Of a stretch of DNA of 64,000 nt, positions 1 through 64,000 are shown one piece after another; position 1 is the stretch's first letter; every line of letters begins with the position of its first letter. Made by a program: the position numbers and the translations under genes. The notes under the pieces were generated by a model. It was given only the letters and a program-made list of their open reading frames with translations, made no database searches and was not told where the DNA came from. The stretch is taken from the NCBI GenBank assembly GCA_015152525.1, contig SUTU01000006.1, positions 39,986 to 103,985 of the forward strand, in the 5' to 3' direction. Origin of the DNA: Cyanobacteria bacterium SIG28. GTDB taxonomy: Bacteria > Cyanobacteriota > Vampirovibrionia > Gastranaerophilales > Gastranaerophilaceae.

Positions 1-2
1 TC

Positions 3-203
3 AGAGTTAACGCTGTATGCCCAGGATTTATCCAAACAGCTATGACAGCAGAACTTCCTAACATTGATGAATACTTAAAAGCTATTCCAATGAAAAGACT
101 TGGTACACCGGAAGATATCGCTAAAGTTGTTAAATTCTTAGCTCTTGATACCGAATACGTAACAGGTCAAGCAATCGAAGTTGCAGGCGGTTTGATGATA
201 TAA
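3..203 (+). CDS. fabG: 3' end of a short-chain dehydrogenase/reductase, most likely 3-oxoacyl-ACP reductase (5' end lies outside the window)
   Basis: Frame 3 reads RVNAVCPGFIQTAMT...MKRLGTPEDIAKVVKFLALDTEYVTGQAIEVAGGLMI*, a typical SDR/FabG C-terminus (NxVxPGxIxT, GxPEDIA, ITGQ). Stop codon at 201-203. Confidence 0.6.
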   Translation, partial: RVNAVCPGFIQTAMTAELPNIDEYLKAIPMKRLGTPEDIAKVVKFLALDTEYVTGQAIEVAGGLMI

Positions 204-221
204 TATTAAATTATATTATGT

Positions 222-260
222 AAAAAAATGCCAACTCTATATAGAGTTGGCGTTTTTTTT
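222..260. terminator. Bidirectional rho-independent terminator between fabG (+) and aroA (-)
   Basis: Hairpin GCCAACTCTATATAGAGTTGGC (230-251) has an A-run on one side and a T-run on the other. Confidence 0.7.
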
Positions 261-1554
261 AATCATTTATTAAACTCGTCATTAGACTTTCAAATTCAGG
301 AAAAGAAATATTTATCCATTCAAAATCTTTAATTGCAATTTGTTTTTCAGATACCAAACCTGCTACATAAAAACTCATTGCTAGTCTGTGGTCATGAAAT
401 ACTTGTAACTCTGCATCGCCTGATAACCCTTTTTTCTTATTTCCGTAAACCACAAACCCGTCATTTTGTTCAAAAATATCAACACCTATTTTTTGTAATT
501 CGCTAACAAGACAAGTAATTCTATCTGTTTCTTTGTTTCGCAAATCTTGAGCATCTCTTACGACGGTTTCTCCCTCTGCTTGAGAAGCAAGAACAGCAAT
601 TACAGGCAATTCGTCAATTAATCGAGGAATATCAGCACCGGAAATCTCACAACCTTTTAAATTTTCAGTATACTGAACTCTTATATCCGCAACCATTTCA
701 CCGGAAATCTTTCGCTCGTTAATCAAATCAATGTTTCCGCCCATTTTTTTAACTACATCTAAAATGCCTGTGCGAGTCGGATTTATGCCGACATTTTTAA
801 TGATAAAATCAGAACCTTCAACAATAAGCCCTGCAACGATAAAAAATGCGGCTGAAGATATATCACCTATAACTTCAATATTTTTTGCACTTAATCTGCC
901 GGAAGATATTTTTGTTGTACATTCTTCAAATTCAATATCTGCATCCAAATATTTTAACATTAATTCTGTATGATTTCTGCTTAAATATGGCTCTGTATAG
1001 ATTGTCGTTCCGTTAGTATTTTCATTTAAACCCGCCAAAAGAATACAAGATTTAACCTGAGCACTTGAAATTTGTGAATTGTAATTAATCCCGCATAAAT
1101 TTTTCCCTTTAATGTACAAAGGAGCTTTGCCATCCATTGAAGAAATATCGGCACCCATAAGTTTTAAAGGTTCGATAATTCTCTTCATAGGACGCTTTGA
1201 TAAACTTTCATCACCTGTAATTATTGATTCAAAATCTTGACCTGCTAAAATCCCTGAAACTAATCTCATTGTAGTACCGGAATTCCCTGCATTTAATGGT
1301 TTTATCGGTTTCAAAAGTTTTCCGCCGATAATTTCTAAAGTTTTTTCATCTTTAAACTCTATATTCACACCAAGCTGTTTAAACAGATTTACTGTAGAAA
1401 TACAATCAGCACCGTTTGAAAAATTCTTTATAACAGATTTTCCATCTGCTATAGAAGAAAACATTACAGCACGATGTGATACTGATTTATCAGCAGGTAT
1501 GGTTATTTCACCTGTTAATTTTTTTGTTTTTGAAACTGTTTTTAACATTAGCAC
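259..1554 (-). CDS. aroA: 3-phosphoshikimate 1-carboxyvinyltransferase (EPSP synthase)
   Basis: 431 aa with PADKSVSHRA, LNAGNSGTTMRL, and RPM..R plus DHR..M motifs typical of AroA. Confidence 0.9.
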   Translation of the reverse strand: MLMLKTVSKTKKLTGEITIPADKSVSHRAVMFSSIADGKSVIKNFSNGADCISTVNLFKQLGVNIEFKDEKTLEIIGGKLLKPIKPLNAGNSGTTMRLVSGILAGQDFESIITGDESLSKRPMKRIIEPLKLMGADISSMDGKAPLYIKGKNLCGINYNSQISSAQVKSCILLAGLNENTNGTTIYTEPYLSRNHTELMLKYLDADIEFEECTTKISSGRLSAKNIEVIGDISSAAFFIVAGLIVEGSDFIIKNVGINPTRTGILDVVKKMGGNIDLINERKISGEMVADIRVQYTENLKGCEISGADIPRLIDELPVIAVLASQAEGETVVRDAQDLRNKETDRITCLVSELQKIGVDIFEQNDGFVVYGNKKKGLSGDAELQVFHDHRLAMSFYVAGLVSEKQIAIKDFEWINISFPEFESLMTSLIND

Positions 1555-1647
1555 CCTATAATTATTATTATTATAATTTTACAATACTAACTCTATTATT
1601 TACAATTTATTTTATGTTAAAATCATTATAAAAGAGGATTTTAAACT

Positions 1648-3393
1648 ATGAAAATGTCAAAATTATTCGTTCAAACTTTAAGAGAATTCCCTTCAGATGC
1701 AGAAGTTATTTCTCACAAAATGCTTGTAAGAGCAGGATATATCAGAAAACTTACCAGCGGTGTTTATAATTATTTACCGCTTATGTGGCGAGTTTTAAGA
1801 AAAGTTGAAACCATTGTTCGTGAAGAAATGGACAAAGCCGGCGCACAAGAATTATTAATGCCGTTTGTTCAACCAAAAGAGCTCTGGGAAGAATCCGGAC
1901 GCTGGGAAGTTTACGGCAAAGAGTTAATGCGATTACGTGATAGACATAACCGTGAAATGTGTCTTGGACCGACTCACGAAGAAATTATTACAGCGATTGC
2001 TCGTGATGGTTTAAAATCATATAAACAAATGCCTGTTAATTTATATCAAATTCAATCAAAATTCAGAGATGAAGTTCGCCCAAGATTTGGACTTCTAAGA
2101 GGTCGTGAATTTATTATGAAAGATGCTTATTCTTTTGACACTTCACAAGAAGGACTTGAAAAAGAATATGAAAATATGGCACAAGCTTACACAAAAATCT
2201 TTAAAAGATGTGGCTTAAACACAAAAATGGTTCAATCAGATTCAGGCGCAATCGGCGGAAGCGTAAGCCACGAGTTTATGGTAATTACCGACACTGATGC
2301 AGGTGAAAATGACGTATTCTACTGTGATAAATGCGACTATTCAGCAAACTCAAATCACGCAATTTCAAAATTACCGGAAGCAAATACTGTTGGTTCTTGG
2401 ACAAAATCAGAAATTGTTGACACACCAAACACTCATACAATCGAAGAGTTATGCGACTATTTGAATATTTCGGCAAGCCAAATTGTAAAAACACTTGTTT
2501 ATATTATCGATAAAAAACCTGTTTTAGCACTTATCAGAGGTGATAAACAGATTGAAGAAACAAAACTTCTAAACGCTGTTGGCGGTATTGAAATTCGTAT
2601 TGCTACTGCCGGTGAAATCATTGAAATGCTTGAAGTTAACGGCTTTAATGCAGAACCTGGATTTATCGGTCCAATGGGATTAAAAGAATATAATGGTTAC
2701 CAAATTACAGTTGTAGCAGATGAAACAGTTAAAGATTTGAAAAATTTTGTTATTGGTGTTAACCAAAAAGACAAACACGGTGTTGGTTATAACTTTAACT
2801 CAGAACTTCAACTCCCTGAAATCGTAACTGATTTAAGACTTGTTGAAGCCGGTGAATTTTGTCCTGTTTGCGGTCAGCCACTAAAAGTTACTCGTGGTAT
2901 TGAAGTTGGTAATATTTTCCAATTAGGTACAAAATACTCTGCACCGATGAATGCGGTTTATCTTGACCAAAACGGAAAAACTCAGCCTTATGTAATGGGT
3001 TGTTACGGTATCGGTATTTCAAGAACAGCTGCTGCTGCCGTTGAAGCTCATTATGACGAAAACGGTATCAAATGGCCTTTAGCAATTGCACCATATCACG
3101 CAATTGTTATTCCTGTAAGCACAAAAGACGAGCAACAAATGAAAGTTGCGGAAGATATTTATAAAACACTGAAAAAACACGGCGTAGAAGCTGTTATTGA
3201 TGACCGTGATGAACGTCCTGGCGTTAAATTCAAAGATGCAGATTTAATCGGATTTCCTTACAGAATTACCGTAGGAAAAGGGATTGCTGACGGAGTTGTT
3301 GAATTCAAAGTTCGTGAAACTTGTGAGATTTCTAATATCACTCCTGAACAAGCAGCGGAAATCGTTGTAACAGCTGTTAGTAATTTGAAATAA
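1648..3393 (+). CDS. proS: Proline--tRNA ligase, bacterial type with an inserted editing domain
   Basis: 581 aa with MKMSKLFVQTLRE, FRDE.RPRFGLLRGREF.MKDAYSF and GCYGIGISR motifs. AGAGGA ribosome-binding site upstream. Confidence 0.95.
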   Translation: MKMSKLFVQTLREFPSDAEVISHKMLVRAGYIRKLTSGVYNYLPLMWRVLRKVETIVREEMDKAGAQELLMPFVQPKELWEESGRWEVYGKELMRLRDRHNREMCLGPTHEEIITAIARDGLKSYKQMPVNLYQIQSKFRDEVRPRFGLLRGREFIMKDAYSFDTSQEGLEKEYENMAQAYTKIFKRCGLNTKMVQSDSGAIGGSVSHEFMVITDTDAGENDVFYCDKCDYSANSNHAISKLPEANTVGSWTKSEIVDTPNTHTIEELCDYLNISASQIVKTLVYIIDKKPVLALIRGDKQIEETKLLNAVGGIEIRIATAGEIIEMLEVNGFNAEPGFIGPMGLKEYNGYQITVVADETVKDLKNFVIGVNQKDKHGVGYNFNSELQLPEIVTDLRLVEAGEFCPVCGQPLKVTRGIEVGNIFQLGTKYSAPMNAVYLDQNGKTQPYVMGCYGIGISRTAAAAVEAHYDENGIKWPLAIAPYHAIVIPVSTKDEQQMKVAEDIYKTLKKHGVEAVIDDRDERPGVKFKDADLIGFPYRITVGKGIADGVVEFKVRETCEISNITPEQAAEIVVTAVSNLK

Positions 3394-3402
3394 GAGGTTT
3401 TA

Positions 3403-5697
3403 ATGTTTGAATTCCCATTTGAGCTGGATGATTTCCAAAAGGAAGCTTGTGAGTGTATAACTAACGGCAAAAGCGTCGTTGTATGCGCTCCTACAGGTGC
3501 AGGTAAAACGGTTATCGCACAACACGCAATTCATTGCGCACTCAAAGAAGGAAAAAAAGTTTTCTATACAACTCCTTTAAAAGCACTTTCTAACCAAAAA
3601 TTCAGTGATTTTTCAGAAAAATACGGTGCTGATAACGTTGGACTTTTAACAGGTGATACTTCACATAACCGCAATGCTCAAATTGTAGTTATGACAACAG
3701 AAGTTTTTAGAAATATGCTTTATGGCACAAATTTCGGTTCTGTAAGTGATAATTTAAAAGATGTCGGTTATGTAATTTTAGATGAAGTTCATTATATGAA
3801 TGATGAACAACGTGGAACAGTTTGGGAAGAAAGTATAATTTATTGTCCGACAAACGTACAAATCATCGCATTATCCGCAACGGTAGCAAATGCTGATAAA
3901 TTAACAGAATGGATAAATACTGTTCATTCAAAAACAGAACTTATAAATACGGATTTTCGTCCGGTACCTTTAAGATTTTATTATTTTGATTCTTCCCAGC
4001 CTCATACAATTCTACCGCTTTTAACTCCAAACGGAACTTTGAACAAAAAAATTAAACCGGAAAAGAAAGAGTTTAAGCGTGGAAAGCCTGTTCAAAAAAA
4101 ATCTGTTGTTAAAGATGTTGTCAGAAATTTACACGAAAAAGATATGTTACCTGCAATATATTTTACTTTTTCTCGTAAAAAATGCGACGAACAAATGGAA
4201 CGTTGTGCAGAATTATGCTTGGTTACACCGCAAGAACAAGAACAAATTAAAGAAATTATTGATGAATACATAGCCGAAAACTATTATTTATACAAAAATA
4301 AACACATTGAATACTTATTGCAAGGCGTTGCCTCACACCATGCCGGATTACTGCCTGGATGGAAAGTTTTAGTCGAAAAACTATTCCAAAAAGGATTAAT
4401 AAAAGTTGTTTTTGCAACCGAAACCTTAGCTGCAGGAATAAACATGCCGGCACGTTCAACCGTAATAAGTTCGATTAGTAAAAGAACTGATAACGGACAT
4501 CGAACATTGACACCAAGCGAATTTTTGCAAATGTCAGGACGTGCAGGACGTCGAGGAATGGATGATATCGGATATGTAACAATAATCGGTTCAGCATTCC
4601 AAACACCGGAAGAAGTTGCAGAACTTGTTCTGAGCGATGCTAATGATTTGGAAAGTAAATTTTCACCAAGCTATTCTATGGTTCTAAACCTATTACAAAG
4701 ATTTTCGTTAGAAGAAGCTAAAGAACTTGTTCTCAAAAGTTTTGGTTATTTTTCTTCAAACTCAAGAATTGAACCTCTTTTATTATTAAAAGAATTTAAC
4801 CAAGAAAAAATTGATGAATGTAATTCGTTTACTTGTTGGTGCAAACGTACAAACGAAGATTTAATGGAATATAACAAAATTCGTGATATGTATGTTCAAA
4901 ACCGAAAAGTTATGAAAACCATAAATAAACAAGAAAAAAAGAAAAATCGTCCACTTTCACCGGAAATAATCGAATTCGGAAACAAAACAAAAGCGCTTTT
5001 AAATCAAATGCATTCATACGAATGCGATACTTGCAAATTATTCAAAAAACATATGAAAAGCCTTGATGTCTTGTTTAGATATTTAGCAAAACAAAAAGCT
5101 TTAGATAAAGAAATTGAAAAACAAAAAGATATTTTCTGGAATAAGTTTTTAGCACACAGAGCTGTTTTACTTGATTACGGATACATAAAAGACGATTATC
5201 CGACATCGGAAGGTATAACAATATCGCAAATCCGCTCAGAAAATGAACTGTTTTTGGCTCGAATAATCTTCTCAGGTGTTTTAGAAAACCTTACTCCTGC
5301 AGAACTTGCATCAGTTGTTTGTGCAATAACAACCGAAGATATGAGAGCAGATTTATTTTCTCAACTTCCGTTCTCAACAACAGTCAGAAAAACATTAAAT
5401 AAAATCAAAGATATTAAACGAGATTTGGACAAAAAACAAAAAGATTACGATGTTGAAGACCCTATGTATATTAACGGCTATTATTCTCCACTTATTGAAA
5501 TGTGGGTTAACGGCGCAGAATGGGATGATATAATTAATCAAATCGACATGGGTGAAGGTGATATTGTAAGAAGCTTTAAACGTGTAGTTGATGTTTTAAG
5601 ACAATTCTGTACAGTATCAAACATGCCGGAAGCTTTGGTATTTACGGCACGAGAAGCTATTGAAAAAATTCAAAGAAGCCCGATCGATATTGATTAA
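3403..5697 (+). CDS. Ski2/HelY-like DEAD/DEAH-box RNA helicase with a C-terminal DSHCT-like domain
   Basis: Walker A APTGAGKT, a DEVH box, SAT, and the helicase C motif QMSGRAGRRG. The C-terminal WVNGAEWDDI...GEGDIVRSFKRVVDVLRQ resembles DSHCT. Confidence 0.85.
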   Translation: MFEFPFELDDFQKEACECITNGKSVVVCAPTGAGKTVIAQHAIHCALKEGKKVFYTTPLKALSNQKFSDFSEKYGADNVGLLTGDTSHNRNAQIVVMTTEVFRNMLYGTNFGSVSDNLKDVGYVILDEVHYMNDEQRGTVWEESIIYCPTNVQIIALSATVANADKLTEWINTVHSKTELINTDFRPVPLRFYYFDSSQPHTILPLLTPNGTLNKKIKPEKKEFKRGKPVQKKSVVKDVVRNLHEKDMLPAIYFTFSRKKCDEQMERCAELCLVTPQEQEQIKEIIDEYIAENYYLYKNKHIEYLLQGVASHHAGLLPGWKVLVEKLFQKGLIKVVFATETLAAGINMPARSTVISSISKRTDNGHRTLTPSEFLQMSGRAGRRGMDDIGYVTIIGSAFQTPEEVAELVLSDANDLESKFSPSYSMVLNLLQRFSLEEAKELVLKSFGYFSSNSRIEPLLLLKEFNQEKIDECNSFTCWCKRTNEDLMEYNKIRDMYVQNRKVMKTINKQEKKKNRPLSPEIIEFGNKTKALLNQMHSYECDTCKLFKKHMKSLDVLFRYLAKQKALDKEIEKQKDIFWNKFLAHRAVLLDYGYIKDDYPTSEGITISQIRSENELFLARIIFSGVLENLTPAELASVVCAITTEDMRADLFSQLPFSTTVRKTLNKIKDIKRDLDKKQKDYDVEDPMYINGYYSPLIEMWVNGAEWDDIINQIDMGEGDIVRSFKRVVDVLRQFCTVSNMPEALVFTAREAIEKIQRSPIDID

Positions 5698-5985
5698 TTA
5701 TCTTGGAAAACGTATCTTAACAGGTTTACCTTCGCTTAAAAAATATCCTTGTTCTTCACACGCAAGATCAAGTTTAGATGCAGGAACAAATGAATCAGCT
5801 TCAGGAGTTCTTTCTAATTTTTTCTGCATAACCTTTTCTTCTCTTAAAATACGAGCTTCTTCCTGAATTCTTTTTGTTGCTTCTTCTTTTTCTTTTATGC
5901 GAGCCCAAGCTTTAGGATGATTGCGTTTTACTTCCGTCAAAGGTGATTTTGTGCTGGATCTTGTTGTAAATTTTACTTTTCCCAT
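5698..5985 (-). CDS. Hypothetical small Lys/Glu-rich protein (95 aa)
   Basis: ORF with an AGGAAAA ribosome-binding-like site upstream. No recognisable motifs; the product is basic and probably helical. Confidence 0.35.
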   Translation of the reverse strand: MGKVKFTTRSSTKSPLTEVKRNHPKAWARIKEKEEATKRIQEEARILREEKVMQKKLERTPEADSFVPASKLDLACEEQGYFLSEGKPVKIRFPR

Positions 5986-6223
5986 AATAAAAATTTTCCT
6001 AATACTACCACTTTATAATACTAAGAAAACCTGTAAAAATATTTTTTGCTAGCTGTTTTTTATATAAAAATAGTTTATGCGCTCTACACATTTGTTTTCA
6101 TCATCTTAGGGGTAAATGGGGGGGGTAAATGTATTCCAGTTGGTTGGTGAGAGTTACAGGCTCTCACGTCATCCTCAGGGGTAAATGTATTTTGGCTGGT
6201 TGGTGTTGACTACCGGCTTATTT

Positions 6224-6341
6224 GTCATCCTCAAAACGTCAGCTTTGGGGATCCAGCCAATGTTAAAATTTGTGGAGATAAAAAACATAACCCAAATAAT
6301 TATTTAACAAGCTGGATCTCCGGACTTCGTCCGAAGATGAC
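6224..6341. repeat. REPIN-like inverted pair of ~33-nt REP-like units around a ~53-bp AT-rich spacer
   Basis: GTCATCCTCAAAACGTCAGCTTTGGGGATCCAGCC ... GCTGGATCTCCGGACTTCGTCCGAAGATGAC. The outer boxes and inner boxes are mutually complementary. Confidence 0.8.
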
Positions 6342-6452
6342 GGCAAGCCGGTAGTCTAATTTTGGAGGGAATGTGTGTTATTCAAATAAAAACTTATCAG
6401 TTTAATACACTTCTCACCCTACACAAATCTCGTGTCCAAATGTAGCTTATCT

Positions 6453-6569
6453 GTCATCCTCAAAGCGAAGCTTTGGGGATCCAGCCAATGTTAAAATTTG
6501 TGGTGATAAAAAACATAACCCAAATAATTATTCAACAAGCTGGATCTCCGGACTTCGTCCGAAGATGAC
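6453..6569. repeat. REPIN-like inverted pair, second tandem copy
   Basis: GTCATCCTCAAAGCGAAGCTTTGGGGATCCAGCC ... GCTGGATCTCCGGACTTCGTCCGAAGATGAC. Confidence 0.8.
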
Positions 6570-7040
6570 GGCAAGCCGGTAGTCTAATTTTGATGGGAAT
6601 GTGTGTTATTCAAATAAAAGCTTGTCAGTTTAATACACTTCTCACCCTACACAAATCTCGTGTCCAAATGTAGCTTATCTGTCATCCTCAAAGCGAAGCT
6701 TTGGGGATCCAGCCAATGTTAAAAAAGCATGAATAAAAACAGATTTTCCACACTACACAATCATCAAATTTAGACTTAAAAAATCATATTAACTTTTGTA
6801 AAACTTTCACTAAAAACTATAAAGTTTTTTGTAAAATGTGCCGTTATATTTCATGAAAATACTATTAAAAAATAACGAGGTATCTGAACAAGTAGGTTAA
6901 AGTTAAATAAGGTAATTTTTCCTCTATATGTATGATTTTTGAAAAATCTCTTAGTCCGTTTAGAGTATTTTTTTATAATTATTATTGAGGTTTTGTTACA
7001 AATTGTTACAATAAATTTGGATATCCCAAGGAAATTTTTC

Positions 7041-7910
7041 ATGAAAAAATTATTACTCACAACAATTATAGCTTTTGCGTTTTCTTGCGTTTCTGCGAGT
7101 GCAGCGATGGTAATGCTTGATTACATCGGTGAAACTCATGTAACGTCTAATAATATTGAACGCACTTTAATTGCTACCAGTGATGACGGAAAGGCATATA
7201 ATATTGCAATACGTCCTCTCGAAGAAGCTATTACGAATAGCGATGGTACAGTGTCTATACCGTTGGAGTATTTGTTTATTAACAACACAAAAGAGGATGT
7301 GTATCTAAAATATAATGAGTATTCGAATATATTCTGGGATACAACTTTGGATGTTGCGCCAAGGAATATGACAGCAAAGATTAAGGATTATGGTGTAGTG
7401 CCTGCCGGAGTTTATAGCATAACTTTGGAAGTTCAGGCGATTGATATTGAAACTCAGGATGTGGCAACAACTTCAAGTTTTTCATTGCAGTTTATAGTGC
7501 CGACATTCCACGAGTTGAACACTTATTCAGCAGCACCAGAAATAAAGGTTTCTGCTAAGGATGCTTTTACTAAGAACGTAAAAATCAAAAACGAAGTTTC
7601 ACCGATGATTTATATCCGTTCAAATACTGATTGGGTATTGTCTGTTGATACAACTGATTTTGCAGAGGCAGAAGGTAAATTTTATATAAAAACTGAATCT
7701 GCATCAGGAAAAGTTACATCAAGACTTTTGGAAAGAGCTTTGATAACACCTGATACACCGGAAATTATTATTGCAAGAGGTATTGCTCCTGCAGAAAACG
7801 AATTTGTTTCTGTTGAGTTTTCTATGGAAAACCCTGACGGTGGCTATATTCCGGCCGGTGATTACAATTACAAGGTGAAATATATTTTAAGAGAAGGTAG
7901 AGATAAATAG
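7041..7910 (+). CDS. Secreted two-domain pilin/adhesin-like protein, first gene of the fibre operon
   Basis: I prefer the ATG at 7041, which gives the signal peptide MKKLLLTTIIAFAFSCVSASA. The track start at 6939 adds a non-signal extension. Both halves end in a PAG-x-Y amphipathic strand (VPAGVYSITLEVQA, IPAGDYNYKVKYIL). Confidence 0.6.
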   Translation: MKKLLLTTIIAFAFSCVSASAAMVMLDYIGETHVTSNNIERTLIATSDDGKAYNIAIRPLEEAITNSDGTVSIPLEYLFINNTKEDVYLKYNEYSNIFWDTTLDVAPRNMTAKIKDYGVVPAGVYSITLEVQAIDIETQDVATTSSFSLQFIVPTFHELNTYSAAPEIKVSAKDAFTKNVKIKNEVSPMIYIRSNTDWVLSVDTTDFAEAEGKFYIKTESASGKVTSRLLERALITPDTPEIIIARGIAPAENEFVSVEFSMENPDGGYIPAGDYNYKVKYILREGRDK

Positions 7911-7931
7911 GTTAAGGAAAAACGAGGTACA

Positions 7932-8753
7932 ATGAAAAAGAAATTACTGGGAATTTTAATAGCAATGGCAATAGGCATACCGACATATGCTTCAGTATCT
8001 GTTGCACCAACAAGATTGGAGATTAATGCAAACAAGATAAGAAACAATTACGCTACCACTGCTATTGAAATTAGAGGGGATAAATCAAAAGCGACCAGAT
8101 ATAGAGTTTATTCCGGTTATTTCAAAATCTCAGATCAGTCTACTGTAGAAATTGTTGATAAAAACTCTGATATTTATGATATGTCTGACAAAATCCGTTA
8201 TGTTCCGTCAGAATTTACTATCCCACCTGGAAAAACTCAAAAACTTCGTGTAAATATTGCTAATATCAAAAATTTACCTGATGGTGAGTCAAGAGCAATT
8301 CTTTATATCGAAGATATTGAAACAAAAGAATACAATGTACCAAATAATTTGGGAATTGGCGCTCAGCTTATCTTAAAGACAAGAGTTGGCGTACCGATTT
8401 ATGTTGACAAAGGTAAATTTGTTAAAAAAGCAGACATTGAATATTTTAAAGTAGTTAAAAATAAAAAAGGTGATTACACAGAAATAAAAATCAATTCAAC
8501 AGGTAACAGCCGAGTTCGATATAACGGTATTGTACAAATAGTAAAAGGTAAAAAACTGATTGATGAATACTCTATTGAAGGTAGAGCTGTTGGTGAAAAT
8601 AACCACTATATAGCAAGAGATGCTATAAAAACTAAAAATCTAAAAGAAGCCGGAGAATACACCTTGAAACTGATATTATACTATCAAGATGAAAACGGCG
8701 TAAGAAAAAATATAAAAAAAGACGCAATATACAATGTAGATGGGAACATTTAA
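7932..8753 (+). CDS. PapD-like periplasmic pilus chaperone candidate
   Basis: Signal peptide, then SVSVAPTRLEI and FTIPPGKTQKLRVNIANIKNLPDGESRAILYIEDIE. This parallels the chaperone N-domain pattern (V.P.R.., PP.f.l.pg..q.lRi...lP.DrES...). A second beta-rich domain follows. Confidence 0.5.
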   Translation: MKKKLLGILIAMAIGIPTYASVSVAPTRLEINANKIRNNYATTAIEIRGDKSKATRYRVYSGYFKISDQSTVEIVDKNSDIYDMSDKIRYVPSEFTIPPGKTQKLRVNIANIKNLPDGESRAILYIEDIETKEYNVPNNLGIGAQLILKTRVGVPIYVDKGKFVKKADIEYFKVVKNKKGDYTEIKINSTGNSRVRYNGIVQIVKGKKLIDEYSIEGRAVGENNHYIARDAIKTKNLKEAGEYTLKLILYYQDENGVRKNIKKDAIYNVDGNI

Positions 8754-8775
8754 GTAAGAAAGGAAGGTACCCCAC

Positions 8776-9465
8776 ATGAAAATCTCTAAAATCACAAAAT
8801 TATTGCCTTTAGCTGTAGCATTTGTTATGGCAACAACAGGCGCTTATGCACCTGCAGGTGCAGCTACGGAGGCTACTAATACCACTCAAACGGCCAATTA
8901 TTCTCTAGACTTGCAACCATTCTTTGATATTGAAACTACATCTTCATCATTATCATCAACCACATCATTTAGTGGAAACTATACCGAATTAACTATGGAT
9001 ACAGCTTTAAATGCTACTTTCCAAGTAATTGGTAACCAAGTATCTCAATCTGTAGCATTATCTGCAACTTGTCCTGTATTTGATAGTGAAGATCAAAATG
9101 CTACAGGTGGTGCTTTGTACAATGTAGCTGAAGGTAATAATGCAGGTTTGAGAATTATTTTTGCTAACAGTACAAATCGACCAAGTGATTTAACCACAAT
9201 GAAAACAACTCATGCAACAGCATCAAGCCCTAATGCAATTGCATTTACATTGACACCAACTTATACTCATGAAGAAGCATCGTCTAATGGTTTCTTAAAT
9301 ACTCCTGCACTATCTGCTGATAAAATTGTTTACGAACTTCCAAACGGAAAACACACATTCCAATACGTAATTGGAACAACACCTATAGATAGTTCATTCT
9401 CTACACTTGATACTAACGGAACTTATACAGCAACATTAACATTGGCACAATATACTGCTCCTTAG
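8776..9465 (+). CDS. Secreted pilin-like subunit (Thr/Ser/Asn-rich)
   Basis: Signal peptide ...TTGAYAPAGA. C-terminal strand GTYTATLTLAQYTAP resembles the terminal G-x-Y-x-a-t-l strand of SCPU/Csu-type and other chaperone-usher pilins. Confidence 0.5.
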   Translation: MKISKITKLLPLAVAFVMATTGAYAPAGAATEATNTTQTANYSLDLQPFFDIETTSSSLSSTTSFSGNYTELTMDTALNATFQVIGNQVSQSVALSATCPVFDSEDQNATGGALYNVAEGNNAGLRIIFANSTNRPSDLTTMKTTHATASSPNAIAFTLTPTYTHEEASSNGFLNTPALSADKIVYELPNGKHTFQYVIGTTPIDSSFSTLDTNGTYTATLTLAQYTAP

Positions 9466-9478
9466 TTGAGGTAACAAA

Positions 9479-10099
9479 TTGAAAAAGCTTAATTTACTAA
9501 CAATTTTAATATTAGTAACAACTGTACTAACAGGTACAGGAAAAGCTTATGCAGATGCAGTGGCGGAACAAACACTTGGTGTGTTTGTTTCGCCTGCTGT
9601 TGATATAACAAAAACTTCATCTAATGAAACAGGAACAATGACTTTCAGCGGCTCTCATGAAGGTTTAAGTGCGTCTTTTGAAATCCTAAATAACAGTGCA
9701 GGTGAGAATTATGAGTTCCTTGTAGGTGCAAAAATAACAACTCTGGGTGGAGAAGTTTCAGGTTATACAAGTACAGGAGCTTTAATGTTTGGTAATACAT
9801 CAATTTTACCAAGTGGTGAAGCTGCTGAGGATGCCAGAGTAGGCGGTTCAAATAATATGAACGTTATAGCTTACCCTGTAACAATGAAAATTGATGACAG
9901 TTCAATGACGGTGAATTTTGAAGAAGGTAGAGCTTTTGACATTGGTACGGGGTGTTATGTAGTTAACGTTAAAAGCTCTCAAAGAGCAACATTGACTCAA
10001 ACAATTGGTACAAATCCGGTTAGCGGTTCGTATTCAAAAGGTGGCGACCAAGCCGGTACATACAAAGCAACGATATATTTTACATCGTTGAGTAACTAA
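9479..10099 (+). CDS. Secreted pilin-like subunit, distant paralogue of the previous gene
   Basis: TTG start, signal peptide ...TGTGKAYA, and C-terminal strand GTYKATIYFTSLSN. Confidence 0.5.
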   Translation: MKKLNLLTILILVTTVLTGTGKAYADAVAEQTLGVFVSPAVDITKTSSNETGTMTFSGSHEGLSASFEILNNSAGENYEFLVGAKITTLGGEVSGYTSTGALMFGNTSILPSGEAAEDARVGGSNNMNVIAYPVTMKIDDSSMTVNFEEGRAFDIGTGCYVVNVKSSQRATLTQTIGTNPVSGSYSKGGDQAGTYKATIYFTSLSN

Positions 10100-10383
10100 A
10101 ACAGCAATAAAAAACACGAATTGCGAGAAGATAAAGAAATTTTGTTAAAGTAGAAGAAAAGTTAAATAGAAAAGAACATAGGATGTTCGAAAACGGTGTA
10201 GGATTAAACTCACACCACCCTCAAAAAAACAGAGGGAAAGAAAAGGAAAATTCCAAGCGACGGATGGCTTGAAGTGGAACATAAAATAAAGACGTTAAAA
10301 CGTTAAAGCGTTAAGACGTTAAGTACATTAAAAGGTTAAAAGACAAAGGTAATAAAACCTTAAGTACTTAAAAATTCGGAAAA

Positions 10384-13300
10384 ATGTTAAATAGAATCAA
10401 GAAAAATTTAATATTGGCTATAGTTAGCGCCTGTTTATTGCAACCGGCGTTCGCTGGCAATGATTCTACAATCTCATATGTTAGCATTAATGATAAAGTT
10501 TACCAAGACGTTGAATTAATGATAACAAATGATGCGAAAATTCTTGTTCCTTTCAAACAATTAGCAGATATCTTTGAAATAACATATACAGCAAATCGTG
10601 TTGATAAAATTATTCAGTTCAAAACCATTGACGGAATTGAGGGTATGGTTAATGAACGTGGTGTATTCGTTGGTGATAAAGCTATACAAAAAAGAGCGCC
10701 AATATTCCTTCGTCAAGGGATTATGGATAATGTTATGAATGAAGCGTTTATTGAAGCTTCTACAGCAGAACAAATTTTTGGGATAAAACTCGAAACAGAT
10801 TATTCTTCAATAACAATTAATGCACAAGTTGACAGACAAATAGATGCTCTAAAATCTGCTCAAAGTTTGTATGAAGATGAAAATAAACCAAAGGCACACC
10901 TAGATGTTGTATCACCGAAAAAAGCAGGTAAAATAACTCTTAACAGAATTGGACTTCATAACAATACAATTAACGATAATTTAACTACAAAATACAGAGC
11001 TTATGAAACATCTGCTGAAACTTTTTATGGTAATACAGCTGTAAAATTTACCGGTGATTTCTATACCGGTAAATATCGTGCAGAAGCTAATATGTTCCAT
11101 TATGAAGACAATGCGTTTATGTTTGGCGGTTTATCTGCAACATATTTGAATAACTTCTCAACCAAAAAATTTGGTAATTATTGGTATGAAATTGGTCGTG
11201 TAAAAGGTAGAACCGATGTCGATGCTTCTATCGGTACAAATATTTTTGGTGCGCAAATCTGGAATTATGATTATGAGAAAAAACCTGCCTCTGAATTAAG
11301 CGGATATGTTAAACCAACAAGTTTAGTTAGAGTTACTGTTAACGATAATGAGCCTGTAACACTAAGCACATACGCAGGTTACTATACTTTATCAAATATG
11401 TATTTCCCAAAAGATATTAAAACAGTAAAAATCGAAGAAATAAACGAAGACGGTACTGTTGAAGTTGTAAAAGAAGAAAAATATTCCCTATACGGTGATA
11501 GACCTTTAGAAAACGAAAACAGAGGTTCTATGTATGCAGGTGTTTGGGGTTATCATAACCGTTTGTTTAGAGAAGGTTCTAATATTTATCGTGGTAATAA
11601 CAAAAAGGTTACTGCAGGTGGTTATTATCAACACGGTATCAAAGATAATGTAACTTTTGAATCTAAACTTACTGCTGATAAAATTTATGAAAAGAATGGT
11701 TCAAGTGTTTATCATGTAATTCCTACTAACGACGCTCTTTTAGTTACAGGTACTCAAAAGAACGTAAACTATTTAGAAGGTATTACAACTTTAAACAGCG
11801 TAGATTATGTAAGTAAAAAAGATACTAATTTAAAATTGCGTGGTACAGCGGGTGCAAGTATTGCACGTGATGTAAGAGATGAAGATACTCACTTGGGTTA
11901 TATTGTTAAAGGTACAGGTGAATATTCAAAGAGTTTAAACAAATTTGCAGGAAAAATATTTAAACCGAAAAATGCAAGAGTTAAATTAGAAGCTTATCAA
12001 ACATCACCTGATTTTTATATAGCAAGTTCTAACTCAACATCTAAAAACGACAGAATAGGCGGACGTGCAAGCGGTAGTTTATCATTTAATTCAACCAGTG
12101 TAAGCGGTGGTTATAATAAATATTATTCAAATATTAACAACCGTTACCAAGGCGGAACTATTAACTTTGATGAATATAACATCGCTGCAACAACAAAAGT
12201 GCCTAAATTTGCAACATTAAGTTATAGTATATTCCACAGACGTGGTTCAAATGATTTAGGCAGAAACAAAAACTACAATTTTGATGCAGGCGGACATCGT
12301 GATTTTGGCGTGTTTGGACGTATTCAAGCAGGTTTCAGAAGAAGTTTCTATGATACAAGATATGAAGAACCTACAACTTTAAATCGTAATTATTCATCAA
12401 TATTTAATGATACATATATTAACTATGATGTACCAGTACCAAAAATTAACGGTAAATTCAGACTATCTCATGATTTTATTGAATACAAAGCCGGTGGATA
12501 TAATAACAATTACAATATGTTCAGATTTGGCTATACATTCCCGGCATGGAAACGCTTAACTCTTGGTATAGGTTGGGGTTTCCGTTACCATGGTCGTGGC
12601 GGTAATGATATTAATGTTAGTTTAGGCTATAGAGCTAAATCCGGTCAAATGATGACTGTTGGATATCAGTATTCAGAAAACGGCGGTTATTTTATCGATA
12701 ATATGTTTATGCCAACAACAAACAGGCACTCAGTTAACTTTATATTCAATGATGCGTATCAATTATTCCAAAACGGTTTGAAATCTATCGGTAATGAAAA
12801 CGACGATAAAGGTATTTTTGACGCTATTGTTTATATTGATACAAACAAAAATGGCAAATACGATAAGAAAATCGATATTCCGGTTAAAGATATTCCGGTT
12901 CATACAGGCTGGTCAACAGGCGTAGAATATACTAATAAATCAGGTAAACTTACTTCTGCATCTTTACCGAGCGGGGTTTATAAAATTGGTTTAGATATGG
13001 ATACTTTGCCGATTACAGTTGCACCTCTTACGAATGATTTAATCTCAAAAACAGTAAAAATTGAAAACGGATTGGTTACAAGATTAGAATTTCCGCTTGT
13101 AAGTACAGTTGGTAGTGTTTCCGGTGTGCTTAAGATTACCGATGATTTTGAAAGAAAATTAAAAATAACAGATTTTATAGTAGTTATTGTTGATGAAGAA
13201 GGAAACGAAGTTAATTATTCAACTGTTACTTCTTCAGGTGAATTCTATATTTCAGGTTTAGCCCCTGGTAAATATACGCTTAAACTAGATGATAGCTATA

Positions 13301-13425
13301 TTAATGCTTATGGACTTGAAAAACTACAAAATGTGAGCGAAAGGACTATATTTATTCCGTATGATTACGAAAACCCAACAGATGTAATGAACCAAAACCT
13401 AGAGTATAAAACATTATCTCTGTAA
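10384..13425 (+). CDS. Large secreted, probable outer-membrane beta-barrel protein in the usher position of the operon; domain mix is atypical
   Basis: Signal peptide ...LLQPAFA. The N-terminal segment resembles a copper-amine-oxidase-N/stalk domain (ILVPFKQLADIF...). A ~600-aa Gly/Tyr/Asn/Arg-rich region shows alternating patterns. The C-terminus carries SdrD-B-like (YIDTNKNGKYDKKID) and CarboxypepD_reg-like (SGEFYISGLAPGKYTLKL) modules. Confidence 0.45.
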   Translation: MLNRIKKNLILAIVSACLLQPAFAGNDSTISYVSINDKVYQDVELMITNDAKILVPFKQLADIFEITYTANRVDKIIQFKTIDGIEGMVNERGVFVGDKAIQKRAPIFLRQGIMDNVMNEAFIEASTAEQIFGIKLETDYSSITINAQVDRQIDALKSAQSLYEDENKPKAHLDVVSPKKAGKITLNRIGLHNNTINDNLTTKYRAYETSAETFYGNTAVKFTGDFYTGKYRAEANMFHYEDNAFMFGGLSATYLNNFSTKKFGNYWYEIGRVKGRTDVDASIGTNIFGAQIWNYDYEKKPASELSGYVKPTSLVRVTVNDNEPVTLSTYAGYYTLSNMYFPKDIKTVKIEEINEDGTVEVVKEEKYSLYGDRPLENENRGSMYAGVWGYHNRLFREGSNIYRGNNKKVTAGGYYQHGIKDNVTFESKLTADKIYEKNGSSVYHVIPTNDALLVTGTQKNVNYLEGITTLNSVDYVSKKDTNLKLRGTAGASIARDVRDEDTHLGYIVKGTGEYSKSLNKFAGKIFKPKNARVKLEAYQTSPDFYIASSNSTSKNDRIGGRASGSLSFNSTSVSGGYNKYYSNINNRYQGGTINFDEYNIAATTKVPKFATLSYSIFHRRGSNDLGRNKNYNFDAGGHRDFGVFGRIQAGFRRSFYDTRYEEPTTLNRNYSSIFNDTYINYDVPVPKINGKFRLSHDFIEYKAGGYNNNYNMFRFGYTFPAWKRLTLGIGWGFRYHGRGGNDINVSLGYRAKSGQMMTVGYQYSENGGYFIDNMFMPTTNRHSVNFIFNDAYQLFQNGLKSIGNENDDKGIFDAIVYIDTNKNGKYDKKIDIPVKDIPVHTGWSTGVEYTNKSGKLTSASLPSGVYKIGLDMDTLPITVAPLTNDLISKTVKIENGLVTRLEFPLVSTVGSVSGVLKITDDFERKLKITDFIVVIVDEEGNEVNYSTVTSSGEFYISGLAPGKYTLKLDDSYINAYGLEKLQNVSERTIFIPYDYENPTDVMNQNLEYKTLSL

Positions 13426-13460
13426 AAAAGATTCTATTTAACAAAATGACACATATGTGT

Positions 13461-13491
13461 AGCCGTGAGTTCGAAATCACGGCTTTTTTTT
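13461..13491 (+). terminator. Rho-independent terminator of the fibre operon
   Basis: AGCCGTGA-GTTCGAAA-TCACGGCT followed by T8. Confidence 0.8.
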
Positions 13492-13733
13492 GGGGGTAAA
13501 TGTATTTTATTTGGTTGGTATGAACTACAGGCTGTGCGTGGTGGTAGGGGTAAATTGGGGTAAATGGGGGTAAATGTAGGGACTGGTTGGTGAGAGTTGC
13601 AGGCTCAGCGTGGTGGTAGGGGTAAATGGGGGTAAATGTAGGGATTGGTTGGTGAGAGTTGCAGGCTCAGCGTGGTGGTAGGGGTAAATGGGGGTAAATG
13701 TAGGGATTGGTTGGTATGAACTACAGGCTGTGC
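13492..13733. repeat. G-rich tandem array of ~62-bp units containing GGGGTAAAT(G) decamers
   Basis: Units start at 13547, 13619 and 13681: GGGGTAAATGGGGGTAAATGTAGGGATTGGTTGGTGAGAGTTGCAGGCTCAGCGTGGTGGTA. Flanking partial units carry a TATGAACTACAGGCTGTGC variant. Confidence 0.9.
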
Positions 13734-13847
13734 GTCATCTTCAGCCGAAGGCTGGAGATCCAGCTGTTTAAAGAATTATTAGCGCTGTATTTTTTTCATA
13801 CTTCTTTAACATTGGCTGGATCCCCAAAGCTTCGCTTTGAGGATGAC
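13734..13847. repeat. REPIN-like inverted pair, same family as 6224-6341
   Basis: GTCATCTTCAGCCGAAGGCTGGAGATCCAGC ... GGCTGGATCCCCAAAGCTTCGCTTTGAGGATGAC. Confidence 0.8.
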
Positions 13848-13990
13848 AGATAAGCTACATTTAGACACAAGATTAGCGTAGGGTGGGAAGTGTGTTAAAC
13901 TGACAAGTTTTTATTCAAATTAACGCACATTCCCACCAAATTAAGCTGGTAGTCAACACCAACCAAACCAAATACATTTACCCCCCTCCC
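13848..13990. repeat. Reverse-complement copy of the 6178-6222 and 6368-6452 repeat segments
   Basis: AGATAAGCTACATTTAGACACAAG...CACATTCCC is roughly 85-90% identical by eye to the reverse complement of GGGAATGTGTGTT...TAGCTTATCT. The end, ...CAACACCAACCAAACCAAATACATTTACCCCC, is the reverse complement of the GGGGTAAATGTATTT..GGTTGGTGTTG module. Confidence 0.85.
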
Positions 13991-13991
13991 C

Positions 13992-16364
13992 CTAGGAGTT
14001 AAAAATATCGCCGTCAAAATTCAATCCTTTGGAATTTTTTAACAAAGGATATTCTTCGATATTATAATTTTTTGCAAAATTAATAGCTTCACTTCTTGCA
14101 AGTTCAAGGATTTTAGAGTCGTTTACCAAATCCGCAATAATCATATCAGGCAAACCGCTTTGGCGAGTTCCCAAAAACTCTCCCGGTCCACGAATTTGTA
14201 AATCTTTTTCTGCTATTACAAACCCGTCATTAGTTTGAGTCATAATCTCTAATCTTGAGCGTGTTTCTTGGGATTTTGTATTAGAAGACAATAAACAATA
14301 TGATTGTAAATCACTTCTTCCAACCCTTCCTCTTAACTGATGTAGTTGAGATAATCCAAACCTTTCCGCATTTTCGATTACAATTACTGTTGCGTTTGGC
14401 ACATCTACACCGACTTCAACAACTGTTGTTGATACTAAAATATCAAATTCTCCATTTTTGAATTTTGACATTACTTCGTCTTTTTCATCATTTTTAAGTT
14501 TTCCGTGCAGTAATCCTATTTTATAGTTTGGAAAAACCTCTGTTTCCCATCTTTCTTTTTCTTTTGTTGCAGCTTTTGCAGAAAGAGTTTCGCTCTCGTC
14601 AATTAAAGGATATACAATGTAAGCTTGGCGTCCTTCTGTAACTTCGTGTCTTATTAAATCCGCAATCTGTTTTCTGGAAGTTGTCATGGATGTAATAATA
14701 GGTTTTCTGCCTTGAGGCAGTTCGTCAATAATTGTCAAATCCAAATCGCCGTTAAGCGTTATTGCAAGGGTTCTTGGAATTGGTGTAGCTGTCATGGTCA
14801 AAATCTGAGGGTTTTGAGATTTTTTTCTTAAAGCAAGCCTTTGTTTAACACCAAACCTGTGCTGTTCATCGATTACAACAGCACCAAGGTTCGCAAATTC
14901 GATGTTTTCTTGGATTAATGCGTGTGTTCCGATTGCGATATCAACTTGACCGTTTCTTAAATTTGTTTCGCTTAAACGTCTTTGTTTTTTTCCGATACTT
15001 CCAAGGAATAACTCAATTCTAACTCCAAACGGCGCAAGCCATTTAATCATGTTGTTGTAATGCTGTTGTGCCAAGATTTCAGTTGGTGCCATAATTGCAG
15101 CTTGATAACCATTTTCGATTGCTGCAAGTAACATAATAGTTGCCACTACAGTTTTTCCGCTACCAACATCACCTTGAAGCAGTCTTTGCATTGGTTTTGT
15201 TGAGTTCAAATCGTTTAAGATTTCGTTTACTGCTCTTTGCTGTGCGCCGGTGAGTTTGAATGGCAAAGAGTTTATAAAATTCATAACCAAACCACTTTTT
15301 TTGATTTCAAGCGGTATTGATTGAAGGTTTTTGTTATTTTCTTCTCTTAAAATTGCTAATTTAAGTTGAATTAAGAAAAATTCTTCGAAAACCAGCGAAA
15401 ATCTAGCTATATCAAGTTTTTCTTTACTATCAGGGAAATGGATTTGTTTTAAAGCTTCGCTTTTTTCCATTAAGTTATATTTTTTTATTAAAAACTCAGG
15501 TAAAACGGTTTCAATTTCTGAGTTATAAAGTTCAATAACATTAAAAATAGCTTTCCTTAAAGTTTTAAGATTTAAGTTTTCGCTGATTGTATAGATTGGC
15601 ACAATTCTCGCCATATTTAGATTTGTAGGAGAAACCGCATCTTCATCCATTAATGAGTATGTTGGTTTGTCCAAACTCATAATGCCGTCATAAGAATTGA
15701 ATTTAGCAGTTCCGGAAACCATTATTCCTGAGTTTTTGGGAAACTGTGCTTTCATTCTTTCCAATACATATTTAGAAGATTTTGATGCAAAGAAGTTAAG
15801 ATTAATCCTTCCTGTGCCATCTGAAATTTTGACCTTTATAATTCCTAAATTATTCTTTGTTGTGAATGCTTCAACAGATTTTATTGTGCCAAAAATTGTT
15901 GTGTTCTTGCCTTCTTTAAGATCTCGAATACGAGTTCTTGTAGAATAATCAACGTGTTTGCGTGGAAAATAGTATAATAAATCGTTTGCAGTATAAATTC
16001 CCAGTTTATTTAATAAATACGCAACTTTTGGTCCGACACCTTTAATATACATAACATCAGCTTGGGAAAGTGGCTTTTTCTCTTGCTTTTCGGTATTTTC
16101 TTCAACCGGTGTAAGATACTGTGCTTTTATAACGGAAGCTAATCTTTCTATGGCTTTTTTGCGCACAAGCATGGTTTCCATAGGATACCGTTCAAAATGC
16201 TCTAAAAGTACCTTCCATTTTGGGTTATCAGGATGTAGCTTAATTTCTTTATGTAAAACAGAACAAATAAATGATGAGAAGTTTTTGCTTCTACCGTTTA
16301 TGTTGATATATTTGTGTTTAACCTCTATTTCAACAGCTTTTTTTACTTGCTCTAAATTATCCAT
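13992..16364 (-). CDS. recG: ATP-dependent DNA helicase RecG
   Basis: 790 aa with the FKLTGAQQRA motif, Walker A GDVGSGKTVVA, DEQHRFGV, TATPIPRTL and QLHQLRGRVGR. Confidence 0.9.
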   Translation of the reverse strand: MDNLEQVKKAVEIEVKHKYININGRSKNFSSFICSVLHKEIKLHPDNPKWKVLLEHFERYPMETMLVRKKAIERLASVIKAQYLTPVEENTEKQEKKPLSQADVMYIKGVGPKVAYLLNKLGIYTANDLLYYFPRKHVDYSTRTRIRDLKEGKNTTIFGTIKSVEAFTTKNNLGIIKVKISDGTGRINLNFFASKSSKYVLERMKAQFPKNSGIMVSGTAKFNSYDGIMSLDKPTYSLMDEDAVSPTNLNMARIVPIYTISENLNLKTLRKAIFNVIELYNSEIETVLPEFLIKKYNLMEKSEALKQIHFPDSKEKLDIARFSLVFEEFFLIQLKLAILREENNKNLQSIPLEIKKSGLVMNFINSLPFKLTGAQQRAVNEILNDLNSTKPMQRLLQGDVGSGKTVVATIMLLAAIENGYQAAIMAPTEILAQQHYNNMIKWLAPFGVRIELFLGSIGKKQRRLSETNLRNGQVDIAIGTHALIQENIEFANLGAVVIDEQHRFGVKQRLALRKKSQNPQILTMTATPIPRTLAITLNGDLDLTIIDELPQGRKPIITSMTTSRKQIADLIRHEVTEGRQAYIVYPLIDESETLSAKAATKEKERWETEVFPNYKIGLLHGKLKNDEKDEVMSKFKNGEFDILVSTTVVEVGVDVPNATVIVIENAERFGLSQLHQLRGRVGRSDLQSYCLLSSNTKSQETRSRLEIMTQTNDGFVIAEKDLQIRGPGEFLGTRQSGLPDMIIADLVNDSKILELARSEAINFAKNYNIEEYPLLKNSKGLNFDGDIFNS

Positions 16365-16398
16365 GCAAATATTATACTATATTTATACAAGTTGTTAA

Positions 16399-17187
16399 TT
16401 AGTTTTCTAAAAACAGGTTCATAAATTCGATATCATCGTAATCGATATAAGCTGTTTGCATAAGGTTTCTGCCTGTTTTTATAGTAACTTCATTAACTTG
16501 GTTTTTGCGGATTAAAACAGGCGGAATACGGACTCTTTGACCGTCGCCGTTAATTTGTACTTCTGCAATGCGGTTACCGTTAAAATAAATTTCCGGTGGT
16601 GATGAAAAAGCATTTGATATGCTGTTTTGACCGATATATCTTGCAACTTCGCTGTCTATACCGATGATTGAGCCTATAACAAGGTAAATAGGTTTGTTAA
16701 GTTTTAGGTTTTTTAGAGTAAACCTTTTAGTGTAAAAAGGACCGACACTGTCAAGCCTAAATTCGCCTGCATTGGCTGATAATTCGGAATACCTGTTATC
16801 ACCTAAATGATACATATTTGAATCTAAAACCATTTCGTGTGCATTTGTTTTTTCGATACCGACAACAATTGGGGCGGATAGTGTTTGATCAGAAATCGTA
16901 ACGGAATAGGGTTTGTAGTTTTCTTTTTGAACTGACATTATAGTAGGTCCGTTAATTTGAGTATTAAGTTCAAAGTATCCTTGGGAGTCTGTTTGAGTTG
17001 CGTATTGTTGTTTTGGAAGTGTAACTTTTGCACCGCTAACACCGTTACCGGTTCTTTTATCGATTATTCGACTTGAGTTTCCACGACCTTCAGCGCTCAC
17101 ACCTCCTTCAAAAGTTGCGGTTGCAAAGGTTGGGTTTAGTGTAAAAATTGTTATTAAAAATAGGAATAAATATTTTTTCATAAACAC
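16399..17187 (-). CDS. Secreted protein with a CarboxypepD_reg-like N-terminal domain
   Basis: Signal peptide ...LNPTFA, then IIDKRTGNGVSGAKVTLP...TDSQGYFEL...KENYKPYSVTI, a typical carboxypeptidase-regulatory-like fold signature. Confidence 0.5.
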   Translation of the reverse strand: MFMKKYLFLFLITIFTLNPTFATATFEGGVSAEGRGNSSRIIDKRTGNGVSGAKVTLPKQQYATQTDSQGYFELNTQINGPTIMSVQKENYKPYSVTISDQTLSAPIVVGIEKTNAHEMVLDSNMYHLGDNRYSELSANAGEFRLDSVGPFYTKRFTLKNLKLNKPIYLVIGSIIGIDSEVARYIGQNSISNAFSSPPEIYFNGNRIAEVQINGDGQRVRIPPVLIRKNQVNEVTIKTGRNLMQTAYIDYDDIEFMNLFLEN

Positions 17188-17318
17188 ATTATTTCTCTGA
17201 TTTTAGGATATAAGAATTGCTCATATAATATTTTTAAGGTTATTTTGTAAAAAGTAAAAATAATAATTGAAATTTAATTATTTTTCTGATATAAGTAGTT
17301 GTATTGATAATTTAATAT

Positions 17319-17402
17319 GCCGATGTGATGGAATTGGTAGACGTGCCAGACTCAAAATCTGGTGTAGGCAACTACGTGCCGGTTCGACCCCGGCCATCGG
17401 CA
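17319..17402 (+). tRNA. tRNA-Leu (anticodon CAA), long variable arm, no encoded CCA
   Basis: Manual fold: acceptor GCCGATG/CATCGGC, D-loop GAATTGGTAGAC, anticodon stem CCAGA/TCTGG with loop CTCAAAA, variable arm GTAG-GCAA-CTAC, and T-arm GCCGG-TTCGACC-CCGGC. Confidence 0.9.
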
Positions 17403-17736
17403 AATAAAACAGACACCTTTTGGGTGTCTGTTTTATTTTGAAAATAAGGAATTTATTTTTAATTTGGGGGCGAACCGGCACGGCCGGTTCGAGCGCGAGT
17501 GAGCTGAGGCTGTAGTGTTTTGCAAGAGGGTTTTGCCCTTGTAGCAAAACACGGAATTGCCGTTAAACGCGAACGAGCAAGACACCCCGGCCATCGGCAA
17601 ATAAAACAGACACCTTTTGGGTGTCTGTTTTATTGTGAAAATAAGGAATTTATTTTTTTAATTTGGGGGCGAACCGGCAGTGCCGGTTCGAGCGCGAGTG
17701 AGCTGAGGCTGTAGTGTTTTGCAAGAGGGTTTTGCC
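17387..17736. repeat. 1.8 copies of a 197-bp tandem duplication that begins inside the tRNA-Leu 3' end
   Basis: ACCCCGGCCATCGGCAAATAAAACAGACACC...GTGTTTTGCAAGAGGGTTTTGCC occurs at 17387-17537 and again at 17584-17736, with a few differences. Confidence 0.9.
17405..17439 (+). terminator. Rho-independent terminator after tRNA-Leu
   Basis: AAAACAGACACC-TTTT-GGGTGTCTGTTTT followed by a T-rich tract. Confidence 0.8.
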
Positions 17737-17748
17737 ATATAATTATTA

Positions 17749-20700
17749 TTAACTCAATCTATATAATTTAACTTGATATTTTTTATTATCTGTTATTTTA
17801 TGTTCCTGCGTATCAAAATCTAAATATATATCAGCATCTTCTTCTGTAGTACCTATTATTTTCATTTGATGTTCTTTAAACTCAAAACCTTCAGTATTAA
17901 TTTTGTGCCTGTTAGGACCGGCGTAAATCGGAATATTTGGTTTTCCGACTTCTTTTGTAAGCTTTTTTGCGTATTCAATAATACCATCTCGAATTTGGTC
18001 ATTATATTGATATTTTGCTTTTGTCTCAATATTATCAAGTACTAATGATAATTCGCCATCAATACGTGCAAAATAACACATTGTATTTCCGACAAAATTT
18101 TCACCGTCTTTTATTTCAATAGCCGAGATGAGTTTGTTAAGAATATAATTTGGAGCAGTCCATGCATTGCAACTATCAATAGCTGTACAGCAACCGGAAT
18201 CACCACCAAGATTTAGAGCATGTTGGATATTATTCATATCAGCTTTTTGTATTGTGATAATCATTTCGTTTGAATTTTTAGTGTTTTTTACATTTTTTAT
18301 TTCGTTGTATCTAAGAATAAGTATATGGTTTTTTATTGTATTTTTTGCGGTTTCTATTTTAGGGTTCTTGTGTTGCTCAACCCAGAAAGGGTTATGATTA
18401 ACTACTTCTTTAAAAATTTTTACTATATTACTTAAATCTTCAAATCTAACTAATTCACCATTTTTAGTTAATTCTTTTGTTTTTTTATATCCGATAAACA
18501 GTCCATCATTATCATATTCTGCTTTTTCAATTTCAATAAGATTATAATTTTCTTTTCTTAATGCGGATAAAAGTTTATCAAATTCTTTTTGTGGTATTTT
18601 TGCCCATAATTCATCATTAAAATCTGCTTTGAAATTTTTTAAAATATTAGATTTTGTTTTATTGCTGAAAAGATCTATTTTGACTTCAATTTTAGAATTT
18701 GGATTAAATTTTGTGTATTTATTGTAGTTAATTTTCTCTCTTTTAAATTGTTTTTGAGTTTCTATATTATGCGGCATGAGATTAAATATTTCTAAATTGC
18801 TACATTCTTCATCTAATTGGTAAGAGTTTATGATGTTATTCATTTGAGTAATTAAATTTTTATATGCATTTTTAAAATCATTGTCAGCTTTAAAAAATAA
18901 CGGTATAAATTTAGAATTTGATAAATCAAAGCGTTCAAAAATGGATGGGTGTAAATCGTCTTTATAGTCATATATATCTGATAAAATCCTGTTTAAGAAT
19001 TTATTGCGCTCTTTAATTTCTTCTTTTGTTAAATTTTTTAAAAATGGTTTAAATTTTACAAGATATTTTTTTTCGTTTTCTTCTTGGTTTTTATCATTTT
19101 CATAAATTGTTTTATAAATATAAGCTGTTTTTATAGCTTCTTCCGGATCCTTAATGCTATTTTTTAACATTTGATTTTTTTCAAAAGTGTATTGGTTAAT
19201 TTTTTTTATTAAATAGTTTTTGTCTTTTTCTTCTGCAGCTTTTAATTCTTCTTTTAGCTCTGCAATTGCGCGAACTAAATCTTTATATTTTAGACTTTCA
19301 GTTGGGTTAAGTGCCTCAACTATTTCTTCAGAAAATTCTATGGGTTCAAACATTTCATCATAACTGTCATAATTTCCTAACTCCACAAAAAGCTGATCTA
19401 TTTCTGTGGCACCTTTAAGAAAAACATGTTTTATATTATTTTCACCTAATAATTTAAATAACTCATAAGAAATAGGTACCATACCCAGTATAAGTTCATC
19501 GATATCATCAATTTCAAAATCTTCGGTATCTGCAATGTTGTCTAAATTGTCCATGGCACATTTTCTTAAGTTCAACATCTTTTCAGCAGTTAAAGGATAA
19601 ATTAAAGTGCCAAATTCATCTTTTTTATTACTATAATTTGCGTGAAAACTGTTAACAAGATTTAAAATAAATCTTTTGTTAATATCCGGATTTTCTGCAC
19701 TTAATTTTTTTATTGTGTTTAGATAAGTTTCTTTTTCGGCTTTAGTTGCCAAATTTTCGTAATCAGGATAAAAGTAAGTATTTTTTTGGGTGTCTAAATC
19801 TTCTATACTCCAACCTAGCGGACGTAAATTTTTAAATAATAAAATTTTGTAAGGGTCAATCATTTTACCGGTTCTGCCATACTTAAAATATTCTGATAAA
19901 AATTCATCATCTAAACTTTCTTTAAAAAACTCGGTGTAGTTTTTATGTTGAACTGCTTCATTCATTGTTTGAATTGCATTGCTAAGATAATTTGAGTCCA
20001 TATCAGGTTTTAAGCTTTTGCATTCATTGAAAAGCGGTAACATTTCTTTAAAATATCCCGGAAAAATAGAGCTTTTGGCTCTAAAATTTTTTAATATTTC
20101 AAGAGGGCTTTCCGGTTTAAAATCTATAAATTTATCAAAATGAGAAATATCAGTGTTGTAATAGTAGCTTGTTCGCATTAGTTCCATAGCTACTTTTTTT
20201 CCGTATTGTTCGTATGATTTATCAAAAAATTCTTCAGAACCGTCAGCAAATTTGTGAGTTAGTATATCGCCTGAAAACAATACCAAATCTTTAATTTCTG
20301 TTGTTGAAAAATCAGGGTATTTTTTATATAAATTATTTGTTAAATCGTAATATCTTTTATCAAATTCACCTTCGTATGAATGTTGACTAAATATTTCAAA
20401 ACGTTTTCGGGTAAAAGAAGCTTTATCTCTGTTATCTTCCGGTATTTCTGAGGTCAAGCAACTAACCAGCATCATCATAGTTTCCGGTGTTTTAAGTTTC
20501 ATTGAAAGTATTTTTGAAAAAATGTTTGCTACTGCACTATTATTTAAACCAAGGTCGTATAATTTTATTATTTGATTTGCAATTTCGTTGATTAATTTTT
20601 TTTCACCAAAAAGTTTATATTTTAATTTGTCAATAAAATTTAACTTATCAAAAGTAGGTAAATAAAATTCAGAGGTTAATTTAATTTTATTAAGGTTATT

Positions 20701-20787
20701 TCCCTTAAAATTTGTTGAATTAATATTTGTTTTTGATAGTTTATTTGATTGTATATTATAGTTAATTGGGTTGGAAATTATTTTCAT
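17749..20787 (-). CDS. Large orphan hypothetical protein (1012 aa), Lys/Asn/Glu/Ile-rich, no signal peptide
   Basis: Long uninterrupted ORF in very AT-rich DNA with no motifs I recognise. The C-terminal ~170 aa contain a Cys cluster (GGDSGCCTAIDSCNAW). Confidence 0.6.
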   Translation of the reverse strand: MKIISNPINYNIQSNKLSKTNINSTNFKGNNLNKIKLTSEFYLPTFDKLNFIDKLKYKLFGEKKLINEIANQIIKLYDLGLNNSAVANIFSKILSMKLKTPETMMMLVSCLTSEIPEDNRDKASFTRKRFEIFSQHSYEGEFDKRYYDLTNNLYKKYPDFSTTEIKDLVLFSGDILTHKFADGSEEFFDKSYEQYGKKVAMELMRTSYYYNTDISHFDKFIDFKPESPLEILKNFRAKSSIFPGYFKEMLPLFNECKSLKPDMDSNYLSNAIQTMNEAVQHKNYTEFFKESLDDEFLSEYFKYGRTGKMIDPYKILLFKNLRPLGWSIEDLDTQKNTYFYPDYENLATKAEKETYLNTIKKLSAENPDINKRFILNLVNSFHANYSNKKDEFGTLIYPLTAEKMLNLRKCAMDNLDNIADTEDFEIDDIDELILGMVPISYELFKLLGENNIKHVFLKGATEIDQLFVELGNYDSYDEMFEPIEFSEEIVEALNPTESLKYKDLVRAIAELKEELKAAEEKDKNYLIKKINQYTFEKNQMLKNSIKDPEEAIKTAYIYKTIYENDKNQEENEKKYLVKFKPFLKNLTKEEIKERNKFLNRILSDIYDYKDDLHPSIFERFDLSNSKFIPLFFKADNDFKNAYKNLITQMNNIINSYQLDEECSNLEIFNLMPHNIETQKQFKREKINYNKYTKFNPNSKIEVKIDLFSNKTKSNILKNFKADFNDELWAKIPQKEFDKLLSALRKENYNLIEIEKAEYDNDGLFIGYKKTKELTKNGELVRFEDLSNIVKIFKEVVNHNPFWVEQHKNPKIETAKNTIKNHILILRYNEIKNVKNTKNSNEMIITIQKADMNNIQHALNLGGDSGCCTAIDSCNAWTAPNYILNKLISAIEIKDGENFVGNTMCYFARIDGELSLVLDNIETKAKYQYNDQIRDGIIEYAKKLTKEVGKPNIPIYAGPNRHKINTEGFEFKEHQMKIIGTTEEDADIYLDFDTQEHKITDNKKYQVKLYRLS

Positions 20788-21207
20788 ATTAACCTAACTC
20801 ATATAAAAATATTTTTTGCTATTTTCTTTTTATCTATTGCAACCCACGTTGGTTCTGGATTGTGAATTAAAACTTTTTTGTCAACCCAAAATATGTTTAA
20901 AATCAGGTAAATTTTTGTAAATTTTAATTTTTTCTAATAGGCATGGGAGGCATGGTCAATTGTAAATTTTTTTACAGAAATGTTTACTTGATATAAGTAT
21001 TGGAAGTTTTAGTATAAGAATACAGACACGAAAGGAGTGATGGCTACAGGACTCAGTGGAGGAGAACAATAGAAGAGAAAATTTATATTTTATTCTAGTG
21101 TTTTGAAAAAAAGAGTTTACCAATCAAACAAAAGAAAATTATTAACAATAACAAATCAATATATTAAGAAAAAGAGAGTTAAAAAAGATTTGGGTAGGAG
21201 ATTATTG

Positions 21208-21240
21208 GGAAAAAAGCTTGTTAGTTTTAACAAGCTTTAT
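21208..21240 (-). terminator. Rho-independent terminator downstream of the nuclease gene
   Basis: AGCTTGTTA/TAACAAGCT hairpin (21215-21237) flanked by A- and T-runs. Confidence 0.65.
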
Positions 21241-21244
21241 TTTT

Positions 21245-21880
21245 TTAATAACAAATTATTCCATACTCACAATCTGCAGAAGTTTTATTACAATTATCTT
21301 TTGTTACAAAATCCTCTGTTTTAATTTTGTCTGCTATATCTAAAAGTTTTGTTTCGTACTCTTTTATTAAATCATCAGTTAATTCGATACAAACTTCTGT
21401 TTTGTTTTTCAAATCAATATATACAAAATTAACATTATTTGTTTTAAAAAATTCTTTTACAGCTAATGAATAGATCATTGTTTGATAATCGTATTTTGCA
21501 TTTTTTGGTGCAGAACCGGTTTTGTAATCTAAAATATAATAAGTTTCATCTTTTTTTACTAAAGCATCTAATCTTCCGCCAAAAAAATATTCACCAACTT
21601 TTACTGAAAGATTGTACTCAGAATTGACAAATTCATAAGAAAAGTATTTTATATTTTTTAAATAATCCCAAATCATTTTTTCTTGTAATGATAATGCTAA
21701 TTCCATTTTATCAATATTTTCTTTTCTTAAATAATAAGATGCCAATGCGTGAATATTTTTACCTTGTTCAAAAATTTCATCATTTACCGGCATGGAAATT
21801 CCTTTAGTATATTTTAAATGAAACTTTTTCGGACAAAGTTGAAAAGTTTTTAACATGTTTGGAGAATAACTTTTAAACAC
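21245..21880 (-). CDS. PD-(D/E)XK nuclease family protein, Cas4/AddB-like with a 4-Cys cluster
   Basis: N-terminal FQLCPKKF, catalytic-like GRLDAL...YILDYKTG, QTMIYSLA (QxxxY), and C-terminal C-x6-C-x5-C (CNKTSADCEYGIIC). Confidence 0.6.
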   Translation of the reverse strand: MFKSYSPNMLKTFQLCPKKFHLKYTKGISMPVNDEIFEQGKNIHALASYYLRKENIDKMELALSLQEKMIWDYLKNIKYFSYEFVNSEYNLSVKVGEYFFGGRLDALVKKDETYYILDYKTGSAPKNAKYDYQTMIYSLAVKEFFKTNNVNFVYIDLKNKTEVCIELTDDLIKEYETKLLDIADKIKTEDFVTKDNCNKTSADCEYGIICY

Positions 21881-21889
21881 TCTTAACCT

Positions 21890-22933
21890 CTATGCAATAT
21901 AATAAGTGTAATCAGGTCTTGCAGCTAATCTTCTTTCGATTTCTTCAAATGTTATTAAACCTTCTGTTGCGCTAAATTTAGAAACTACTGATGCGGATTG
22001 AACCGAACCATACATTAAAGCATTTCCGATATCAGTTCCGTTTCTGAATAATGTTGCACAGAAAGTTGAAGCAAAAGAGTCGCCTGCACCTAAAGTCGAA
22101 ATAACTTCTGAAGGGAAGATAGGACAATAATAAAACTTCTTGCCTTCGTATGCGTATGCACCTTTGTTACCATCTGTAATAACAATACATTGATAATCTT
22201 TTATTTTTAAAGATTTTAGCATCTGTTTAATATCTTGGTGTATAATTTCGTGTGAAAATTTTTCTGTTTTAGTATCAGGTCTGACTGTTATACCTGTAGC
22301 CATTGAAGCTTCTTCTTTATTCATAACAACAACGTGGGCTGATTCTAAAATTTTCTTTATATGTTCGTACCCTCTTTTTATACTGGTTGTTCCTGCATTA
22401 AAACAAATTTTTATATTATTTTGATGAGCAAATTCTACTATCGGTTCAAGAACTTTGTTTGACTCACCGTTTAAAGGTGCTATGTATACTAAATCTGCAC
22501 TTTTTAAAGCTTCAAAATTAATATCACTTTCTTTAATTTTGCCGTTTGCGCCTCTGTGTGTTAAAACAGTTCTGTCGCCTTGAAAGCTTACCAGAATTAT
22601 TGAAAAACCTGTTGATACATCATCTTTTTGAACAATATAATCAAGGTTTACATTCTGTTGCTTAAAGAAATCTAAAATTCCGTCAGCGTAAACATCTTTT
22701 CCGATTTTAAAAATTGCCGAAGTTTCAAAACCAAGATTTCCAAAATTGCAAGCTGTGTTTACACCGCCACCACCAATATTTGAAGCAAAATTTTCTATAT
22801 CAATTTTTGAACCGTAAGGATAACTCATGAAATCCGCATTTTTAGTTTTTGAGCAAACTGATACAATATTAGCTTCTTCGCATTCAACAAAAACATCCAT
22901 TGTTGCACTGCCGATTGTTATAATTTTAGACAT
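21890..22933 (-). CDS. PfkB-family carbohydrate kinase; substrate unknown
   Basis: GGGGVNTA and a C-terminal TLGAGDSF motif typical of the ribokinase/PfkB superfamily. Confidence 0.75.
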   Translation of the reverse strand: MSKIITIGSATMDVFVECEEANIVSVCSKTKNADFMSYPYGSKIDIENFASNIGGGGVNTACNFGNLGFETSAIFKIGKDVYADGILDFFKQQNVNLDYIVQKDDVSTGFSIILVSFQGDRTVLTHRGANGKIKESDINFEALKSADLVYIAPLNGESNKVLEPIVEFAHQNNIKICFNAGTTSIKRGYEHIKKILESAHVVVMNKEEASMATGITVRPDTKTEKFSHEIIHQDIKQMLKSLKIKDYQCIVITDGNKGAYAYEGKKFYYCPIFPSEVISTLGAGDSFASTFCATLFRNGTDIGNALMYGSVQSASVVSKFSATEGLITFEEIERRLAARPDYTYYIA

Positions 22934-23156
22934 CCCTAAACCTCCAGTAAATCATTAATTCCATTGTATTACAAACTTTTTTTAAAACTAGATTGTAAAC
23001 AAATGTAAAATTTTATAATATGCATGGTGTATTTTTTATACAGTTAATCTATAATGAATGTATACAAAGGTATGTGGTTAATATATAAATTTGATACATA
23101 GGGATTGAAGAGAGTTTTTAGACATATTTGTATATTATTCCAACTATAAAATATTT

Positions 23157-23207
23157 TTAGGGATTATGTTTTAAGCAAGCTTGCTTACACAGAAAGGTTA
23201 TTAGGGA
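23157..23207 (+). promoter_or_regulatory. Flagellin 5' leader with two TTAGGGA motifs and a 16-bp palindrome; possible CsrA-type translational control site
   Basis: TTAGGGA at 23157-23163 and again at 23201-23207, immediately before the ATG in the Shine-Dalgarno position. Perfect palindrome TAAGCAAGCTTGCTTA at 23172-23187. Confidence 0.35.
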
Positions 23208-24152
23208 ATGGCTATAACGATTAATACAAACATTTCTTCGTTAATTGCACAAAGAAACTTGCACAGTGCAACGTTATCTTTGAATGATGCAATAGAAAGA
23301 ATGACAACCGGTTATAAAATAAATCGTGCCAGTGATAATGCTGCAGGTTATTCAATTGCTAATCAATGGAGAATTCAATTGAGTTCATTGGATGTAGCTG
23401 CAGATAATGCTACAACCGGATCTGATTTATTGACTACAGCAGAAGAAACTTATAGTTTGTTATCAAGCCACATTCAACGTATTAGAGATTTGACAGAACA
23501 AGCTTCTAACGGAACTTATGGTTCTGCATCTTTGAAGGCTATCAAGGCTGAGGTTTTAGCGAGGTTACAAGAAATTAATCGTATCGGTTCAAATGCTGAG
23601 TTTAACGGTATTAAATTAATGGATGGAAAAGGTGTTGGCGCAAATGGTTTAGATTTACAAGTTGGTTTGCACAATGATGTAAATAGCCGAATTAATTTGA
23701 GTCAATCTTTATTTGCTGATGCTTCTATCTCAGGATTATTTTCCACTGCTTTAGAGCAAGTTAAAAAAGCTAACTCCAGTGTAACAGAATTAAACTCAAG
23801 CCTGGAAGATGTAGCTGCTGCTTGTGCCGGTTTAATGAAAAGCGGTTCTGATTATGTTCTTGGTGGCAGTACGGTATTAGCCAGAGATATGTTGGATTAT
23901 TTAGATAGCGCTATTGATGATATTTCAAAAAGAGCTATGGAAATTGGTGCTGCTCAGAATAGACTTGAATCAGCTATTACAGCTATAGATGTTCAATCTG
24001 AAAACTTAACTTCTTCATTATCTACATTAAGAGATGCTGATATTGCGGAAGAATCATCTGCTTATATTCAATCACAAATTCTGCAACAAGCTGCTGCAAC
24101 TTTGTTGGCAACAGCTAACCAAACACCAAGTATTGCATTGAATTTGTTATAG
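23208..24152 (+). CDS. fliC: Flagellin (short, 314 aa)
   Basis: The N-terminus MAITINTNISSLIAQRNL...RMTTGYKINRASDNAAGYSIA and the C-terminus GAAQNRLESAI...LRDADIAEESS...QILQQAA are canonical flagellin D0/D1 segments. Confidence 0.9.
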   Translation: MAITINTNISSLIAQRNLHSATLSLNDAIERMTTGYKINRASDNAAGYSIANQWRIQLSSLDVAADNATTGSDLLTTAEETYSLLSSHIQRIRDLTEQASNGTYGSASLKAIKAEVLARLQEINRIGSNAEFNGIKLMDGKGVGANGLDLQVGLHNDVNSRINLSQSLFADASISGLFSTALEQVKKANSSVTELNSSLEDVAAACAGLMKSGSDYVLGGSTVLARDMLDYLDSAIDDISKRAMEIGAAQNRLESAITAIDVQSENLTSSLSTLRDADIAEESSAYIQSQILQQAAATLLATANQTPSIALNLL

Positions 24153-24199
24153 ATTTATAAATTTTAATTTGTTGTTGATTGGGATATGTACTTATATGT

Positions 24200-24226
24200 G
24201 GGATTGTTTTTATCAATCCCTTTTTA
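24200..24226 (+). terminator. Rho-independent terminator after flagellin
   Basis: GGGATTG-TTTTTAT-CAATCCC followed by TTTTT. Confidence 0.6.
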
Positions 24227-24235
24227 TTTGTTTTT

Positions 24236-25549
24236 TTAGAAATTAAGAGCATAGGCAAATATTTCGCCTACCTGATGATTATAAAATCTTCCGTCATCTT
24301 TTGTAAAAAGATTTTCCCAGTGAGATTCAGGTTTACCGTTTGTTGCATACGACGGATTTGTCATCATTAAATGATGAGTATTTGTATCGTATCTTAGGGG
24401 AAACAAATCTTCCATTTGCATAAAACTTGGGAGTTTATCAGAAGCATAAGTAAATGCAAAAAAACAGTTTCGAATTCTTGCGATTCTATCTTCATAACTT
24501 CTTCCACCGGTATCGTTGTCGTTAGAGACTTCGACGCCCGGTGCGTAATCTCTGCTGTACTTGAGTTTATCAGACCAATCTTTAGTATAATCAAAACTAT
24601 CCAGATGTATAAATCCGGTACCGGCGTTTAAGCCCATTAGTCTGTATCTTTCAAAATCATCCGAACTTTTTTCTCCAACAAAACTTAAGTTTGTTCTTCC
24701 CGAGCGAGAACGGATTTCGTTTAGGATATATTGCATTTGGTGATATTGCGGTAATGCGCCAACGCCTGTATAGTTGGCACAATCATATCCGCCGATATGT
24801 TTTGCAGAATCTATAAATACAGCGTCAAAACCTGTATTAATAAGTTTTACGGTTTCGTTAATAAAAATTTCTTCGTGTTCTTTGTTCCACCATCTAAAAA
24901 CTTCATCTTCGCTGCTTGAGGTATTTATTCTGATTTGATCTTCGGAAATAACTGTTCTGAAACCTGTTTTTAAACCTCTAAAGTGAGCTAAGTCGTTAAA
25001 AGCTTTGAATTGTTCTTCGCCGGAAAGTTTATCTGAAATAATATTTTCGCTGTAGCCGGCATTGAGTTTTATCCCGTAAATTGAATTTTCTTCATCCGGT
25101 GCTTTGTTATAGCCATCACCATAAATATTAGGGAATATTTGTGAAAGAATTACACAATTTGCCCAACTTTTTGCGGAAGGTGGAATTGCAGGGAGCATTT
25201 TAATAGAACTGATTATGCCGTTTTTGCATTTTTGATTATCCATTTCTGCAATTGCACGGTTGTTAATTTCGATATAATTTGCAAACCTTCCCCAGTTATC
25301 GCCGTAATTTGGGGTTTGTATGTTATCCGGAAAAGTTTTATAAAAAATTCCGCCTTCTGTCAGAGTCATAATTGAGTCTATTGCACGTTTAAGAGTTCTT
25401 TCTAAAAGTTCTGCCGGTAAAATATTTGCTACCCATCTTTTGGAAAAAGCTTCGCCTACTCCTCTGTATGCGTGTAAATCTGTCCATTTGTCATAATGCA
25501 GTGTAGGACTGCCGTTTAGGGTTTCTAGTAAGGAATTAACTGAGTTCAT
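24236..25549 (-). CDS. Hypothetical protein, possibly an alpha-amylase-family (GH13-like) TIM-barrel enzyme
   Basis: GFDAVFIDSAKH resembles GH13 region II (GFRxDxxKH). FVGEKSS may be region III and SNDNDTG may be region IV. Motif-level resemblance only. Confidence 0.35.
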   Translation of the reverse strand: MNSVNSLLETLNGSPTLHYDKWTDLHAYRGVGEAFSKRWVANILPAELLERTLKRAIDSIMTLTEGGIFYKTFPDNIQTPNYGDNWGRFANYIEINNRAIAEMDNQKCKNGIISSIKMLPAIPPSAKSWANCVILSQIFPNIYGDGYNKAPDEENSIYGIKLNAGYSENIISDKLSGEEQFKAFNDLAHFRGLKTGFRTVISEDQIRINTSSSEDEVFRWWNKEHEEIFINETVKLINTGFDAVFIDSAKHIGGYDCANYTGVGALPQYHQMQYILNEIRSRSGRTNLSFVGEKSSDDFERYRLMGLNAGTGFIHLDSFDYTKDWSDKLKYSRDYAPGVEVSNDNDTGGRSYEDRIARIRNCFFAFTYASDKLPSFMQMEDLFPLRYDTNTHHLMMTNPSYATNGKPESHWENLFTKDDGRFYNHQVGEIFAYALNF

Positions 25550-25729
25550 ATTGTGAGTTTAAAACCAGCATTGGGATTTTGCTATTCGTCTGTAGAGGTA
25601 ATATTTATGGATGAGAAAATTTTAAAAATTATAATGAATTATTTTTTTATTAAAGCGCTACCTTAAAAGTGGACAAAAACTCAAAACTTTTAATATATCA
25701 AAACATAAATTTTGTTGTAAAATATTTTT

Positions 25730-27013
25730 ATGAAATTAAGTGAAATAATAAAAGCAACAAATGCTAAAACATCAAAAAATTATGATACAGATTTAGATAT
25801 AAAAATCTCTACCGATACTCGCACTATTGAAAACGGTGATTTTTACTTACCATTAAAAGGTGCCAGTTTTGACGGTGAAAAGTTTATTGACAAAGCTTTT
25901 GAAAAAGGAGCAATCGGCGCTTTTTGTTCAGAAAAGCACGATGAATTTAATGATAAAATTTTACTCCAAGTACCTGACACATTAGAAGCTTATCTTCAAA
26001 TAGCAAACTACCTTAGAAACAAACACAATTACACAGTTGTTGCTATAACAGGAAGTTCCGGTAAAACAACAACAAAAGAAATTGTTGCTTCAACATTGGA
26101 GGCTAAATATAAAGTATTTAAAACACCGCTAAATCATAACAATGAAGTTGGATTGTGCCAAACAATTCTGGCAACACCTATTGATACTGAAGTTCTTATT
26201 TTAGAAATGGGAATGCGTGGATTAGGTGAAATAGAACTGCTTTCCAAATATGCAGAACCTGATATAACTATTATTTCTAATGTTGGAACTGCTCATATAG
26301 GCAGACTCGGTTCAAGAAAAAATATTGCAATTGCCAAATGTGAGATAGTAAAACACCAAAGAGGTAAAATTTTCATCGCACACGATGATGAAATTATTAA
26401 AGACACAGTTGAATTTAATGGTGAAAAGATTTTTTATTCAATAAACGATGTTAAAATTATAGAAAAACGTGTAAATTACACAAAATTCGAATACCAAGGT
26501 AATATTTTTGAACTCAATGTGAGCGGTGATTATAATATTGAAAACGCACTTTCAGGAATAAATACAGGCTTTAAACTCGGACTTACCGCCGAAGAAATCC
26601 AAAAAGGATTAAAAAATTATAAGCCTATTGAAAAACGTTGGGAAACAATTAATGCCGGTGGTTATGAAATTATAAATGACAGTTACAACGCAAACCCTGA
26701 ATCAATGAAAGCTTTTGTTAATACAATTTTCGAGCTTTATGACGATTATGTTATTATTTTAGGCGATATGGGCGAGTTGGGCGAAAATGAAATTCAATAT
26801 CATAAAGAATTAGGCGAATATATTTATAGCAAAAACCCTAAAGTGAAACTTCTAACAATCGGAAATTTATCAAAAAATATTGGCGGTAAAAATTTCGAGA
26901 ATATTGAAAATGCTGTTGAATACATAAAAACTAATATTTCTACAAAATCCAAACTTTTCCTTAAAGCCTCAAGAAGCATGAAATTTGAAAAAATTATTGA
27001 ATTGCTTAATTAA
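25730..27013 (+). CDS. murF: UDP-N-acetylmuramoyl-tripeptide--D-alanyl-D-alanine ligase
   Basis: STDTRTIENGDFYLPLKG..FDGEKF, ITGSSGKTTTKE, and the NDSYNANPESM motif. Confidence 0.85.
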   Translation: MKLSEIIKATNAKTSKNYDTDLDIKISTDTRTIENGDFYLPLKGASFDGEKFIDKAFEKGAIGAFCSEKHDEFNDKILLQVPDTLEAYLQIANYLRNKHNYTVVAITGSSGKTTTKEIVASTLEAKYKVFKTPLNHNNEVGLCQTILATPIDTEVLILEMGMRGLGEIELLSKYAEPDITIISNVGTAHIGRLGSRKNIAIAKCEIVKHQRGKIFIAHDDEIIKDTVEFNGEKIFYSINDVKIIEKRVNYTKFEYQGNIFELNVSGDYNIENALSGINTGFKLGLTAEEIQKGLKNYKPIEKRWETINAGGYEIINDSYNANPESMKAFVNTIFELYDDYVIILGDMGELGENEIQYHKELGEYIYSKNPKVKLLTIGNLSKNIGGKNFENIENAVEYIKTNISTKSKLFLKASRSMKFEKIIELLN

Positions 27014-27029
27014 TACAAAATTAAAAAAC

Positions 27030-27674
27030 TTACTTATCAGCAAAATGTTTTTTTAAAAAAGAAGGCCGATGATATTTTGTTAATCCGAATTTATCAATAG
27101 CGTTTAAATGCTCAGCTGTTAGATATCCTGCATTTTTTTGCCAATTATACATCGGAAATTCTTCGTGCAATTTTTCCATATACCTATCACGACTAACTTT
27201 TGCTAAAATACTTGCGGCAGCAATTGAAGCAGATTTTGAATCACCTTTTATAACAAATTCTTGAGGAAATTTATAATCTTTAATAAGTTTGTTACCGTCT
27301 ACAAGAGTTAAAATATTTTCTTGATTAAGTTTACTTGCAACTGTAGAACAAGATATATTCATGGCTTTTAACGAAGCGTTTAAAATATTTATTTTTTCTA
27401 TTTCATCAACTTCAATACAAACTATCTCATTAATTGTATTATTCTTTATAGTATCAAAAATCGAGTTTCGTTTTTTAGGCGTTAATTTTTTTGAATCGTT
27501 TAATATCATTAAATCTGAAATAAGCCCTTCGGTAATAACATCAAAATGAACCGCTGCCGCAAATACACCACCGGCACCCGGACCTCTGCCGGCTTCATCG
27601 GTACCGATAATAGTTTTAGAATAATTTTTATCAAATTCAAAAAGCGGATGAGCTACTGTATTTATAACTAACAT
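27030..27674 (-). CDS. rnhB: Ribonuclease HII
   Basis: GTDEAGRGPGAGGVFAAAV, DSKKL and SIAAASILAKV motifs. Confidence 0.9.
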   Translation of the reverse strand: MLVINTVAHPLFEFDKNYSKTIIGTDEAGRGPGAGGVFAAAVHFDVITEGLISDLMILNDSKKLTPKKRNSIFDTIKNNTINEIVCIEVDEIEKINILNASLKAMNISCSTVASKLNQENILTLVDGNKLIKDYKFPQEFVIKGDSKSASIAAASILAKVSRDRYMEKLHEEFPMYNWQKNAGYLTAEHLNAIDKFGLTKYHRPSFLKKHFADK

Positions 27675-27676
27675 TA

Positions 27677-29665
27677 TTAACCGTCCAAATCTACTCTTAA
27701 TACTTCATATATATCCATTTTATTAGCTTTACCACGAATTTGAACATCAGAAATTTTTATAACATCGGTAAAGCCTTTAACCTCTTCATAGGTAGTCGGA
27801 CTAATAAGAAGTTTAGTTTTGTATATTTTATTATAACTTTCCAAACGACTTGCAAGGTTAACCGTATCGCCTATAACAGTGTATTCCATACGATTAACTG
27901 AACCAATATTACCTACAAAAACTTCGCCTGTATTAATACCGACACCGATTTCTATTTTAGGTTTTCCTTCTTTTACCCATTTTTTTTGAAGTTCTTTAAC
28001 CCTTTGAAGCATAGCATAGGCACATTTTACTGCATTTTGTGCATGATTTTTATCTTGAATAGGTTCACCAAAAATCGCCATTACTGCATCACCAATAAAC
28101 TTATTAATTACACCATTGTATTTTGTAATTATAGGTTCCATTTCCGTAAAATATTCATTCAAAATTTCAGATACTTGTTGTGCAGTCATTTGTTCACTCA
28201 TTGTCGTAAACCCTCTAATATCAGAGAAAAGAACTGTAACAACAGATTTTTTTCCGCCCAAACCAAGATTATCAATATTTTGAACAACACGTTTCATAAT
28301 ATCTTCTGAAATATATTTTCCCATTGCAGTTTTAACTTTTTCTTTACTTTTGTTTTCAAGTACAAATTTGTGAGTATAAGCAAGAATTGTTGTTAAAACA
28401 AAGAAAATAACAGGTGTTAAAACGTTTATAATAATACCAAAATAGAAACAAATTGAACCCAAAACAAAGTATGCAAAAATTATTAAAAGAGTTGAAAATA
28501 TTGATTTATATAAATCAAAAATTCTTATAAACACATAAACAAAAAACATACCTAAAATTGTAAAAAGAATATTTATCCATTGTGGAATAACAAAAAGAAA
28601 ATCGTTATTCATAATATTATCAATTGCAGTAGCTTGAATATCCACACCGGGATGATTAACTGAAACAGGAGTGTTTTTGTTATCGTTCAAGCCTTCTCCT
28701 GCAGGAACATTTGCACCTATAAGAACAATTTTATCTTTAAAATTTTCAGGAGCTAAAATTGGTTTTTTGCCTTTTTTTATTGCATCATAAGATTCCATAA
28801 CATCTACAGCTGAATAATTTTTGTGAGAATATCCACTATCATATTGGCTATAAAATCTAAGCGGTGTTATTGTTTGATAGTAAGTTTTTCTTTGTCTGAT
28901 TTCATAATCTAAACTCGGGAATTTTATAGCCTTATTCGTTAACACAATTTCCGGATTATTATTTTCAAGCAAAAAAGTTTTCATCGCTAAAGATGGGTAA
29001 AATTGACCTTTATACCTAAAAAGATATTCGTGGTTTCTGTGATTTTCATCAATTGCCCAATTAGCGAGATTTCCGTTAATAAATCCTGGGAACATTGAAA
29101 CAGAACCGATATTTTTTACTGATTCAAAATAAGGTTTTGGAAAAGTCATAAAACTTTGATATGTATCCGGTGTTTTTGAAGTTTTATCAATTAGATTTAT
29201 GCCAAATTTTTGCGAGAAACTCTTATCTAAAATTTCACCTTGTTTTTTATCCCTATAAGATGTTAATTTAGGCATAAAACCAACAATAAGATTATCTAAT
29301 TTTTTCACTGAATTGAAAAATTTAGTATCCGAAGTCGGATTGTCTTTATCTAAAGTTGTTATAATCGCATCATAAACAATAAACTTTGGTTTTGCATGAT
29401 AAAGATAATCAAAAATTTTACAATATGACTCCCTTTTCCAAGGCCAGCGATGTTTTTCAACCGTTTTAGCGTCTATAACTATTAGTACAATATCATCACT
29501 ACCATATATTTTTTTATTTTTGTCAAAAGAAAATTTTTGGGTCAAAAAATTTTTTGTCATAAAATCATAAGCTTTTGGCTCTGCAAGATTATATGATAGA
29601 AAATAAATCACGATGAAAAGAAATATAATAACAAAAGTTGTCAGAATATGTTTAATCTTGTTCAT
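27677..29665 (-). CDS. Membrane-bound class III adenylate/guanylate cyclase with an N-terminal CHASE2-like sensor
   Basis: N-terminal TM helix, a ~330-aa extracytoplasmic region, and a cluster of TM helices. The cyclase domain follows (VTVLFSDIRGFTTMSE, KFIGDAVMAIFG, GVGINTGEVFVGNIGS...YTVIGDTVNLASRLE). Confidence 0.8.
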   Translation of the reverse strand: MNKIKHILTTFVIIFLFIVIYFLSYNLAEPKAYDFMTKNFLTQKFSFDKNKKIYGSDDIVLIVIDAKTVEKHRWPWKRESYCKIFDYLYHAKPKFIVYDAIITTLDKDNPTSDTKFFNSVKKLDNLIVGFMPKLTSYRDKKQGEILDKSFSQKFGINLIDKTSKTPDTYQSFMTFPKPYFESVKNIGSVSMFPGFINGNLANWAIDENHRNHEYLFRYKGQFYPSLAMKTFLLENNNPEIVLTNKAIKFPSLDYEIRQRKTYYQTITPLRFYSQYDSGYSHKNYSAVDVMESYDAIKKGKKPILAPENFKDKIVLIGANVPAGEGLNDNKNTPVSVNHPGVDIQATAIDNIMNNDFLFVIPQWINILFTILGMFFVYVFIRIFDLYKSIFSTLLIIFAYFVLGSICFYFGIIINVLTPVIFFVLTTILAYTHKFVLENKSKEKVKTAMGKYISEDIMKRVVQNIDNLGLGGKKSVVTVLFSDIRGFTTMSEQMTAQQVSEILNEYFTEMEPIITKYNGVINKFIGDAVMAIFGEPIQDKNHAQNAVKCAYAMLQRVKELQKKWVKEGKPKIEIGVGINTGEVFVGNIGSVNRMEYTVIGDTVNLASRLESYNKIYKTKLLISPTTYEEVKGFTDVIKISDVQIRGKANKMDIYEVLRVDLDG

Positions 29666-29735
29666 TTTTCACCCACTCGTTTATAAACTTCCATAATTTA
29701 TGATATAATAAATTATAGGGGAAGGATACATACAA

Positions 29736-30368
29736 ATGAGTGAGAATTACATTAGCAAAATAGCTGAAGATAAAATATATCCGATTATAAGATGTAATGA
29801 TGCGGACGAAGTAATCGAAATTGCAAATGCTTTAATTGATGGCGGAATAAAAATATTAGAAATTAACGTTGAAAATACTTCAATTTACAGTGCAATAAAA
29901 GAAGTGTCAAAGCGTGCTACTGTATGTGCAGGTGGGATTATTACATCTACTCAGGCAGATTATGCTTTTCAAAACGGTGCAAAGCTTTTTGCTTCACCGA
30001 TTTTTCAAATGAATTTAGTAAAAATTTCAAAAAATCTTAGAATTCCTTTTATAGCAGGAACAACTACGGCAAATGAAGCCTATAGCGCTTGGAAGTCAAG
30101 AATTCCTTTAATAAAAATATTTCCTGCAGATGCTATGGGTGGTGTACAGTATATTGAAAATATTCTCAGACAAATGCCATTCTTAAATTTAATGCCAACA
30201 GGTAATGTTAAATTATCTGAAGTAGTTTCATACTTAAAAGCAGGTTCAAAAGCTGTTGGTGTAGGCAGAGATTTTTATCAAGGATTTACGCCAAGAGAAA
30301 TAACTAACAGAACAAAAGAAATTTTAACAGAAGTAAAGGATTATGCTCAATGGATCAACAAAAGATAG
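29736..30368 (+). CDS. eda: KHG/KDPG aldolase
   Basis: 210 aa with IIRCND, LEINVEN, LFASP and IKIFPA motifs typical of Eda. Confidence 0.8.
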   Translation: MSENYISKIAEDKIYPIIRCNDADEVIEIANALIDGGIKILEINVENTSIYSAIKEVSKRATVCAGGIITSTQADYAFQNGAKLFASPIFQMNLVKISKNLRIPFIAGTTTANEAYSAWKSRIPLIKIFPADAMGGVQYIENILRQMPFLNLMPTGNVKLSEVVSYLKAGSKAVGVGRDFYQGFTPREITNRTKEILTEVKDYAQWINKR

Positions 30369-31282
30369 ATATTGCTGTTATTGGTGAATGTTTAATCGAA
30401 TTATCCGCTAATGGTTCATTAGCTGATACTTCTACTTTAAATAAATATTTTGGCGGTGATACTGTTACAACTGCAGTTGCTATAGCAAGATTAGGCGGAA
30501 ACGTTACATATTTAACCAAAGTTGGCAATGATGGATTTAGCGAATTTATTTTATCATCTTTACAAAAAGAAAATATTGATACTTCTTTGATTAAAACTAA
30601 CGAAGAACAAAATGGTATGTATATCGTTTCACACACTTTGGAAAACAAAGAGGTTCTTTATTATAAAAGAAAAACTGCTGCAACCAAACTTTCTATAGAA
30701 GATTTAGACGAAGAAGTGATAAAAAAACTTAAACTGATTTATTCAACAGGTGTTGTACAATCACTATCAGCAAGTTCAAGAGAGTTAATTAGAGAAAGCT
30801 TTAGAATTGCAAAAGAAAATGATGTTTTAACAGCTTATGACCCAAATTACACTTCTTGCTTTATGAATTCCGCTGATACAAAAGAGTATTTTGAAGAAAT
30901 TATTGATTTTACGGATATTGTATTTTTAAGCCTTAAAAATGATGCGGTAAAATTATACGAAATTGATTCGATTGATAAAATAATGAATTACATGTGGGAT
31001 AAAGGCGTTAAAATTGTTGTTATAAAATCTCATATCGATAATGGTTATTATACCGGATATAAAGGCGATGTAAGCTTTACAGAGTTTTATAACACACAAA
31101 GAGCTATTGATATAACAGCTTCCGGTGATGTATTTAACGGTGCGTTTTTACAAGCTTTAACAAATGGTTATGCACCTGCTGATGCCGCTAAATTTGCAGC
31201 TGTTGTTTCAGGATTACAAACTCAAAACTATGGCGCTATTCAGGCTATTCCTTACAAAGATACCGTAATGGAGATTATTTAA
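30350..31282 (+). CDS. kdgK: 2-dehydro-3-deoxygluconokinase-like PfkB sugar kinase
   Basis: PfkB motifs (FGGDTVTTA, ASGDVFNGAF). Overlaps eda by 19 nt, the typical eda-kdgK pairing. Confidence 0.7.
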   Translation: MDQQKIDIAVIGECLIELSANGSLADTSTLNKYFGGDTVTTAVAIARLGGNVTYLTKVGNDGFSEFILSSLQKENIDTSLIKTNEEQNGMYIVSHTLENKEVLYYKRKTAATKLSIEDLDEEVIKKLKLIYSTGVVQSLSASSRELIRESFRIAKENDVLTAYDPNYTSCFMNSADTKEYFEEIIDFTDIVFLSLKNDAVKLYEIDSIDKIMNYMWDKGVKIVVIKSHIDNGYYTGYKGDVSFTEFYNTQRAIDITASGDVFNGAFLQALTNGYAPADAAKFAAVVSGLQTQNYGAIQAIPYKDTVMEII

Positions 31283-32259
31283 TGACAAAATATGTCGTTT
31301 CCGGTTATATTGGATTTGATAATTTTGGTGATGAAGCTATTGCAGGAGTTCTTGTTGAATATTTAAAAAGTATTGGTGCCGAAAAAATAACTTTAATTTC
31401 TGCAAATCCCTCAAAAACTTCTAAAATATACGGTGTTGAGTCTTGCAAAATGTTAGATTTTTTTAAATCAATTCTGGAGTCCGATGTATTAATATCCGGT
31501 GGTGGAAGTCTTTTACAAGATATTACAAGTTTAAAAAGTTTATTGTATTATCTTGTTATTATTATGAGCGCAATTGCTTTTAATAAAAAAGTGATAATTT
31601 TTGCACAAGGTTTTACTCCTTTTAGAACTAAAATCGGAAAATTTTTAACGAAATTTGTACTCAAAAAATGTGATATAATTTCGGTTCGAGATTTAAAATC
31701 TGCTGAAATTCTTAATAAAATGGGAATAAAATCTACTCTATGTACTGACCCTGTTTTTGGTATGAATATTTTAAAATCACCAAAACCGCAAGGTGTTGGA
31801 ATTCAACTGAGAAGCTTTCCAACTTTAACAGATAATTTTTTAGAATGTTTGGCTGATAATATCGCTCAAAAGTTTCCGGATAAATGTGTAAAACTTATTT
31901 CTTTACAAGATTCTCTGGATTTAGTAGTTATTCAAAAATTTTCTCAAATGCTAAAAATTAGAAACATTGAATTTGAAATTATTAAAAATTTAAATGTTAA
32001 AGATGCTATTTTTGAGTTATCAAATCTGGAATATCTCATCGGAATGCGTTTTCATGCTTGTTTAGTTGCAGCTAAAGCGGGTGTAAAAGTTATCGGAATA
32101 AATTATGATATTAAAGTTCATAACCTTGCCATTCAAGTAGGTTTTCCAATTATAGGACTTTTAGAATGTGATATTAACACTGAAATAAATAAACTTTTTG
32201 AACTAAATCCAAATAACTATCAAATTCCAACATTTAATTTTGACAATATTATCCAATAA
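31282..32259 (+). CDS. csaB: Polysaccharide pyruvyl transferase, CsaB-like
   Basis: VSGYIGFDNFGDEAI, GGGSLLQDITS and GMRFHA motifs. Its start overlaps the kdgK stop (TAATG). Confidence 0.7.
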   Translation: MTKYVVSGYIGFDNFGDEAIAGVLVEYLKSIGAEKITLISANPSKTSKIYGVESCKMLDFFKSILESDVLISGGGSLLQDITSLKSLLYYLVIIMSAIAFNKKVIIFAQGFTPFRTKIGKFLTKFVLKKCDIISVRDLKSAEILNKMGIKSTLCTDPVFGMNILKSPKPQGVGIQLRSFPTLTDNFLECLADNIAQKFPDKCVKLISLQDSLDLVVIQKFSQMLKIRNIEFEIIKNLNVKDAIFELSNLEYLIGMRFHACLVAAKAGVKVIGINYDIKVHNLAIQVGFPIIGLLECDINTEINKLFELNPNNYQIPTFNFDNIIQ

Positions 32260-32352
32260 GATTATCCGCCTGTTTATTGTTTTCTTTGTTATGATTTTAT
32301 TTAATATTTAATGAACTTAAATCAGATACAAATATTGAAAAAGGAGTTTATT

Positions 32353-32859
32353 ATGTTAGAAGAAGAAACTACAAAACATCATTGGCTAAGAATAGGTGCA
32401 ATCGCTTTAGTAACTTTTATTATGGCTTTTTTAGCGTTTTATATTGTTATGGAAATAATGCTAAATAGAATGGCAGATCCGGAATATAATGCAAAGCGTC
32501 TTGAGAGATTGGTTAAACAACAACAAAAAGAATTTAGAAAAATGGAAAACGGCATGCTTATCGAAAATCCTTTTGAGCCTAAAATGCGTCCGATGATAGT
32601 AAATTTGGTTAAAGAAACTAATGAGTATAAAGTTATTGTTGATTTAAAACCATTAGAAGGTAACGAAAACGGAGTTGATGTAAATATTAAAGACAATATC
32701 GTATCTGTAACCGGAAAAATCGATAAAAAAACTTTTTCCGGTGAAAAAATTGTAAGTTTTGCACAAGAATATTATCTTGATGAAAAAATTGAAACAGATA
32801 AAATCACTAAAGAGAAAAAAGGTGATAAATATATTATCACGATACCCTATGAAGATTAG
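32353..32859 (+). CDS. Hsp20/alpha-crystallin family protein with an N-terminal transmembrane helix
   Basis: I prefer the ATG at 32353, which has AAGGAG 6 nt upstream. TM segment IGAIALVTFIMAFLAFYIVMEIM, then an ACD-like YKVIVDLKPLEG..VDVNIKDNIVSVTGK...ITIPY. Confidence 0.65.
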   Translation: MLEEETTKHHWLRIGAIALVTFIMAFLAFYIVMEIMLNRMADPEYNAKRLERLVKQQQKEFRKMENGMLIENPFEPKMRPMIVNLVKETNEYKVIVDLKPLEGNENGVDVNIKDNIVSVTGKIDKKTFSGEKIVSFAQEYYLDEKIETDKITKEKKGDKYIITIPYED

Positions 32860-32880
32860 GATTTAGATATTTTTCAATGA

Positions 32881-32918
32881 AAAAAAAGAGAATGTTCTTA
32901 TAACATTCTCTTTTTTTT
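32881..32918. terminator. Bidirectional terminator between the hsp20-like gene (+) and ftsZ (-)
   Basis: A7-GAGAATGTT-CTTAT-AACATTCTC-T8. Confidence 0.8.
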
Positions 32919-32935
32919 ATTAGTATTATATTTTT

Positions 32936-34138
32936 CTATTTTCTTAAGAAATCAGGAATTTGGATTTCTGAAAAAGATTGAACTGTTGGTCCCTTTGGTG
33001 CAGCAGTATTGTTAAATGCTCCACTAAAGAATTCTGCAGCACTGATTGAACGGTTTTCAACTTTTTGTTCAATAGGCATTTGTGAACGTAATTCAAAACC
33101 TGTTGCAATAACAGTTATTTGAATTTCGCCTTGAATATTGTCATCCACAACAGCACCAATAATAACTCTTGCATCATCTAAAACTGCATCATTGATGATA
33201 TTTGTTGCATCAGTAACTTCATGTAATGTCATATCAGGACCACCTGTAATATTAACAATTACACCACTTGCACCATTAATTGATGTTTCAAGTAATTGAG
33301 AATTGATAGCAATTTTAGCAGCTTCTACTGCTCTGCCTTCACCTGTACCTCTACCAATACCCATTAATGCTGAGCCTGAAGCTTGCATTACAGATTTAAC
33401 GTCCGCAAAGTCAACGTTAATCAAACCAGGAATTGTAATGATATCAGAAATACCTTGAACACCTCTTAAAAGAACTTCATCAACTACGATGAATGATTCT
33501 TGAAGTGATACACGTCTGTCTACAACATCTAATAATTTATCGTTAGGAATAACAATTAAAGCATCAACAGATTCTCTAAGTTTTTCCAAGCCTTGTTGTG
33601 CTTGGTTTTGTCTTCTCTTACCTTCAAAAGAGAAAGGTTTTGTAACAACACCAATTGTTAAAATTCCTAAATCTTTAGCAATTTTAGCAACTATAGGAGC
33701 AGCACCTGTACCTGTTCCACCACCCATGCCAGCAGTTACGAACACCATATCAGCGCCTTCTATAGCTTGTGTAATTTCTTGTTGTGCTTCTTCAGCAGCT
33801 TTTTCACCAACTTGAGGCTCACCACCGGCACCAAGTCCGTTTGTTAATTTTGCACCAAGTTGAATTTTATTTTTACATAATGATGTATTCAAAATCTGTA
33901 AATCAGTGTTCATTAACCAGAATTCAACACCTGTCAAACCTGATTTAATCATTCTGTTAACAGCGTTTCCGCCACCGCCACCTACGCCGACAACTTTGAT
34001 TTTAGCTGGGCTAATTCCGGGTGCCGGAGCTGGTTGTGCAACATTGTCAGAAGATGAAAACATGCCATAAACCATATCGTTAGTATTAGCTTGATTTCCT
34101 TCTCTATTTCCAAAAATATCAGGTCCTAAATTATCCAC
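32936..34138 (-). CDS. ftsZ: Cell division protein FtsZ
   Basis: [27 protein letters not shown] and NVDFADV motifs. Confidence 0.95.
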
Positions 34139-34415
34139 GATTTTTCCTCTTTTTTCATAACTACACTATTAATAATATACTAACATACTATTTTAAATAG
34201 AAAAAATTGTAAAGTTTTTTAGATGAATTTTTGCAAGTTTGTTAAGATAAATTTACATGATGTTTTACGTTTTTTTTAAAAATAGAGATTGGTTTATCCG
34301 TTTACCCTAGGTATAAAAAATCTCCAACTAAAGTATAAGATTTGTAAAAAAAATTAAAGTTTTAAAAAATTATGCCGTTATATAGAATATAAGACATTAA
34401 AAAAGTAGGTAGAAA

Positions 34416-35783
34416 ATGGTTGATAAAGAAGAATTGGGCGCATCACTTTTTAGCAGAACACTGGATGTTATGGAAAACGATCCGCTTGAAGAAATTTTTG
34501 CTTTAAATATGGGCGATTTTGTTTCAGAATTTTTGATTTCGGAAGAATTAGCAAACAAAGTCGGTAAAAGCGCTAAAGATAAAACATCTCGTCTAAAATC
34601 ACAATTAAAAGAACTTGTTTCAATATATTCATTAGATAACACTTTATGTGTTCTCGGATTTGATTCAAAAGATGAGTATGTTGTTTACAACTCTATTGCC
34701 AAAACTCTAACTCAAATTTTAGATGTTGACGCATGCCATATTTACCTTACCAATGATTTTACCAGAGGGTTAAATTTTGATAATAAGTTTTTAGGTTTAG
34801 TAGGTTCATCAATAGATTTTGATGAAGATATCTATTCTAAAAAGCTTGGTTATTCTCAGGATGACAAATCTATTGTTGTAAAAGCGTTTAATACTCTTGA
34901 AAAAGTTCAAATAAAAGATATTTCTGCTATAGATAATTTTGTTCCTAAATATGAATTAAGGGAATTTGATGTTAAATCATTAGCTGTAGTTCCAATGCAT
35001 AACAACGCTTATGTTGTTGGTGTTATTGTTATTGAAAACTACAAAGAAAAAACAATCAAAAAAGCTTATATGAATCTTTTAGAAACAATAGCAAGATTAT
35101 TCGGCACATCTATGCACTTGCAAAAAGCTGTAGAACAGGCTGAAGAATTGATTGATAATGAGTCAATATTCCCTGAAGAATTACAGCATATGCGTGCAGA
35201 ATTAACAGCACTTATCGGTGATTTAGGTGCTCACCAACAAGCATTTGTAGAAAGACTGGCTAAAGCTGTTGACGAAAAAGGTCAATACAAAGTTGCTCAT
35301 TCACAAAGAACAGCTGAACTATCAAGAAAACTTTGCAGACAAATCGGCTTGAATGAAAAAACAACAGATTTGGTTTACTATGCAGGTTTATTACAAAATA
35401 TCGGTAAAATTACATTACCTGAATCATTGTTTACTAATAAAGGTAAACTTTCAAAAGAAGAATGGGAAAAATTACAAAACCACCCGAATGTTGGCGTAAA
35501 CTTGTTAATGAATATAAATTTCTTGTCAGAAGTTATTCCGTATATTCATTATCACAAAGAACGTTGGGATGGCTGTGGTGAACCGGAAGGTTTAAAAGGA
35601 AATTCAATTCCGTTTGGTTCAAGAATTATTGCTGTTGCAGATGCATACACCGCAATGACTTCCGAACGTTCATACAGAGAAGCTATGTCTAAAACCGATG
35701 CTTTGGAAATAATGAAACAAGAAGCTTCCGTAAAATGGGATCCGGATGTAGTTAACGCTCTATTCGAAGTTATTCAAGAATAA
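34416..35783 (+). CDS. GAF-domain / HD-GYP-type phosphohydrolase with a degenerate GYP motif
   Basis: The C-terminal HD domain shows HSQRTA, HYHKERWDGCGEPEGLKG and IIAVADAYTAMTSERSYR. GEP replaces GYP. Confidence 0.7.
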   Translation: MVDKEELGASLFSRTLDVMENDPLEEIFALNMGDFVSEFLISEELANKVGKSAKDKTSRLKSQLKELVSIYSLDNTLCVLGFDSKDEYVVYNSIAKTLTQILDVDACHIYLTNDFTRGLNFDNKFLGLVGSSIDFDEDIYSKKLGYSQDDKSIVVKAFNTLEKVQIKDISAIDNFVPKYELREFDVKSLAVVPMHNNAYVVGVIVIENYKEKTIKKAYMNLLETIARLFGTSMHLQKAVEQAEELIDNESIFPEELQHMRAELTALIGDLGAHQQAFVERLAKAVDEKGQYKVAHSQRTAELSRKLCRQIGLNEKTTDLVYYAGLLQNIGKITLPESLFTNKGKLSKEEWEKLQNHPNVGVNLLMNINFLSEVIPYIHYHKERWDGCGEPEGLKGNSIPFGSRIIAVADAYTAMTSERSYREAMSKTDALEIMKQEASVKWDPDVVNALFEVIQE

Positions 35784-35795
35784 CAATTAATTATA

Positions 35796-36404
35796 TTATT
35801 CGACTTTATAGCTGTAGTTTGGTTTATCTTCATTAAGATGCTTAAAACTCATAACGAATTGTTGTCCGGCTTTAATCTCAATTTCTTTACCTTTACTCGC
35901 ATAAGATAGAGGTGTTTTTTCATAAACAGAAACCGCCACAGATTTTGCTCTGTTTCCTTGTTCATTTTTTATCAAACCTTCTGTTACTGCAATTCCGGGG
36001 CCGAAAAATCCATCCAAAACTTGGTTGCCGACAAAGATTGCACCATTTTTAGCAATAGTTTTTGCATCTAAATCTGATAAGGAACTGTATTTACCTGCAA
36101 AATCTTGTTTTATTTGATAGTTAATTTGGCTTTTGACATCATAATAATATATTGGTGTGAAAACAAAAGAAGCGTTGCGCTTTAATCTTTTGGGGTCAGT
36201 AACATTATCAATTCTACCTTCTATTATTGAACCATGGTTTACAGAAAATCCGTTTTTTGTAACAAAATCTTCTATAACCTTTACTTTCCAAGTTTTAGGC
36301 GGGTTAGTTGTCGAAAAACTGCTTAAAGCCTCAACTTTAACATTTTTAGCAAAAACCGGTTGTAAGGTTAAAGATAAACATATTAGCAACAAAACTCTTT
36401 TCAT
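35796..36404 (-). CDS. Secreted hypothetical protein (202 aa)
   Basis: Signal peptide MKRVLLLICLSLTLQPVFA. No recognised motifs. Confidence 0.5.
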   Translation of the reverse strand: MKRVLLLICLSLTLQPVFAKNVKVEALSSFSTTNPPKTWKVKVIEDFVTKNGFSVNHGSIIEGRIDNVTDPKRLKRNASFVFTPIYYYDVKSQINYQIKQDFAGKYSSLSDLDAKTIAKNGAIFVGNQVLDGFFGPGIAVTEGLIKNEQGNRAKSVAVSVYEKTPLSYASKGKEIEIKAGQQFVMSFKHLNEDKPNYSYKVE

Positions 36405-36568
36405 TCGTATAAACTCCTTAATAAATCCATAGCAAAATGTTACTTTTAAATATATTATAAATCAAATTCATAAATAATCTTTTTTGTAAATTTTTTAGCA
36501 AAAATTTTTTCTCTAAAAAATTTTTTGATATAATGATAAATTGAATAGAGTTTTATGAAGGAGAAAAG

Positions 36569-38242
36569 ATGAGAAAGCGTGATACAAACGTATTATCAAT
36601 ACTTGAAGATAAGACGAATGACTATGCTCGTAAAACAGCTTTAGGAATGAAAACTATTTTTGGCTGGAGAGAACTTACATACGATGGTTTAGGCTTAATG
36701 GCAAGAAGGCTTGCTTCATATTTAATGAATGATTTGGAAATACAAAAAGAAGAAAAAATGGCAATTCTTTCCGAGTCAAAACCTGAATTTGGTGTTTGTG
36801 TTTTAGCTTCTGTTATTTCCGGCATGATAACCGTTCCGTTGGATATTAAACTTACAATATATGAATTGACTTCAATCCTGACAGACTGTCAACCTTCAGT
36901 ATTGCTTGTTTCTCAAACATATATTGATAAAGCTTTGGAGTTACAAAAAGCAATTCCTTCGCTTAAACATATTATTGTGATGGATGAACAGCCTGTTTCT
37001 AATGGTTTACAGACTCTTTACACATTGCCGGCAAATTATCAATGCAAATGGCGTCATCGTTCAAGAAAATCAACAGCGTTAATTATATATACATCCGGTA
37101 CTACCGGTGCACCTAAAGGTGTAATGACATCTTTTGGCAACATTTTAGCGCAATTAAAAGATTTGAACACGGTAATGCGACCAATATTTACCGCAAAAGA
37201 TACAAGAATTTTATCAATTCTTCCGATGAACCACCTTTTTGAATTGACAGTTGGCTTTACGACTTTCTTAAATATGGGATTTTCGGTTTATTATACACAA
37301 AGTTTAAAACCGAAGGATTGTTTGAATATGATTAAAGACAGAAAAATTCATTTTATGATTTCTGTTCCTGCATTTTTAAGACTTCTAAAAACAACTTTGG
37401 AAGCTGAAATGAGAAATGCACCAAAATTCTATAGATTTATGTTTAAAATAAACTATCATTATGTGGCAAAATTTTTACCGTTCAGATGGGTAAAAAAACT
37501 TTTATTCAGAAGACTACATAACTGTTTTGGCGGTCATTTCAGAAGCTTTATGTCAGGTGGTGCACCTTATGATTTCGAAACAGCTAAATTCTTTAGAAGA
37601 ATAGGTATCGAAGTTTTTGAAGGTTATGGTTTGACAGAAACAAGTCCGGTTGCCTCCTTCAATTGCGGTTGGAACAGGGATTTACGTTCTGTTGGTAAAT
37701 TATTGCCGGGATTTGATGCCAAAATCGATAAAGAAACCGGTGAGTTACTGTTAAAAGGTCCTTCAATCATGAAAGGATACCATAATCAACCTGAACTAAC
37801 TGCAGAAGCTATTGATTCTGAAGGTTGGTTCCATACGGGTGATAAAGCAAGACTTGAAGGCAGAAATGTTTATATTACCGGTCGTTTGAAAAATATGATA
37901 GTTTTATCCGGTGGTAAAAAAGTATTTCCTGAGGAAGTTGAAGCCGTTCTTGAAAAAAGCGATATGTTCTCTGAGCTTTGCGTTTTTGGTATGGAATGTA
38001 AGGGCGGTGCAAAAGAAGGGACAGAAGATATTGCCGTAGTGGTTGTTCCTAAGGAACACTTGCGTGAACAATATTCAGAAGAAGAACTTGTTAAACTATC
38101 AAGAGCAGAAGTTAAAAAACTTTCTCAAAAACTTGCGCCATACAAGCGTCCGATTAATGTTATAGTTACAGATAAAACTTTACCAAGAACCGCAACCAGA
38201 AAAATTCAACGTAAAAAGGTTAAAGAATTGGTTCTTGCATAA
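36569..38242 (+). CDS. AMP-dependent synthetase / long-chain-fatty-acid--CoA ligase
   Basis: IIYTSGTTGAPKGVM, YGLTET, GWFHTGD and TATRKIQRK motifs. Confidence 0.85.
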   Translation: MRKRDTNVLSILEDKTNDYARKTALGMKTIFGWRELTYDGLGLMARRLASYLMNDLEIQKEEKMAILSESKPEFGVCVLASVISGMITVPLDIKLTIYELTSILTDCQPSVLLVSQTYIDKALELQKAIPSLKHIIVMDEQPVSNGLQTLYTLPANYQCKWRHRSRKSTALIIYTSGTTGAPKGVMTSFGNILAQLKDLNTVMRPIFTAKDTRILSILPMNHLFELTVGFTTFLNMGFSVYYTQSLKPKDCLNMIKDRKIHFMISVPAFLRLLKTTLEAEMRNAPKFYRFMFKINYHYVAKFLPFRWVKKLLFRRLHNCFGGHFRSFMSGGAPYDFETAKFFRRIGIEVFEGYGLTETSPVASFNCGWNRDLRSVGKLLPGFDAKIDKETGELLLKGPSIMKGYHNQPELTAEAIDSEGWFHTGDKARLEGRNVYITGRLKNMIVLSGGKKVFPEEVEAVLEKSDMFSELCVFGMECKGGAKEGTEDIAVVVVPKEHLREQYSEEELVKLSRAEVKKLSQKLAPYKRPINVIVTDKTLPRTATRKIQRKKVKELVLA

Positions 38243-38257
38243 ATGGATTAAATAAAA

Positions 38258-38292
38258 AATAAGATTTGCTTAACTGCAAATCTTATTTTTTT
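38258..38292 (+). terminator. Rho-independent terminator
   Basis: AATAAGATTTGC-TTAAC-TGCAAATCTTATT followed by a T-run. Confidence 0.75.
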
Positions 38293-38387
38293 ATAAAATA
38301 AATTTACTATTTTTTACATTACAAAATCTTGAAATCGAACTTTGTAAATGATAAACTCTATTCTAGAAGAGAGAAAAGGAGTAAATT

Positions 38388-40235
38388 ATGGTCTGTTTAA
38401 TTTGTAAAAAAGATACAAAAGTTATTAAAGATGCACTAAAAGCGTTGGGAAAAGATAACTTCGCATTAATCGTTCATGGTAGCAGTTTTCCTGCTTGCGA
38501 CGGTGAAGATACAGGATTTGGTTCATTCAATTCAGAATCAGGTCATAAACTAATTGATTATGCTTCAGAAATCTTCAATGCAATCCAACTTGGACCTGCA
38601 GGTAAAACAAAAGTTTCTGATTCTTCACCATATTGCGGAACAATTTTTTCTGGAAACCCATTGTTTATTGATTTAAAACAATTAACTACTAAAGAATGGG
38701 GCGAAATCCTTTCTATCGAAACTTTCAAAAAAATCGTTAGAGAAAACCCTAAACAAAATTCCGGAAAAACTGCTTATTCATACATCAGTTTAGCTCAAAT
38801 ATCCGCTCTTAAAGAAGCTTGGAACAACTTTAAAGGTTCAAAACTTCTTAAAAAAGAATTTGAAAAATTCAAGAAAGAAAACTCTTTCTGGTTAGAGAAC
38901 GATTCTTTATATGAAGCTCTTTCAATCGAAAACGGTGGTGATTTCTGGTATATTTGGAAAAACGAAACCGATAAAAATCTTCTAAATCCAAAATCAGAAG
39001 ATGAAAAAGCTATATATGAAAAACGTATTTCTGAAATCAAAGAAAAATATGCAGACGATATAGAATTTTATAAATTCTGCCAATTTGTTCTTGAAGTTCA
39101 AAACGAAGCAACAAAGAAATTTGCGCTTAAAAAAGGTATAAAAATGATAGCTGACCGCCAAGTAGCGTTTTCAGACAGAGATGCTTGGGCTTATCAGTCA
39201 TTATTCTTGGACGGTTGGTATTTAGGTTGTCCGCCTGATTATTTCTCTAAAAACGGTCAAGCTTGGGGCTTCCCTGTAATGGATCCTGAAAAAATGTACA
39301 ACGCTGACGGTTCTTTGGGTGAAGGCGGAATCTTAATGAAAAACCTTTACAAAAAAATGTTCAAAGAAAACCCTGGTGGGGTTAGAATTGACCACATTGT
39401 AGGTTTAATCGACCCTTGGGTTTACAAAGTTGGTAAAAAACCTATGTGCGAAGACGGTGCAGGCAGACTTTATTCATCTCCTGAACATCCGGAACTTTCT
39501 AAATACGCAATTGCTCGCAATGAAGATTTAGACTGGACTTTAGAAGGTGATAAAGAAAAAAGAGTTAAAACTTTATCTGATGAACAAATCAAACTATATG
39601 GCAGATTGATTGAAAAAATCGTTATTGCGGCAGCTAAAGAATGTGGCTTAGATAAAAATGCCATTGTTTGCGAAGATTTAGGAACTCTAACAAACCCTGT
39701 TGCGGCTGTTATGGAAAAATACGAATTACAAGGTATGAGATTAACTCAGTTTGTAATCCCTGAAAAACCGGAACACCCTTATCGTTGTAAAAACATCGGT
39801 GAAAATGTTTGGAATATGGTTGGTACACACGATAACAACCCTATCGAAATGTGGGCTGAAAAAATGATTAATACTCATGAAGGTTATTTACATGCTAAAA
39901 ACCTTGTTGAAGATTTATTCTCAGAAGCTGAAAACAAGGATGATATTATTGTTAAACTAACTCAAGACAAAGACTATTTAGTTTTTGTTAAGTTGACAGA
40001 ACTTTTTGCTTCAAAAGCAAGAAACGTCCAAATGTTCTTTACAGACTACTTTAAAATTAAAGAAACTTACAACACACCAGGAACTTCAGGTGATCAAAAC
40101 TGGTCTTTAAGACTTCCTAATAATTTTAAAGATTTGCAACCGATTGATTTGTCAGCTATATTGAAAGCTGCAATCATTGCAAGAGGTAAAGAATTTGCTA
40201 AAAAACATGCAATTTTGATTGAAAAATTAGGTTAA
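38388..40235 (+). CDS. malQ: 4-alpha-glucanotransferase (GH77 amylomaltase)
   Basis: GQAWGFPV, GGVRIDHIVGL, CEDLGT and GTHDN motifs. Confidence 0.85.
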   Translation: MVCLICKKDTKVIKDALKALGKDNFALIVHGSSFPACDGEDTGFGSFNSESGHKLIDYASEIFNAIQLGPAGKTKVSDSSPYCGTIFSGNPLFIDLKQLTTKEWGEILSIETFKKIVRENPKQNSGKTAYSYISLAQISALKEAWNNFKGSKLLKKEFEKFKKENSFWLENDSLYEALSIENGGDFWYIWKNETDKNLLNPKSEDEKAIYEKRISEIKEKYADDIEFYKFCQFVLEVQNEATKKFALKKGIKMIADRQVAFSDRDAWAYQSLFLDGWYLGCPPDYFSKNGQAWGFPVMDPEKMYNADGSLGEGGILMKNLYKKMFKENPGGVRIDHIVGLIDPWVYKVGKKPMCEDGAGRLYSSPEHPELSKYAIARNEDLDWTLEGDKEKRVKTLSDEQIKLYGRLIEKIVIAAAKECGLDKNAIVCEDLGTLTNPVAAVMEKYELQGMRLTQFVIPEKPEHPYRCKNIGENVWNMVGTHDNNPIEMWAEKMINTHEGYLHAKNLVEDLFSEAENKDDIIVKLTQDKDYLVFVKLTELFASKARNVQMFFTDYFKIKETYNTPGTSGDQNWSLRLPNNFKDLQPIDLSAILKAAIIARGKEFAKKHAILIEKLG

Positions 40236-40253
40236 TTAAAACTGAAAATACAA

Positions 40254-40288
40254 TAAAAAAGATGCGTTATTCAACGCATCTTTTTTTG
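40254..40288. terminator. Bidirectional terminator between malQ (+) and the acidic protein gene (-)
   Basis: A-run, GATGCGTT-ATTC-AACGCATC, then T7. Confidence 0.8.
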
Positions 40289-40317
40289 TCTTTTTTATTC
40301 AATATTTAAGAACTATT

Positions 40318-40971
40318 TTAAGGATTGCCTAGTCTGTTAATACCGGTAAACGGACTAAAATTCTTATTCTTTTCTTCTATTGTTTCTTGTTCATATGATA
40401 CACGCTCTTTAAGTACCCATTTATCATTTTCATTACGAGTATAAATCAATTGTGCATCATTTGTTTCGACAATTTTTTCATCATATTTACCGTCTAAGTC
40501 GTTATCGGTTTGAATTACATGATTACCGTTTATCCATTCACTTGTTACTCTGCTATCAGCTTTACCGTCATAATCTTTGTCAACAAGTTCATCAGTTACA
40601 GATGTCGCTTCTTCCTCTTCTGTATAACGTGCTGATATTGGCTGACCCTTTTCATCAAATGTTACTGCATATCTTGAATCATTAGTGATTGTTGTTACAA
40701 CTTTATTACCATCAATATCTTGGCCATCTTCAATATAAGCACCTTCTTCATCAGGTTCAACTGTTAGCATTTCTAATTCTTGGGCTTCGTTCATTAATTT
40801 TTCGAATAATTTAAGTTCAACATTATTTGTAATTTTTTTATCTCTATCGTCTTCAATAAAATTGAAAACAGAAGTCGGCATTTGTTGCACTTCACTCTTA
40901 AATTTTTCCAAATCCATACCAATTTTGATTTCAGTAGATTTGCCAGTTGTACCATGAACTTCTAATCCCAT
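40318..40971 (-). CDS. Hypothetical acidic protein with repeated DxDGxxD-type motifs
   Basis: DIDGNK, DKDYDGKAD and DNDLDGKYDEK suggest Ca-binding-like repeats. No signal peptide. Confidence 0.45.
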   Translation of the reverse strand: MGLEVHGTTGKSTEIKIGMDLEKFKSEVQQMPTSVFNFIEDDRDKKITNNVELKLFEKLMNEAQELEMLTVEPDEEGAYIEDGQDIDGNKVVTTITNDSRYAVTFDEKGQPISARYTEEEEATSVTDELVDKDYDGKADSRVTSEWINGNHVIQTDNDLDGKYDEKIVETNDAQLIYTRNENDKWVLKERVSYEQETIEEKNKNFSPFTGINRLGNP

Positions 40972-41158
40972 AATTTTCTCCTTTTCCTTTTGTGTTTGTA
41001 TAAAAACTACTTAACTAATATTTGTTGTAAATTATAATTCCCCGTTTAATAAAACAAAATTTATTAATGATATATTGATAAAGTTCTTCATTAAAAAATA
41101 ATTGCCTATTTTTTTTGTTTTGTTAAGAAATTGTTACAAATATTGGATACAAAGAATT

Positions 41159-41620
41159 AAAAAAGGTCGGAGATCCAGCTTATTGAAAACCCTCGGAATT
41201 TGTCTTAATTGGCTGGATCCCCAAACCTAACGGTTTGAGGATGACGGGTGAGCCGGTAGCTCTGACCAACCAAAAACCTCGTCATTCTCAGCGCTTGCGC
41301 TGGGAATCCAGCTAATGTTAAAAATAGCTGGTATAGAAAATGTAAACCAAATAATTATTCAATCAGCTGGACCCCCAAACCTAACGGTTTGAGGATGACG
41401 GGTGAGCTTGTAGGCAACACCAACAAACTTGCTCCGCTTGATGAAAAAAGGTCGGAGATCCAGCTTATTGAAAACCCCTGGAATTTGTCTTAATTGGCTG
41501 GATCCCCAAACCTAACGGTTTGAGGATGACGGGTGAGCCGGTAGCTCTGACCAACCAAAAACCTCGTTATTCCCAGCCTTCGGCTGAGAATGACAAGTTT
41601 TTGGGGGTTGGTCAACCTTT
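41159..41620. repeat. Third cluster of the REP/REPIN-like family (divergent subfamily), including a ~124-bp direct repeat with 285-bp period
   Basis: Copies at 41159-41282 and 41444-41567 are nearly identical. A full inverted pair sits between them and a collapsed unit at the end. Confidence 0.9.
41281..41399. repeat. REPIN-like inverted pair, subfamily variant
   Basis: GTCATTCTCAGCGCTTGCGCTGGGAATCCAGC ... AGCTGGACCCCCAAACCTAACGGTTTGAGGATGAC. The spacer shares AATGTTAAAA and AACCAAATAATTATTCAA with the 6.2-kb copies. Confidence 0.8.
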
Positions 41621-41711
41621 TTGCAAAAAATAAAATCCTCTAAACAGTTGATAACAAACAAAAAAAAATATATAATAATGATATTGGGAAACTAGGGGAG
41701 ATTAGGGTCTC

Positions 41712-42068
41712 ATGTTTAACAATATTAACGACAACAACAATGATTTACTTTACAATACTCAGTTAGAAAAACAGAGTAATGTAATTAATCTTGCCGCAAT
41801 GAGAGCTAATGCTCAAAGAAATGCGTATGCGGCTAATTCAAATCCATATGTTGACAGAACTGAAATTTCATCAAGCGCAATAGAATTATTTCAAAAAGAT
41901 TGCGATATTAACAAGTTCAACAAAATTGCATTAAGCGATATGGACGACTTATCCCACTTAGACAGAATGAACGAATTATTTGAACAAGGTGTGATTGACG
42001 TTTGGGAAGATGATGTTATCTCTGAGCTTGTAACAAATTCTAAACTATGGGATGATTTAGAGCTGTAA
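41712..42068 (+). CDS. Hypothetical 118-aa protein; weak FlgM (anti-sigma-28)-like C-terminal pattern
   Basis: VDRTEISSSAIELFQK...LDRMNELFEQGVIDVWEDDVISELV loosely parallels the FlgM pattern (v.lS..a..l ... V..lk.aI..G.y.vd...ia..l). Confidence 0.3.
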   Translation: MFNNINDNNNDLLYNTQLEKQSNVINLAAMRANAQRNAYAANSNPYVDRTEISSSAIELFQKDCDINKFNKIALSDMDDLSHLDRMNELFEQGVIDVWEDDVISELVTNSKLWDDLEL

Positions 42069-42086
42069 GCGTGTTAAAATACAGCT

Positions 42087-43271
42087 ATGACAAATTCTGA
42101 TTATTATATTCAGGATAATTCTGAAATAGAAGCTACAAAGTTCGAAGCAGCAAAGGGATTGTATCAGTCGGGAAATTATTCGGGTGCTTTGAAGCTTTAT
42201 CTTGACTTGGTCAGCGCAAGCACTTCATACAAATTGTATTACGAAATCGGACGCTGTTACTATAAGCTTTTAGATATTAATAATTCAGAACTTTATTTTA
42301 TGCGTTCAATTGCGTTGGTTGCTCACAAAAATCCTTCTTATCTGTTTTTAGGTAATATTTTCCACAAGCGAGGCGAGCTTAGAAAAGCAATGGAATACTG
42401 GGCAAAAGCGTTTTCTTTTAAACCGGATGAAGAGCTGGCTTGTCTTAATCTCGCAACTTCATATTTTTCCAGAGATATGAAATTTCAAGCAATTTTTTAT
42501 TACGAAAAATATCTAAGATGTGCTAAGGATAAAAATTCTTCTTATTATCTTGAAATAAAAAAGACTATAGATGAATTTTCAAAAATCGGAAAAGATTTTT
42601 ATCAAAAAGCCCAAAAATCAATATCTATGAAAGATTTTGATACTGCTATACAGAGTTTAGAATATGCTGCCAAAAATTATCCGGTTAGTTTTGATATTAA
42701 TTTTCTTTTAGGAAAACTATATTATGATAAGAAAGAGTTTTTAAAAGCATCAATTTATTTGAAACAAGCTTTTTGTTTAGATAACAAATCCTTGGATGTT
42801 TTGCAAATGCTTTCAACTGCACTTCTTGAAGCGGGTGATTTTACAGCAGGTTATTGTTGTATGAGAAGGATTTTGCCACTTATAGTTAATAATCCCAAAA
42901 AATATCTTGAAGTTACACAAACTACAAAACATTTAGAAGACAGTTTCGACAAATTCAGCTCACAAGGTCATAGACGTTGGGCTGATACATATTATAATGA
43001 AAACAACTATCATTTTGCGTTGTATGAATATGAAAACTGTTTAATTATTGACGGAAATATTGAAAATAATTACTCGGATTTAATTGACAAAGTTCGCTCT
43101 TATATAAATCCGGAAGAGAGAATTATCAAAGCATGTTTTGAAAAAGGAACTACTTTACATTCAAACGGAAATTATAGAGAAGCTAACAAATATTTTTCTA
43201 AGATATTAAAATTATCCAACGAAAATTCTTCTGATTACAAATTTGCAAAATCAAGGTTAGTAGATGTTTAA
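42087..43271 (+). CDS. Tetratricopeptide-repeat protein
   Basis: Multiple ~34-aa repeats with the A/Y/L spacing typical of TPR (YYEIGRCYYKL, AMEYWAKAFSFKP, GKLYYDKKEFLKASIYLKQA). Confidence 0.7.
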   Translation: MTNSDYYIQDNSEIEATKFEAAKGLYQSGNYSGALKLYLDLVSASTSYKLYYEIGRCYYKLLDINNSELYFMRSIALVAHKNPSYLFLGNIFHKRGELRKAMEYWAKAFSFKPDEELACLNLATSYFSRDMKFQAIFYYEKYLRCAKDKNSSYYLEIKKTIDEFSKIGKDFYQKAQKSISMKDFDTAIQSLEYAAKNYPVSFDINFLLGKLYYDKKEFLKASIYLKQAFCLDNKSLDVLQMLSTALLEAGDFTAGYCCMRRILPLIVNNPKKYLEVTQTTKHLEDSFDKFSSQGHRRWADTYYNENNYHFALYEYENCLIIDGNIENNYSDLIDKVRSYINPEERIIKACFEKGTTLHSNGNYREANKYFSKILKLSNENSSDYKFAKSRLVDV

Positions 43272-43695
43272 AAAATTAAAAAAATATTTTTATTTATATA
43301 TTCTTAGAAGAAAATATTACAGAGTCGGAAAGTGTAATGCTTGCGGAAGATGCTGTCAAAAAATTTATGTTAAGCATAAAGAAGTTATACAAACCGAAGA
43401 GGAATTTAGAAAATTACAAAAACTACATCCGTTTTATACCTACCTAACAATAATTGACAAAGATGAAACCGGATTAGTTTTTGAATGTATGAATTTGGAT
43501 AAAGAAACCAACAAATGCAAAATCCATAAAAAACGCCCCGGAATTTGTCGTCGTTATCCGCAAGAAGAGTTGTTTATGATGGGTGGAAATTTAGCAGAAC
43601 ACTGCGGTTACAGACTTGAGCCAATTGAAAGTTTTGAAGAAGTTTTTAACAAAGTTCAAAAACAAACAAAAAAAAAGGACAACTTCTGTCCTTAA
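43264..43695 (+). CDS. YkgJ-family (CxxCxxCC) cysteine-cluster protein
   Basis: CNACGRCCQK near the N-terminus and a later C...C..HK.RP.ICR.YP pattern. Overlaps the TPR gene by 8 nt. Confidence 0.65.
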   Translation: MFKKLKKYFYLYILRRKYYRVGKCNACGRCCQKIYVKHKEVIQTEEEFRKLQKLHPFYTYLTIIDKDETGLVFECMNLDKETNKCKIHKKRPGICRRYPQEELFMMGGNLAEHCGYRLEPIESFEEVFNKVQKQTKKKDNFCP

Positions 43696-43772
43696 AATGG
43701 TAAGTATATAAAAATTGTAGACTAAACTTTTTAAGCGTACAGGCTCTTCATCCGTGATAAGCCCGTACTTAT

Positions 43773-44891
43773 TTATTGAATATAGTTTAATAAACTCATA
43801 TTCATTGATGCTGAACTAACTTGCAAACTTGCTTGATAAGCATATTGAGCGTTCATCCATTGAGTAATGGCTTCCGCATAATCTATATCTTGAGTCTGAG
43901 AAAGATATGCAGTTAAGTTTTCGTTATTTGTTTCAAGAGTTGATGTTGTCATCTCCAAACGGTTTGCAATACCGCCGAATTTAGTTTGTTCTGTTGTAAT
44001 TGTATCCAATGAATTTGAAAATTCATCAAGACTTGCATTCATTTGGTCATAACCTTCTTGAACTTCACCGCCAAGAACCTTTTCAATACCATGGCTCAAC
44101 ATTCTTAAAGCACCTAAAACACCTGAATATTTTTCCTCACCGGTATAAACTTTTTCTAAATCAGTTGGTTTACCTGTATATTCAGAATCATCATCTTCAT
44201 AAGCATAAGTTTTTAAACCTGTTGCTTGATCAACTGTTTCTATAACTCTTCTATCGTTATCATTAGGATCTGTGAAAACTTTTTTGCCGTCATCATTAGT
44301 TTCCTGAACTTTTTCATAAGAACCGAAAACTCTATCACCTGTTGTATTGATAATTTCAAAAACGCCGTCAGATACTTCTGTTTGTCTTATGTAATCTTCA
44401 TTGGCATAAGGAGTTCCGTTGTATGTAATGCTACCATCTTCTTCAATTGTAAACGGAACTGTTTTAGTATTAGCGCCGGAAAAAATGTAGTTATCATTAT
44501 ATTCTGAATTTGCTAAATCAACTATTGTTTTTGCAATTTCATCAATTTCAACTTGTAAGGCTTTTAAAGAAGAATCATTATAAGTTTGGTTATTAGCTTG
44601 AATTGCTTTGTCCCAAGCCTTTGATAAATAACCGGAAGCTAATGAGAGCAAATCATCTAAAGCACTTAACTCTGCAGAAGCTAAACCAACATTTTCTTCA
44701 AAAATTTCAATTTGACCAAGCTGTTTATTTGTATTTAAAATATTTACAGTTGCAATCGGGTCATCAGTTATACTTGTAATTTTGTTTCCTGATGAAAGTT
44801 GTGCTGTTAATTTATTAAAATTATATTGATTCATTTGCATATCTGCTACTAATTGAGCATATCTTGAACTGGAAGTAATTCTATCTACCAT
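43773..44891 (-). CDS. flgL: Flagellar hook-associated protein 3
   Basis: N-terminal RITSSSRY...QLSSGNKITSITDDPIA and a flagellin-like C-terminal helix. Confidence 0.8.
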   Translation of the reverse strand: MVDRITSSSRYAQLVADMQMNQYNFNKLTAQLSSGNKITSITDDPIATVNILNTNKQLGQIEIFEENVGLASAELSALDDLLSLASGYLSKAWDKAIQANNQTYNDSSLKALQVEIDEIAKTIVDLANSEYNDNYIFSGANTKTVPFTIEEDGSITYNGTPYANEDYIRQTEVSDGVFEIINTTGDRVFGSYEKVQETNDDGKKVFTDPNDNDRRVIETVDQATGLKTYAYEDDDSEYTGKPTDLEKVYTGEEKYSGVLGALRMLSHGIEKVLGGEVQEGYDQMNASLDEFSNSLDTITTEQTKFGGIANRLEMTTSTLETNNENLTAYLSQTQDIDYAEAITQWMNAQYAYQASLQVSSASMNMSLLNYIQ

Positions 44892-44894
44892 TTA

Positions 44895-46625
44895 TTAACC
44901 TCCTAAAGCTATTAAAGTATCTAAACAAGTATTACAAGTATTAAACACCTGCGCCGCTGCAGAATATGCAGTTTGATATTTTACCAAATCTACAAGCTCT
45001 TCGTTTAAATCAACGCTATTGCGACTTTTTATCTGATTGTATACTGAATCCACAACGCTTGATTGTGTATCAACAAGTGCTTGACCGTTGCTGCCACCTG
45101 CACCTATTTTTCCTAACAAACCTGTATAACAATCTTCAATTGTCATACCGTTAAGATTTTGCATACCGTCTTTTCCGTCAAATTTATGAGTTCTTGCCTT
45201 TAACATACTTACAACGTTTTGAGAGTTACCGATTGCATTAACATCAAAATTCGGCGGAACATCCAAGTCATTCGGATTGTCAAAGTAAGCACAAGCCAAG
45301 CTCCAATGACCGTTATCTGTTAATAAATTTGAATTAACAGCAATGTTACCGGCTGTAACTTTGTCTTTTAACTCGTAACCGATAATTGTATTATCATCCG
45401 GATTAATAATTGCTTTTGCCTCACCAAAAATAAAATTATCTTCTGTTGTTGCCTTTAATTTTCCGGTTTCGTTCGGATCAATACAGTAAGCACCTTTACG
45501 TGTATTTATACCGTTAAAAATATCAACAAGGGCTTGAGCTATATTATCAAGAGTATCTTTAGCAATACCGACATTTATTCCATCTGCATCTAAATCACCG
45601 GAGTGCAACATACCACCTAAAGAACCACTGGTAATTAACGGATTAGCATCCTGAACAAGAATATCAGTGTCATCCTTAGGATTTACAATACTCAATACAG
45701 CATTTTCTCTCGGTATTGTATCACCGTTTTCATCCGTAATCGGTACACCGTTTTCATCACGAACTACCCAATCATCAGGATAATTAACATAAACATCATC
45801 ATATGTATTTACATATTGTTCAGCAGTATAAAGTCTAAGTTCGCCTTTAACTACAGAACCACTGACCATTTCAACACCGCCAACATATAAATCTACAGAA
45901 CCATTTGGTTTTTCATCAATATTTATATCAACAAATTCTGCAATCTCATTTAATACCATATCACGCTTATCAAGCAAATTATTTGCTTCCAACGAACCGG
46001 TTTGAGTAATTGTAAGAGCTCTGTTAATCTCTGCTAACTCTTCTAATTTGTCATTAAATACTTCATATTGATTATATATTTTTGAATTTTGAAGCGCTTC
46101 AATACTTTCACCATCCCCTAAAGCTTTTGAGCCAAGTTCATCTAATTGAGAACTTTTTGCATTCAAAGTTGCTGTTAAAGTTTTTGCACTTTCAATAAAA
46201 TTAACTCTGGCAGTTGAACTTGCAGGATATTCATTTAAGTTATTAACCGCATCATAAAAAGAAGCCAAAGCATCAGAAATTCCTTTACCTTCCAAATCTT
46301 CAAAAATATTAGCTAAATCACCAATATTACCCAACTCTTCTTCGTATTGTTTTAACAAAGAAAGTTGATCACGATAATAATTATTCAAATAACTATCACT
46401 ATAACGAGTTACACTGGCAATCTTAACACCACCGTTTGCTCGAATTTGTGCTTCAGTATTATTACCAATTGCACCGGCAATATTTCTTGTTGCAAGATTT
46501 ACCTTTTGTTTTGAATAACCTTCTGTATTCATATTAGCAACGTTATGCGAAACTACACTAATTGCAGATTCATTAACGTGTAATGCGTTCGATGTAATAT
46601 TTAAAGCATTGAATAAGCTAACCAT
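44895..46625 (-). CDS. flgK: Flagellar hook-associated protein 1
   Basis: LFNALNITSNAL......ISVVSHNVANMNTEGYSKQ at the N-terminus and VDLNEELVDLVKYQTAYSAAAQV at the C-terminus. Confidence 0.9.
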   Translation of the reverse strand: MVSLFNALNITSNALHVNESAISVVSHNVANMNTEGYSKQKVNLATRNIAGAIGNNTEAQIRANGGVKIASVTRYSDSYLNNYYRDQLSLLKQYEEELGNIGDLANIFEDLEGKGISDALASFYDAVNNLNEYPASSTARVNFIESAKTLTATLNAKSSQLDELGSKALGDGESIEALQNSKIYNQYEVFNDKLEELAEINRALTITQTGSLEANNLLDKRDMVLNEIAEFVDINIDEKPNGSVDLYVGGVEMVSGSVVKGELRLYTAEQYVNTYDDVYVNYPDDWVVRDENGVPITDENGDTIPRENAVLSIVNPKDDTDILVQDANPLITSGSLGGMLHSGDLDADGINVGIAKDTLDNIAQALVDIFNGINTRKGAYCIDPNETGKLKATTEDNFIFGEAKAIINPDDNTIIGYELKDKVTAGNIAVNSNLLTDNGHWSLACAYFDNPNDLDVPPNFDVNAIGNSQNVVSMLKARTHKFDGKDGMQNLNGMTIEDCYTGLLGKIGAGGSNGQALVDTQSSVVDSVYNQIKSRNSVDLNEELVDLVKYQTAYSAAAQVFNTCNTCLDTLIALGG

Positions 46626-46674
46626 ATTTATTTACCTCAACAAAATATTTTGAAACCTTCGGATTAATCTAATC

Positions 46675-47175
46675 CTAGATTTCTTCATTTATTGTCCACA
46701 TGTCTAAATCATGTGTGTCTGTAGTTTTTCCTGCACCGTTATAGATACTTCCTTGAGGTGCAAATGCATTCACAACTGTTTCCAACATCTTGTTGGTAAT
46801 TATGATGCCATGTTTTATCAATTCCACATTTTGATTATTTAATAACACTAACTCGTCTAAAATTTTACAAATCTTAACTTTTCTTAACATTAAAGCTTCT
46901 TTTTGGTCAGGTTGATTTGCCTCTGCAAAGCTTATAAATTCTGACATTGAACCGTTTTTACCAAGCAGTTCTTCTGATATGTTTTTTCTTGAGTTATTTA
47001 GCTTAACAATTGTTTCGTTCATAGCTAAAATTTTATTATCAAGAACACCCAAATCATCAGTTTTAGCTTTTTTAAGAATTTCACGTTTTTCCTCAAAAAG
47101 ATTTCTAAGGTTTGTGTAAGCATCTATTTCTTTATCAAGTATTGTTATTAATTTTCTAAATTGTGTTGAATACAT
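46675..47175 (-). CDS. flgN: FlgN-like flagellar export chaperone
   Basis: 166-aa helical protein sitting immediately upstream of flgK. The LITILDKEIDAYTNLRNLFEEKREIL pattern matches the FlgN family. Confidence 0.55.
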   Translation of the reverse strand: MYSTQFRKLITILDKEIDAYTNLRNLFEEKREILKKAKTDDLGVLDNKILAMNETIVKLNNSRKNISEELLGKNGSMSEFISFAEANQPDQKEALMLRKVKICKILDELVLLNNQNVELIKHGIIITNKMLETVVNAFAPQGSIYNGAGKTTDTHDLDMWTINEEI

Positions 47176-47190
47176 CTATAAAACCTCTAA

Positions 47191-47805
47191 TTAGAACAGA
47201 TATCTAACAAATCTGTTAATAATACCTTCATTTTGGCTTCTTGAAACAGTTCCTCTACCTGATAGAGCAAATTGCAGATTAGAAACATTATAAGAATAAA
47301 TTTCTCCGTCAACGTTTAACCAGCGAGGGTCTACAACACCGGTTACAACAAAATCTAATCTTTCATTACCATTAACAAGAGTTTTCTTGCCTTGAACAGA
47401 TAAGTTTCCGTTAGGAAGTTGCTGTACAACTTGCACTGCAATTTTATCACCTAAAGTCATTGCTCTGGATCCAACTGCAGAATTTGAAACCTCATTAGAA
47501 CCACCAAAACCGTCAGTTCCTTTAAGTGATAAACCGAACCATTTATTTAAAAATGTTGTAAAAGTATCAACCGTTGTAGATGATTTTTCAGAAGAATAAG
47601 CTAAATTATCGCTTAATGAGATATTTTCATCCATAATTATTGAAATCAAATCACCAATTTGTCTTGCTTGAACACCGCCAAACAATGAGCGTGGCGTACC
47701 TTGATAATGTTGAGATGCGCCTAAAGTAAATAATGATTCAGCTTGCACTGTCGGAACTGCAATCATCGTCATTAATATTAGTGTTGATACTATTAATTTT
47801 TTCAT
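47191..47805 (-). CDS. flgH: Flagellar L-ring protein
   Basis: Signal peptide, ARQIGDLISIIMDENISLS, and the C-terminal IAVQVVQQLPNGNLSVQGKK pattern. Confidence 0.85.
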   Translation of the reverse strand: MKKLIVSTLILMTMIAVPTVQAESLFTLGASQHYQGTPRSLFGGVQARQIGDLISIIMDENISLSDNLAYSSEKSSTTVDTFTTFLNKWFGLSLKGTDGFGGSNEVSNSAVGSRAMTLGDKIAVQVVQQLPNGNLSVQGKKTLVNGNERLDFVVTGVVDPRWLNVDGEIYSYNVSNLQFALSGRGTVSRSQNEGIINRFVRYLF

Positions 47806-47815
47806 ATTTCCTCCA

Positions 47816-47947
47816 TAAAGTAAGTTAAGTGAGTAAGGTGAGTAAAGTTCTTTAAATTTATTTCTTATTTATACCTTGTTTAATTTTGTTTTTATGAGCG
47901 TCAGTGAATTTATTGCACTTTACTCACTTTACTTACCTCACTTACTT
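47816..47947. repeat. Imperfect ~31-bp inverted repeat (GTGAGTAA/AGTAAG-rich arms) around a ~70-bp core, within the flagellar operon
   Basis: AAAGTAAGTTAAGTGAGTAAGGTGAGTAAAG ... CTTTACTCACTTTACTTACCTCACTTACTTT. The core shares AAGTTCTTTAAATT and ACGCTCATAAAAA (reverse complement) with 62123-62238. Confidence 0.8.
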
Positions 47948-47949
47948 TT

Positions 47950-48237
47950 TCAGCACAAATATTCTGCAATTACGCTTCTTCCGTATATTAATCCGTATTT
48001 TATATCTTCATCTGTTATATTAAATTCACCAACATATTCTGCACATTTTCTAATATCGTTAACATCCACTTTTTCAAGTAAACTTTTTGGTGCAGCTTTT
48101 GTACCGGAACTTGTTTCGTCAATTATATTTGAACTATCTTTTTCTTGCGGTTTATTAAGTTGATTAGCAGAGTTTCTTAATGCGTTAACTGCTGAAAACA
48201 CTTGTACACTATTATTTTGTCCTATTGATGATAACAT
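47950..48237 (-). CDS. Hypothetical 95-aa protein in the flagellar operon (in the position FlgM often occupies)
   Basis: ORF lies between the flgJ-N gene and flgH. No clear motif, so the assignment is positional only. Confidence 0.35.
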   Translation of the reverse strand: MLSSIGQNNSVQVFSAVNALRNSANQLNKPQEKDSSNIIDETSSGTKAAPKSLLEKVDVNDIRKCAEYVGEFNITDEDIKYGLIYGRSVIAEYLC

Positions 48238-48250
48238 TTATTTTCCCTTT

Positions 48251-48601
48251 TTATTTTACGTATTTTTCCATTTGTCTATAAATTTGTTGAGCCATTCCGA
48301 TACTTGAGCGAGGATTGCTTGCGATATCGTGTCCTATTTGCTGATAAACAATTGATTTAAAAGTATCTACATACTGACTTTTTTCGCCAAATAATCCATT
48401 TTCTCTGTCAACTGTTTTATCCATTTCTGTAAACATTTTGGTTACAAAAATCGCCTCAAATTCTTCTGCTGCTTTTTGTAATTGAGCTTTGGAATCACCT
48501 GCTTCTTTAATTCTGTTATATAAAATTTGATCAGAGTTAATAGTTTTAGCGCCGTCCAAATTATGTTTTATTAAATCAAATGATGCTGTTGAAAAATCCA
48601 T
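48251..48601 (-). CDS. flgJ: Rod-binding protein: FlgJ N-terminal domain only, no muramidase domain
   Basis: AAEEFEAIFVTKMFTEMDKT matches the Rod_binding motif (FEa.f...mlk.M). Only 116 aa long. Confidence 0.7.
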   Translation of the reverse strand: MDFSTASFDLIKHNLDGAKTINSDQILYNRIKEAGDSKAQLQKAAEEFEAIFVTKMFTEMDKTVDRENGLFGEKSQYVDTFKSIVYQQIGHDIASNPRSSIGMAQQIYRQMEKYVK

Positions 48602-48640
48602 CTTTTCCTTTCATTAAGTCTTTAAGACGTTAAATTCGTT

Positions 48641-49741
48641 TTAAATAATAATCAACTCTGCTTGTAAGCTACCTGACTTTTTCAAAGCTTGAAGTATTGA
48701 AATTAAGTCAACAGGTGCAACCCCAATAGAATTTAAAGCTCTAATTAAATCATTTAGGTTGCTGTTTGCGGGCATTTCGACCAAGCTACCCGGTGCTTTA
48801 TTAATTTCTATATCAGAATTTTCAAACCCAACGGTTGCACCTTCTGCAAAACTGTTTGGTTGAGAAACTTCATTTGTTGTAGAAACAGTTACGGTTATAT
48901 TTCCATGCGCAACAGCAGCAGGAAGTAATTTTACATCAGCACCGATTACAACTGTTCCGGTTCTTTCATTCACAACAACTTTAGCTCTTTCTAAAGTTGG
49001 AGCAACTTCCAAATTTTCAAGAAGTGAGATAAAAGTTACTCTGTCATTCATAAATCTTTGCGGAATCATCACTTTAACAGAACTTCCGTCAATAGCTTGT
49101 GCAGGTGCTAAAGCTGAAACTGTATTTGCAATTCTGGAAACTAAAGTATAATCTGATTTATCAAGACATAAAGTTATTGAATTTTCATCACCGATTTCTG
49201 TATAAATATCACGTTCAATAATCGCACCCCCAGGAATTCTTCCTGAAGTTGTAATTGCTGTTCTTGCTGAAGATCCACCTGCTATTTTATTAATACCACC
49301 AACGGATAAAGGACCTTGTGCAACAGCTACCGCTTCACCATTTGGTGCTTTTAGAATTGTTTGAACAAGAACGCCGCCCTCTAAACTTTTTGCATCGGCA
49401 ATAGCTGATACAGTTACGTCGATTTTATCACCATTTTTAGAAAACGGTGGAACTGTAGCGGTTACGATAACAGCAGCTGAAGCACCTTTTTGAATATAGT
49501 TTTCTTGCTCAATTACTGTACCCAAGTTTCTTAATAACATTTTATTAGTAATTTGAGTTGAACGAGAGTTATCACCTGTACCCGGTAAACCAACTACAAT
49601 ACCATAACCTACAAGTTGGTTTTCACGCACACCTTTAATGTGAGTCAAATCCATAATTCTAACTTTTGCTTCAATAGCATTAGCAGGAATTAACCCTGAT
49701 ATCATGATTAATGTTAATATTGTTGCTAAGATTTTTTTCAT
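48641..49741 (-). CDS. flgI: Flagellar P-ring protein
   Basis: RIMDLTHIKGVRENQLVGYGIVVGLPGTGD and the C-terminal LNSIGVAPVDLISILQALKKSGSLQAELIII. Confidence 0.95.
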   Translation of the reverse strand: MKKILATILTLIMISGLIPANAIEAKVRIMDLTHIKGVRENQLVGYGIVVGLPGTGDNSRSTQITNKMLLRNLGTVIEQENYIQKGASAAVIVTATVPPFSKNGDKIDVTVSAIADAKSLEGGVLVQTILKAPNGEAVAVAQGPLSVGGINKIAGGSSARTAITTSGRIPGGAIIERDIYTEIGDENSITLCLDKSDYTLVSRIANTVSALAPAQAIDGSSVKVMIPQRFMNDRVTFISLLENLEVAPTLERAKVVVNERTGTVVIGADVKLLPAAVAHGNITVTVSTTNEVSQPNSFAEGATVGFENSDIEINKAPGSLVEMPANSNLNDLIRALNSIGVAPVDLISILQALKKSGSLQAELIII

Positions 49742-49762
49742 ATACTTACCCTTTATAAAATT

Positions 49763-50467
49763 TTAGATGTTTACTAAAACTCTATTTTCCCCAATTATTT
49801 TTCCTGTATAAACTTTTTTGTAGTTTTTATTTTGTACATTTATATAATCGCCGGTCATTCCGTCTGCCATTGCTGTTCCGTCAATTGTTATCATTACCGC
49901 ACCATTAGAAACAAAGAATATTCTAACTTCACCGTTTCTAAGCACATCCGGTTTCATTTTTACAAACCTTTTATCAATAATTTCTCCTTTTTGGAACGCT
50001 TTTTTAGCAGACATTTCCTTGTTAAGAACTTTTTCTGATAAAACATAATCAGCATTTTGAGAAACATCCATTCTTTTAACAAGAGTTGCCTCTCTCGTAA
50101 TAGCTTGCTCTCTGTTTATAAAATCTGCTGCAACAAGAACTTCTTTATAAACACTTGTTTGAGCCGGTAGATTTAAAGTTCTTATGTAAGCACCGTCAAC
50201 ATAAACATCTACTCTTTTAATATCTCTAGGAACTATTTTATCTGCTCCTTGAACTATTTTATATGTTACCTTCCCGTCCGGTAGCTGAAGTTCTGCAAAA
50301 GGTGTTGCAGTAATTTTTACTTCTACATCAGCATTTGTATTTTTTTTGTAAATATTTTCAAGTTGAGTTGAAATTTGACTTTTAATTTCAGCAGAACTGA
50401 TAGTTTGAGCATTTACACTCAATCCTATCATCATTATTAACGCTGTAATTAAAATCCTATTTAACAT
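49763..50467 (-). CDS. flgA: Flagellar basal-body P-ring formation chaperone
   Basis: Signal peptide and a C-terminal SAF-like domain (V.RNGEV.I......MITIDGTAMADG..GDYINVQN....K.YTGKI). Confidence 0.75.
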   Translation of the reverse strand: MLNRILITALIMMIGLSVNAQTISSAEIKSQISTQLENIYKKNTNADVEVKITATPFAELQLPDGKVTYKIVQGADKIVPRDIKRVDVYVDGAYIRTLNLPAQTSVYKEVLVAADFINREQAITREATLVKRMDVSQNADYVLSEKVLNKEMSAKKAFQKGEIIDKRFVKMKPDVLRNGEVRIFFVSNGAVMITIDGTAMADGMTGDYINVQNKNYKKVYTGKIIGENRVLVNI

Positions 50468-50488
50468 CCACTACTCACTTTTCATTGT

Positions 50489-51274
50489 TTATGACATGTT
50501 ATTAGTTAACTGCAAGATATTGCTTGAAGAATTAATCAATTTTGAATTTGATTCGAATGCACGTTCAGCCTTAATCAAACCAACTAACTCATCTACAATT
50601 TGCACGTTAGAACCTTCCAACATACCTTGTTGAATTAAACCTAAACCATTTTGTCCCGGAGTATCTTGAACAGGGTTTCCGGAAGCTTGTGTTTCTTTAT
50701 ACAAATTATGACCAATTGACAACAAACCTGATGGGTTTTGGAATTTTACCAACTGCAAAGAACCAACAATTGACTGTTGAGTTTGCCCAGGTAATGTTAC
50801 AGAGATGTTACCGTCTTGTGTAATTGTAACTTCTGTCGCATCACGAGGAATAGAAACAGAAGGCTGAATTAACAAGCCGTCATTTGTACAAAGTTGACCT
50901 AAAGAGTCTACTTGTAAACAACCATCACGTGTATAAGCAAGAGAACCGTCTTCTTTCATAACTTGTAAGAAACCTTCACCTTCGATTTCGATATCAAGTT
51001 GTCTGCCTGTAGAAATTGCAACACCTTGAGTAAAAATTCTTGTTGTTGCAGCAGTCTTAACCCCAAGTCCGATTTCTATACCTACAGGTTGATAAGTACC
51101 TTGGTTCATCAACGCACCCGGTGTTCTTGCTGCTTGAGATAATAAATCTTGAAATTCAATTCTCGATTTTTTAAACCCTGTAGTATTAACATTTGATACG
51201 TTGTTCGCAATAACATCAAGGTAATTTTGTTGTGCTATCATACCTGTTGCTGCTGTTGTTAATGCTCTTAACAT
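50489..51274 (-). CDS. flgG: Flagellar distal rod protein
   Basis: MLRALTTAATGMIAQQNYLDVIANNVSNVNTTGFKK at the N-terminus and GMLEGSNV..V.ELV.LI.A.RAFE at the C-terminus. 261 aa. Confidence 0.9.
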   Translation of the reverse strand: MLRALTTAATGMIAQQNYLDVIANNVSNVNTTGFKKSRIEFQDLLSQAARTPGALMNQGTYQPVGIEIGLGVKTAATTRIFTQGVAISTGRQLDIEIEGEGFLQVMKEDGSLAYTRDGCLQVDSLGQLCTNDGLLIQPSVSIPRDATEVTITQDGNISVTLPGQTQQSIVGSLQLVKFQNPSGLLSIGHNLYKETQASGNPVQDTPGQNGLGLIQQGMLEGSNVQIVDELVGLIKAERAFESNSKLINSSSNILQLTNNMS

Positions 51275-51371
51275 AATTTATTTTCCTCTCTTAAGTTTGG
51301 TTTTTATTTTTTTAGATAATAAGGTAATATGAATATAATCTCTTATTTTATTATTCCCTTATTGCTTTTCT

Positions 51372-52193
51372 TTATTGTGTTATTTTACCTACAGAAACTG
51401 CCGTTCTCAGTAAGTCATTATTTGTGCTTACAACTTTAGTAAGCGATTCGTAATTTCTGGTTGTTTGAATTGTATTTATCATTTCCTTAATTACGTTTGA
51501 ATTAGATAACTCTAACATTCCTTGTTGAACCGTAAATTTTTCAGCTTTTAGTTCAGGATTATTTTCTTTATCCATTGGTATAAATCTTGTATCTGCTATT
51601 TCAAACAAGTCTTCTTTGTTTGAAAAATCAAATATACCGATAGTCTGCATAGGTATTTTTTGAGTGTAAGAATTCATCTCAATATTACCTTGTTCGCCGA
51701 TAACAATTTCCATTCTGTCGCGCATTAATTCAGGATCCCAATCCTCTGGAATCATTCGGATTTTCCTATTGTTAACGTCAAGCACGTATTCACCTTGTTT
51801 AGTTACAAGATACTCTTCGTTATTAATAGCAAATGAACCGTTTCTGGTATAAGAAACTTTACCCTCACCATCTTGAATTTTGAAGAAACCATCACCTTCA
51901 ATAGCTAAATCAAATTTATTTCCGGTTTTGTCCAACGCACCTTGTGAAAAATCGTGAACATAATCAATTGATTGTGAACCCATTGATAAAGTTCCTAAAT
52001 ATCTGCTCGTATCATTTCTTAAAATAGAACCCTCTTGAGAATATACAGCAGATTCCATTACATCCTTAAAACGTAACTCACCCTTTTTAAAACCAACAGT
52101 ATTCACGTTAGCCAAGTTATTAGCTATTCTGTCATTCATATCCATAAGAGCGACCATACCTTTAGCCGCAGATTCCAAACCTCTAACTATCAT
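51372..52193 (-). CDS. flgF: Flagellar proximal rod protein (FlgF/FlgG family)
   Basis: N-terminal IANNLANVNTVGFKK and C-terminal GMLELSNSNV..EM...I...R.YE. Confidence 0.75.
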   Translation of the reverse strand: MIVRGLESAAKGMVALMDMNDRIANNLANVNTVGFKKGELRFKDVMESAVYSQEGSILRNDTSRYLGTLSMGSQSIDYVHDFSQGALDKTGNKFDLAIEGDGFFKIQDGEGKVSYTRNGSFAINNEEYLVTKQGEYVLDVNNRKIRMIPEDWDPELMRDRMEIVIGEQGNIEMNSYTQKIPMQTIGIFDFSNKEDLFEIADTRFIPMDKENNPELKAEKFTVQQGMLELSNSNVIKEMINTIQTTRNYESLTKVVSTNNDLLRTAVSVGKITQ

Positions 52194-52741
52194 CCTGCCA
52201 CCCCTTTGTATGTGTCATACTTACTTAAAACTTTTTTTACATAATTTTGTGTTTCAGCATATGGTGGAATTCCACCATATTTTTTTACTGCATTAGGTCC
52301 TGCATTATATGCAGCAAGTGCCAATGACTTGTTGTTATCAAATCTGTCCATTAACCCTTTCAAATACTTTGTGCCACCTTCAATATTCTGCTCAGCATCA
52401 TACGCATTTTTAACACCTAATCCTTGTGCAGTGGATGGCATTAATTGCATAAGTCCCATTGCGCCACAATGTGAAGTTGCATTAGGATTAAATCCTGATT
52501 CTTGATTAATAACAGCTTTTACAAAATCTTCATCCAAACCGTTTTTATCAGCATATTTTGTAATTAAATTATCTATTTCACTTCTTGATACAGATGTTGG
52601 ATTTTTTGAATTCTTAGCTGTAGACTCTAATATTTTTTGAAAATCATTATCCGGTTTTTGAGCAATAGAAGCTAATGACTGAAATTGATTTTCAATCATA
52701 TTCATGCGCTGCAAAGTAACATTTAGGCTCGAAAGCTGCAC
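52190..52741 (-). CDS. Soluble lytic transglycosylase (SLT-domain) protein, translationally coupled to flgF
   Basis: VINQESGFNPNATSHCGAMGLMQLMPSTA and AYNAGP motifs. GTG start after GGAGGAG. 4-nt overlap with the flgF start. Confidence 0.8.
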   Translation of the reverse strand: MQLSSLNVTLQRMNMIENQFQSLASIAQKPDNDFQKILESTAKNSKNPTSVSRSEIDNLITKYADKNGLDEDFVKAVINQESGFNPNATSHCGAMGLMQLMPSTAQGLGVKNAYDAEQNIEGGTKYLKGLMDRFDNNKSLALAAYNAGPNAVKKYGGIPPYAETQNYVKKVLSKYDTYKGVAG

Positions 52742-53072
52742 CTCTCGTTCTCCTCCGGTCTATTCTATTATATTCTTACCAAGTCTTTTAAATTATTTTT
52801 GTAGGGTATACCACACCCCACCATAGTCTACACTCACAGTGTAATACATATAATGTAGACAGACATCGACCAGAAGATTGAACTTTTAATTCTCGTATTG
52901 ACCATGTGGTCAATGTGAGATTATATATTTTTAAGAGTAATCCTTCCACTTTTATGGTGTACTTTAAGTATTTTTCTTCTTTGGCTTGCAAATAAAGAAG
53001 AAAAAGCACGTATACGTAACATTAAATTCAAAAATAATTGTTAACAACAATTAAAAATTAAAATTCTATTGA

Positions 53073-54812
53073 TTATCCTGCTAAGAAAGAGCTGTAATTT
53101 TGTTGCATTTGTGAAATTACTAACTCCATATTACTAAATTTCTTTTCTAATTGTGTTTGATATACATCAATTCTGGATTGTTGTTTAGTAATTTTTTCTT
53201 CCATTTTTCTAATATCTGAATCTAAAGTTGTTTGTTTAATATCAAAGAACCCTGTTGTAGCAGATAGCATTTGTTCAACAGTGCTTTCCATCATATTAAA
53301 TATGCCGTTATCACCTGCAAGAATAGCTCTTACGGATTCCGGATCTTCCTCCAACGCCTTTTTGAACGCTTCTTCGTCAAATTCCAAAGTCGTTGTATCT
53401 GTAGATAAATTGCCACCGTCAGCTTTTCCTGTTGAAATACCTAACTGTGATAATAAATTGTAAGCACCGCCATTAGTTGAATTACTACCGTTTGCATAAG
53501 TTCTGATAGTGTTTTTAAAACTGGTTAAAGATGTTTCTCTCTGCAAATCTGCACCACTTGCTGTTACTTCATCGATTTTGTCCATAGTTTTGTTATATGC
53601 ACTTACAAATTCTTTAACTGCACTAACCAAGTCAGAAGTATTTTGAGTTACTTTTAATGTTGTGTTGCCATCTTCTTCAGTATTAACTTTTTTAAGAGTC
53701 AAGGTTACATCTGTTAACCTTGAAACATCAGAAGTAATTGTGTTTGAAGTTGCTGTCATACTTGTACCGTTTATTGTGAATCTGGCATTTTGACCCAACT
53801 CCTGAATATCTGTAAACATTTTTGATGAAGTAACATTTCCTTCTTCATCACGTTCAGTTTCGGTAAAGCCCATTACGTCAGTAAAATTACTTGTTCCGGC
53901 TTGAATATTAATGTATGAAGCACCCTCTTTCTTAGAAGTTATAGAAAGTTTACCGGTTGCATCATCCCAATAAGCATATGCTTGTGCTTCATCTGTATTG
54001 TTAATCTGAGATATTATATCTGATAATGTTGTATCTTTACCAATAGTGAATGTTGCATCACCAATAGTAAATGTACCGGCTGTAATTTTTTCATTAAATC
54101 CTGAATTTTCAGATGTTAATTTTGTTGAAGTATTAGCTTTGAATAAAGAATTAGTTGAAAGGTAAGTGCCGTCCTCTTGTTGTGTTATACCAAACAAAGA
54201 AACGATATTTGAAGAATCGGTAGTTGAACCGACACTTATTACACTATTTTCATCAATAGCCGAAAATCTCATTGCACCGTTTTCGCCGATTTCAGCTTTA
54301 ACACCGGCAGCTGCCAGTTGAGCTTTTAAATCACTCACAGTGTCATCTTCTTCTATGTTTATTGTTGTTTTCACACCGTCAACAAAAACAGCTAAAGTAC
54401 CTTCTTTAATACCTAAATCTGTTAATTTTGTTGTATCATCGGCAACAGCACTTGCAGGTTCTCTGGAACTCGCTTTTGTACAAGTTGCAAGCTGTTCTAC
54501 AGTAATATCATATGTCTGCTTTGAAGCATTATTACCGGCGGTAGCTGTAAAAATGTCTGTGTTTGAAGAAGTTGCTGTGTTTTTTGCAAACAAATCAAAA
54601 GTTCCGCCAAATTTTGCGTCCGTCAATTTTTCAAGAGCAGTTCTTAAAGACGATACAGAACTTCTTGTATCGGACAGAGTAGACTTTGATTTCTGAATGT
54701 CTTTTAATTCAGTTTGTAAAGTTGTAATTTTTTCCTGTTTAACCGATACCAGAGCATCAACCCATGCTGCTGTATCCAAACCCGACGCCAAACCGCTAAA
54801 TGATATTACCAT
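53073..54812 (-). CDS. fliD: Flagellar filament cap protein
   Basis: N-terminal ISFSGLASGLDTAAWVDALV and the C-terminal FSNMELVISQMQ pattern. 579 aa. Confidence 0.9.
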   Translation of the reverse strand: MVISFSGLASGLDTAAWVDALVSVKQEKITTLQTELKDIQKSKSTLSDTRSSVSSLRTALEKLTDAKFGGTFDLFAKNTATSSNTDIFTATAGNNASKQTYDITVEQLATCTKASSREPASAVADDTTKLTDLGIKEGTLAVFVDGVKTTINIEEDDTVSDLKAQLAAAGVKAEIGENGAMRFSAIDENSVISVGSTTDSSNIVSLFGITQQEDGTYLSTNSLFKANTSTKLTSENSGFNEKITAGTFTIGDATFTIGKDTTLSDIISQINNTDEAQAYAYWDDATGKLSITSKKEGASYINIQAGTSNFTDVMGFTETERDEEGNVTSSKMFTDIQELGQNARFTINGTSMTATSNTITSDVSRLTDVTLTLKKVNTEEDGNTTLKVTQNTSDLVSAVKEFVSAYNKTMDKIDEVTASGADLQRETSLTSFKNTIRTYANGSNSTNGGAYNLLSQLGISTGKADGGNLSTDTTTLEFDEEAFKKALEEDPESVRAILAGDNGIFNMMESTVEQMLSATTGFFDIKQTTLDSDIRKMEEKITKQQSRIDVYQTQLEKKFSNMELVISQMQQNYSSFLAG

Positions 54813-54935
54813 TAATAAAATCCTTTTTGTTAACTTCGTTAGTATATACTAATATATATAATATTATAATCTATCTATTAGTGCTTTTCAACCCTACGGA
54901 TGAAGTATATTGTTACATAACTTTATGTTTTTCTC

Positions 54936-57005
54936 TTATGAGAATACACCGAATGTACTGTCAATGTTGTCAGAAATTTGTGTTTTTAATGAATCCATTT
55001 GAGAACTCAAAGCTTGTCTTTCAGTATCAAGTTTTGTTAACTCTTGGTCATAACGTTTTTCTTTTCTGTCAATATCTTTCATTGCTTTTTCGTATTTTGC
55101 CTCAGCTTTTGCCAATTGTGTCTTATCAATTTCTGTTGTATTGCTGAATGAAACAGATGTTTCAGCACCAATCATAGCTGAGTCCATTTCTATTTGACCA
55201 TTGGAATTTACTGAATAACTTTCTAAAGTAAATCTGCCTGATACTAATTGTTGATTTAACCATTCATTATTATTAGCAGCGCCAGCTTGTGCTTCTGAAT
55301 TAAATGTTTCAATTGATACACAATCACCACAAGCTTCAATTTGTTTGTAGATATTTGCATAGTAATTGAATAATGGCATATCGATATTATCTTTTTCAGT
55401 GCCTAATGCAGCAGCCAAAACTGTAGAACCTTGAGTTCTGTAGAAATCATATTTAAAGTTTTCAAGTAAAGTTTCTAGATTAGCTGCACCGTTAGGGTTA
55501 GTTTCTCTCATTTGTGCAAGAGCAGCGTCAACTTCTGCATCATTAAATATACTTGAAACAGGACCATATTGATTTAATTGTTGCATTATGCTGTCGTGTG
55601 CGCTTACTAAATAATTGCCTGATGAAGCATTAGAAGCGTATTGATCGTATGCTGATTGTTCAAGCTGATCGTATGCATTACCACTATTTACCGGCGGTGT
55701 GAAAGAAGGTGTGCCGTTATCCCAATTAAATACAGTCGGACCTGTCATATTTAATGTTGGTGCATGAGGTGCTGGTGAAGCCATAATTGTTGTTGCCAAT
55801 GGTTCCGGTTTTTCAGGTTGTTCCGGCTCTGGCGAGTCTATTACACGTGTTGGTACTGAATCAGATTCCGGTGTAGAAGTAGCCGGTGGTGTTGAACCTG
55901 CAGGTGGTGTTGAAGCTGCAGGTGGTTCCGGTGTTGAAGCACCAATAGTGCCACCTAGCACACCCCAAGAAGGTAATCCGCCAACAACAGTAATTGTTTC
56001 CATATTACTGTTTTCAGGCATTGTTACATTACTAGGTGTTGCAGGTGGAGTACCTGCTGGTAAAGATGGTATTGCTGCAGTTCCTGCAGAAATTAATGTA
56101 GCGTTAGGAGAATCAGGAATAGCGGCTGCTGCACCATTATCCGGACCTTCAATTACTATGTCTTCAATTGGCACATTCGGTAATTCGGTAGAATCTGTTG
56201 CAACGAAAGCACCGGGTGCGCCAAATGCTCCGGGTGCAATAATAGCTGATGTTAATACATCCGGTGCATCAATATCAGGTAGCCCACCTTGAAGAGCCGG
56301 TGTAGGCAAACCGGGTGTTGTAGGATTAGCAGCCGGTGATGCCATTAATCCTGCAGAGGTTACTCCCGGTAATGCTGAACCTGTGAGTGTTGTTAAAGTA
56401 GGTGCGCTTGGTGTAGGTGCACTTGGCGGCGCTGCTGTTCTAAATCCAGCAGTTACCATAGGTGTTTGAATAAGTGTTTCTTCGCCCAATATAACAGGCA
56501 AAGGTTCTTCAGTGCCTTCGCTTGCACTATCTCCATTAATTGTACCAAAACTTGGTAAACTTGACGAAACATAAGTAGAAGCTACCGGTATGCTGGTAGT
56601 TGTTCCTGAACCGGCAGTTTCATTAAAATAAGAAGGATCAATCCCCATCATTAATGCTGCAAATTCATAAGCGTCAGAAGCACCGCCGTTTTTATAAGCA
56701 TCATAAACTTCTTGTTCAACAACCAAACGGCCTTGATCATCCATTAATGAATAGTGTTTACCGCCGGCATTTTTAATATTTTCACTTGAACACAAATTAT
56801 TAAAAGTTGCTGCAACCAAAGTGTTATCCGGTTGTTTTATAGTTAAAGTTGTACCGTCAAGTGCATTTAAATATTCTGTGTATGCAGCATCTGAAAAGTT
56901 GGCTAGTTGCAACTTTTTAGCTTGAATATTCTGTGCTTGATATTCAACATCATGCATTCTGTTTGTTAGTGCAAGCAAACGTGCTTGCGATGCTGACATA
57001 CCCAT
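54936..57005 (-). CDS. Unknown 689-aa protein with coiled-coil N- and C-termini and a long Pro/Ala/Thr/Ser-rich low-complexity core; first gene of the flagellar cluster
   Basis: N-terminus MGMSASQARLLALTNRMHDVEYQAQNIQAKKLQL and C-terminal heptad-like KAEAKYEKAMKDIDRKEKRYDQELTKLDTERQALSSQMDSLKTQ. The core (about residues 185-420) carries PSAPTPSAPT and STPEPPAASTPPAGSTPPATSTPE. Confidence 0.6.
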   Translation of the reverse strand: MGMSASQARLLALTNRMHDVEYQAQNIQAKKLQLANFSDAAYTEYLNALDGTTLTIKQPDNTLVAATFNNLCSSENIKNAGGKHYSLMDDQGRLVVEQEVYDAYKNGGASDAYEFAALMMGIDPSYFNETAGSGTTTSIPVASTYVSSSLPSFGTINGDSASEGTEEPLPVILGEETLIQTPMVTAGFRTAAPPSAPTPSAPTLTTLTGSALPGVTSAGLMASPAANPTTPGLPTPALQGGLPDIDAPDVLTSAIIAPGAFGAPGAFVATDSTELPNVPIEDIVIEGPDNGAAAAIPDSPNATLISAGTAAIPSLPAGTPPATPSNVTMPENSNMETITVVGGLPSWGVLGGTIGASTPEPPAASTPPAGSTPPATSTPESDSVPTRVIDSPEPEQPEKPEPLATTIMASPAPHAPTLNMTGPTVFNWDNGTPSFTPPVNSGNAYDQLEQSAYDQYASNASSGNYLVSAHDSIMQQLNQYGPVSSIFNDAEVDAALAQMRETNPNGAANLETLLENFKYDFYRTQGSTVLAAALGTEKDNIDMPLFNYYANIYKQIEACGDCVSIETFNSEAQAGAANNNEWLNQQLVSGRFTLESYSVNSNGQIEMDSAMIGAETSVSFSNTTEIDKTQLAKAEAKYEKAMKDIDRKEKRYDQELTKLDTERQALSSQMDSLKTQISDNIDSTFGVFS

Positions 57006-57224
57006 AATTGGTTCCTTTTTGTTTTTCCCTTTGTGTCATGTATTACGGCATTTTTACTCAGAAACTTTAAGGTTTTGGGTGATTTTGTTACAAAAGTTAA
57101 CAAAAAAGATGTTTAAAAAATTTGAGGTTAAAAAATTGTATTATTTTCTGTTTTTATGCTATTATATAGGGTATAGAGTTAGTTTTTGTCTGTTTAATTT
57201 GTCAGACAATATAAAGGGGGATGA

Positions 57225-59657
<2,433 letters not shown>

Positions 59658-59712
59658 TGAGGGTGCAAAAAACTAGAGTTTTTTACAAGCTCTAATAAAA
59701 CCAAATATAACT

Positions 59713-59748
59713 AAAATCCGAGTTTGATATTTATCAAACTCGGATTTT
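59713..59748. terminator. Bidirectional terminator between gyrB (+) and plsX (-)
   Basis: AAAATCCGAGTTTGATA-TT-TATCAAACTCGGATTTT. Confidence 0.8.
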
Positions 59749-59774
59749 GTTTAAGTATGCTTATCAATTTCAGA

Positions 59775-60833
59775 CTAAGAAATGTTTTCAGAAATTGTAG
59801 TATTTACTCCGGATTCAACAGCGCCTTTAGCAACTCTTACAGCATTTTTAATAGCATAAGCTCTGCTTCTGCCGTGTGAAATTACCGTAATACCTTTAAC
59901 GCCCAAAAGTAAGCAACCGCCGAACTCTTCGTAATTAATTCTTCCATAAATTCTTCTTAAGAAAGGTTTTGCCAATAAGCCAACAATCATTCCCAAGAAA
60001 TCAGATTTGAAAGTACTCTTAATCATTTTGAATAACAATGTAGCTGTGCCTTCAGTAACTTTTAAAACAACATTACCTACAAAACCATCACAAACAACTA
60101 CATCACAAACGTTAAGGAATAATTCTCTACCTTCAACGTTGCCCATAAAATTGAATTTTTCTTTTTCTTCTTCCAATAAATTATAAGCTGCTTGAGCCAA
60201 TTCATTACCTTTACCGGCTTCTTCACCGATATTCAAAACACCTACTCGAGGGTTTTCAACACCTAAAACGTTTTTAGAAAAAGTTCTTCCCATTACTGCA
60301 AATTGTTTTAACATTTGTGGTGTGCAATTACTGTTTGCGCCGCCATCAATAACAACGATAGGTTTTTTCATTGTAGGAAGTGTTACGGCGATTGCAGGTC
60401 TGTCAACTCCCGGAATTCTTCCTAAGCCAAACAAGCTTGATGCCATTGCTGCACCTGTAGAACCTGCAGCAACAAGAGCATCCGAACTACCTGTCGCAAC
60501 AGAATTAACAGTTAAAACAATCGAAGAGTTTTTCTTCTTGCGAATAGCTTGACCCGGTGCCTCACCCATTTCGATTACTTCCGAAGCGTGGGTTATTTTT
60601 ATATCTAAAGACTTAACGTCAACTCGAACACGTTTTTTGCCACCAGCCTTTCCACAGTCCGATAAAAAGCCTTCTTTTTGAATTTTTTCTAAACAACTCT
60701 CAATTCTATCTTCTTTACCAACAAGTTCGATTGCTACTCCATACTCAGCAGCTGCCCAAACCGCACCGGCAACTATCTCAAAAGGCGCGTTATCTCCGCC
60801 CATTGCATCAACTGCTATTCTTGTCATCCTCAC
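59775..60833 (-). CDS. plsX: Phosphate acyltransferase
   Basis: RIAVDAMGGDNAP at the N-terminus and the LLGV.G..VI.HGRS pattern. Conserved yceD-rpmF-plsX synteny. Confidence 0.9.
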   Translation of the reverse strand: MRMTRIAVDAMGGDNAPFEIVAGAVWAAAEYGVAIELVGKEDRIESCLEKIQKEGFLSDCGKAGGKKRVRVDVKSLDIKITHASEVIEMGEAPGQAIRKKKNSSIVLTVNSVATGSSDALVAAGSTGAAMASSLFGLGRIPGVDRPAIAVTLPTMKKPIVVIDGGANSNCTPQMLKQFAVMGRTFSKNVLGVENPRVGVLNIGEEAGKGNELAQAAYNLLEEEKEKFNFMGNVEGRELFLNVCDVVVCDGFVGNVVLKVTEGTATLLFKMIKSTFKSDFLGMIVGLLAKPFLRRIYGRINYEEFGGCLLLGVKGITVISHGRSRAYAIKNAVRVAKGAVESGVNTTISENIS

Positions 60834-60863
60834 CTCTTTTTATTTTATAAAGCCTGATATTGA

Positions 60864-60885
60864 GAGGGCGAAAATTTTCGCCCTC
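60864..60885 (-). other. GC-rich stem-loop between rpmF and plsX
   Basis: GAGGGCGAAAATTTTCGCCCTC, a perfect 9-bp stem. No T-run follows on the minus strand, so this is probably a partial terminator or processing/stability element rather than a strong terminator. Confidence 0.5.
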
Positions 60886-60894
60886 ATAAATCAA

Positions 60895-61263
60895 TTATTC
60901 TTCTGTTTTTTCTTCTTCAACAGCTTCAGCAGGAGCTTCTGCAGGTGTTTCTTCAACTACTGCAACTTCTTCTTTAGTTTCTTCAACTACTTCTTCTGCT
61001 TTAACTTCTTCAACTACTTCAGCTTTTTTAGATTTTTTAGGAGCTTTTTTTACTTCTTTAACTTCTTCAGCTGCTTCTACAAAACCTTCAGCTTTTCTTG
61101 AAACAACTTTACCTTTGTATTGACCACAAGCTGTACAAACTGTGTGTGCTAATACTACTGCACCGCAATTAGGACATTTTGTTGTGGTAGGTTTTGTTGC
61201 CTTCCAATTTGATCTTCTTTTTCCTTGAGCACTATGCCCGGTTCTTTTCTTAGGTACTGCCAT
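60895..61263 (-). CDS. rpmF: 50S ribosomal protein L32 with a ~60-aa acidic C-terminal extension
   Basis: MAVPKKRTGHSAQGKRRSNW...CPNCG....H.VC..CG.YKG is canonical L32. A Glu/Val/Ala/Lys-rich tail follows. Confidence 0.85.
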   Translation of the reverse strand: MAVPKKRTGHSAQGKRRSNWKATKPTTTKCPNCGAVVLAHTVCTACGQYKGKVVSRKAEGFVEAAEEVKEVKKAPKKSKKAEVVEEVKAEEVVEETKEEVAVVEETPAEAPAEAVEEEKTEE

Positions 61264-61333
61264 TTTTATATCTTCCTTTCTAATTTATATTACTTTGCCA
61301 GCGTATTTTACTTTTTCTATTAAGCTAATTTAT

Positions 61334-61822
61334 TTAGTCTTGTCTTTCGATTTTGATGTTTTTAAAAACATCCATTCTCGAATCGTGAATATTTATATCT
61401 TCATCTGACGTAAACATTCCCTCATTACAATTTATACCACAAACCCGTTTATTTGGTAAAGCTAATATTACAGATTGATACAATAAGTCATAAATATCTA
61501 TTTCTTTTTCGCCGTTCAAATCTGTTACAAACTGACCTCCAGAGAGCTCAAACTCTTGTGAATACTCGTCTTGAAGCGCACCCTTTGCAAATGTTTCGTC
61601 AATTTGAGTATCTAAATTATACTCATATTCATGTAAACATCTATCACAAGTTAGATTAATTTTACCTTTAACGGTTCCTTTAACTTCTACAAATTGTCCA
61701 AGTGATTTTAACTCTAAATCAGCCCAAATATCGCAACCAAATTCATCCATGAATTCATTAAATTCATAGTACAATGTGCCGTTAGGTTCTTGTTCAATTT
61801 CTTCGATTAATATTTTGTTCAT
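61334..61822 (-). CDS. yceD: YceD/DUF177 family protein
   Basis: CDRCL..Y motif, acidic composition, and a position immediately upstream of rpmF. Confidence 0.8.
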   Translation of the reverse strand: MNKILIEEIEQEPNGTLYYEFNEFMDEFGCDIWADLELKSLGQFVEVKGTVKGKINLTCDRCLHEYEYNLDTQIDETFAKGALQDEYSQEFELSGGQFVTDLNGEKEIDIYDLLYQSVILALPNKRVCGINCNEGMFTSDEDINIHDSRMDVFKNIKIERQD

Positions 61823-61831
61823 TGTTATCCT

Positions 61832-62077
61832 TTATGCACAAGGTTCTTCTTGTAATACCAAGCCTGCAATTTGAGTAGAAACAAAGCAAACCTTTTTAAT
61901 TGGTCCGATTGGTTCTTTTTCTACCAAAACAGGTGTAGGGCTTTTCATTAATTGTTTTAATTCAGAATAAACTGCTTGCGGATTGTCAAAATACATTACA
62001 AGCGGTGTTGCGGAACCTTTCAAGAAAAGAATTACTGCATATCTTGTTTTTTGCGGTGTACCAAATTGTTGAACCAT
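61832..62077 (-). CDS. Hypothetical small protein (81 aa)
   Basis: I prefer the ATG at 62077, which has AAGGAG 7 nt upstream, over the track's GTG at 62104. No known motifs. Confidence 0.4.
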   Translation of the reverse strand: MVQQFGTPQKTRYAVILFLKGSATPLVMYFDNPQAVYSELKQLMKSPTPVLVEKEPIGPIKKVCFVSTQIAGLVLQEEPCA

Positions 62078-62122
62078 TTTTGTTCTCCTTTGTTTCTTTT
62101 TCACTGTTGTATTATACTATAA

Positions 62123-62238
62123 AAAAGTGATTAAGTGAATGAGTGATTAAGTAACTAAGTTCTTTAAATTCGCTAACGCTCATAAAAAATTATAAAGAAC
62201 TCTACTCACTTCACTCACCTTGTTCATTCTACTCATTT
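62123..62238. repeat. Second copy of the GTGA(G/A)T(A/G)A-rich inverted-repeat element, opposite orientation to 47816-47947 with a shorter core
   Basis: Left arm AAAAGTGATTAAGTGAATGAGTGATTAAGTAACTAAGTTCTTTAAATT, core CGCTAACGCTCATAAAAAATTAT, right arm AAGAACTCTACTCACTTCACTCACCTTGTTCATTCTACTCATTT. Confidence 0.75.
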
Positions 62239-62250
62239 GAAAGGATTTTC

Positions 62251-62823
62251 ATGTTTTCAAAAATAAACCAAATACTAAATAATGATGGCGTAATTGCTTT
62301 TGTTACAGACACAGTATGGGGATTAGGGTGTTTGCCAACAAGCGAAAAAGCCGTACAAAAAATTTATGAAATTAAACACAGAGAGGCTAAAAAGCCTCTT
62401 ATCTTAATGAGTGATGATACATATCCGCTTTTTGATTATGTAAAACAACCAATTCAAAAGGAGGCACAAGTTTTAGCAAAAAAATATTTCCCGGGTGCAC
62501 TGACTTTGGTTGTGGAAAAATCTGAAAATACACCTGATTATATAACTTCCGGAATGAATACAGTCGGCATAAGGGTTCCAAACAATGAAACTTTTGCAAA
62601 TATTTGCAGAAATATTGAATCAAGGGTTCTTGCAACAACCAGTGCAAATTTATCAGGTGAAGCACCTGCTTTAACTTATGAAGAAGCAGTTTCCTATATT
62701 GGGGATAAAGTTGATTTGGTTATTCCTGATTACGGATTTTGTGCAAAAGGTATTGCTTCAACAGTTGTCGGGTTTAATGATGAAAATATCATTGTTTACA
62801 GACAAGGTGAAGTGATTATTTAG
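62251..62823 (+). CDS. tsaC: L-threonylcarbamoyladenylate synthase (TsaC/YrdC type)
   Basis: TDTVWGLGC, KPLILM, PGALTLVV, VGIRVP and ATTSANLSGE motifs. Confidence 0.85.
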   Translation: MFSKINQILNNDGVIAFVTDTVWGLGCLPTSEKAVQKIYEIKHREAKKPLILMSDDTYPLFDYVKQPIQKEAQVLAKKYFPGALTLVVEKSENTPDYITSGMNTVGIRVPNNETFANICRNIESRVLATTSANLSGEAPALTYEEAVSYIGDKVDLVIPDYGFCAKGIASTVVGFNDENIIVYRQGEVII

Positions 62824-62832
62824 TATACAAGT

Positions 62833-63126
62833 TTAGCGATTATAAATTTGTTTAGCTCTGTCTACAATTTCTTGATACTTCTCTTGCAATTCTAATTTAG
62901 TTTCATTATATTTATTTGCTTTTTGAGAAAAATATACTCCTAAACCGGCAGTTAATAAAAGTAATGGTAAATCTTTTTTGCTGGCAGCACCGGCGCTAAG
63001 AAGAAATTCTGTAGCTGCAAATGAAGTTTCCATATTACGCATATTTTTTGCATTATAATATTTTCTTGCAATTCCGTTTCCGCGTCGCAAGCTTAAGTTT
63101 CGTGTTAAAGCACCAATTTTTAGCAT
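62833..63126 (-). CDS. Hypothetical small protein with one hydrophobic segment
   Basis: ORF only. LPLLLLTAGLGVYF is a possible TM helix. Confidence 0.35.
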   Translation of the reverse strand: MLKIGALTRNLSLRRGNGIARKYYNAKNMRNMETSFAATEFLLSAGAASKKDLPLLLLTAGLGVYFSQKANKYNETKLELQEKYQEIVDRAKQIYNR

Positions 63127-63184
63127 ATTTTATCCTTTTTCTTTATTAAATATGCTAATTAAAAACGTGTAAAAAATTTTTTTG

Positions 63185-63589
63185 CTATACTTCTGTTTCA
63201 ACAAATGGCAAAAATTCTTCTTCACCAAAATGCGAATATGTATCCAAAGCTTTGCCTATATGAACAGGACGAACATTTTGATTATCTAAATTCTGAGCAA
63301 CAGAAACATAAGTGTAACTAGGATTTGAGCTATATTGAGAAACAGCATTTTCATCACAATATCTCATATATTCATCATAAGTTACAACACCATCGCCATC
63401 ATAATCCATAGCTTTATTGTAACTTTCTTCACCATGTTTAGCGTAAATTTTTTCCTTGGTTGAGTCTTCAATCAAATTTTGAAGGTTAGGTTTATTTGAT
63501 TTAAGTGCTTGAATATTTTGTAAATCAATCATATTCATTCGCATTTGATTTATTGAACTTGTCATAACACATATCCTCTTTATTTGCAC
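63185..63589 (-). CDS. Hypothetical protein with an EF-hand-like Ca-binding loop
   Basis: DYDGDGVVTYDEY fits the canonical DxDxDGxIxxxE EF-hand loop. Confidence 0.45.
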   Translation of the reverse strand: MQIKRICVMTSSINQMRMNMIDLQNIQALKSNKPNLQNLIEDSTKEKIYAKHGEESYNKAMDYDGDGVVTYDEYMRYCDENAVSQYSSNPSYTYVSVAQNLDNQNVRPVHIGKALDTYSHFGEEEFLPFVETEV

Positions 63590-64000
63590 ATTTAGGTACT
63601 GCTACTTCTTGCCCAATTTGATTATAAATGGGGGTTTTATTATTATAAACTGTGTTATATCAATCTCAATCGTTCTTGAGAATTAAAAAAATACTACTCG
63701 CAAGAGTGGTTTTTATCCAAATATCTTAGAACATTCTTTTAAAACATAGTTAATAAAATCACAAGATGCTTGTAATCCACCTTTAAACTCCGCAAAAAAC
63801 CAAGAATTTCTATCAAATTCACATTCAATCCATTTAGCAAGCCTATAACTCATATACATACCTCGTTAGGTTAATCGTCTGGTTAGATAAAATATATATC
63901 AAAAGCTATTATCATGTCAAGTACAATGTAAGGTATTTTGTAATATGGCATATGATAGAAAATTAATGAGAAACGGTAATGGTTGGGCTTTATGCCTAAA

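Follow-up and report, generated by a model that had tools for sequence, protein, structure and literature searches.

The window (the whole 64-kb stretch of DNA that we analyzed) contains a family of hairpin-forming repeats in three intergenic regions, which separate co-directional ORFs (positions 5698-6938), convergent ORFs (13426-13991), and divergent ORFs (40972-41711). All units found in the window lie within these regions. The initial annotation had described a structured unit of ~33 nt that occurs in both orientations at three loci, and we confirm 12 full units at those loci. There are eight exact matches to the motif GTCATYYTCA-N10-16-GGRRATCCAGC, and 100 shuffles of the window gave zero, so that none is expected by chance. 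A scan for hairpins anchored on GTCAT yields the 12 full units. A covariance model of 28 distinct units, applied unfiltered to the entire window, recovered the identical 12 (E-values from 3e-13 to 5e-6), with no 13th match up to E = 1. The window also carries incomplete copies, namely two 5′-truncated units (41165-41179 and 41450-41464) and a half unit (6168-6177). A flagellar cluster is present in the window. At gathering thresholds, Rfam models identify only a tRNA-Leu in the window, and a look-up of one window ORF by its exact protein sequence gave no record.

Hairpin units and doublets at three intergenic loci

Each unit consists of an unpaired (C/T)GTC tag, a stem of 10-11 bp, a loop of 3-4 nt, and an unpaired CCAGC tail. 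The sequence ATYYTC pairs with GRRGAT, so the stem extends into what the initial annotation took for conserved flanks, and the hairpin is larger than first described. The tag is CGTC in seven of the 12 window units and TGTC in five; GTAG occurs in none. All 12 stems open with A-T followed by T-A, and in the larger set of 62 distinct units the first pair is A-T in 56 and the second is T-A in 61. The CCAGC tail is found in 11 of the 12 window units, the exception being the unit at 41566-41595. In a MAFFT alignment of 28 units, the GTC before the palindrome and the CCA after it are invariant columns.

Units typically occur as inverted pairs. The claim of inverted pairs around an AT-rich spacer of ~50 bp holds for four full doublets in the window, with the tags outside and spacers of 53, 53, 50, and 53 nt that are AT-rich and related to one another. 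Two further doublets have one truncated arm and a 32-nt spacer.

The first locus has accessory mosaic modules 5′ of the tag (6108-6222, forward strand), identified by sequence and repeat comparison. These include GGGGTAAATG runs, the module TTGGTTGGTG..CTACMGGCT, and the half unit, GTCATCCTCA. Doublet 1, which corresponds to the region originally flagged (6224-6341), lies inside a 228-nt tandem repeat of 2.2 copies. Its left arm (6223-6257, forward strand) is a slightly imperfect copy with a TGTC tag, the stem ATCCTCAAA-ACG.., and a CCAGC tail, and was detected by the pattern, the hairpin scan, and the covariance model (37.8 bits). The AT-rich spacer of 53 nt (6258-6310, forward strand) has ends that, by end comparison, resemble the 5′ leader and start and the last codons and stop of the nuclease gene cassette discussed below. 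The right arm, CGTCATCTTCGGACGAAGTCCGGAGATCCAGC (6311-6342, reverse strand), was found by the hairpin scan and covariance model and also fits the published pattern for Ssn-related motifs (SRM). Folded as single-stranded DNA, the block 6199-6360 has a predicted energy of -36.3 kcal/mol (z = -7.9).

Doublet 2 lies in the second copy of the 228-nt tandem repeat. Its left arm, TGTCATCCTCAAAGCGAAGCTTTGGGGATCCAGC (6452-6485, forward strand), matches the pattern and scores 54.2 bits with the covariance model; it is followed by a 53-nt spacer (6486-6538, forward strand; sequence and end comparison) and a right arm (6539-6570, reverse strand) that was found by the hairpin scan and covariance model and fits the published SRM pattern. 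A solo unit (6680-6713, forward strand; pattern, repeat analysis, and covariance model) marks the start of the truncated third tandem copy.

At the second locus, accessory modules (13493-13732, forward strand; repeat comparison) lead into the tag of the next unit and include a 62-nt tandem repeat of 2.6 copies at 13557-13715. Doublet 3 is formed by the unit CGTCATCTTCAGCCGAAGGCTGGAGATCCAGC (13733-13764, forward strand), a spacer of 50 nt (13765-13814) with the cassette polarity on the reverse strand by sequence and end comparison, and a unit identical to the one at 6452 (13815-13848, reverse strand); both arms were detected by the pattern and the covariance model. The adjoining segment (13849-13985, reverse strand) is an inverted copy of the accessory modules of the first locus, 91-92% complementary to 6380-6738 by repeat comparison. 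The first locus (6.1-6.7 kb) and the second (13.5-14.0 kb) have inverted copies of 116-131 nt in common, and some of the window copies are segmental duplicates.

The third locus contains the first 5′-truncated unit, GGTCGGAGATCCAGC (41165-41179, forward strand), which pairs across a 32-nt spacer with the unit CGTCATCCTCAAACCGTTAGGTTTGGGGATCCAGC (41212-41246, reverse strand; pattern and covariance model); an intact version of this pair is present in the related locus L108. Doublet 4 has the left arm CGTCATTCTCAGCGCTTGCGCTGGGAATCCAGC (41280-41312, forward strand; pattern and covariance model), a spacer of 53 nt that is 79% identical to those of the first locus by repeat comparison (41313-41365, forward strand), and a right arm with the tail GTCCAGC (41366-41400, reverse strand; hairpin scan and covariance model). 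The second 5′-truncated unit, recognized from its sequence (41450-41464, forward strand), is followed by a duplicate of the 41212 unit, part of a 285-nt direct repeat (41497-41531, reverse strand; pattern, repeat comparison, and covariance model). The last copy is a degenerate unit, TGTCATTCTCAGCCGAAGGCTGGGAAT, that lacks the CCAGC tail (41566-41595, reverse strand; hairpin scan and covariance model, 29.5 bits).

We considered an intrinsic-terminator role for the hairpins and rejected it, because no T-run was seen 3′ of the stems at the three window loci and because the loci lie in co-directional, convergent, and divergent regions alike.

Compensatory changes and strand asymmetry

The initial annotation listed six different complementary stems, and all six are present as written. 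It also claimed that compensatory changes preserve the hairpin, which is supported by three alignments. An alignment anchored on the flanks alone, which imposes no structure, has paired bases in 222 of 253 cells at the variable positions of the stem, and the maximum in 1000 shuffles is 169. In the MAFFT alignment (28 units), 96.6% of cells are paired and double changes occur in six of 11 pairs (55 cells). As controls, zero of 500 shuffles reached the observed values, and sliding the 3′ partner columns reduced pairing to at most 51%. The model-based alignment comprises 62 distinct units, taken from 31 sources; pairing reaches 97.4% of cells, with double changes in seven of 11 pairs (137 cells). 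This alignment leans towards structure, and its result is consistent with those of the two independent alignments.

Palindromes can also acquire compensatory changes in the absence of selection, via templated correction within the hairpin. This caveat touches the covariation argument and leaves the classification of the units, given below, unaffected.

A T.G wobble occupies stem position 5 in all 62 distinct units. Therefore, the strand that carries the tag forms an unbroken stem and its complement has a C.A mismatch. When five units were folded, the complement hairpin was predicted to be 1-2 kcal/mol weaker in four of them. The modeled asymmetry fits recognition of one strand only.

Spread of the units and a nuclease gene between them

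The window sequence derives from gut or faecal metagenomes, and a search for RNA runs that contain it found none. In metagenomes that hold the window, unit words reach ~5 times the depth of the flanks. Copies identical to window units adjoin at least six different flanks there that do not occur in the window, with the junctions exactly at GTCAT, after GATGAC, or after CCAGC. A related MAG, CAZHEI, has at least 10 loci on at least nine contigs. Thus, the family is not confined to the three loci of the window. The covariance model gives 80 matches across 31 sources from several phyla, and solo units are common in related loci.

A genome scan covered one genome per species. About half of the matches listed are chance matches in high-GC genomes that form no hairpin, and only the hairpin-forming ones were used. 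Among the matches listed, hairpin-forming copies occur in MAGs labeled Vampirovibrio, Gastranaerophilaceae, and “Cyanobacteria bacterium SIG31”, as well as in low-GC Gamma- and Alphaproteobacteria MAGs and in two MAGs labeled Bacilli and Lactobacillales.

We searched for any gene that recurs beside the units, and this identified a gene for a GIY-YIG nuclease. In three gut Melainabacteria MAGs, at one syntenic locus (L034, L060, and L085), a gene encoding 97 amino acids lies exactly inside a doublet. The order is a unit, ~25 nt, the ATG, and a stop codon that abuts the GCTGGAT of the inverted unit. A paralog with 72% identity occurs at another locus (L081) of the MAG behind L060 and has the same 3′ junction; its flanking unit is seen on the 3′ side only because the locus is cut. 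Syntenic genes of the window and these Melainabacteria MAGs are 74-78% identical. The window and the fetched loci have only two syntenic stretches in common, with a different gene order upstream of the GH77 gene.

L104, where the units belong to a different subfamily, and L106-L115 also have unit-bracketed GIY-YIG genes encoding 94-97 amino acids, again with the stop codon against GCTGGAT. In “Clostridium sp. CAG:768”-type genomes the units around the gene are of a different subfamily, GTCATTGCGAGCG..GCAATCCAGC, and the stop codon abuts GCTGG. The loci L106-L115 are on “Cyanobacteria bacterium SIG28”-type contigs. There, the unit before the gene has the apical hairpin of the third window locus, and the region has accessory modules in common with the window.

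The protein of 94-97 amino acids has a single domain (Pfam GIY-YIG, PF01541) over residues 4-77. Its Tyr8, Tyr19, and Glu66 have the same spacing as the mutated catalytic residues Tyr6, Tyr17, and Glu64 of the Neisseria meningitidis enzyme (PMC11893778). We found at least 7978 homologues at E ≤ 1e-5, and a sequence search returned no relative in the PDB. The association of such genes with repeats of this kind is not a new discovery, as it was published in 2025 (PMC11893778).

The 64-kb window itself contains no gene for this nuclease (ssn). A 362-nt contig identical to L108 positions 1454-1815, which span the whole gene, is present in the three metagenome runs X1, X2, and X4, which hold the window. 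Its depth in these runs is 10.4, 9.0, and 3.6, compared with single-copy depths of 10.7, 9.2, and 5.4 for the window; unit words at the L108 locus have depths of 150-670. Based on this match in depth in shared metagenomes, the organism of the window likely encodes the nuclease.

Relation to known repeats and a probable origin of the gene-less doublets

The units resemble the superfamily of CGTC-tagged REPs described by Di Nocera, De Gregorio, and Rocco in 2013 (BMC Genomics 14:522; PMC3733652), which includes Neisseria dRS3 (equated with CGTC-1) and Rickettsia RPE-4 and RPE-6. These REPs are defined by an unpaired CGTC tag (TGTC or CCTC is tolerated), A-T and T-A as first pairs, and a CCA tail, with a stem of 8-9 bp and a loop of 4-5 nt (PMC3733652). 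They are mostly head-to-head dimers, often heterodimers, with conserved spacers of 20-100 bp, they are intergenic, and they have no transposase (PMC3733652). The hosts listed in 2013 are Proteobacteria, Chlorobi, Bacteroidetes, Spirochaetes, and Thermotogae only (PMC3733652). The window units have the same tag, the same A-T/T-A opening and CCA tail, tags-outside dimers with spacers in the 20-100 bp range, and heterodimers of different stems; they are likewise intergenic, have no transposase alongside, and form mosaics with other repeats, as in Neisseria. They differ in that the stem of 10-11 bp and loop of 3-4 nt are outside the published range, stem position 5 is an invariant T.G, and the host is a gut melainabacterium, from a phylum absent from the 2013 list.

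The mosaics are similar to the NIMEs of Neisseria in that units are interleaved with short modules and tandem duplications (at 6.1-6.7, 13.5-14.0, and 41.1-41.6 kb). However, the window modules (GGGGTAAATG runs and TTGGTTGGTG..CTACMGGCT) are unrelated in sequence to Neisseria RS elements. The doublets cluster with other short modules into mosaic intergenic blocks, as NIMEs do.

The partner protein of this class was described by Chenal et al. in 2025 (Nat Commun 16:2388; PMC11893778), who redefined dRS3 as NTS, CGTCATTCCCGCGMAVGCGGGAATCYRG, the site of the nuclease Ssn. NTS-like SRM flank genes for small single-domain GIY-YIG proteins (Ssn, cd10448, 94 amino acids) across phyla (PMC11893778). 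Ssn binds the hairpin as single-stranded DNA only, on one strand only, cuts a few nucleotides upstream, and does not bind RNA (PMC11893778). Cutting is sensitive to the three bases that precede the palindrome, and binding is most sensitive to the C that follows it; the sequence of the loop is unconstrained, and the stem tolerates lengthening at the loop end (PMC11893778). The one role tested, in N. meningitidis, is the cutting of incoming single-stranded DNA that bears the motif, which lowers recombination and transformation (PMC11893778). The NTS-ssnA-NTS layout was noted to resemble an insertion sequence, and the words Cyanobacteria and Melainabacteria are absent from the main text of that paper (PMC11893778).

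The window units have the core layout of NTS, and especially of NTSvar, CGTCATACTCGGG-N5-CCCGAGTATC, with directional flanks. In Melainabacteria relatives such units bracket a GIY-YIG gene encoding 94-97 amino acids, comparable to NTS-ssnA-NTS, and their distribution across phyla is wide and patchy. The window units differ in the longer, variable apical stem and the T.G wobble, and the window has gene-less doublets only. GTC, the lower part of the stem, and the C after it are fixed in the units, and the apical stem and the loop vary with pairing kept, which is what the published binding and cutting data predict.

The published SRM pattern, HGTCWYN(0-2)YYVSBRHN(0-5)WNVSBRGN(0-2)RNCYNB, fits only two of the 12 window units and five of the 62 distinct units, and it misses every unit beside the Melainabacteria genes. 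The non-matching units fail only because their stem is longer and more A/T-rich than the pattern allows. Membership in the SRM class rests on architecture because the authors' own search pattern misses most units. A full-text literature search with the unit sequences returned primer coincidences only. We conclude that the units probably represent a lineage-specific, long-stem subfamily of the CGTC-tagged REP/NTS/SRM class, and that the doublets are most likely copies of the cassette minus the gene.

By analogy with the Neisseria and Wolbachia systems, we predict that the hairpin forms when the tag strand is single-stranded and that a small single-domain GIY-YIG nuclease (Ssn) would bind it on one strand only. 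The cut would then fall in the single strand, a few nucleotides 5′ of the tag. Sequence-specific contacts are predicted at the stem base and in both unpaired flanks, and these parts would be conserved because they carry the contacts. The top of the stem and the loop would drift through compensatory changes, because pairing there suffices.

An alternative is that selection acts on transcripts, in which the hairpins would serve as 3′-end stabilizers, processing sites, or attenuators and the covariation would reflect RNA folding. Such roles were proposed in the REP literature (PMC3733652), the units are intergenic with one locus between convergent genes, and an invariant U.G is legal in RNA, so that U.G and covariation fit an RNA hairpin equally well. 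However, one arm of every doublet is necessarily in the C.A-mismatch orientation, the units occur in co-directional, convergent, and divergent contexts alike with no T-run after the stems, and RNA stability gives no reason for the conservation of the unpaired GTC and C flanks, which match the determinants of Ssn, a protein without RNA binding (PMC11893778). We consider a role at the RNA level unlikely, and single-stranded DNA is the better-supported level of selection.

Under the preferred classification of the units as Ssn-related repeats, we read the doublets as gene-less cassettes because their spacers keep the ends of the cassette. The first 14 nt of the window spacers have 10-11 matches to the leader of the L108 cassette (for example, CAATGTTAAAAT.. 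and TTATGTTAAAAT.. in L108). The last 16 nt have 10-11 matches to the final codons and stop of the L108 gene (for example, ..ATTATTCAACAA|GCTGG and ..ATCATTCAATAA|GCTGG). The comparison was end-anchored and ungapped; a global alignment with free gap extension was too permissive (z of ~2) and was discarded. The background probability per spacer end, evaluated against all window positions, is 5e-4 to 8e-3, which in AT-rich sequence is moderately significant. Across loci, the inner flank of many units reads ..ATTATTCAATAG, ..TTCAATAG, or ..TAA directly before GCTGG, which are the last codons of the gene. The polarity of the cassette is kept in two of the four doublets, where an arm with a “TCA”-type stem lies upstream and one with a “TCG”-type stem downstream, the order seen around intact genes. 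Judging from these short AT-rich end matches, the window doublets are likely deletion derivatives of a unit-ssn-unit cassette that lost the gene internally. This origin of gene-less doublets is not stated in PMC11893778 and appears to be a modestly new lead.

The look of deletion derivatives of a gene-carrying element, with terminal inverted repeats of ~33 nt and a short AT-rich core, would also suit a classical MITE, a miniature inverted-repeat element whose terminal repeats contain hairpins and whose doublets are moved by a DDE transposase. We regard this as very unlikely, as no target-site duplications occur at doublet borders in the window, which show inverted accessory modules instead of direct repeats. 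Solo units are common in related loci, and the window has a solo and a half unit. Furthermore, no DDE transposase is encoded in the 48 scanned window ORFs or recurs beside the units at ~30 loci, and full-length copies carry the 97-amino-acid nuclease.

REPINs are pairs of GTAG-tagged REPs mobilized by RAYTs, which are HUH/Y1 transposases. These elements were reportedly described by Bertels and Rainey in 2011 and by Nunvar et al. in 2010. The initial annotation proposed a REP/REPIN architecture. The REP-like inverted doublets stand, and the assignment to REPIN/RAYT does not, given the (C/T)GTC tag instead of GTAG and the finding of no RAYT in the window or recurring at ~30 unit-bearing loci. 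Palindromic, dispersed intergenic units in inverted doublets with a spacer and with the structure kept would suit non-autonomous elements moved in trans by an IS200/IS605-like RAYT encoded elsewhere in the genome. Both systems may follow a similar logic, in which a small nuclease-type protein recognizes inverted pairs of short hairpins in single-stranded DNA and is encoded between copies of these hairpins. In contrast to the window units, REPINs carry the GTAG tag, they have no sequence relationship to these units, and their enzyme has HUH/Y1 rather than GIY-YIG fold and chemistry. The claim that the window has no RAYT/TnpA-like gene is correct: Pfam scans of 48 ORFs of at least 100 amino acids identified no transposase domain, and thus no Y1 transposase. 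ORF clustering across ~30 unit-bearing loci found no transposase that recurs beside the units; the gene that the units bracket encodes a GIY-YIG nuclease. CGTC REPs are reported never to flank RAYT genes (PMC3733652). Mobilization by a RAYT is therefore highly improbable.

Local duplication or chance palindromes without family meaning can be dismissed with near certainty, despite the 228-nt tandem repeat at the first locus and the 116-131-nt inverted copies at the first two, as no matches are expected by chance, apical stems differ between loci, other-flank copies occur in the same metagenomes, and the model matches extend over 31 sources and several phyla.

With the units placed in the CGTC/NTS/SRM class and the doublets read as gene-less cassettes, a selfish spread of the cassette and its gene-less derivatives, in the manner of an IS, would fit the observations as well as the cutting of incoming DNA does. 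There is some chance, which we put rather low, that gene-less doublets still multiply via Ssn supplied in trans, with Ssn as a mobility nuclease.

This analysis assigns an abundant repeat family of gut Melainabacteria to a class whose partner protein became known only in 2025. The published search rule detects too few of the relatives with long stems, and therefore the Ssn/SRM system probably occurs more widely than has been reported. Every additional pair of unit and enzyme is a candidate site-specific single-strand DNA nuclease for laboratory use. The repeats also account for the long mosaic intergenic regions of this genome and for breaks in short-read assemblies. The remnants of gene ends in the spacers are a testable hint that doublets derive from gene-carrying cassettes, which bears on the spread of CGTC REPs. 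If mobility of the doublets in trans is true, CGTC REPs would gain the dedicated mobilizing enzyme that they were said to lack in 2013, and Ssn would represent a novel type of mobility nuclease, one that acts on single strands under the guidance of hairpins and for which the T.G wobble would mark the processed strand.

Modules and truncated units at the repeat loci

The hairpin units of the window are accompanied by short accessory modules, which invariably lie on the tag side of the units (6108-6222, 13493-13732 and 13849-13985 in the window; 1250-1410 in L108, a SIG28-type contig carrying the gene for the small GIY-YIG nuclease Ssn). One type consists of GGGGTAAATG runs, and a second reads TTGGTTGGTG..CTAC(A/C)GGCT and is followed after 3-4 nt by GTCAT. 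Also among the modules is a 62-nt sequence repeated 2.6 times in tandem (13557-13715). The same modules recur beside the ssn locus of a relative. Their position is where cleavage by Ssn would be expected, and for this reason they could belong to the element.

Several units are broken. A half unit at 6168-6177, GTCATCCTCA, is joined to GGGGTAAATG, and two 5′-truncated units, each with CTTGCTCCGCTTGATGAAAAAA just before it, occur at 41165-41179 and 41450-41464. The truncation junction is found again in L108, immediately past the ssn stop codon, so this is a recurrent variant and not a product of random decay.

Other repeats and gene content of the window

A tandem duplication of ~198 nt (17387-17736; copies 98-99% identical) carries the tRNA-Leu(CAA) 3′ end together with a terminator-like hairpin and a GC-rich segment of 82 nt. 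It may be the scar of an integration event or no more than a simple duplication. Between flagellar genes lies a 42-nt inverted repeat (47817-47948; arms 83% complementary and 48 nt apart) built from GTGAGTAAGG-type words, and a related word occurs at 62157-62188. This inverted repeat is unrelated to the hairpin units.

The window encodes a large flagellar gene cluster (43773-54812 and 23208-24152), including flgK, flgN, flgH, flgI, flgA, rod genes, fliD, and flagellins. The genome carrying it is most closely matched by gut Melainabacteria MAGs. Several ORFs have no Pfam match (6939-10099, 17749-20787, 24236-25549 and 54936-57005), among them two large ones (1012 and 689 aa) and all four genes in the run immediately downstream of the first repeat locus (6939-10099).

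Ssn cassettes and unit subfamilies in related genomes

In two Melainabacteria lineages, a 108 amino acid XRE-type HTH gene is located immediately upstream of the ssn cassette (L034 6920-7246, also L060 and L085; L096-L105, about 850-1320). The XRE-type proteins of the two lineages are 38-41% identical, and the downstream genes are not alike (an ABC transporter versus a GH77 gene, the latter with its ortholog at 38388-40235 in the window). The XRE-type gene possibly encodes a regulator or travels along as a partner; both it and ssn are absent from the window.

Melainabacteria-type units were also found on short contigs binned as Firmicutes (L009, labelled Bacilli, and L049, labelled Lactobacillales), where the doublet spacers terminate in a remnant of the ssn stop codon. 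These contigs may be mis-binned rather than evidence of cross-phylum spread.

Related MAGs contain additional unit subfamilies (L104 1430-1830; L081 250-290; L020 and L028) with unchanged tag and tail and different stems, for example GTCATTGCGAGCGATGGCGAAGCAATCCAGC and GTCATTCTGAGCGAATGCGAAGAATCCAG. Every additional subfamily adjoins an ssn paralog of its own, which suggests that multiple nuclease-motif pairs are present in one genome.

Follow-up and report, generated by a model that had tools for sequence, protein, structure and literature searches.

Within the window analyzed here, a 64,000-nucleotide stretch of contig SUTU01000006.1 from Cyanobacteria bacterium SIG28, five consecutive genes (g1 to g5) form an operon whose products quite probably make up a deeply divergent assembly system of the chaperone-usher type in a diderm gut Melainabacterium (Gastranaerophilales), the subunits of which are probably displayed on the cell surface as a fibre. 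This system is an unannotated variant of the chaperone-usher type that standard family models miss: Pfam and NCBIfam recognized none of the operon's parts, no curated model reaching its threshold, and Usher, PapC_N, PapC_C, Fimbrial, SCPU, DUF4402 and WxL gave no match in the five proteins or their orthologues. The original prediction is upheld as regards the chaperone-usher-like operon, the fold of g2 and the co-conservation of the genes, but not as regards g5, which it took for a novel exporter other than an usher. Our literature search found no paper on chaperone-usher-like pili in Melainabacteria, and chaperone-usher clusters are already known from photosynthetic cyanobacteria, which form the sister group (PMC4390875).

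All five genes lie on the forward strand and comprise g1 (7041–7910; 289 aa counted from MKKLLL), a candidate minor or tip subunit; g2 (7932–8753; 273 aa), a periplasmic two-domain Ig-like chaperone of PapD-like or WxLIP-like type; g3 (8776–9465; 229 aa), a secreted candidate major subunit; g4 (9479–10099; 206 aa), a secreted subunit; and g5 (10384–13425; 1013 aa), an outer-membrane usher-like protein. An A-rich, 285-nt spacer (10100–10383, forward strand) separates the subunit genes from the usher gene, and a search of its forward strand for terminators returned none. The predicted arrangement of same-strand signal-peptide genes closed by a terminator was borne out by the reading frames, by Kyte-Doolittle profiles and by a forward-strand intrinsic terminator (13461–13494), whose 8-bp stem (five G-C pairs) and subsequent T7 are placed at 13461–13484. 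Each of the five N-termini combines a basic n-region with a hydrophobic h-region (mean Kyte-Doolittle value of 2.3–2.9 over 12 residues) and an A-x-A-type site, and no stretch resembling a transmembrane helix was found beyond the signal peptide in g1 to g5 (19-residue maximum of at most 1.19). The same window carries genes for the flagellar L-ring protein FlgH and P-ring protein FlgI, which indicates that the host is diderm and has an outer membrane.

Repeat blocks that are mutually inverted lie on either side of the operon. The upstream block (6120–6738) contains a 228-nt tandem repeat (6241–6696, with a third copy begun) and 56-nt units (GGGGTAAATGTA...TGGTTGGT), and the downstream block (13492–13986) holds inverted copies of this repeat; for example, positions 13790–13920 are 91% complementary to 6608–6738 across 131 nt.

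Co-conservation of the five genes, earlier named as a check, was confirmed by tblastn over 54 species-level loci, with gene order judged where the flank was long enough. The order g1-g2-g3-g4-g5 is constant in every such locus and is kept in approximately 45 other Gastranaerophilales species, while the genes flanking the operon vary among these loci. Identity between species ranks g5 > g2 > g1 > g4 > g3, as would follow if it is the subunits that are exposed.

The product of g5 is a remote usher homologue. Its structural model consists of six long strands, a small beta domain (residues 306–366), approximately 18–19 further strands and two Ig domains, so that the large barrel and C-terminal Ig modules of the original prediction are both present, as is the Gly/Tyr/Asn/Arg-rich middle region (34% G+Y+N+R at residues 185–764, against a background of 21%). 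The best 17 Foldseek matches of this model are all FimD/PapC (E 4.5e-20 to 9e-8), the next protein class beginning at E 1.4e-7. Confidence in the model is low (pLDDT 61.8, pTM 0.46) and TM-scores against ushers are just 0.2–0.39, so the strand count is approximate. The beta-barrel region (residues 185–764; 10936–12675) has some 24–25 long antiparallel strands and is interrupted after the sixth by a plug-like beta domain (residues ~300–370; 11281–11493) that aligns with the FimD plug (FimD 271–358). Alignment of family-only, shallow profiles with E. coli ushers and chaperones by hhalign was insignificant (probability 5–11%); the diversified g5 profile A9 reached 96.6% with E. coli ushers (E 5.3e-10), in an alignment of 617 columns that takes in the barrel, plug and C-terminal domains. 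The Foldseek matches, the plug after strand six and this profile alignment together speak against the earlier view that g5 lacks usher features.

Differences between g5 and known ushers are confined to its periplasmic N- and C-terminal domains. The alpha/beta N-terminal domain (residues 26–148; 10459–10827) stands where ushers have their N-terminal domain but is not PapC_N. Its proposed likeness to Cu_amine_oxidN1 is undetectable in the window protein itself, but a weak form of it is found in six of nine distant homologues (best E 7.7e-5, with 23.0 bits where the cut-off is 24.2). At the position of usher CTD1/CTD2 lie two Ig-like domains (residues ~810–1000; 12811–13383) that resemble SdrD_B (E 4e-6) and CarboxypepD_reg (E 8e-5), both below gathering scores.

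One could suppose that these are unrelated secreted and outer-membrane proteins with a chaperone-usher likeness due to fold convergence, g5 being a porin or TonB-independent transporter with decorative Ig domains and g2 a generic protein of Ig fold in the periplasm or at the surface. The subthreshold Pfam matches throughout, the low-confidence g5 model and the TonB-dependent receptors and porins in its Foldseek list (E 6e-5 and weaker) would fit this idea, which we nevertheless regard as very improbable: usher matches exceed those to other barrel proteins by at least 12 orders of magnitude, the plug sits at an usher-specific position, and the profile-profile homology to ushers extends over 617 columns. 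In addition, pairing with a PapD-like chaperone is retained in very distant relatives, a g2-type chaperone adjoining five of the six distant g5 homologues sampled (hhalign 98–100%), with small secreted subunits accompanying these pairs as well; in the remaining case, L064, no chaperone was found nearby.

The chaperone assignment of g2 is supported by structure: the AF2 model shows two beta domains with good confidence (pLDDT 84.4) and Foldseek retrieves known chaperones, in keeping with the two-domain PapD-like fold originally proposed. The top matches in the PDB are to E. faecium WxLIP (9i1y/9i25, E 1.4e-10), followed by CsuC, CupB2, CfaA, FimC, Caf1M and PapD, each at a probability of 1.00. 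In all 37 sequences compared, residue 8 of the predicted mature protein is Arg or Lys, and K149, T150 and R151 never vary within a G1-like strand, AQLILKTRVGVPIYV, that aligns with the FimC G1 strand. Pfam gives only a weak PapD_N match (E 0.012, 16 bits where the cut-off is 23). The diversified g2 profile reaches 84% (E 7.5e-6) with E. coli chaperones, and a match of the g2 profile to an Arthrobacter DUF916 protein stands at 95.4%. One chaperone, which lies beside a distant g5 homologue and shows homology to g2 (98.1%, E 1.2e-13), exceeds the Pfam gathering score for WxLIP_HBD with 31.1 bits. Accordingly, g2 is no more distant from Gram-positive WxLIP (DUF916/DUF3324) than from PapD, a relationship overlooked in the original prediction, and is intermediate between Gram-negative pilus chaperones and Gram-positive WxL-interacting proteins.

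This relationship raises the alternative of a diderm, WxL/WxLIP-like surface display, in which g2 would remain stably bound to g1, g3 and g4 and g5 would export or anchor the complexes at the outer membrane, giving a non-polymeric adhesin complex or short oligomer and no donor-strand-exchanged fibre. The WxLIP matches just described, among which 9i25 is a WxLIP-WxL complex, favour this possibility. So does the composition of the WxL/WxLIP surface clusters (Csc; DUF916-DUF3324) of Enterococcus, Lactiplantibacillus and Listeria, which, like g2 with the g3/g4 pair, group one two-Ig protein with a paralogous pair of small secreted proteins; in AF2 predictions, a WxLIP strand inserts into WxL (PMC10599100). 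However, the C-terminal transmembrane helix that defines WxLIP is missing from g2, which has no membrane anchor and no such helix after its signal peptide, and from all distant chaperones sampled. Moreover, g3 and g4 have no WxL domain or motif and contain no tryptophan at all, the host has an outer membrane, and WxL clusters are described as just WxL proteins plus WxLIP (PMC10599100), whereas the operon includes an usher homologue; the sole known function of ushers is ordered polymerization and secretion. We consider such a display rather unlikely.

As for the subunits, the motifs quoted in the original prediction were all found and none was mislabelled: AGDYNYKVKYIL belongs to g1, GTYTATLTLAQY to g3 and GTYKATIYFTSL to g4, and g1 carries the G-x-Y motif at two places, residues 122 and 272. 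Of the 47 ORFs in the window that reach 120 aa, only four match this motif, written as a regular expression, within their last 25 residues, and three of these are g1, g3 and g4. The claimed Ser/Thr/Asn-richness holds for g3 (34%) and g4 (30%) but not for g1 (22%), the background being 20%. The g1 protein has two beta-rich halves, each closed by P-A-G-x-Y; these motifs make a two-domain tip adhesin plausible. It is 39–69% identical within Gastranaerophilales, is absent from the more distant clusters and is an orphan with no assignable family or fold. The g3 and g4 proteins are paralogous (hhalign 99.5%, E 1e-22) and are most conserved in a C-terminal G-x-Y-x-A-T-h-T strand, an equivalent of which occupies the same position in SCPU-like, DUF4402 and other cluster subunits. 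In g3, the fastest-evolving gene of the operon (28–39% identity between species), this strand reads FSThDTxGTYxATLTLT; homologues of g4 lie beside chaperone and usher in the distant clusters L065 and L073. Neither protein shows similarity to any known pilin family, and their profiles match no PDB chain by sequence.

The archaic (sigma) and classical chaperone-usher pili, such as Csu of Acinetobacter, CupE, Fim and Pap of E. coli and the cyanobacterial SCPU/PapD_N/Usher clusters (cccS-cccP-slr0019), have in common with the operon small Sec-exported subunits, a soluble two-Ig-domain chaperone and a plugged-barrel outer-membrane protein with C-terminal Ig domains. The likeness extends to the folds of g2 (CsuC/FimC/PapD/Caf1M) and g5 (FimD/PapC, with remote profile homology), to the basic residue 8 and the basic pair in the G1-like strand of g2 and, for SCPU subunits, to the C-terminal G-x-Y-x-x-T-h-T strand. 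There are also differences. PapD_N, PapD_C, Usher, PapC_N, PapC_C, Fimbrial and SCPU all stay below threshold, whereas a real cyanobacterial sigma-type cluster from Leptolyngbya easily passes PapD_N and Usher and nearly passes SCPU; the terminal domains of g5 resemble other families; and the mature subunits, of approximately 180–200 residues, show no pilin homology that could be detected and have no Cys pair of the classical kind.

A further parallel to this unannotated arrangement is found in another phylum among the DUF4402 clusters of Proteobacteria, for example on plasmid pE5SP1 of Polaromonas sp. E5S, where the genes run DUF4402, hypothetical, DUF4402, 'molecular chaperone' and 'carboxypeptidase-like regulatory domain-containing protein', that is, subunits, chaperone and outer-membrane protein, reported as the same gene order. 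Its chaperone shows homology to the g2 family (98.1%, E 8e-14), and the 893-aa outer-membrane protein shares with g5 the C-terminal Ig pair (98.1%, E 9.5e-14) and the N-domain through the plug region (82–88%, E ~1e-5), but its central barrel does not align significantly. As in the operon, Pfam detects neither PapD_N nor Usher; the subunits are strong DUF4402 matches, whereas g1, g3 and g4 are not DUF4402. Because no paper mentioning DUF4402 was found in the literature searched, this class is taken as uncharacterized.

The cyanobacterial tubular (CT) pili of Microcystis also come from a cyanobacterial lineage, and their cluster contains genes for a pilin and a pilin-like paralogue, for a putative adhesin rich in beta structure and for an outer-membrane protein proposed by the authors as an usher analogue, together with an O-GlcNAc transferase and a methyltransferase, no chaperone being listed (PMC12397347). 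The CT pilin is O-glycosylated and of ~12 kDa, with homologues, according to the authors, in photosynthetic cyanobacteria only (PMC12397347). The g3 and g4 profiles, for their part, find no PDB counterpart by sequence.

In the chaperone-usher-type reading, all five proteins are exported by Sec, as their signal peptides show, after which soluble g2 would bind g3, g4 and probably g1 in the periplasm, its G1-like strand or hairpin capping the incomplete beta-sandwich of the subunit and its conserved basic residues gripping the subunit C-terminus. The complexes may then dock at the periplasmic N-domain of g5, which by its fold and remote homology is an outer-membrane protein with a plugged barrel of usher type (~24 strands) and two C-terminal Ig domains. 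Upon a shift of the plug, subunits would traverse the pore, and the N-terminal strand of the next subunit would replace the chaperone strand and link the two. Fast-evolving g3 and/or g4 would make up most of the resulting surface fibre, in which g1 may serve as tip or minor subunit.

Overall, the operon belongs to a wider unannotated class in which the chaperone and usher-like types are constant and the subunit families are interchangeable, DUF4402 being used in the Polaromonas plasmid, and the chaperones of this class grade into the Gram-positive WxLIP family. For the Gastranaerophilales themselves, the likely role of the system is adhesion or aggregation in the gut.

The five genes at 7041-13425 are likely to encode a chaperone-usher-type pathway. 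Their ORFs lie head to tail on the + strand, namely g1 (7041-7910, 289 aa), g2 (7932-8753, 273 aa), g3 (8776-9465, 229 aa), g4 (9479-10099, 206 aa) and, 3' of a 285-nt spacer, g5 (10384-13425, 1013 aa), and an intrinsic terminator with an 8-bp stem, five G-C pairs and a T run follows g5 at 13461-13484. All five proteins begin with typical Sec signal peptides, after which no TM-helix-like hydrophobic stretch occurs in any of them. These features bear out the original prediction of five same-strand secreted genes closed by a terminator, and every motif that it quoted was found in the sequence. When its C-terminal G-x-Y motif is counted as a regular expression, four of the 47 ORFs in the window have it within their final 25 residues, and three of these are g1, g3 and g4; the Ser/Thr/Asn richness ascribed to these three proteins holds for g3 (34%) and g4 (30%) against a background of 20%, and fails for g1 (22%). 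As had been proposed, Gly, Tyr, Asn and Arg are over-represented in the central 580 residues of g5. The A-rich spacer (10100-10383) separates the last subunit gene from the usher-like gene g5; no + strand terminator was detected within it, other species have a spacer of roughly 100-900 nt at the same place, and the ratio of subunit to usher expression might depend on it.

Close homologues of g2 and g5 all come from gut metagenome-assembled genomes of Gastranaerophilales (Melainabacteria/Vampirovibrionia), including HUM_10 and 'Acinetobacter sp. CAG:196', the latter a Melainabacteria genome under a wrong label. Screening one genome per species gave 54 loci, every one in Gastranaerophilales, with g5 identities of 53-73%. 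The five genes are co-conserved: in tblastn comparisons of these species-level loci, the order g1-g2-g3-g4-g5 is kept wherever the flank suffices, and about 45 loci have all five. Because the genes flanking the operon vary between species, g1-g5 form a conserved module. Between-species identity falls from g5 (56-73%) through g2 (46-66%), g1 (39-69%) and g4 (30-52%) to g3 (28-39%), as would be expected were g3 and g4 exposed structural subunits and g2 and g5 the machinery.

The original prediction saw no usher features in g5 and read it as a novel exporter, whereas structure and profile comparisons identify it as a remote usher homologue with periplasmic domains unlike the canonical ones. In ushers, an N-domain precedes a barrel of 24 strands, which has a plug between its sixth and seventh strands, and the domains CTD1 and CTD2 follow. 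The AF2 model of g5, which has moderate confidence only (pLDDT 61.8), comprises an N-terminal alpha/beta domain (aa 26-148), six long antiparallel strands (aa 185-293), a small six-stranded beta domain (aa 306-366), about 18-19 further long strands (aa 379-764) and two Ig-like domains (aa 812-1000); the predicted domain order, including the barrel suggested earlier, is that of the usher plan. The best 17 Foldseek matches of this model are all FimD or PapC (E 4.5e-20 to 9e-8), followed much lower down by SdrD, on the C-terminal Ig domains, and then by TonB-dependent receptors. In hhalign comparisons with shallow family-only alignments, probabilities to E. coli ushers and chaperones were 5-11%, with the aligned stretches as expected; the insignificant alignment of the g5 family to five E. 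coli ushers paired the plug (g5 280-362 with FimD 271-358). Significance was reached only once distant homologues were added. An exhaustive g5 profile search returned 323 relatives, many of them full-length and distant, and an alignment built with 22 of these (A9) gave, against an E. coli usher profile, a probability of 96.6% (E 5.3e-10) across 617 columns that take in the barrel, the plug and the C-terminal domains.

Pfam Usher, PapC_N and PapC_C gave no match on g5 at E up to 1 or on nine distant g5 homologues at E up to 0.1, and NCBIfam returned nothing for any of the five operon proteins, g2 included. SdrD_B and CarboxypepD_reg are found by Pfam at the C-terminus of all nine of these homologues, several above threshold, and a weak N-terminal match to Cu_amine_oxidN1 in six of the nine; the domains first assigned to g5 were broadly right, the two C-terminal calls standing and the copper-amine-oxidase-N-like call being weak and seen in distant homologues. 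Sequence searches of the PDB with g2, g3 and the operon-protein profiles A1-A5, A8 and A9 gave as their sole result an SdrD B-domain on the g5 C-terminus, and a protein search with distant ushers only retrieved mostly Ig-repeat proteins.

For g2, the PapD-type two-domain fold that had been proposed is recovered in an AF2 model built on 37 sequences (pLDDT 84.4), which consists of two beta-sandwich domains. Its top Foldseek matches in the PDB are the WxL-interacting protein (WxLIP) of Enterococcus faecium (9i1y and 9i25, E 1.4e-10), and next come the pilus chaperones CsuC, CupB2, CfaA, FimC, Caf1M and PapD (E 2e-9 to 5e-7, probability 1.00); TM-scores to chaperone-usher chaperones are low (0.36-0.43), probably because the domain angle differs. 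The curated models are not passed by g2, as Pfam PapD_N reaches 16 bits (E 0.012) against a cut-off of 23 and PapD_C gives no match. Once three distant relatives had been added, the diversified g2 profile aligned with E. coli chaperones in the N-domain alone, at 84% probability (E 7.5e-6). PapD holds the C-terminus of a subunit through two conserved basic residues of its cleft, Arg8 and Lys112. In all 37 sequences, residue 8 of the predicted mature g2 is Arg or Lys, and K149, T150 and R151 are invariant within the strand AQLILKTRVGVPIYV, at about residues 144-158; residue 8 and K149/R151 align to FimC R8 and the FimC G1 strand, in an alignment that is insignificant by itself.

With WxLIP as the best structural match of g2, the main competing explanation is a WxL-like, non-polymeric surface complex exported through g5, which we consider unlikely. 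WxLIP is defined as DUF916 plus DUF3324 plus a TM helix (PMC10599100). In contrast, g2 has no TM helix (19-residue Kyte-Doolittle maximum 1.19) and gives no match to the Pfam WxLIP models at E up to 1, and its lack of a membrane anchor sets it apart from WxLIP. The partners differ as well, since a WxL domain, with its two Trp-x-Leu motifs, marks the WxL proteins whereas g3 and g4 contain no Trp, and Pfam finds no WxL domain in the subunit orthologues. The second half of g1 does hold one invariant W-x-L (W198), which may be taken as a lead, and only that. On plasmid pYA7-1a of Arthrobacter sp. YA7-1, positions 4067-6372 encode a DUF916 protein that has a TM helix at its C-terminus and stands between two small secreted proteins with G/N-W-x-x-S-V and C-terminal x-Y-x-A-T-h-T motifs; this looks like a WxL-type cluster outside Firmicutes. 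The C-termini of its subunits resemble those of g3 and g4, and comparison of g3 and g4 with actinobacterial proteins adjoining DUF916 gave nothing.

In a chaperone-usher-type pathway, g1, g3 and g4 would be the subunits. Proteins g3 and g4 are paralogous (BLASTP E 1e-5; hhalign 99.5%, E 1e-22), and are best conserved in the C-terminal strand, which reads FSThDTxGTYxATLTLT in g3. After their signal peptides, alternating hydrophobic residues end near a proline, a pattern compatible with a donor strand, though no proof of one. This pattern and the conserved C-terminal strand are the sole indirect signs of an incomplete Ig fold, which a chaperone strand and afterwards the N-terminal extension of a neighbouring subunit would complete. 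Pfam searches of the subunit orthologues (48, 45 and 41 sequences) gave no match, including to Fimbrial, SCPU, CS1, WxL and DUF4402; g3 and g4 reached 12% or less against E. coli pilins in hhalign, and had no match among PDB sequences. Against SCPU-like and DUF4402 sequences the subunits reached 3.5% or less, a comparison with little power because the reference subunit families match each other no better. The sole common subunit feature is the motif [AGSN][GDNS]-x-Y-x-x-[TKE]-h, about 15 residues before the end, which is present in g1, g3, g4, SCPU-like subunits, one of two DUF4402 proteins and subunits of three distant clusters (L065, L068 and L072). Protein g1 is confined to Gastranaerophilales, with no detectable relatives outside this order and no internal repeat; no significant similarity was found between g1 and g3 or g4, between its two halves, or to a 319-aa protein of the distant cluster L067. 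Both halves of g1 end in P-A-G-x-Y, and it may be guessed, with reason but as no more than a guess, to be a two-domain tip subunit. Lipoprotein-type (type V) pilins were considered and rejected, there being no lipobox in any signal peptide.

Genomic context was examined for six distant g5 homologues, and a chaperone adjoins the usher-like gene in five of the six. Beside this gene lie a 279-aa chaperone (99.9% to g2) and a 208-aa g4-like subunit (97%) at L065, a chaperone (100%) and a pilin (95%) at L073, a chaperone (99.9%) and two small subunits at L072, and, at L068, a subunit of 168 aa together with a chaperone of 311 aa that is a homologue of g2 (98.1%, E 1.2e-13). Subunit-like genes stand on either side of it at L067, with a 331-aa chaperone (98.5%), and L064 has no chaperone nearby. 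That g1-g5 are an unrelated set of surface proteins whose folds merely converge on those of chaperones and ushers is highly improbable in our estimate. The L068 chaperone scores above the Pfam WxLIP_HBD gathering score and matches WxLIP_PGBD weakly; in tblastn against plasmids it found mostly annotated fimbrial chaperones, plus one DUF916 protein, and none of the chaperones in the distant clusters, L068 included, has a TM helix. The chaperones of this branch are intermediate between PapD-type chaperones and WxLIP. One small subunit at L072 (4423-4962, - strand) has a 'faint' precomputed Pfam match to Fimbrial_CS1, the family to which the major subunits of alternate chaperone-usher pili belong, which hints that some subunits of the wider class may connect to known pilin families.

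Among the plasmid matches of the L068 chaperone is a related cluster on plasmid pE5SP1 of Polaromonas sp. E5S, annotated as DUF4402, hypothetical, DUF4402, 'molecular chaperone' and 'carboxypeptidase-like regulatory domain protein'. Its chaperone is homologous to the g2 family (98.1%, E 8e-14), and two parts of its 893-aa outer-membrane protein match the g5 family, namely the C-terminal Ig pair (98.1%, E 9.5e-14) and the stretch from the N-domain through the plug (82-88%), with no significant alignment of the central barrel; as in the operon, Pfam does not recognise these proteins as PapD or Usher. The subunits differ, as those of Polaromonas score 78-96 bits for DUF4402 (PF14352), whereas g1, g3, g4 and their orthologues have no Pfam match to it and reach 0.7% or less in hhalign. 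A sigma-type cluster of the cyanobacterium Leptolyngbya is farther than Polaromonas from g2 (91%) and g5 (36%), and its proteins, unlike those of the operon, pass PapD_N and Usher. From these contexts, the locus belongs to a broad unannotated branch of chaperone-usher-like systems with interchangeable subunit families.

An outer membrane is supported by genes for both flagellar rings, FlgH (L-ring, 47194-47805) and FlgI (P-ring, 48644-49741), identified by Pfam on the - strand, and a sortase pilus or Gram-positive envelope was rejected on this ground. Both genes lie in a large - strand flagellar block (43773-57005), in which rod and hook-associated genes are seemingly also present, judged by N-terminal sequence; a flagellin gene (Pfam; 23208-24149, + strand) is separate from the block. 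CT pili were likewise rejected, as pilin size differs and the CT cluster has glycosylation genes and no chaperone.

A composite repeat stands in inverted copies on both sides of the operon (6120-6738 and 13492-13986), and its arms at 6608-6738 and 13790-13920 are 131 nt long and 91% complementary; a 228-nt tandem repeat lies upstream (6241-6696), and GGGGTAAATGTA...TGGTTGGT units occur on both sides. The two flanking-repeat motifs searched are confined, within the 64-kb window, to the two flanking blocks, and one of them was found in none of 73 loci. The repeats could represent a mobile cassette, an invertible segment or a strain-specific MITE. Past recG, and about 3 kb downstream of the operon, a secreted 260-aa protein (16399-17181, - strand) has a CarboxypepD_reg-like domain (E 2e-9), the domain type found at the g5 C-terminus. 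Farther on, a 1012-aa ORF (17749-20787, - strand) without a Pfam match at E up to 0.001 lies where the window is poorest in G+C (26% at 18-22 kb, about 33% elsewhere) and may be a recently acquired or fast-evolving gene. A CHASE2-domain adenylate/guanylate cyclase is encoded at 27677-29665 on the - strand (CHASE2 E 1.5e-35, Guanylate_cyc E 3e-30). Regulation by cAMP is a feature of the chaperone-usher-like cccS-cccP genes in Synechocystis, and any link between this cyclase and the operon would be pure speculation. The sole Rfam match in the whole window is one tRNA.

In the proposed pathway, which builds on the folds, remote homologies, synteny and outer membrane shown above, g2 would chaperone g3, g4 and g1 in the periplasm, presumably by complementing each subunit with one of its strands, and the complexes would dock on the N-domain of g5, which would then secrete the subunits and probably polymerise them into a surface fibre; we infer an adhesive role for the product. 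A larger reading, which we offer tentatively as possible rather than probable, is that these and the DUF4402-type clusters form a distinct, ancient chaperone-usher class whose chaperone is the diderm ancestor or sibling of the Gram-positive WxLIP, with WxL display in Firmicutes and Actinobacteria being an usher-less, membrane-anchored derivative, or the reverse. The Gastranaerophilales fibre would then have a pilin fold unrelated to Fimbrial, SCPU and DUF4402, and the chaperone-docking N-domain of the usher would have been replaced by a copper-amine-oxidase-N-like domain.

In photosynthetic cyanobacteria, chaperone-usher clusters with Pfam-recognisable parts are known (PMC4390875). For Melainabacteria, we found no paper on such pili among open-access papers and bioRxiv, in agreement with the original prediction, and the same sources yielded none linking WxL or WxLIP to ushers or PapD and none mentioning DUF4402; this absence is weak evidence because the search was limited to them. 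The Gastranaerophilales genome papers found give only flagella and type IV pili as surface appendages.

The locus widens the chaperone-usher family past the reach of current Pfam and NCBIfam models, and systems of this kind are probably undercounted in surveys that use these models, secretion-system scanners included. An usher, as g5 shows, can have periplasmic domains of a different sort. The locus also provides a sequence and structure bridge from PapD-type chaperones to the Gram-positive WxLIP, by which the origin of WxL display becomes testable. The locus is relevant to annotation, to chaperone-usher and WxL evolution, and to the biology of a gut lineage not yet in culture. Gastranaerophilales, uncultured relatives of the cyanobacteria, are widespread in the gut, and a surface-assembly operon that is conserved among them while its subunits evolve fast is a strong candidate both for how they attach there and for what the host immune system sees.
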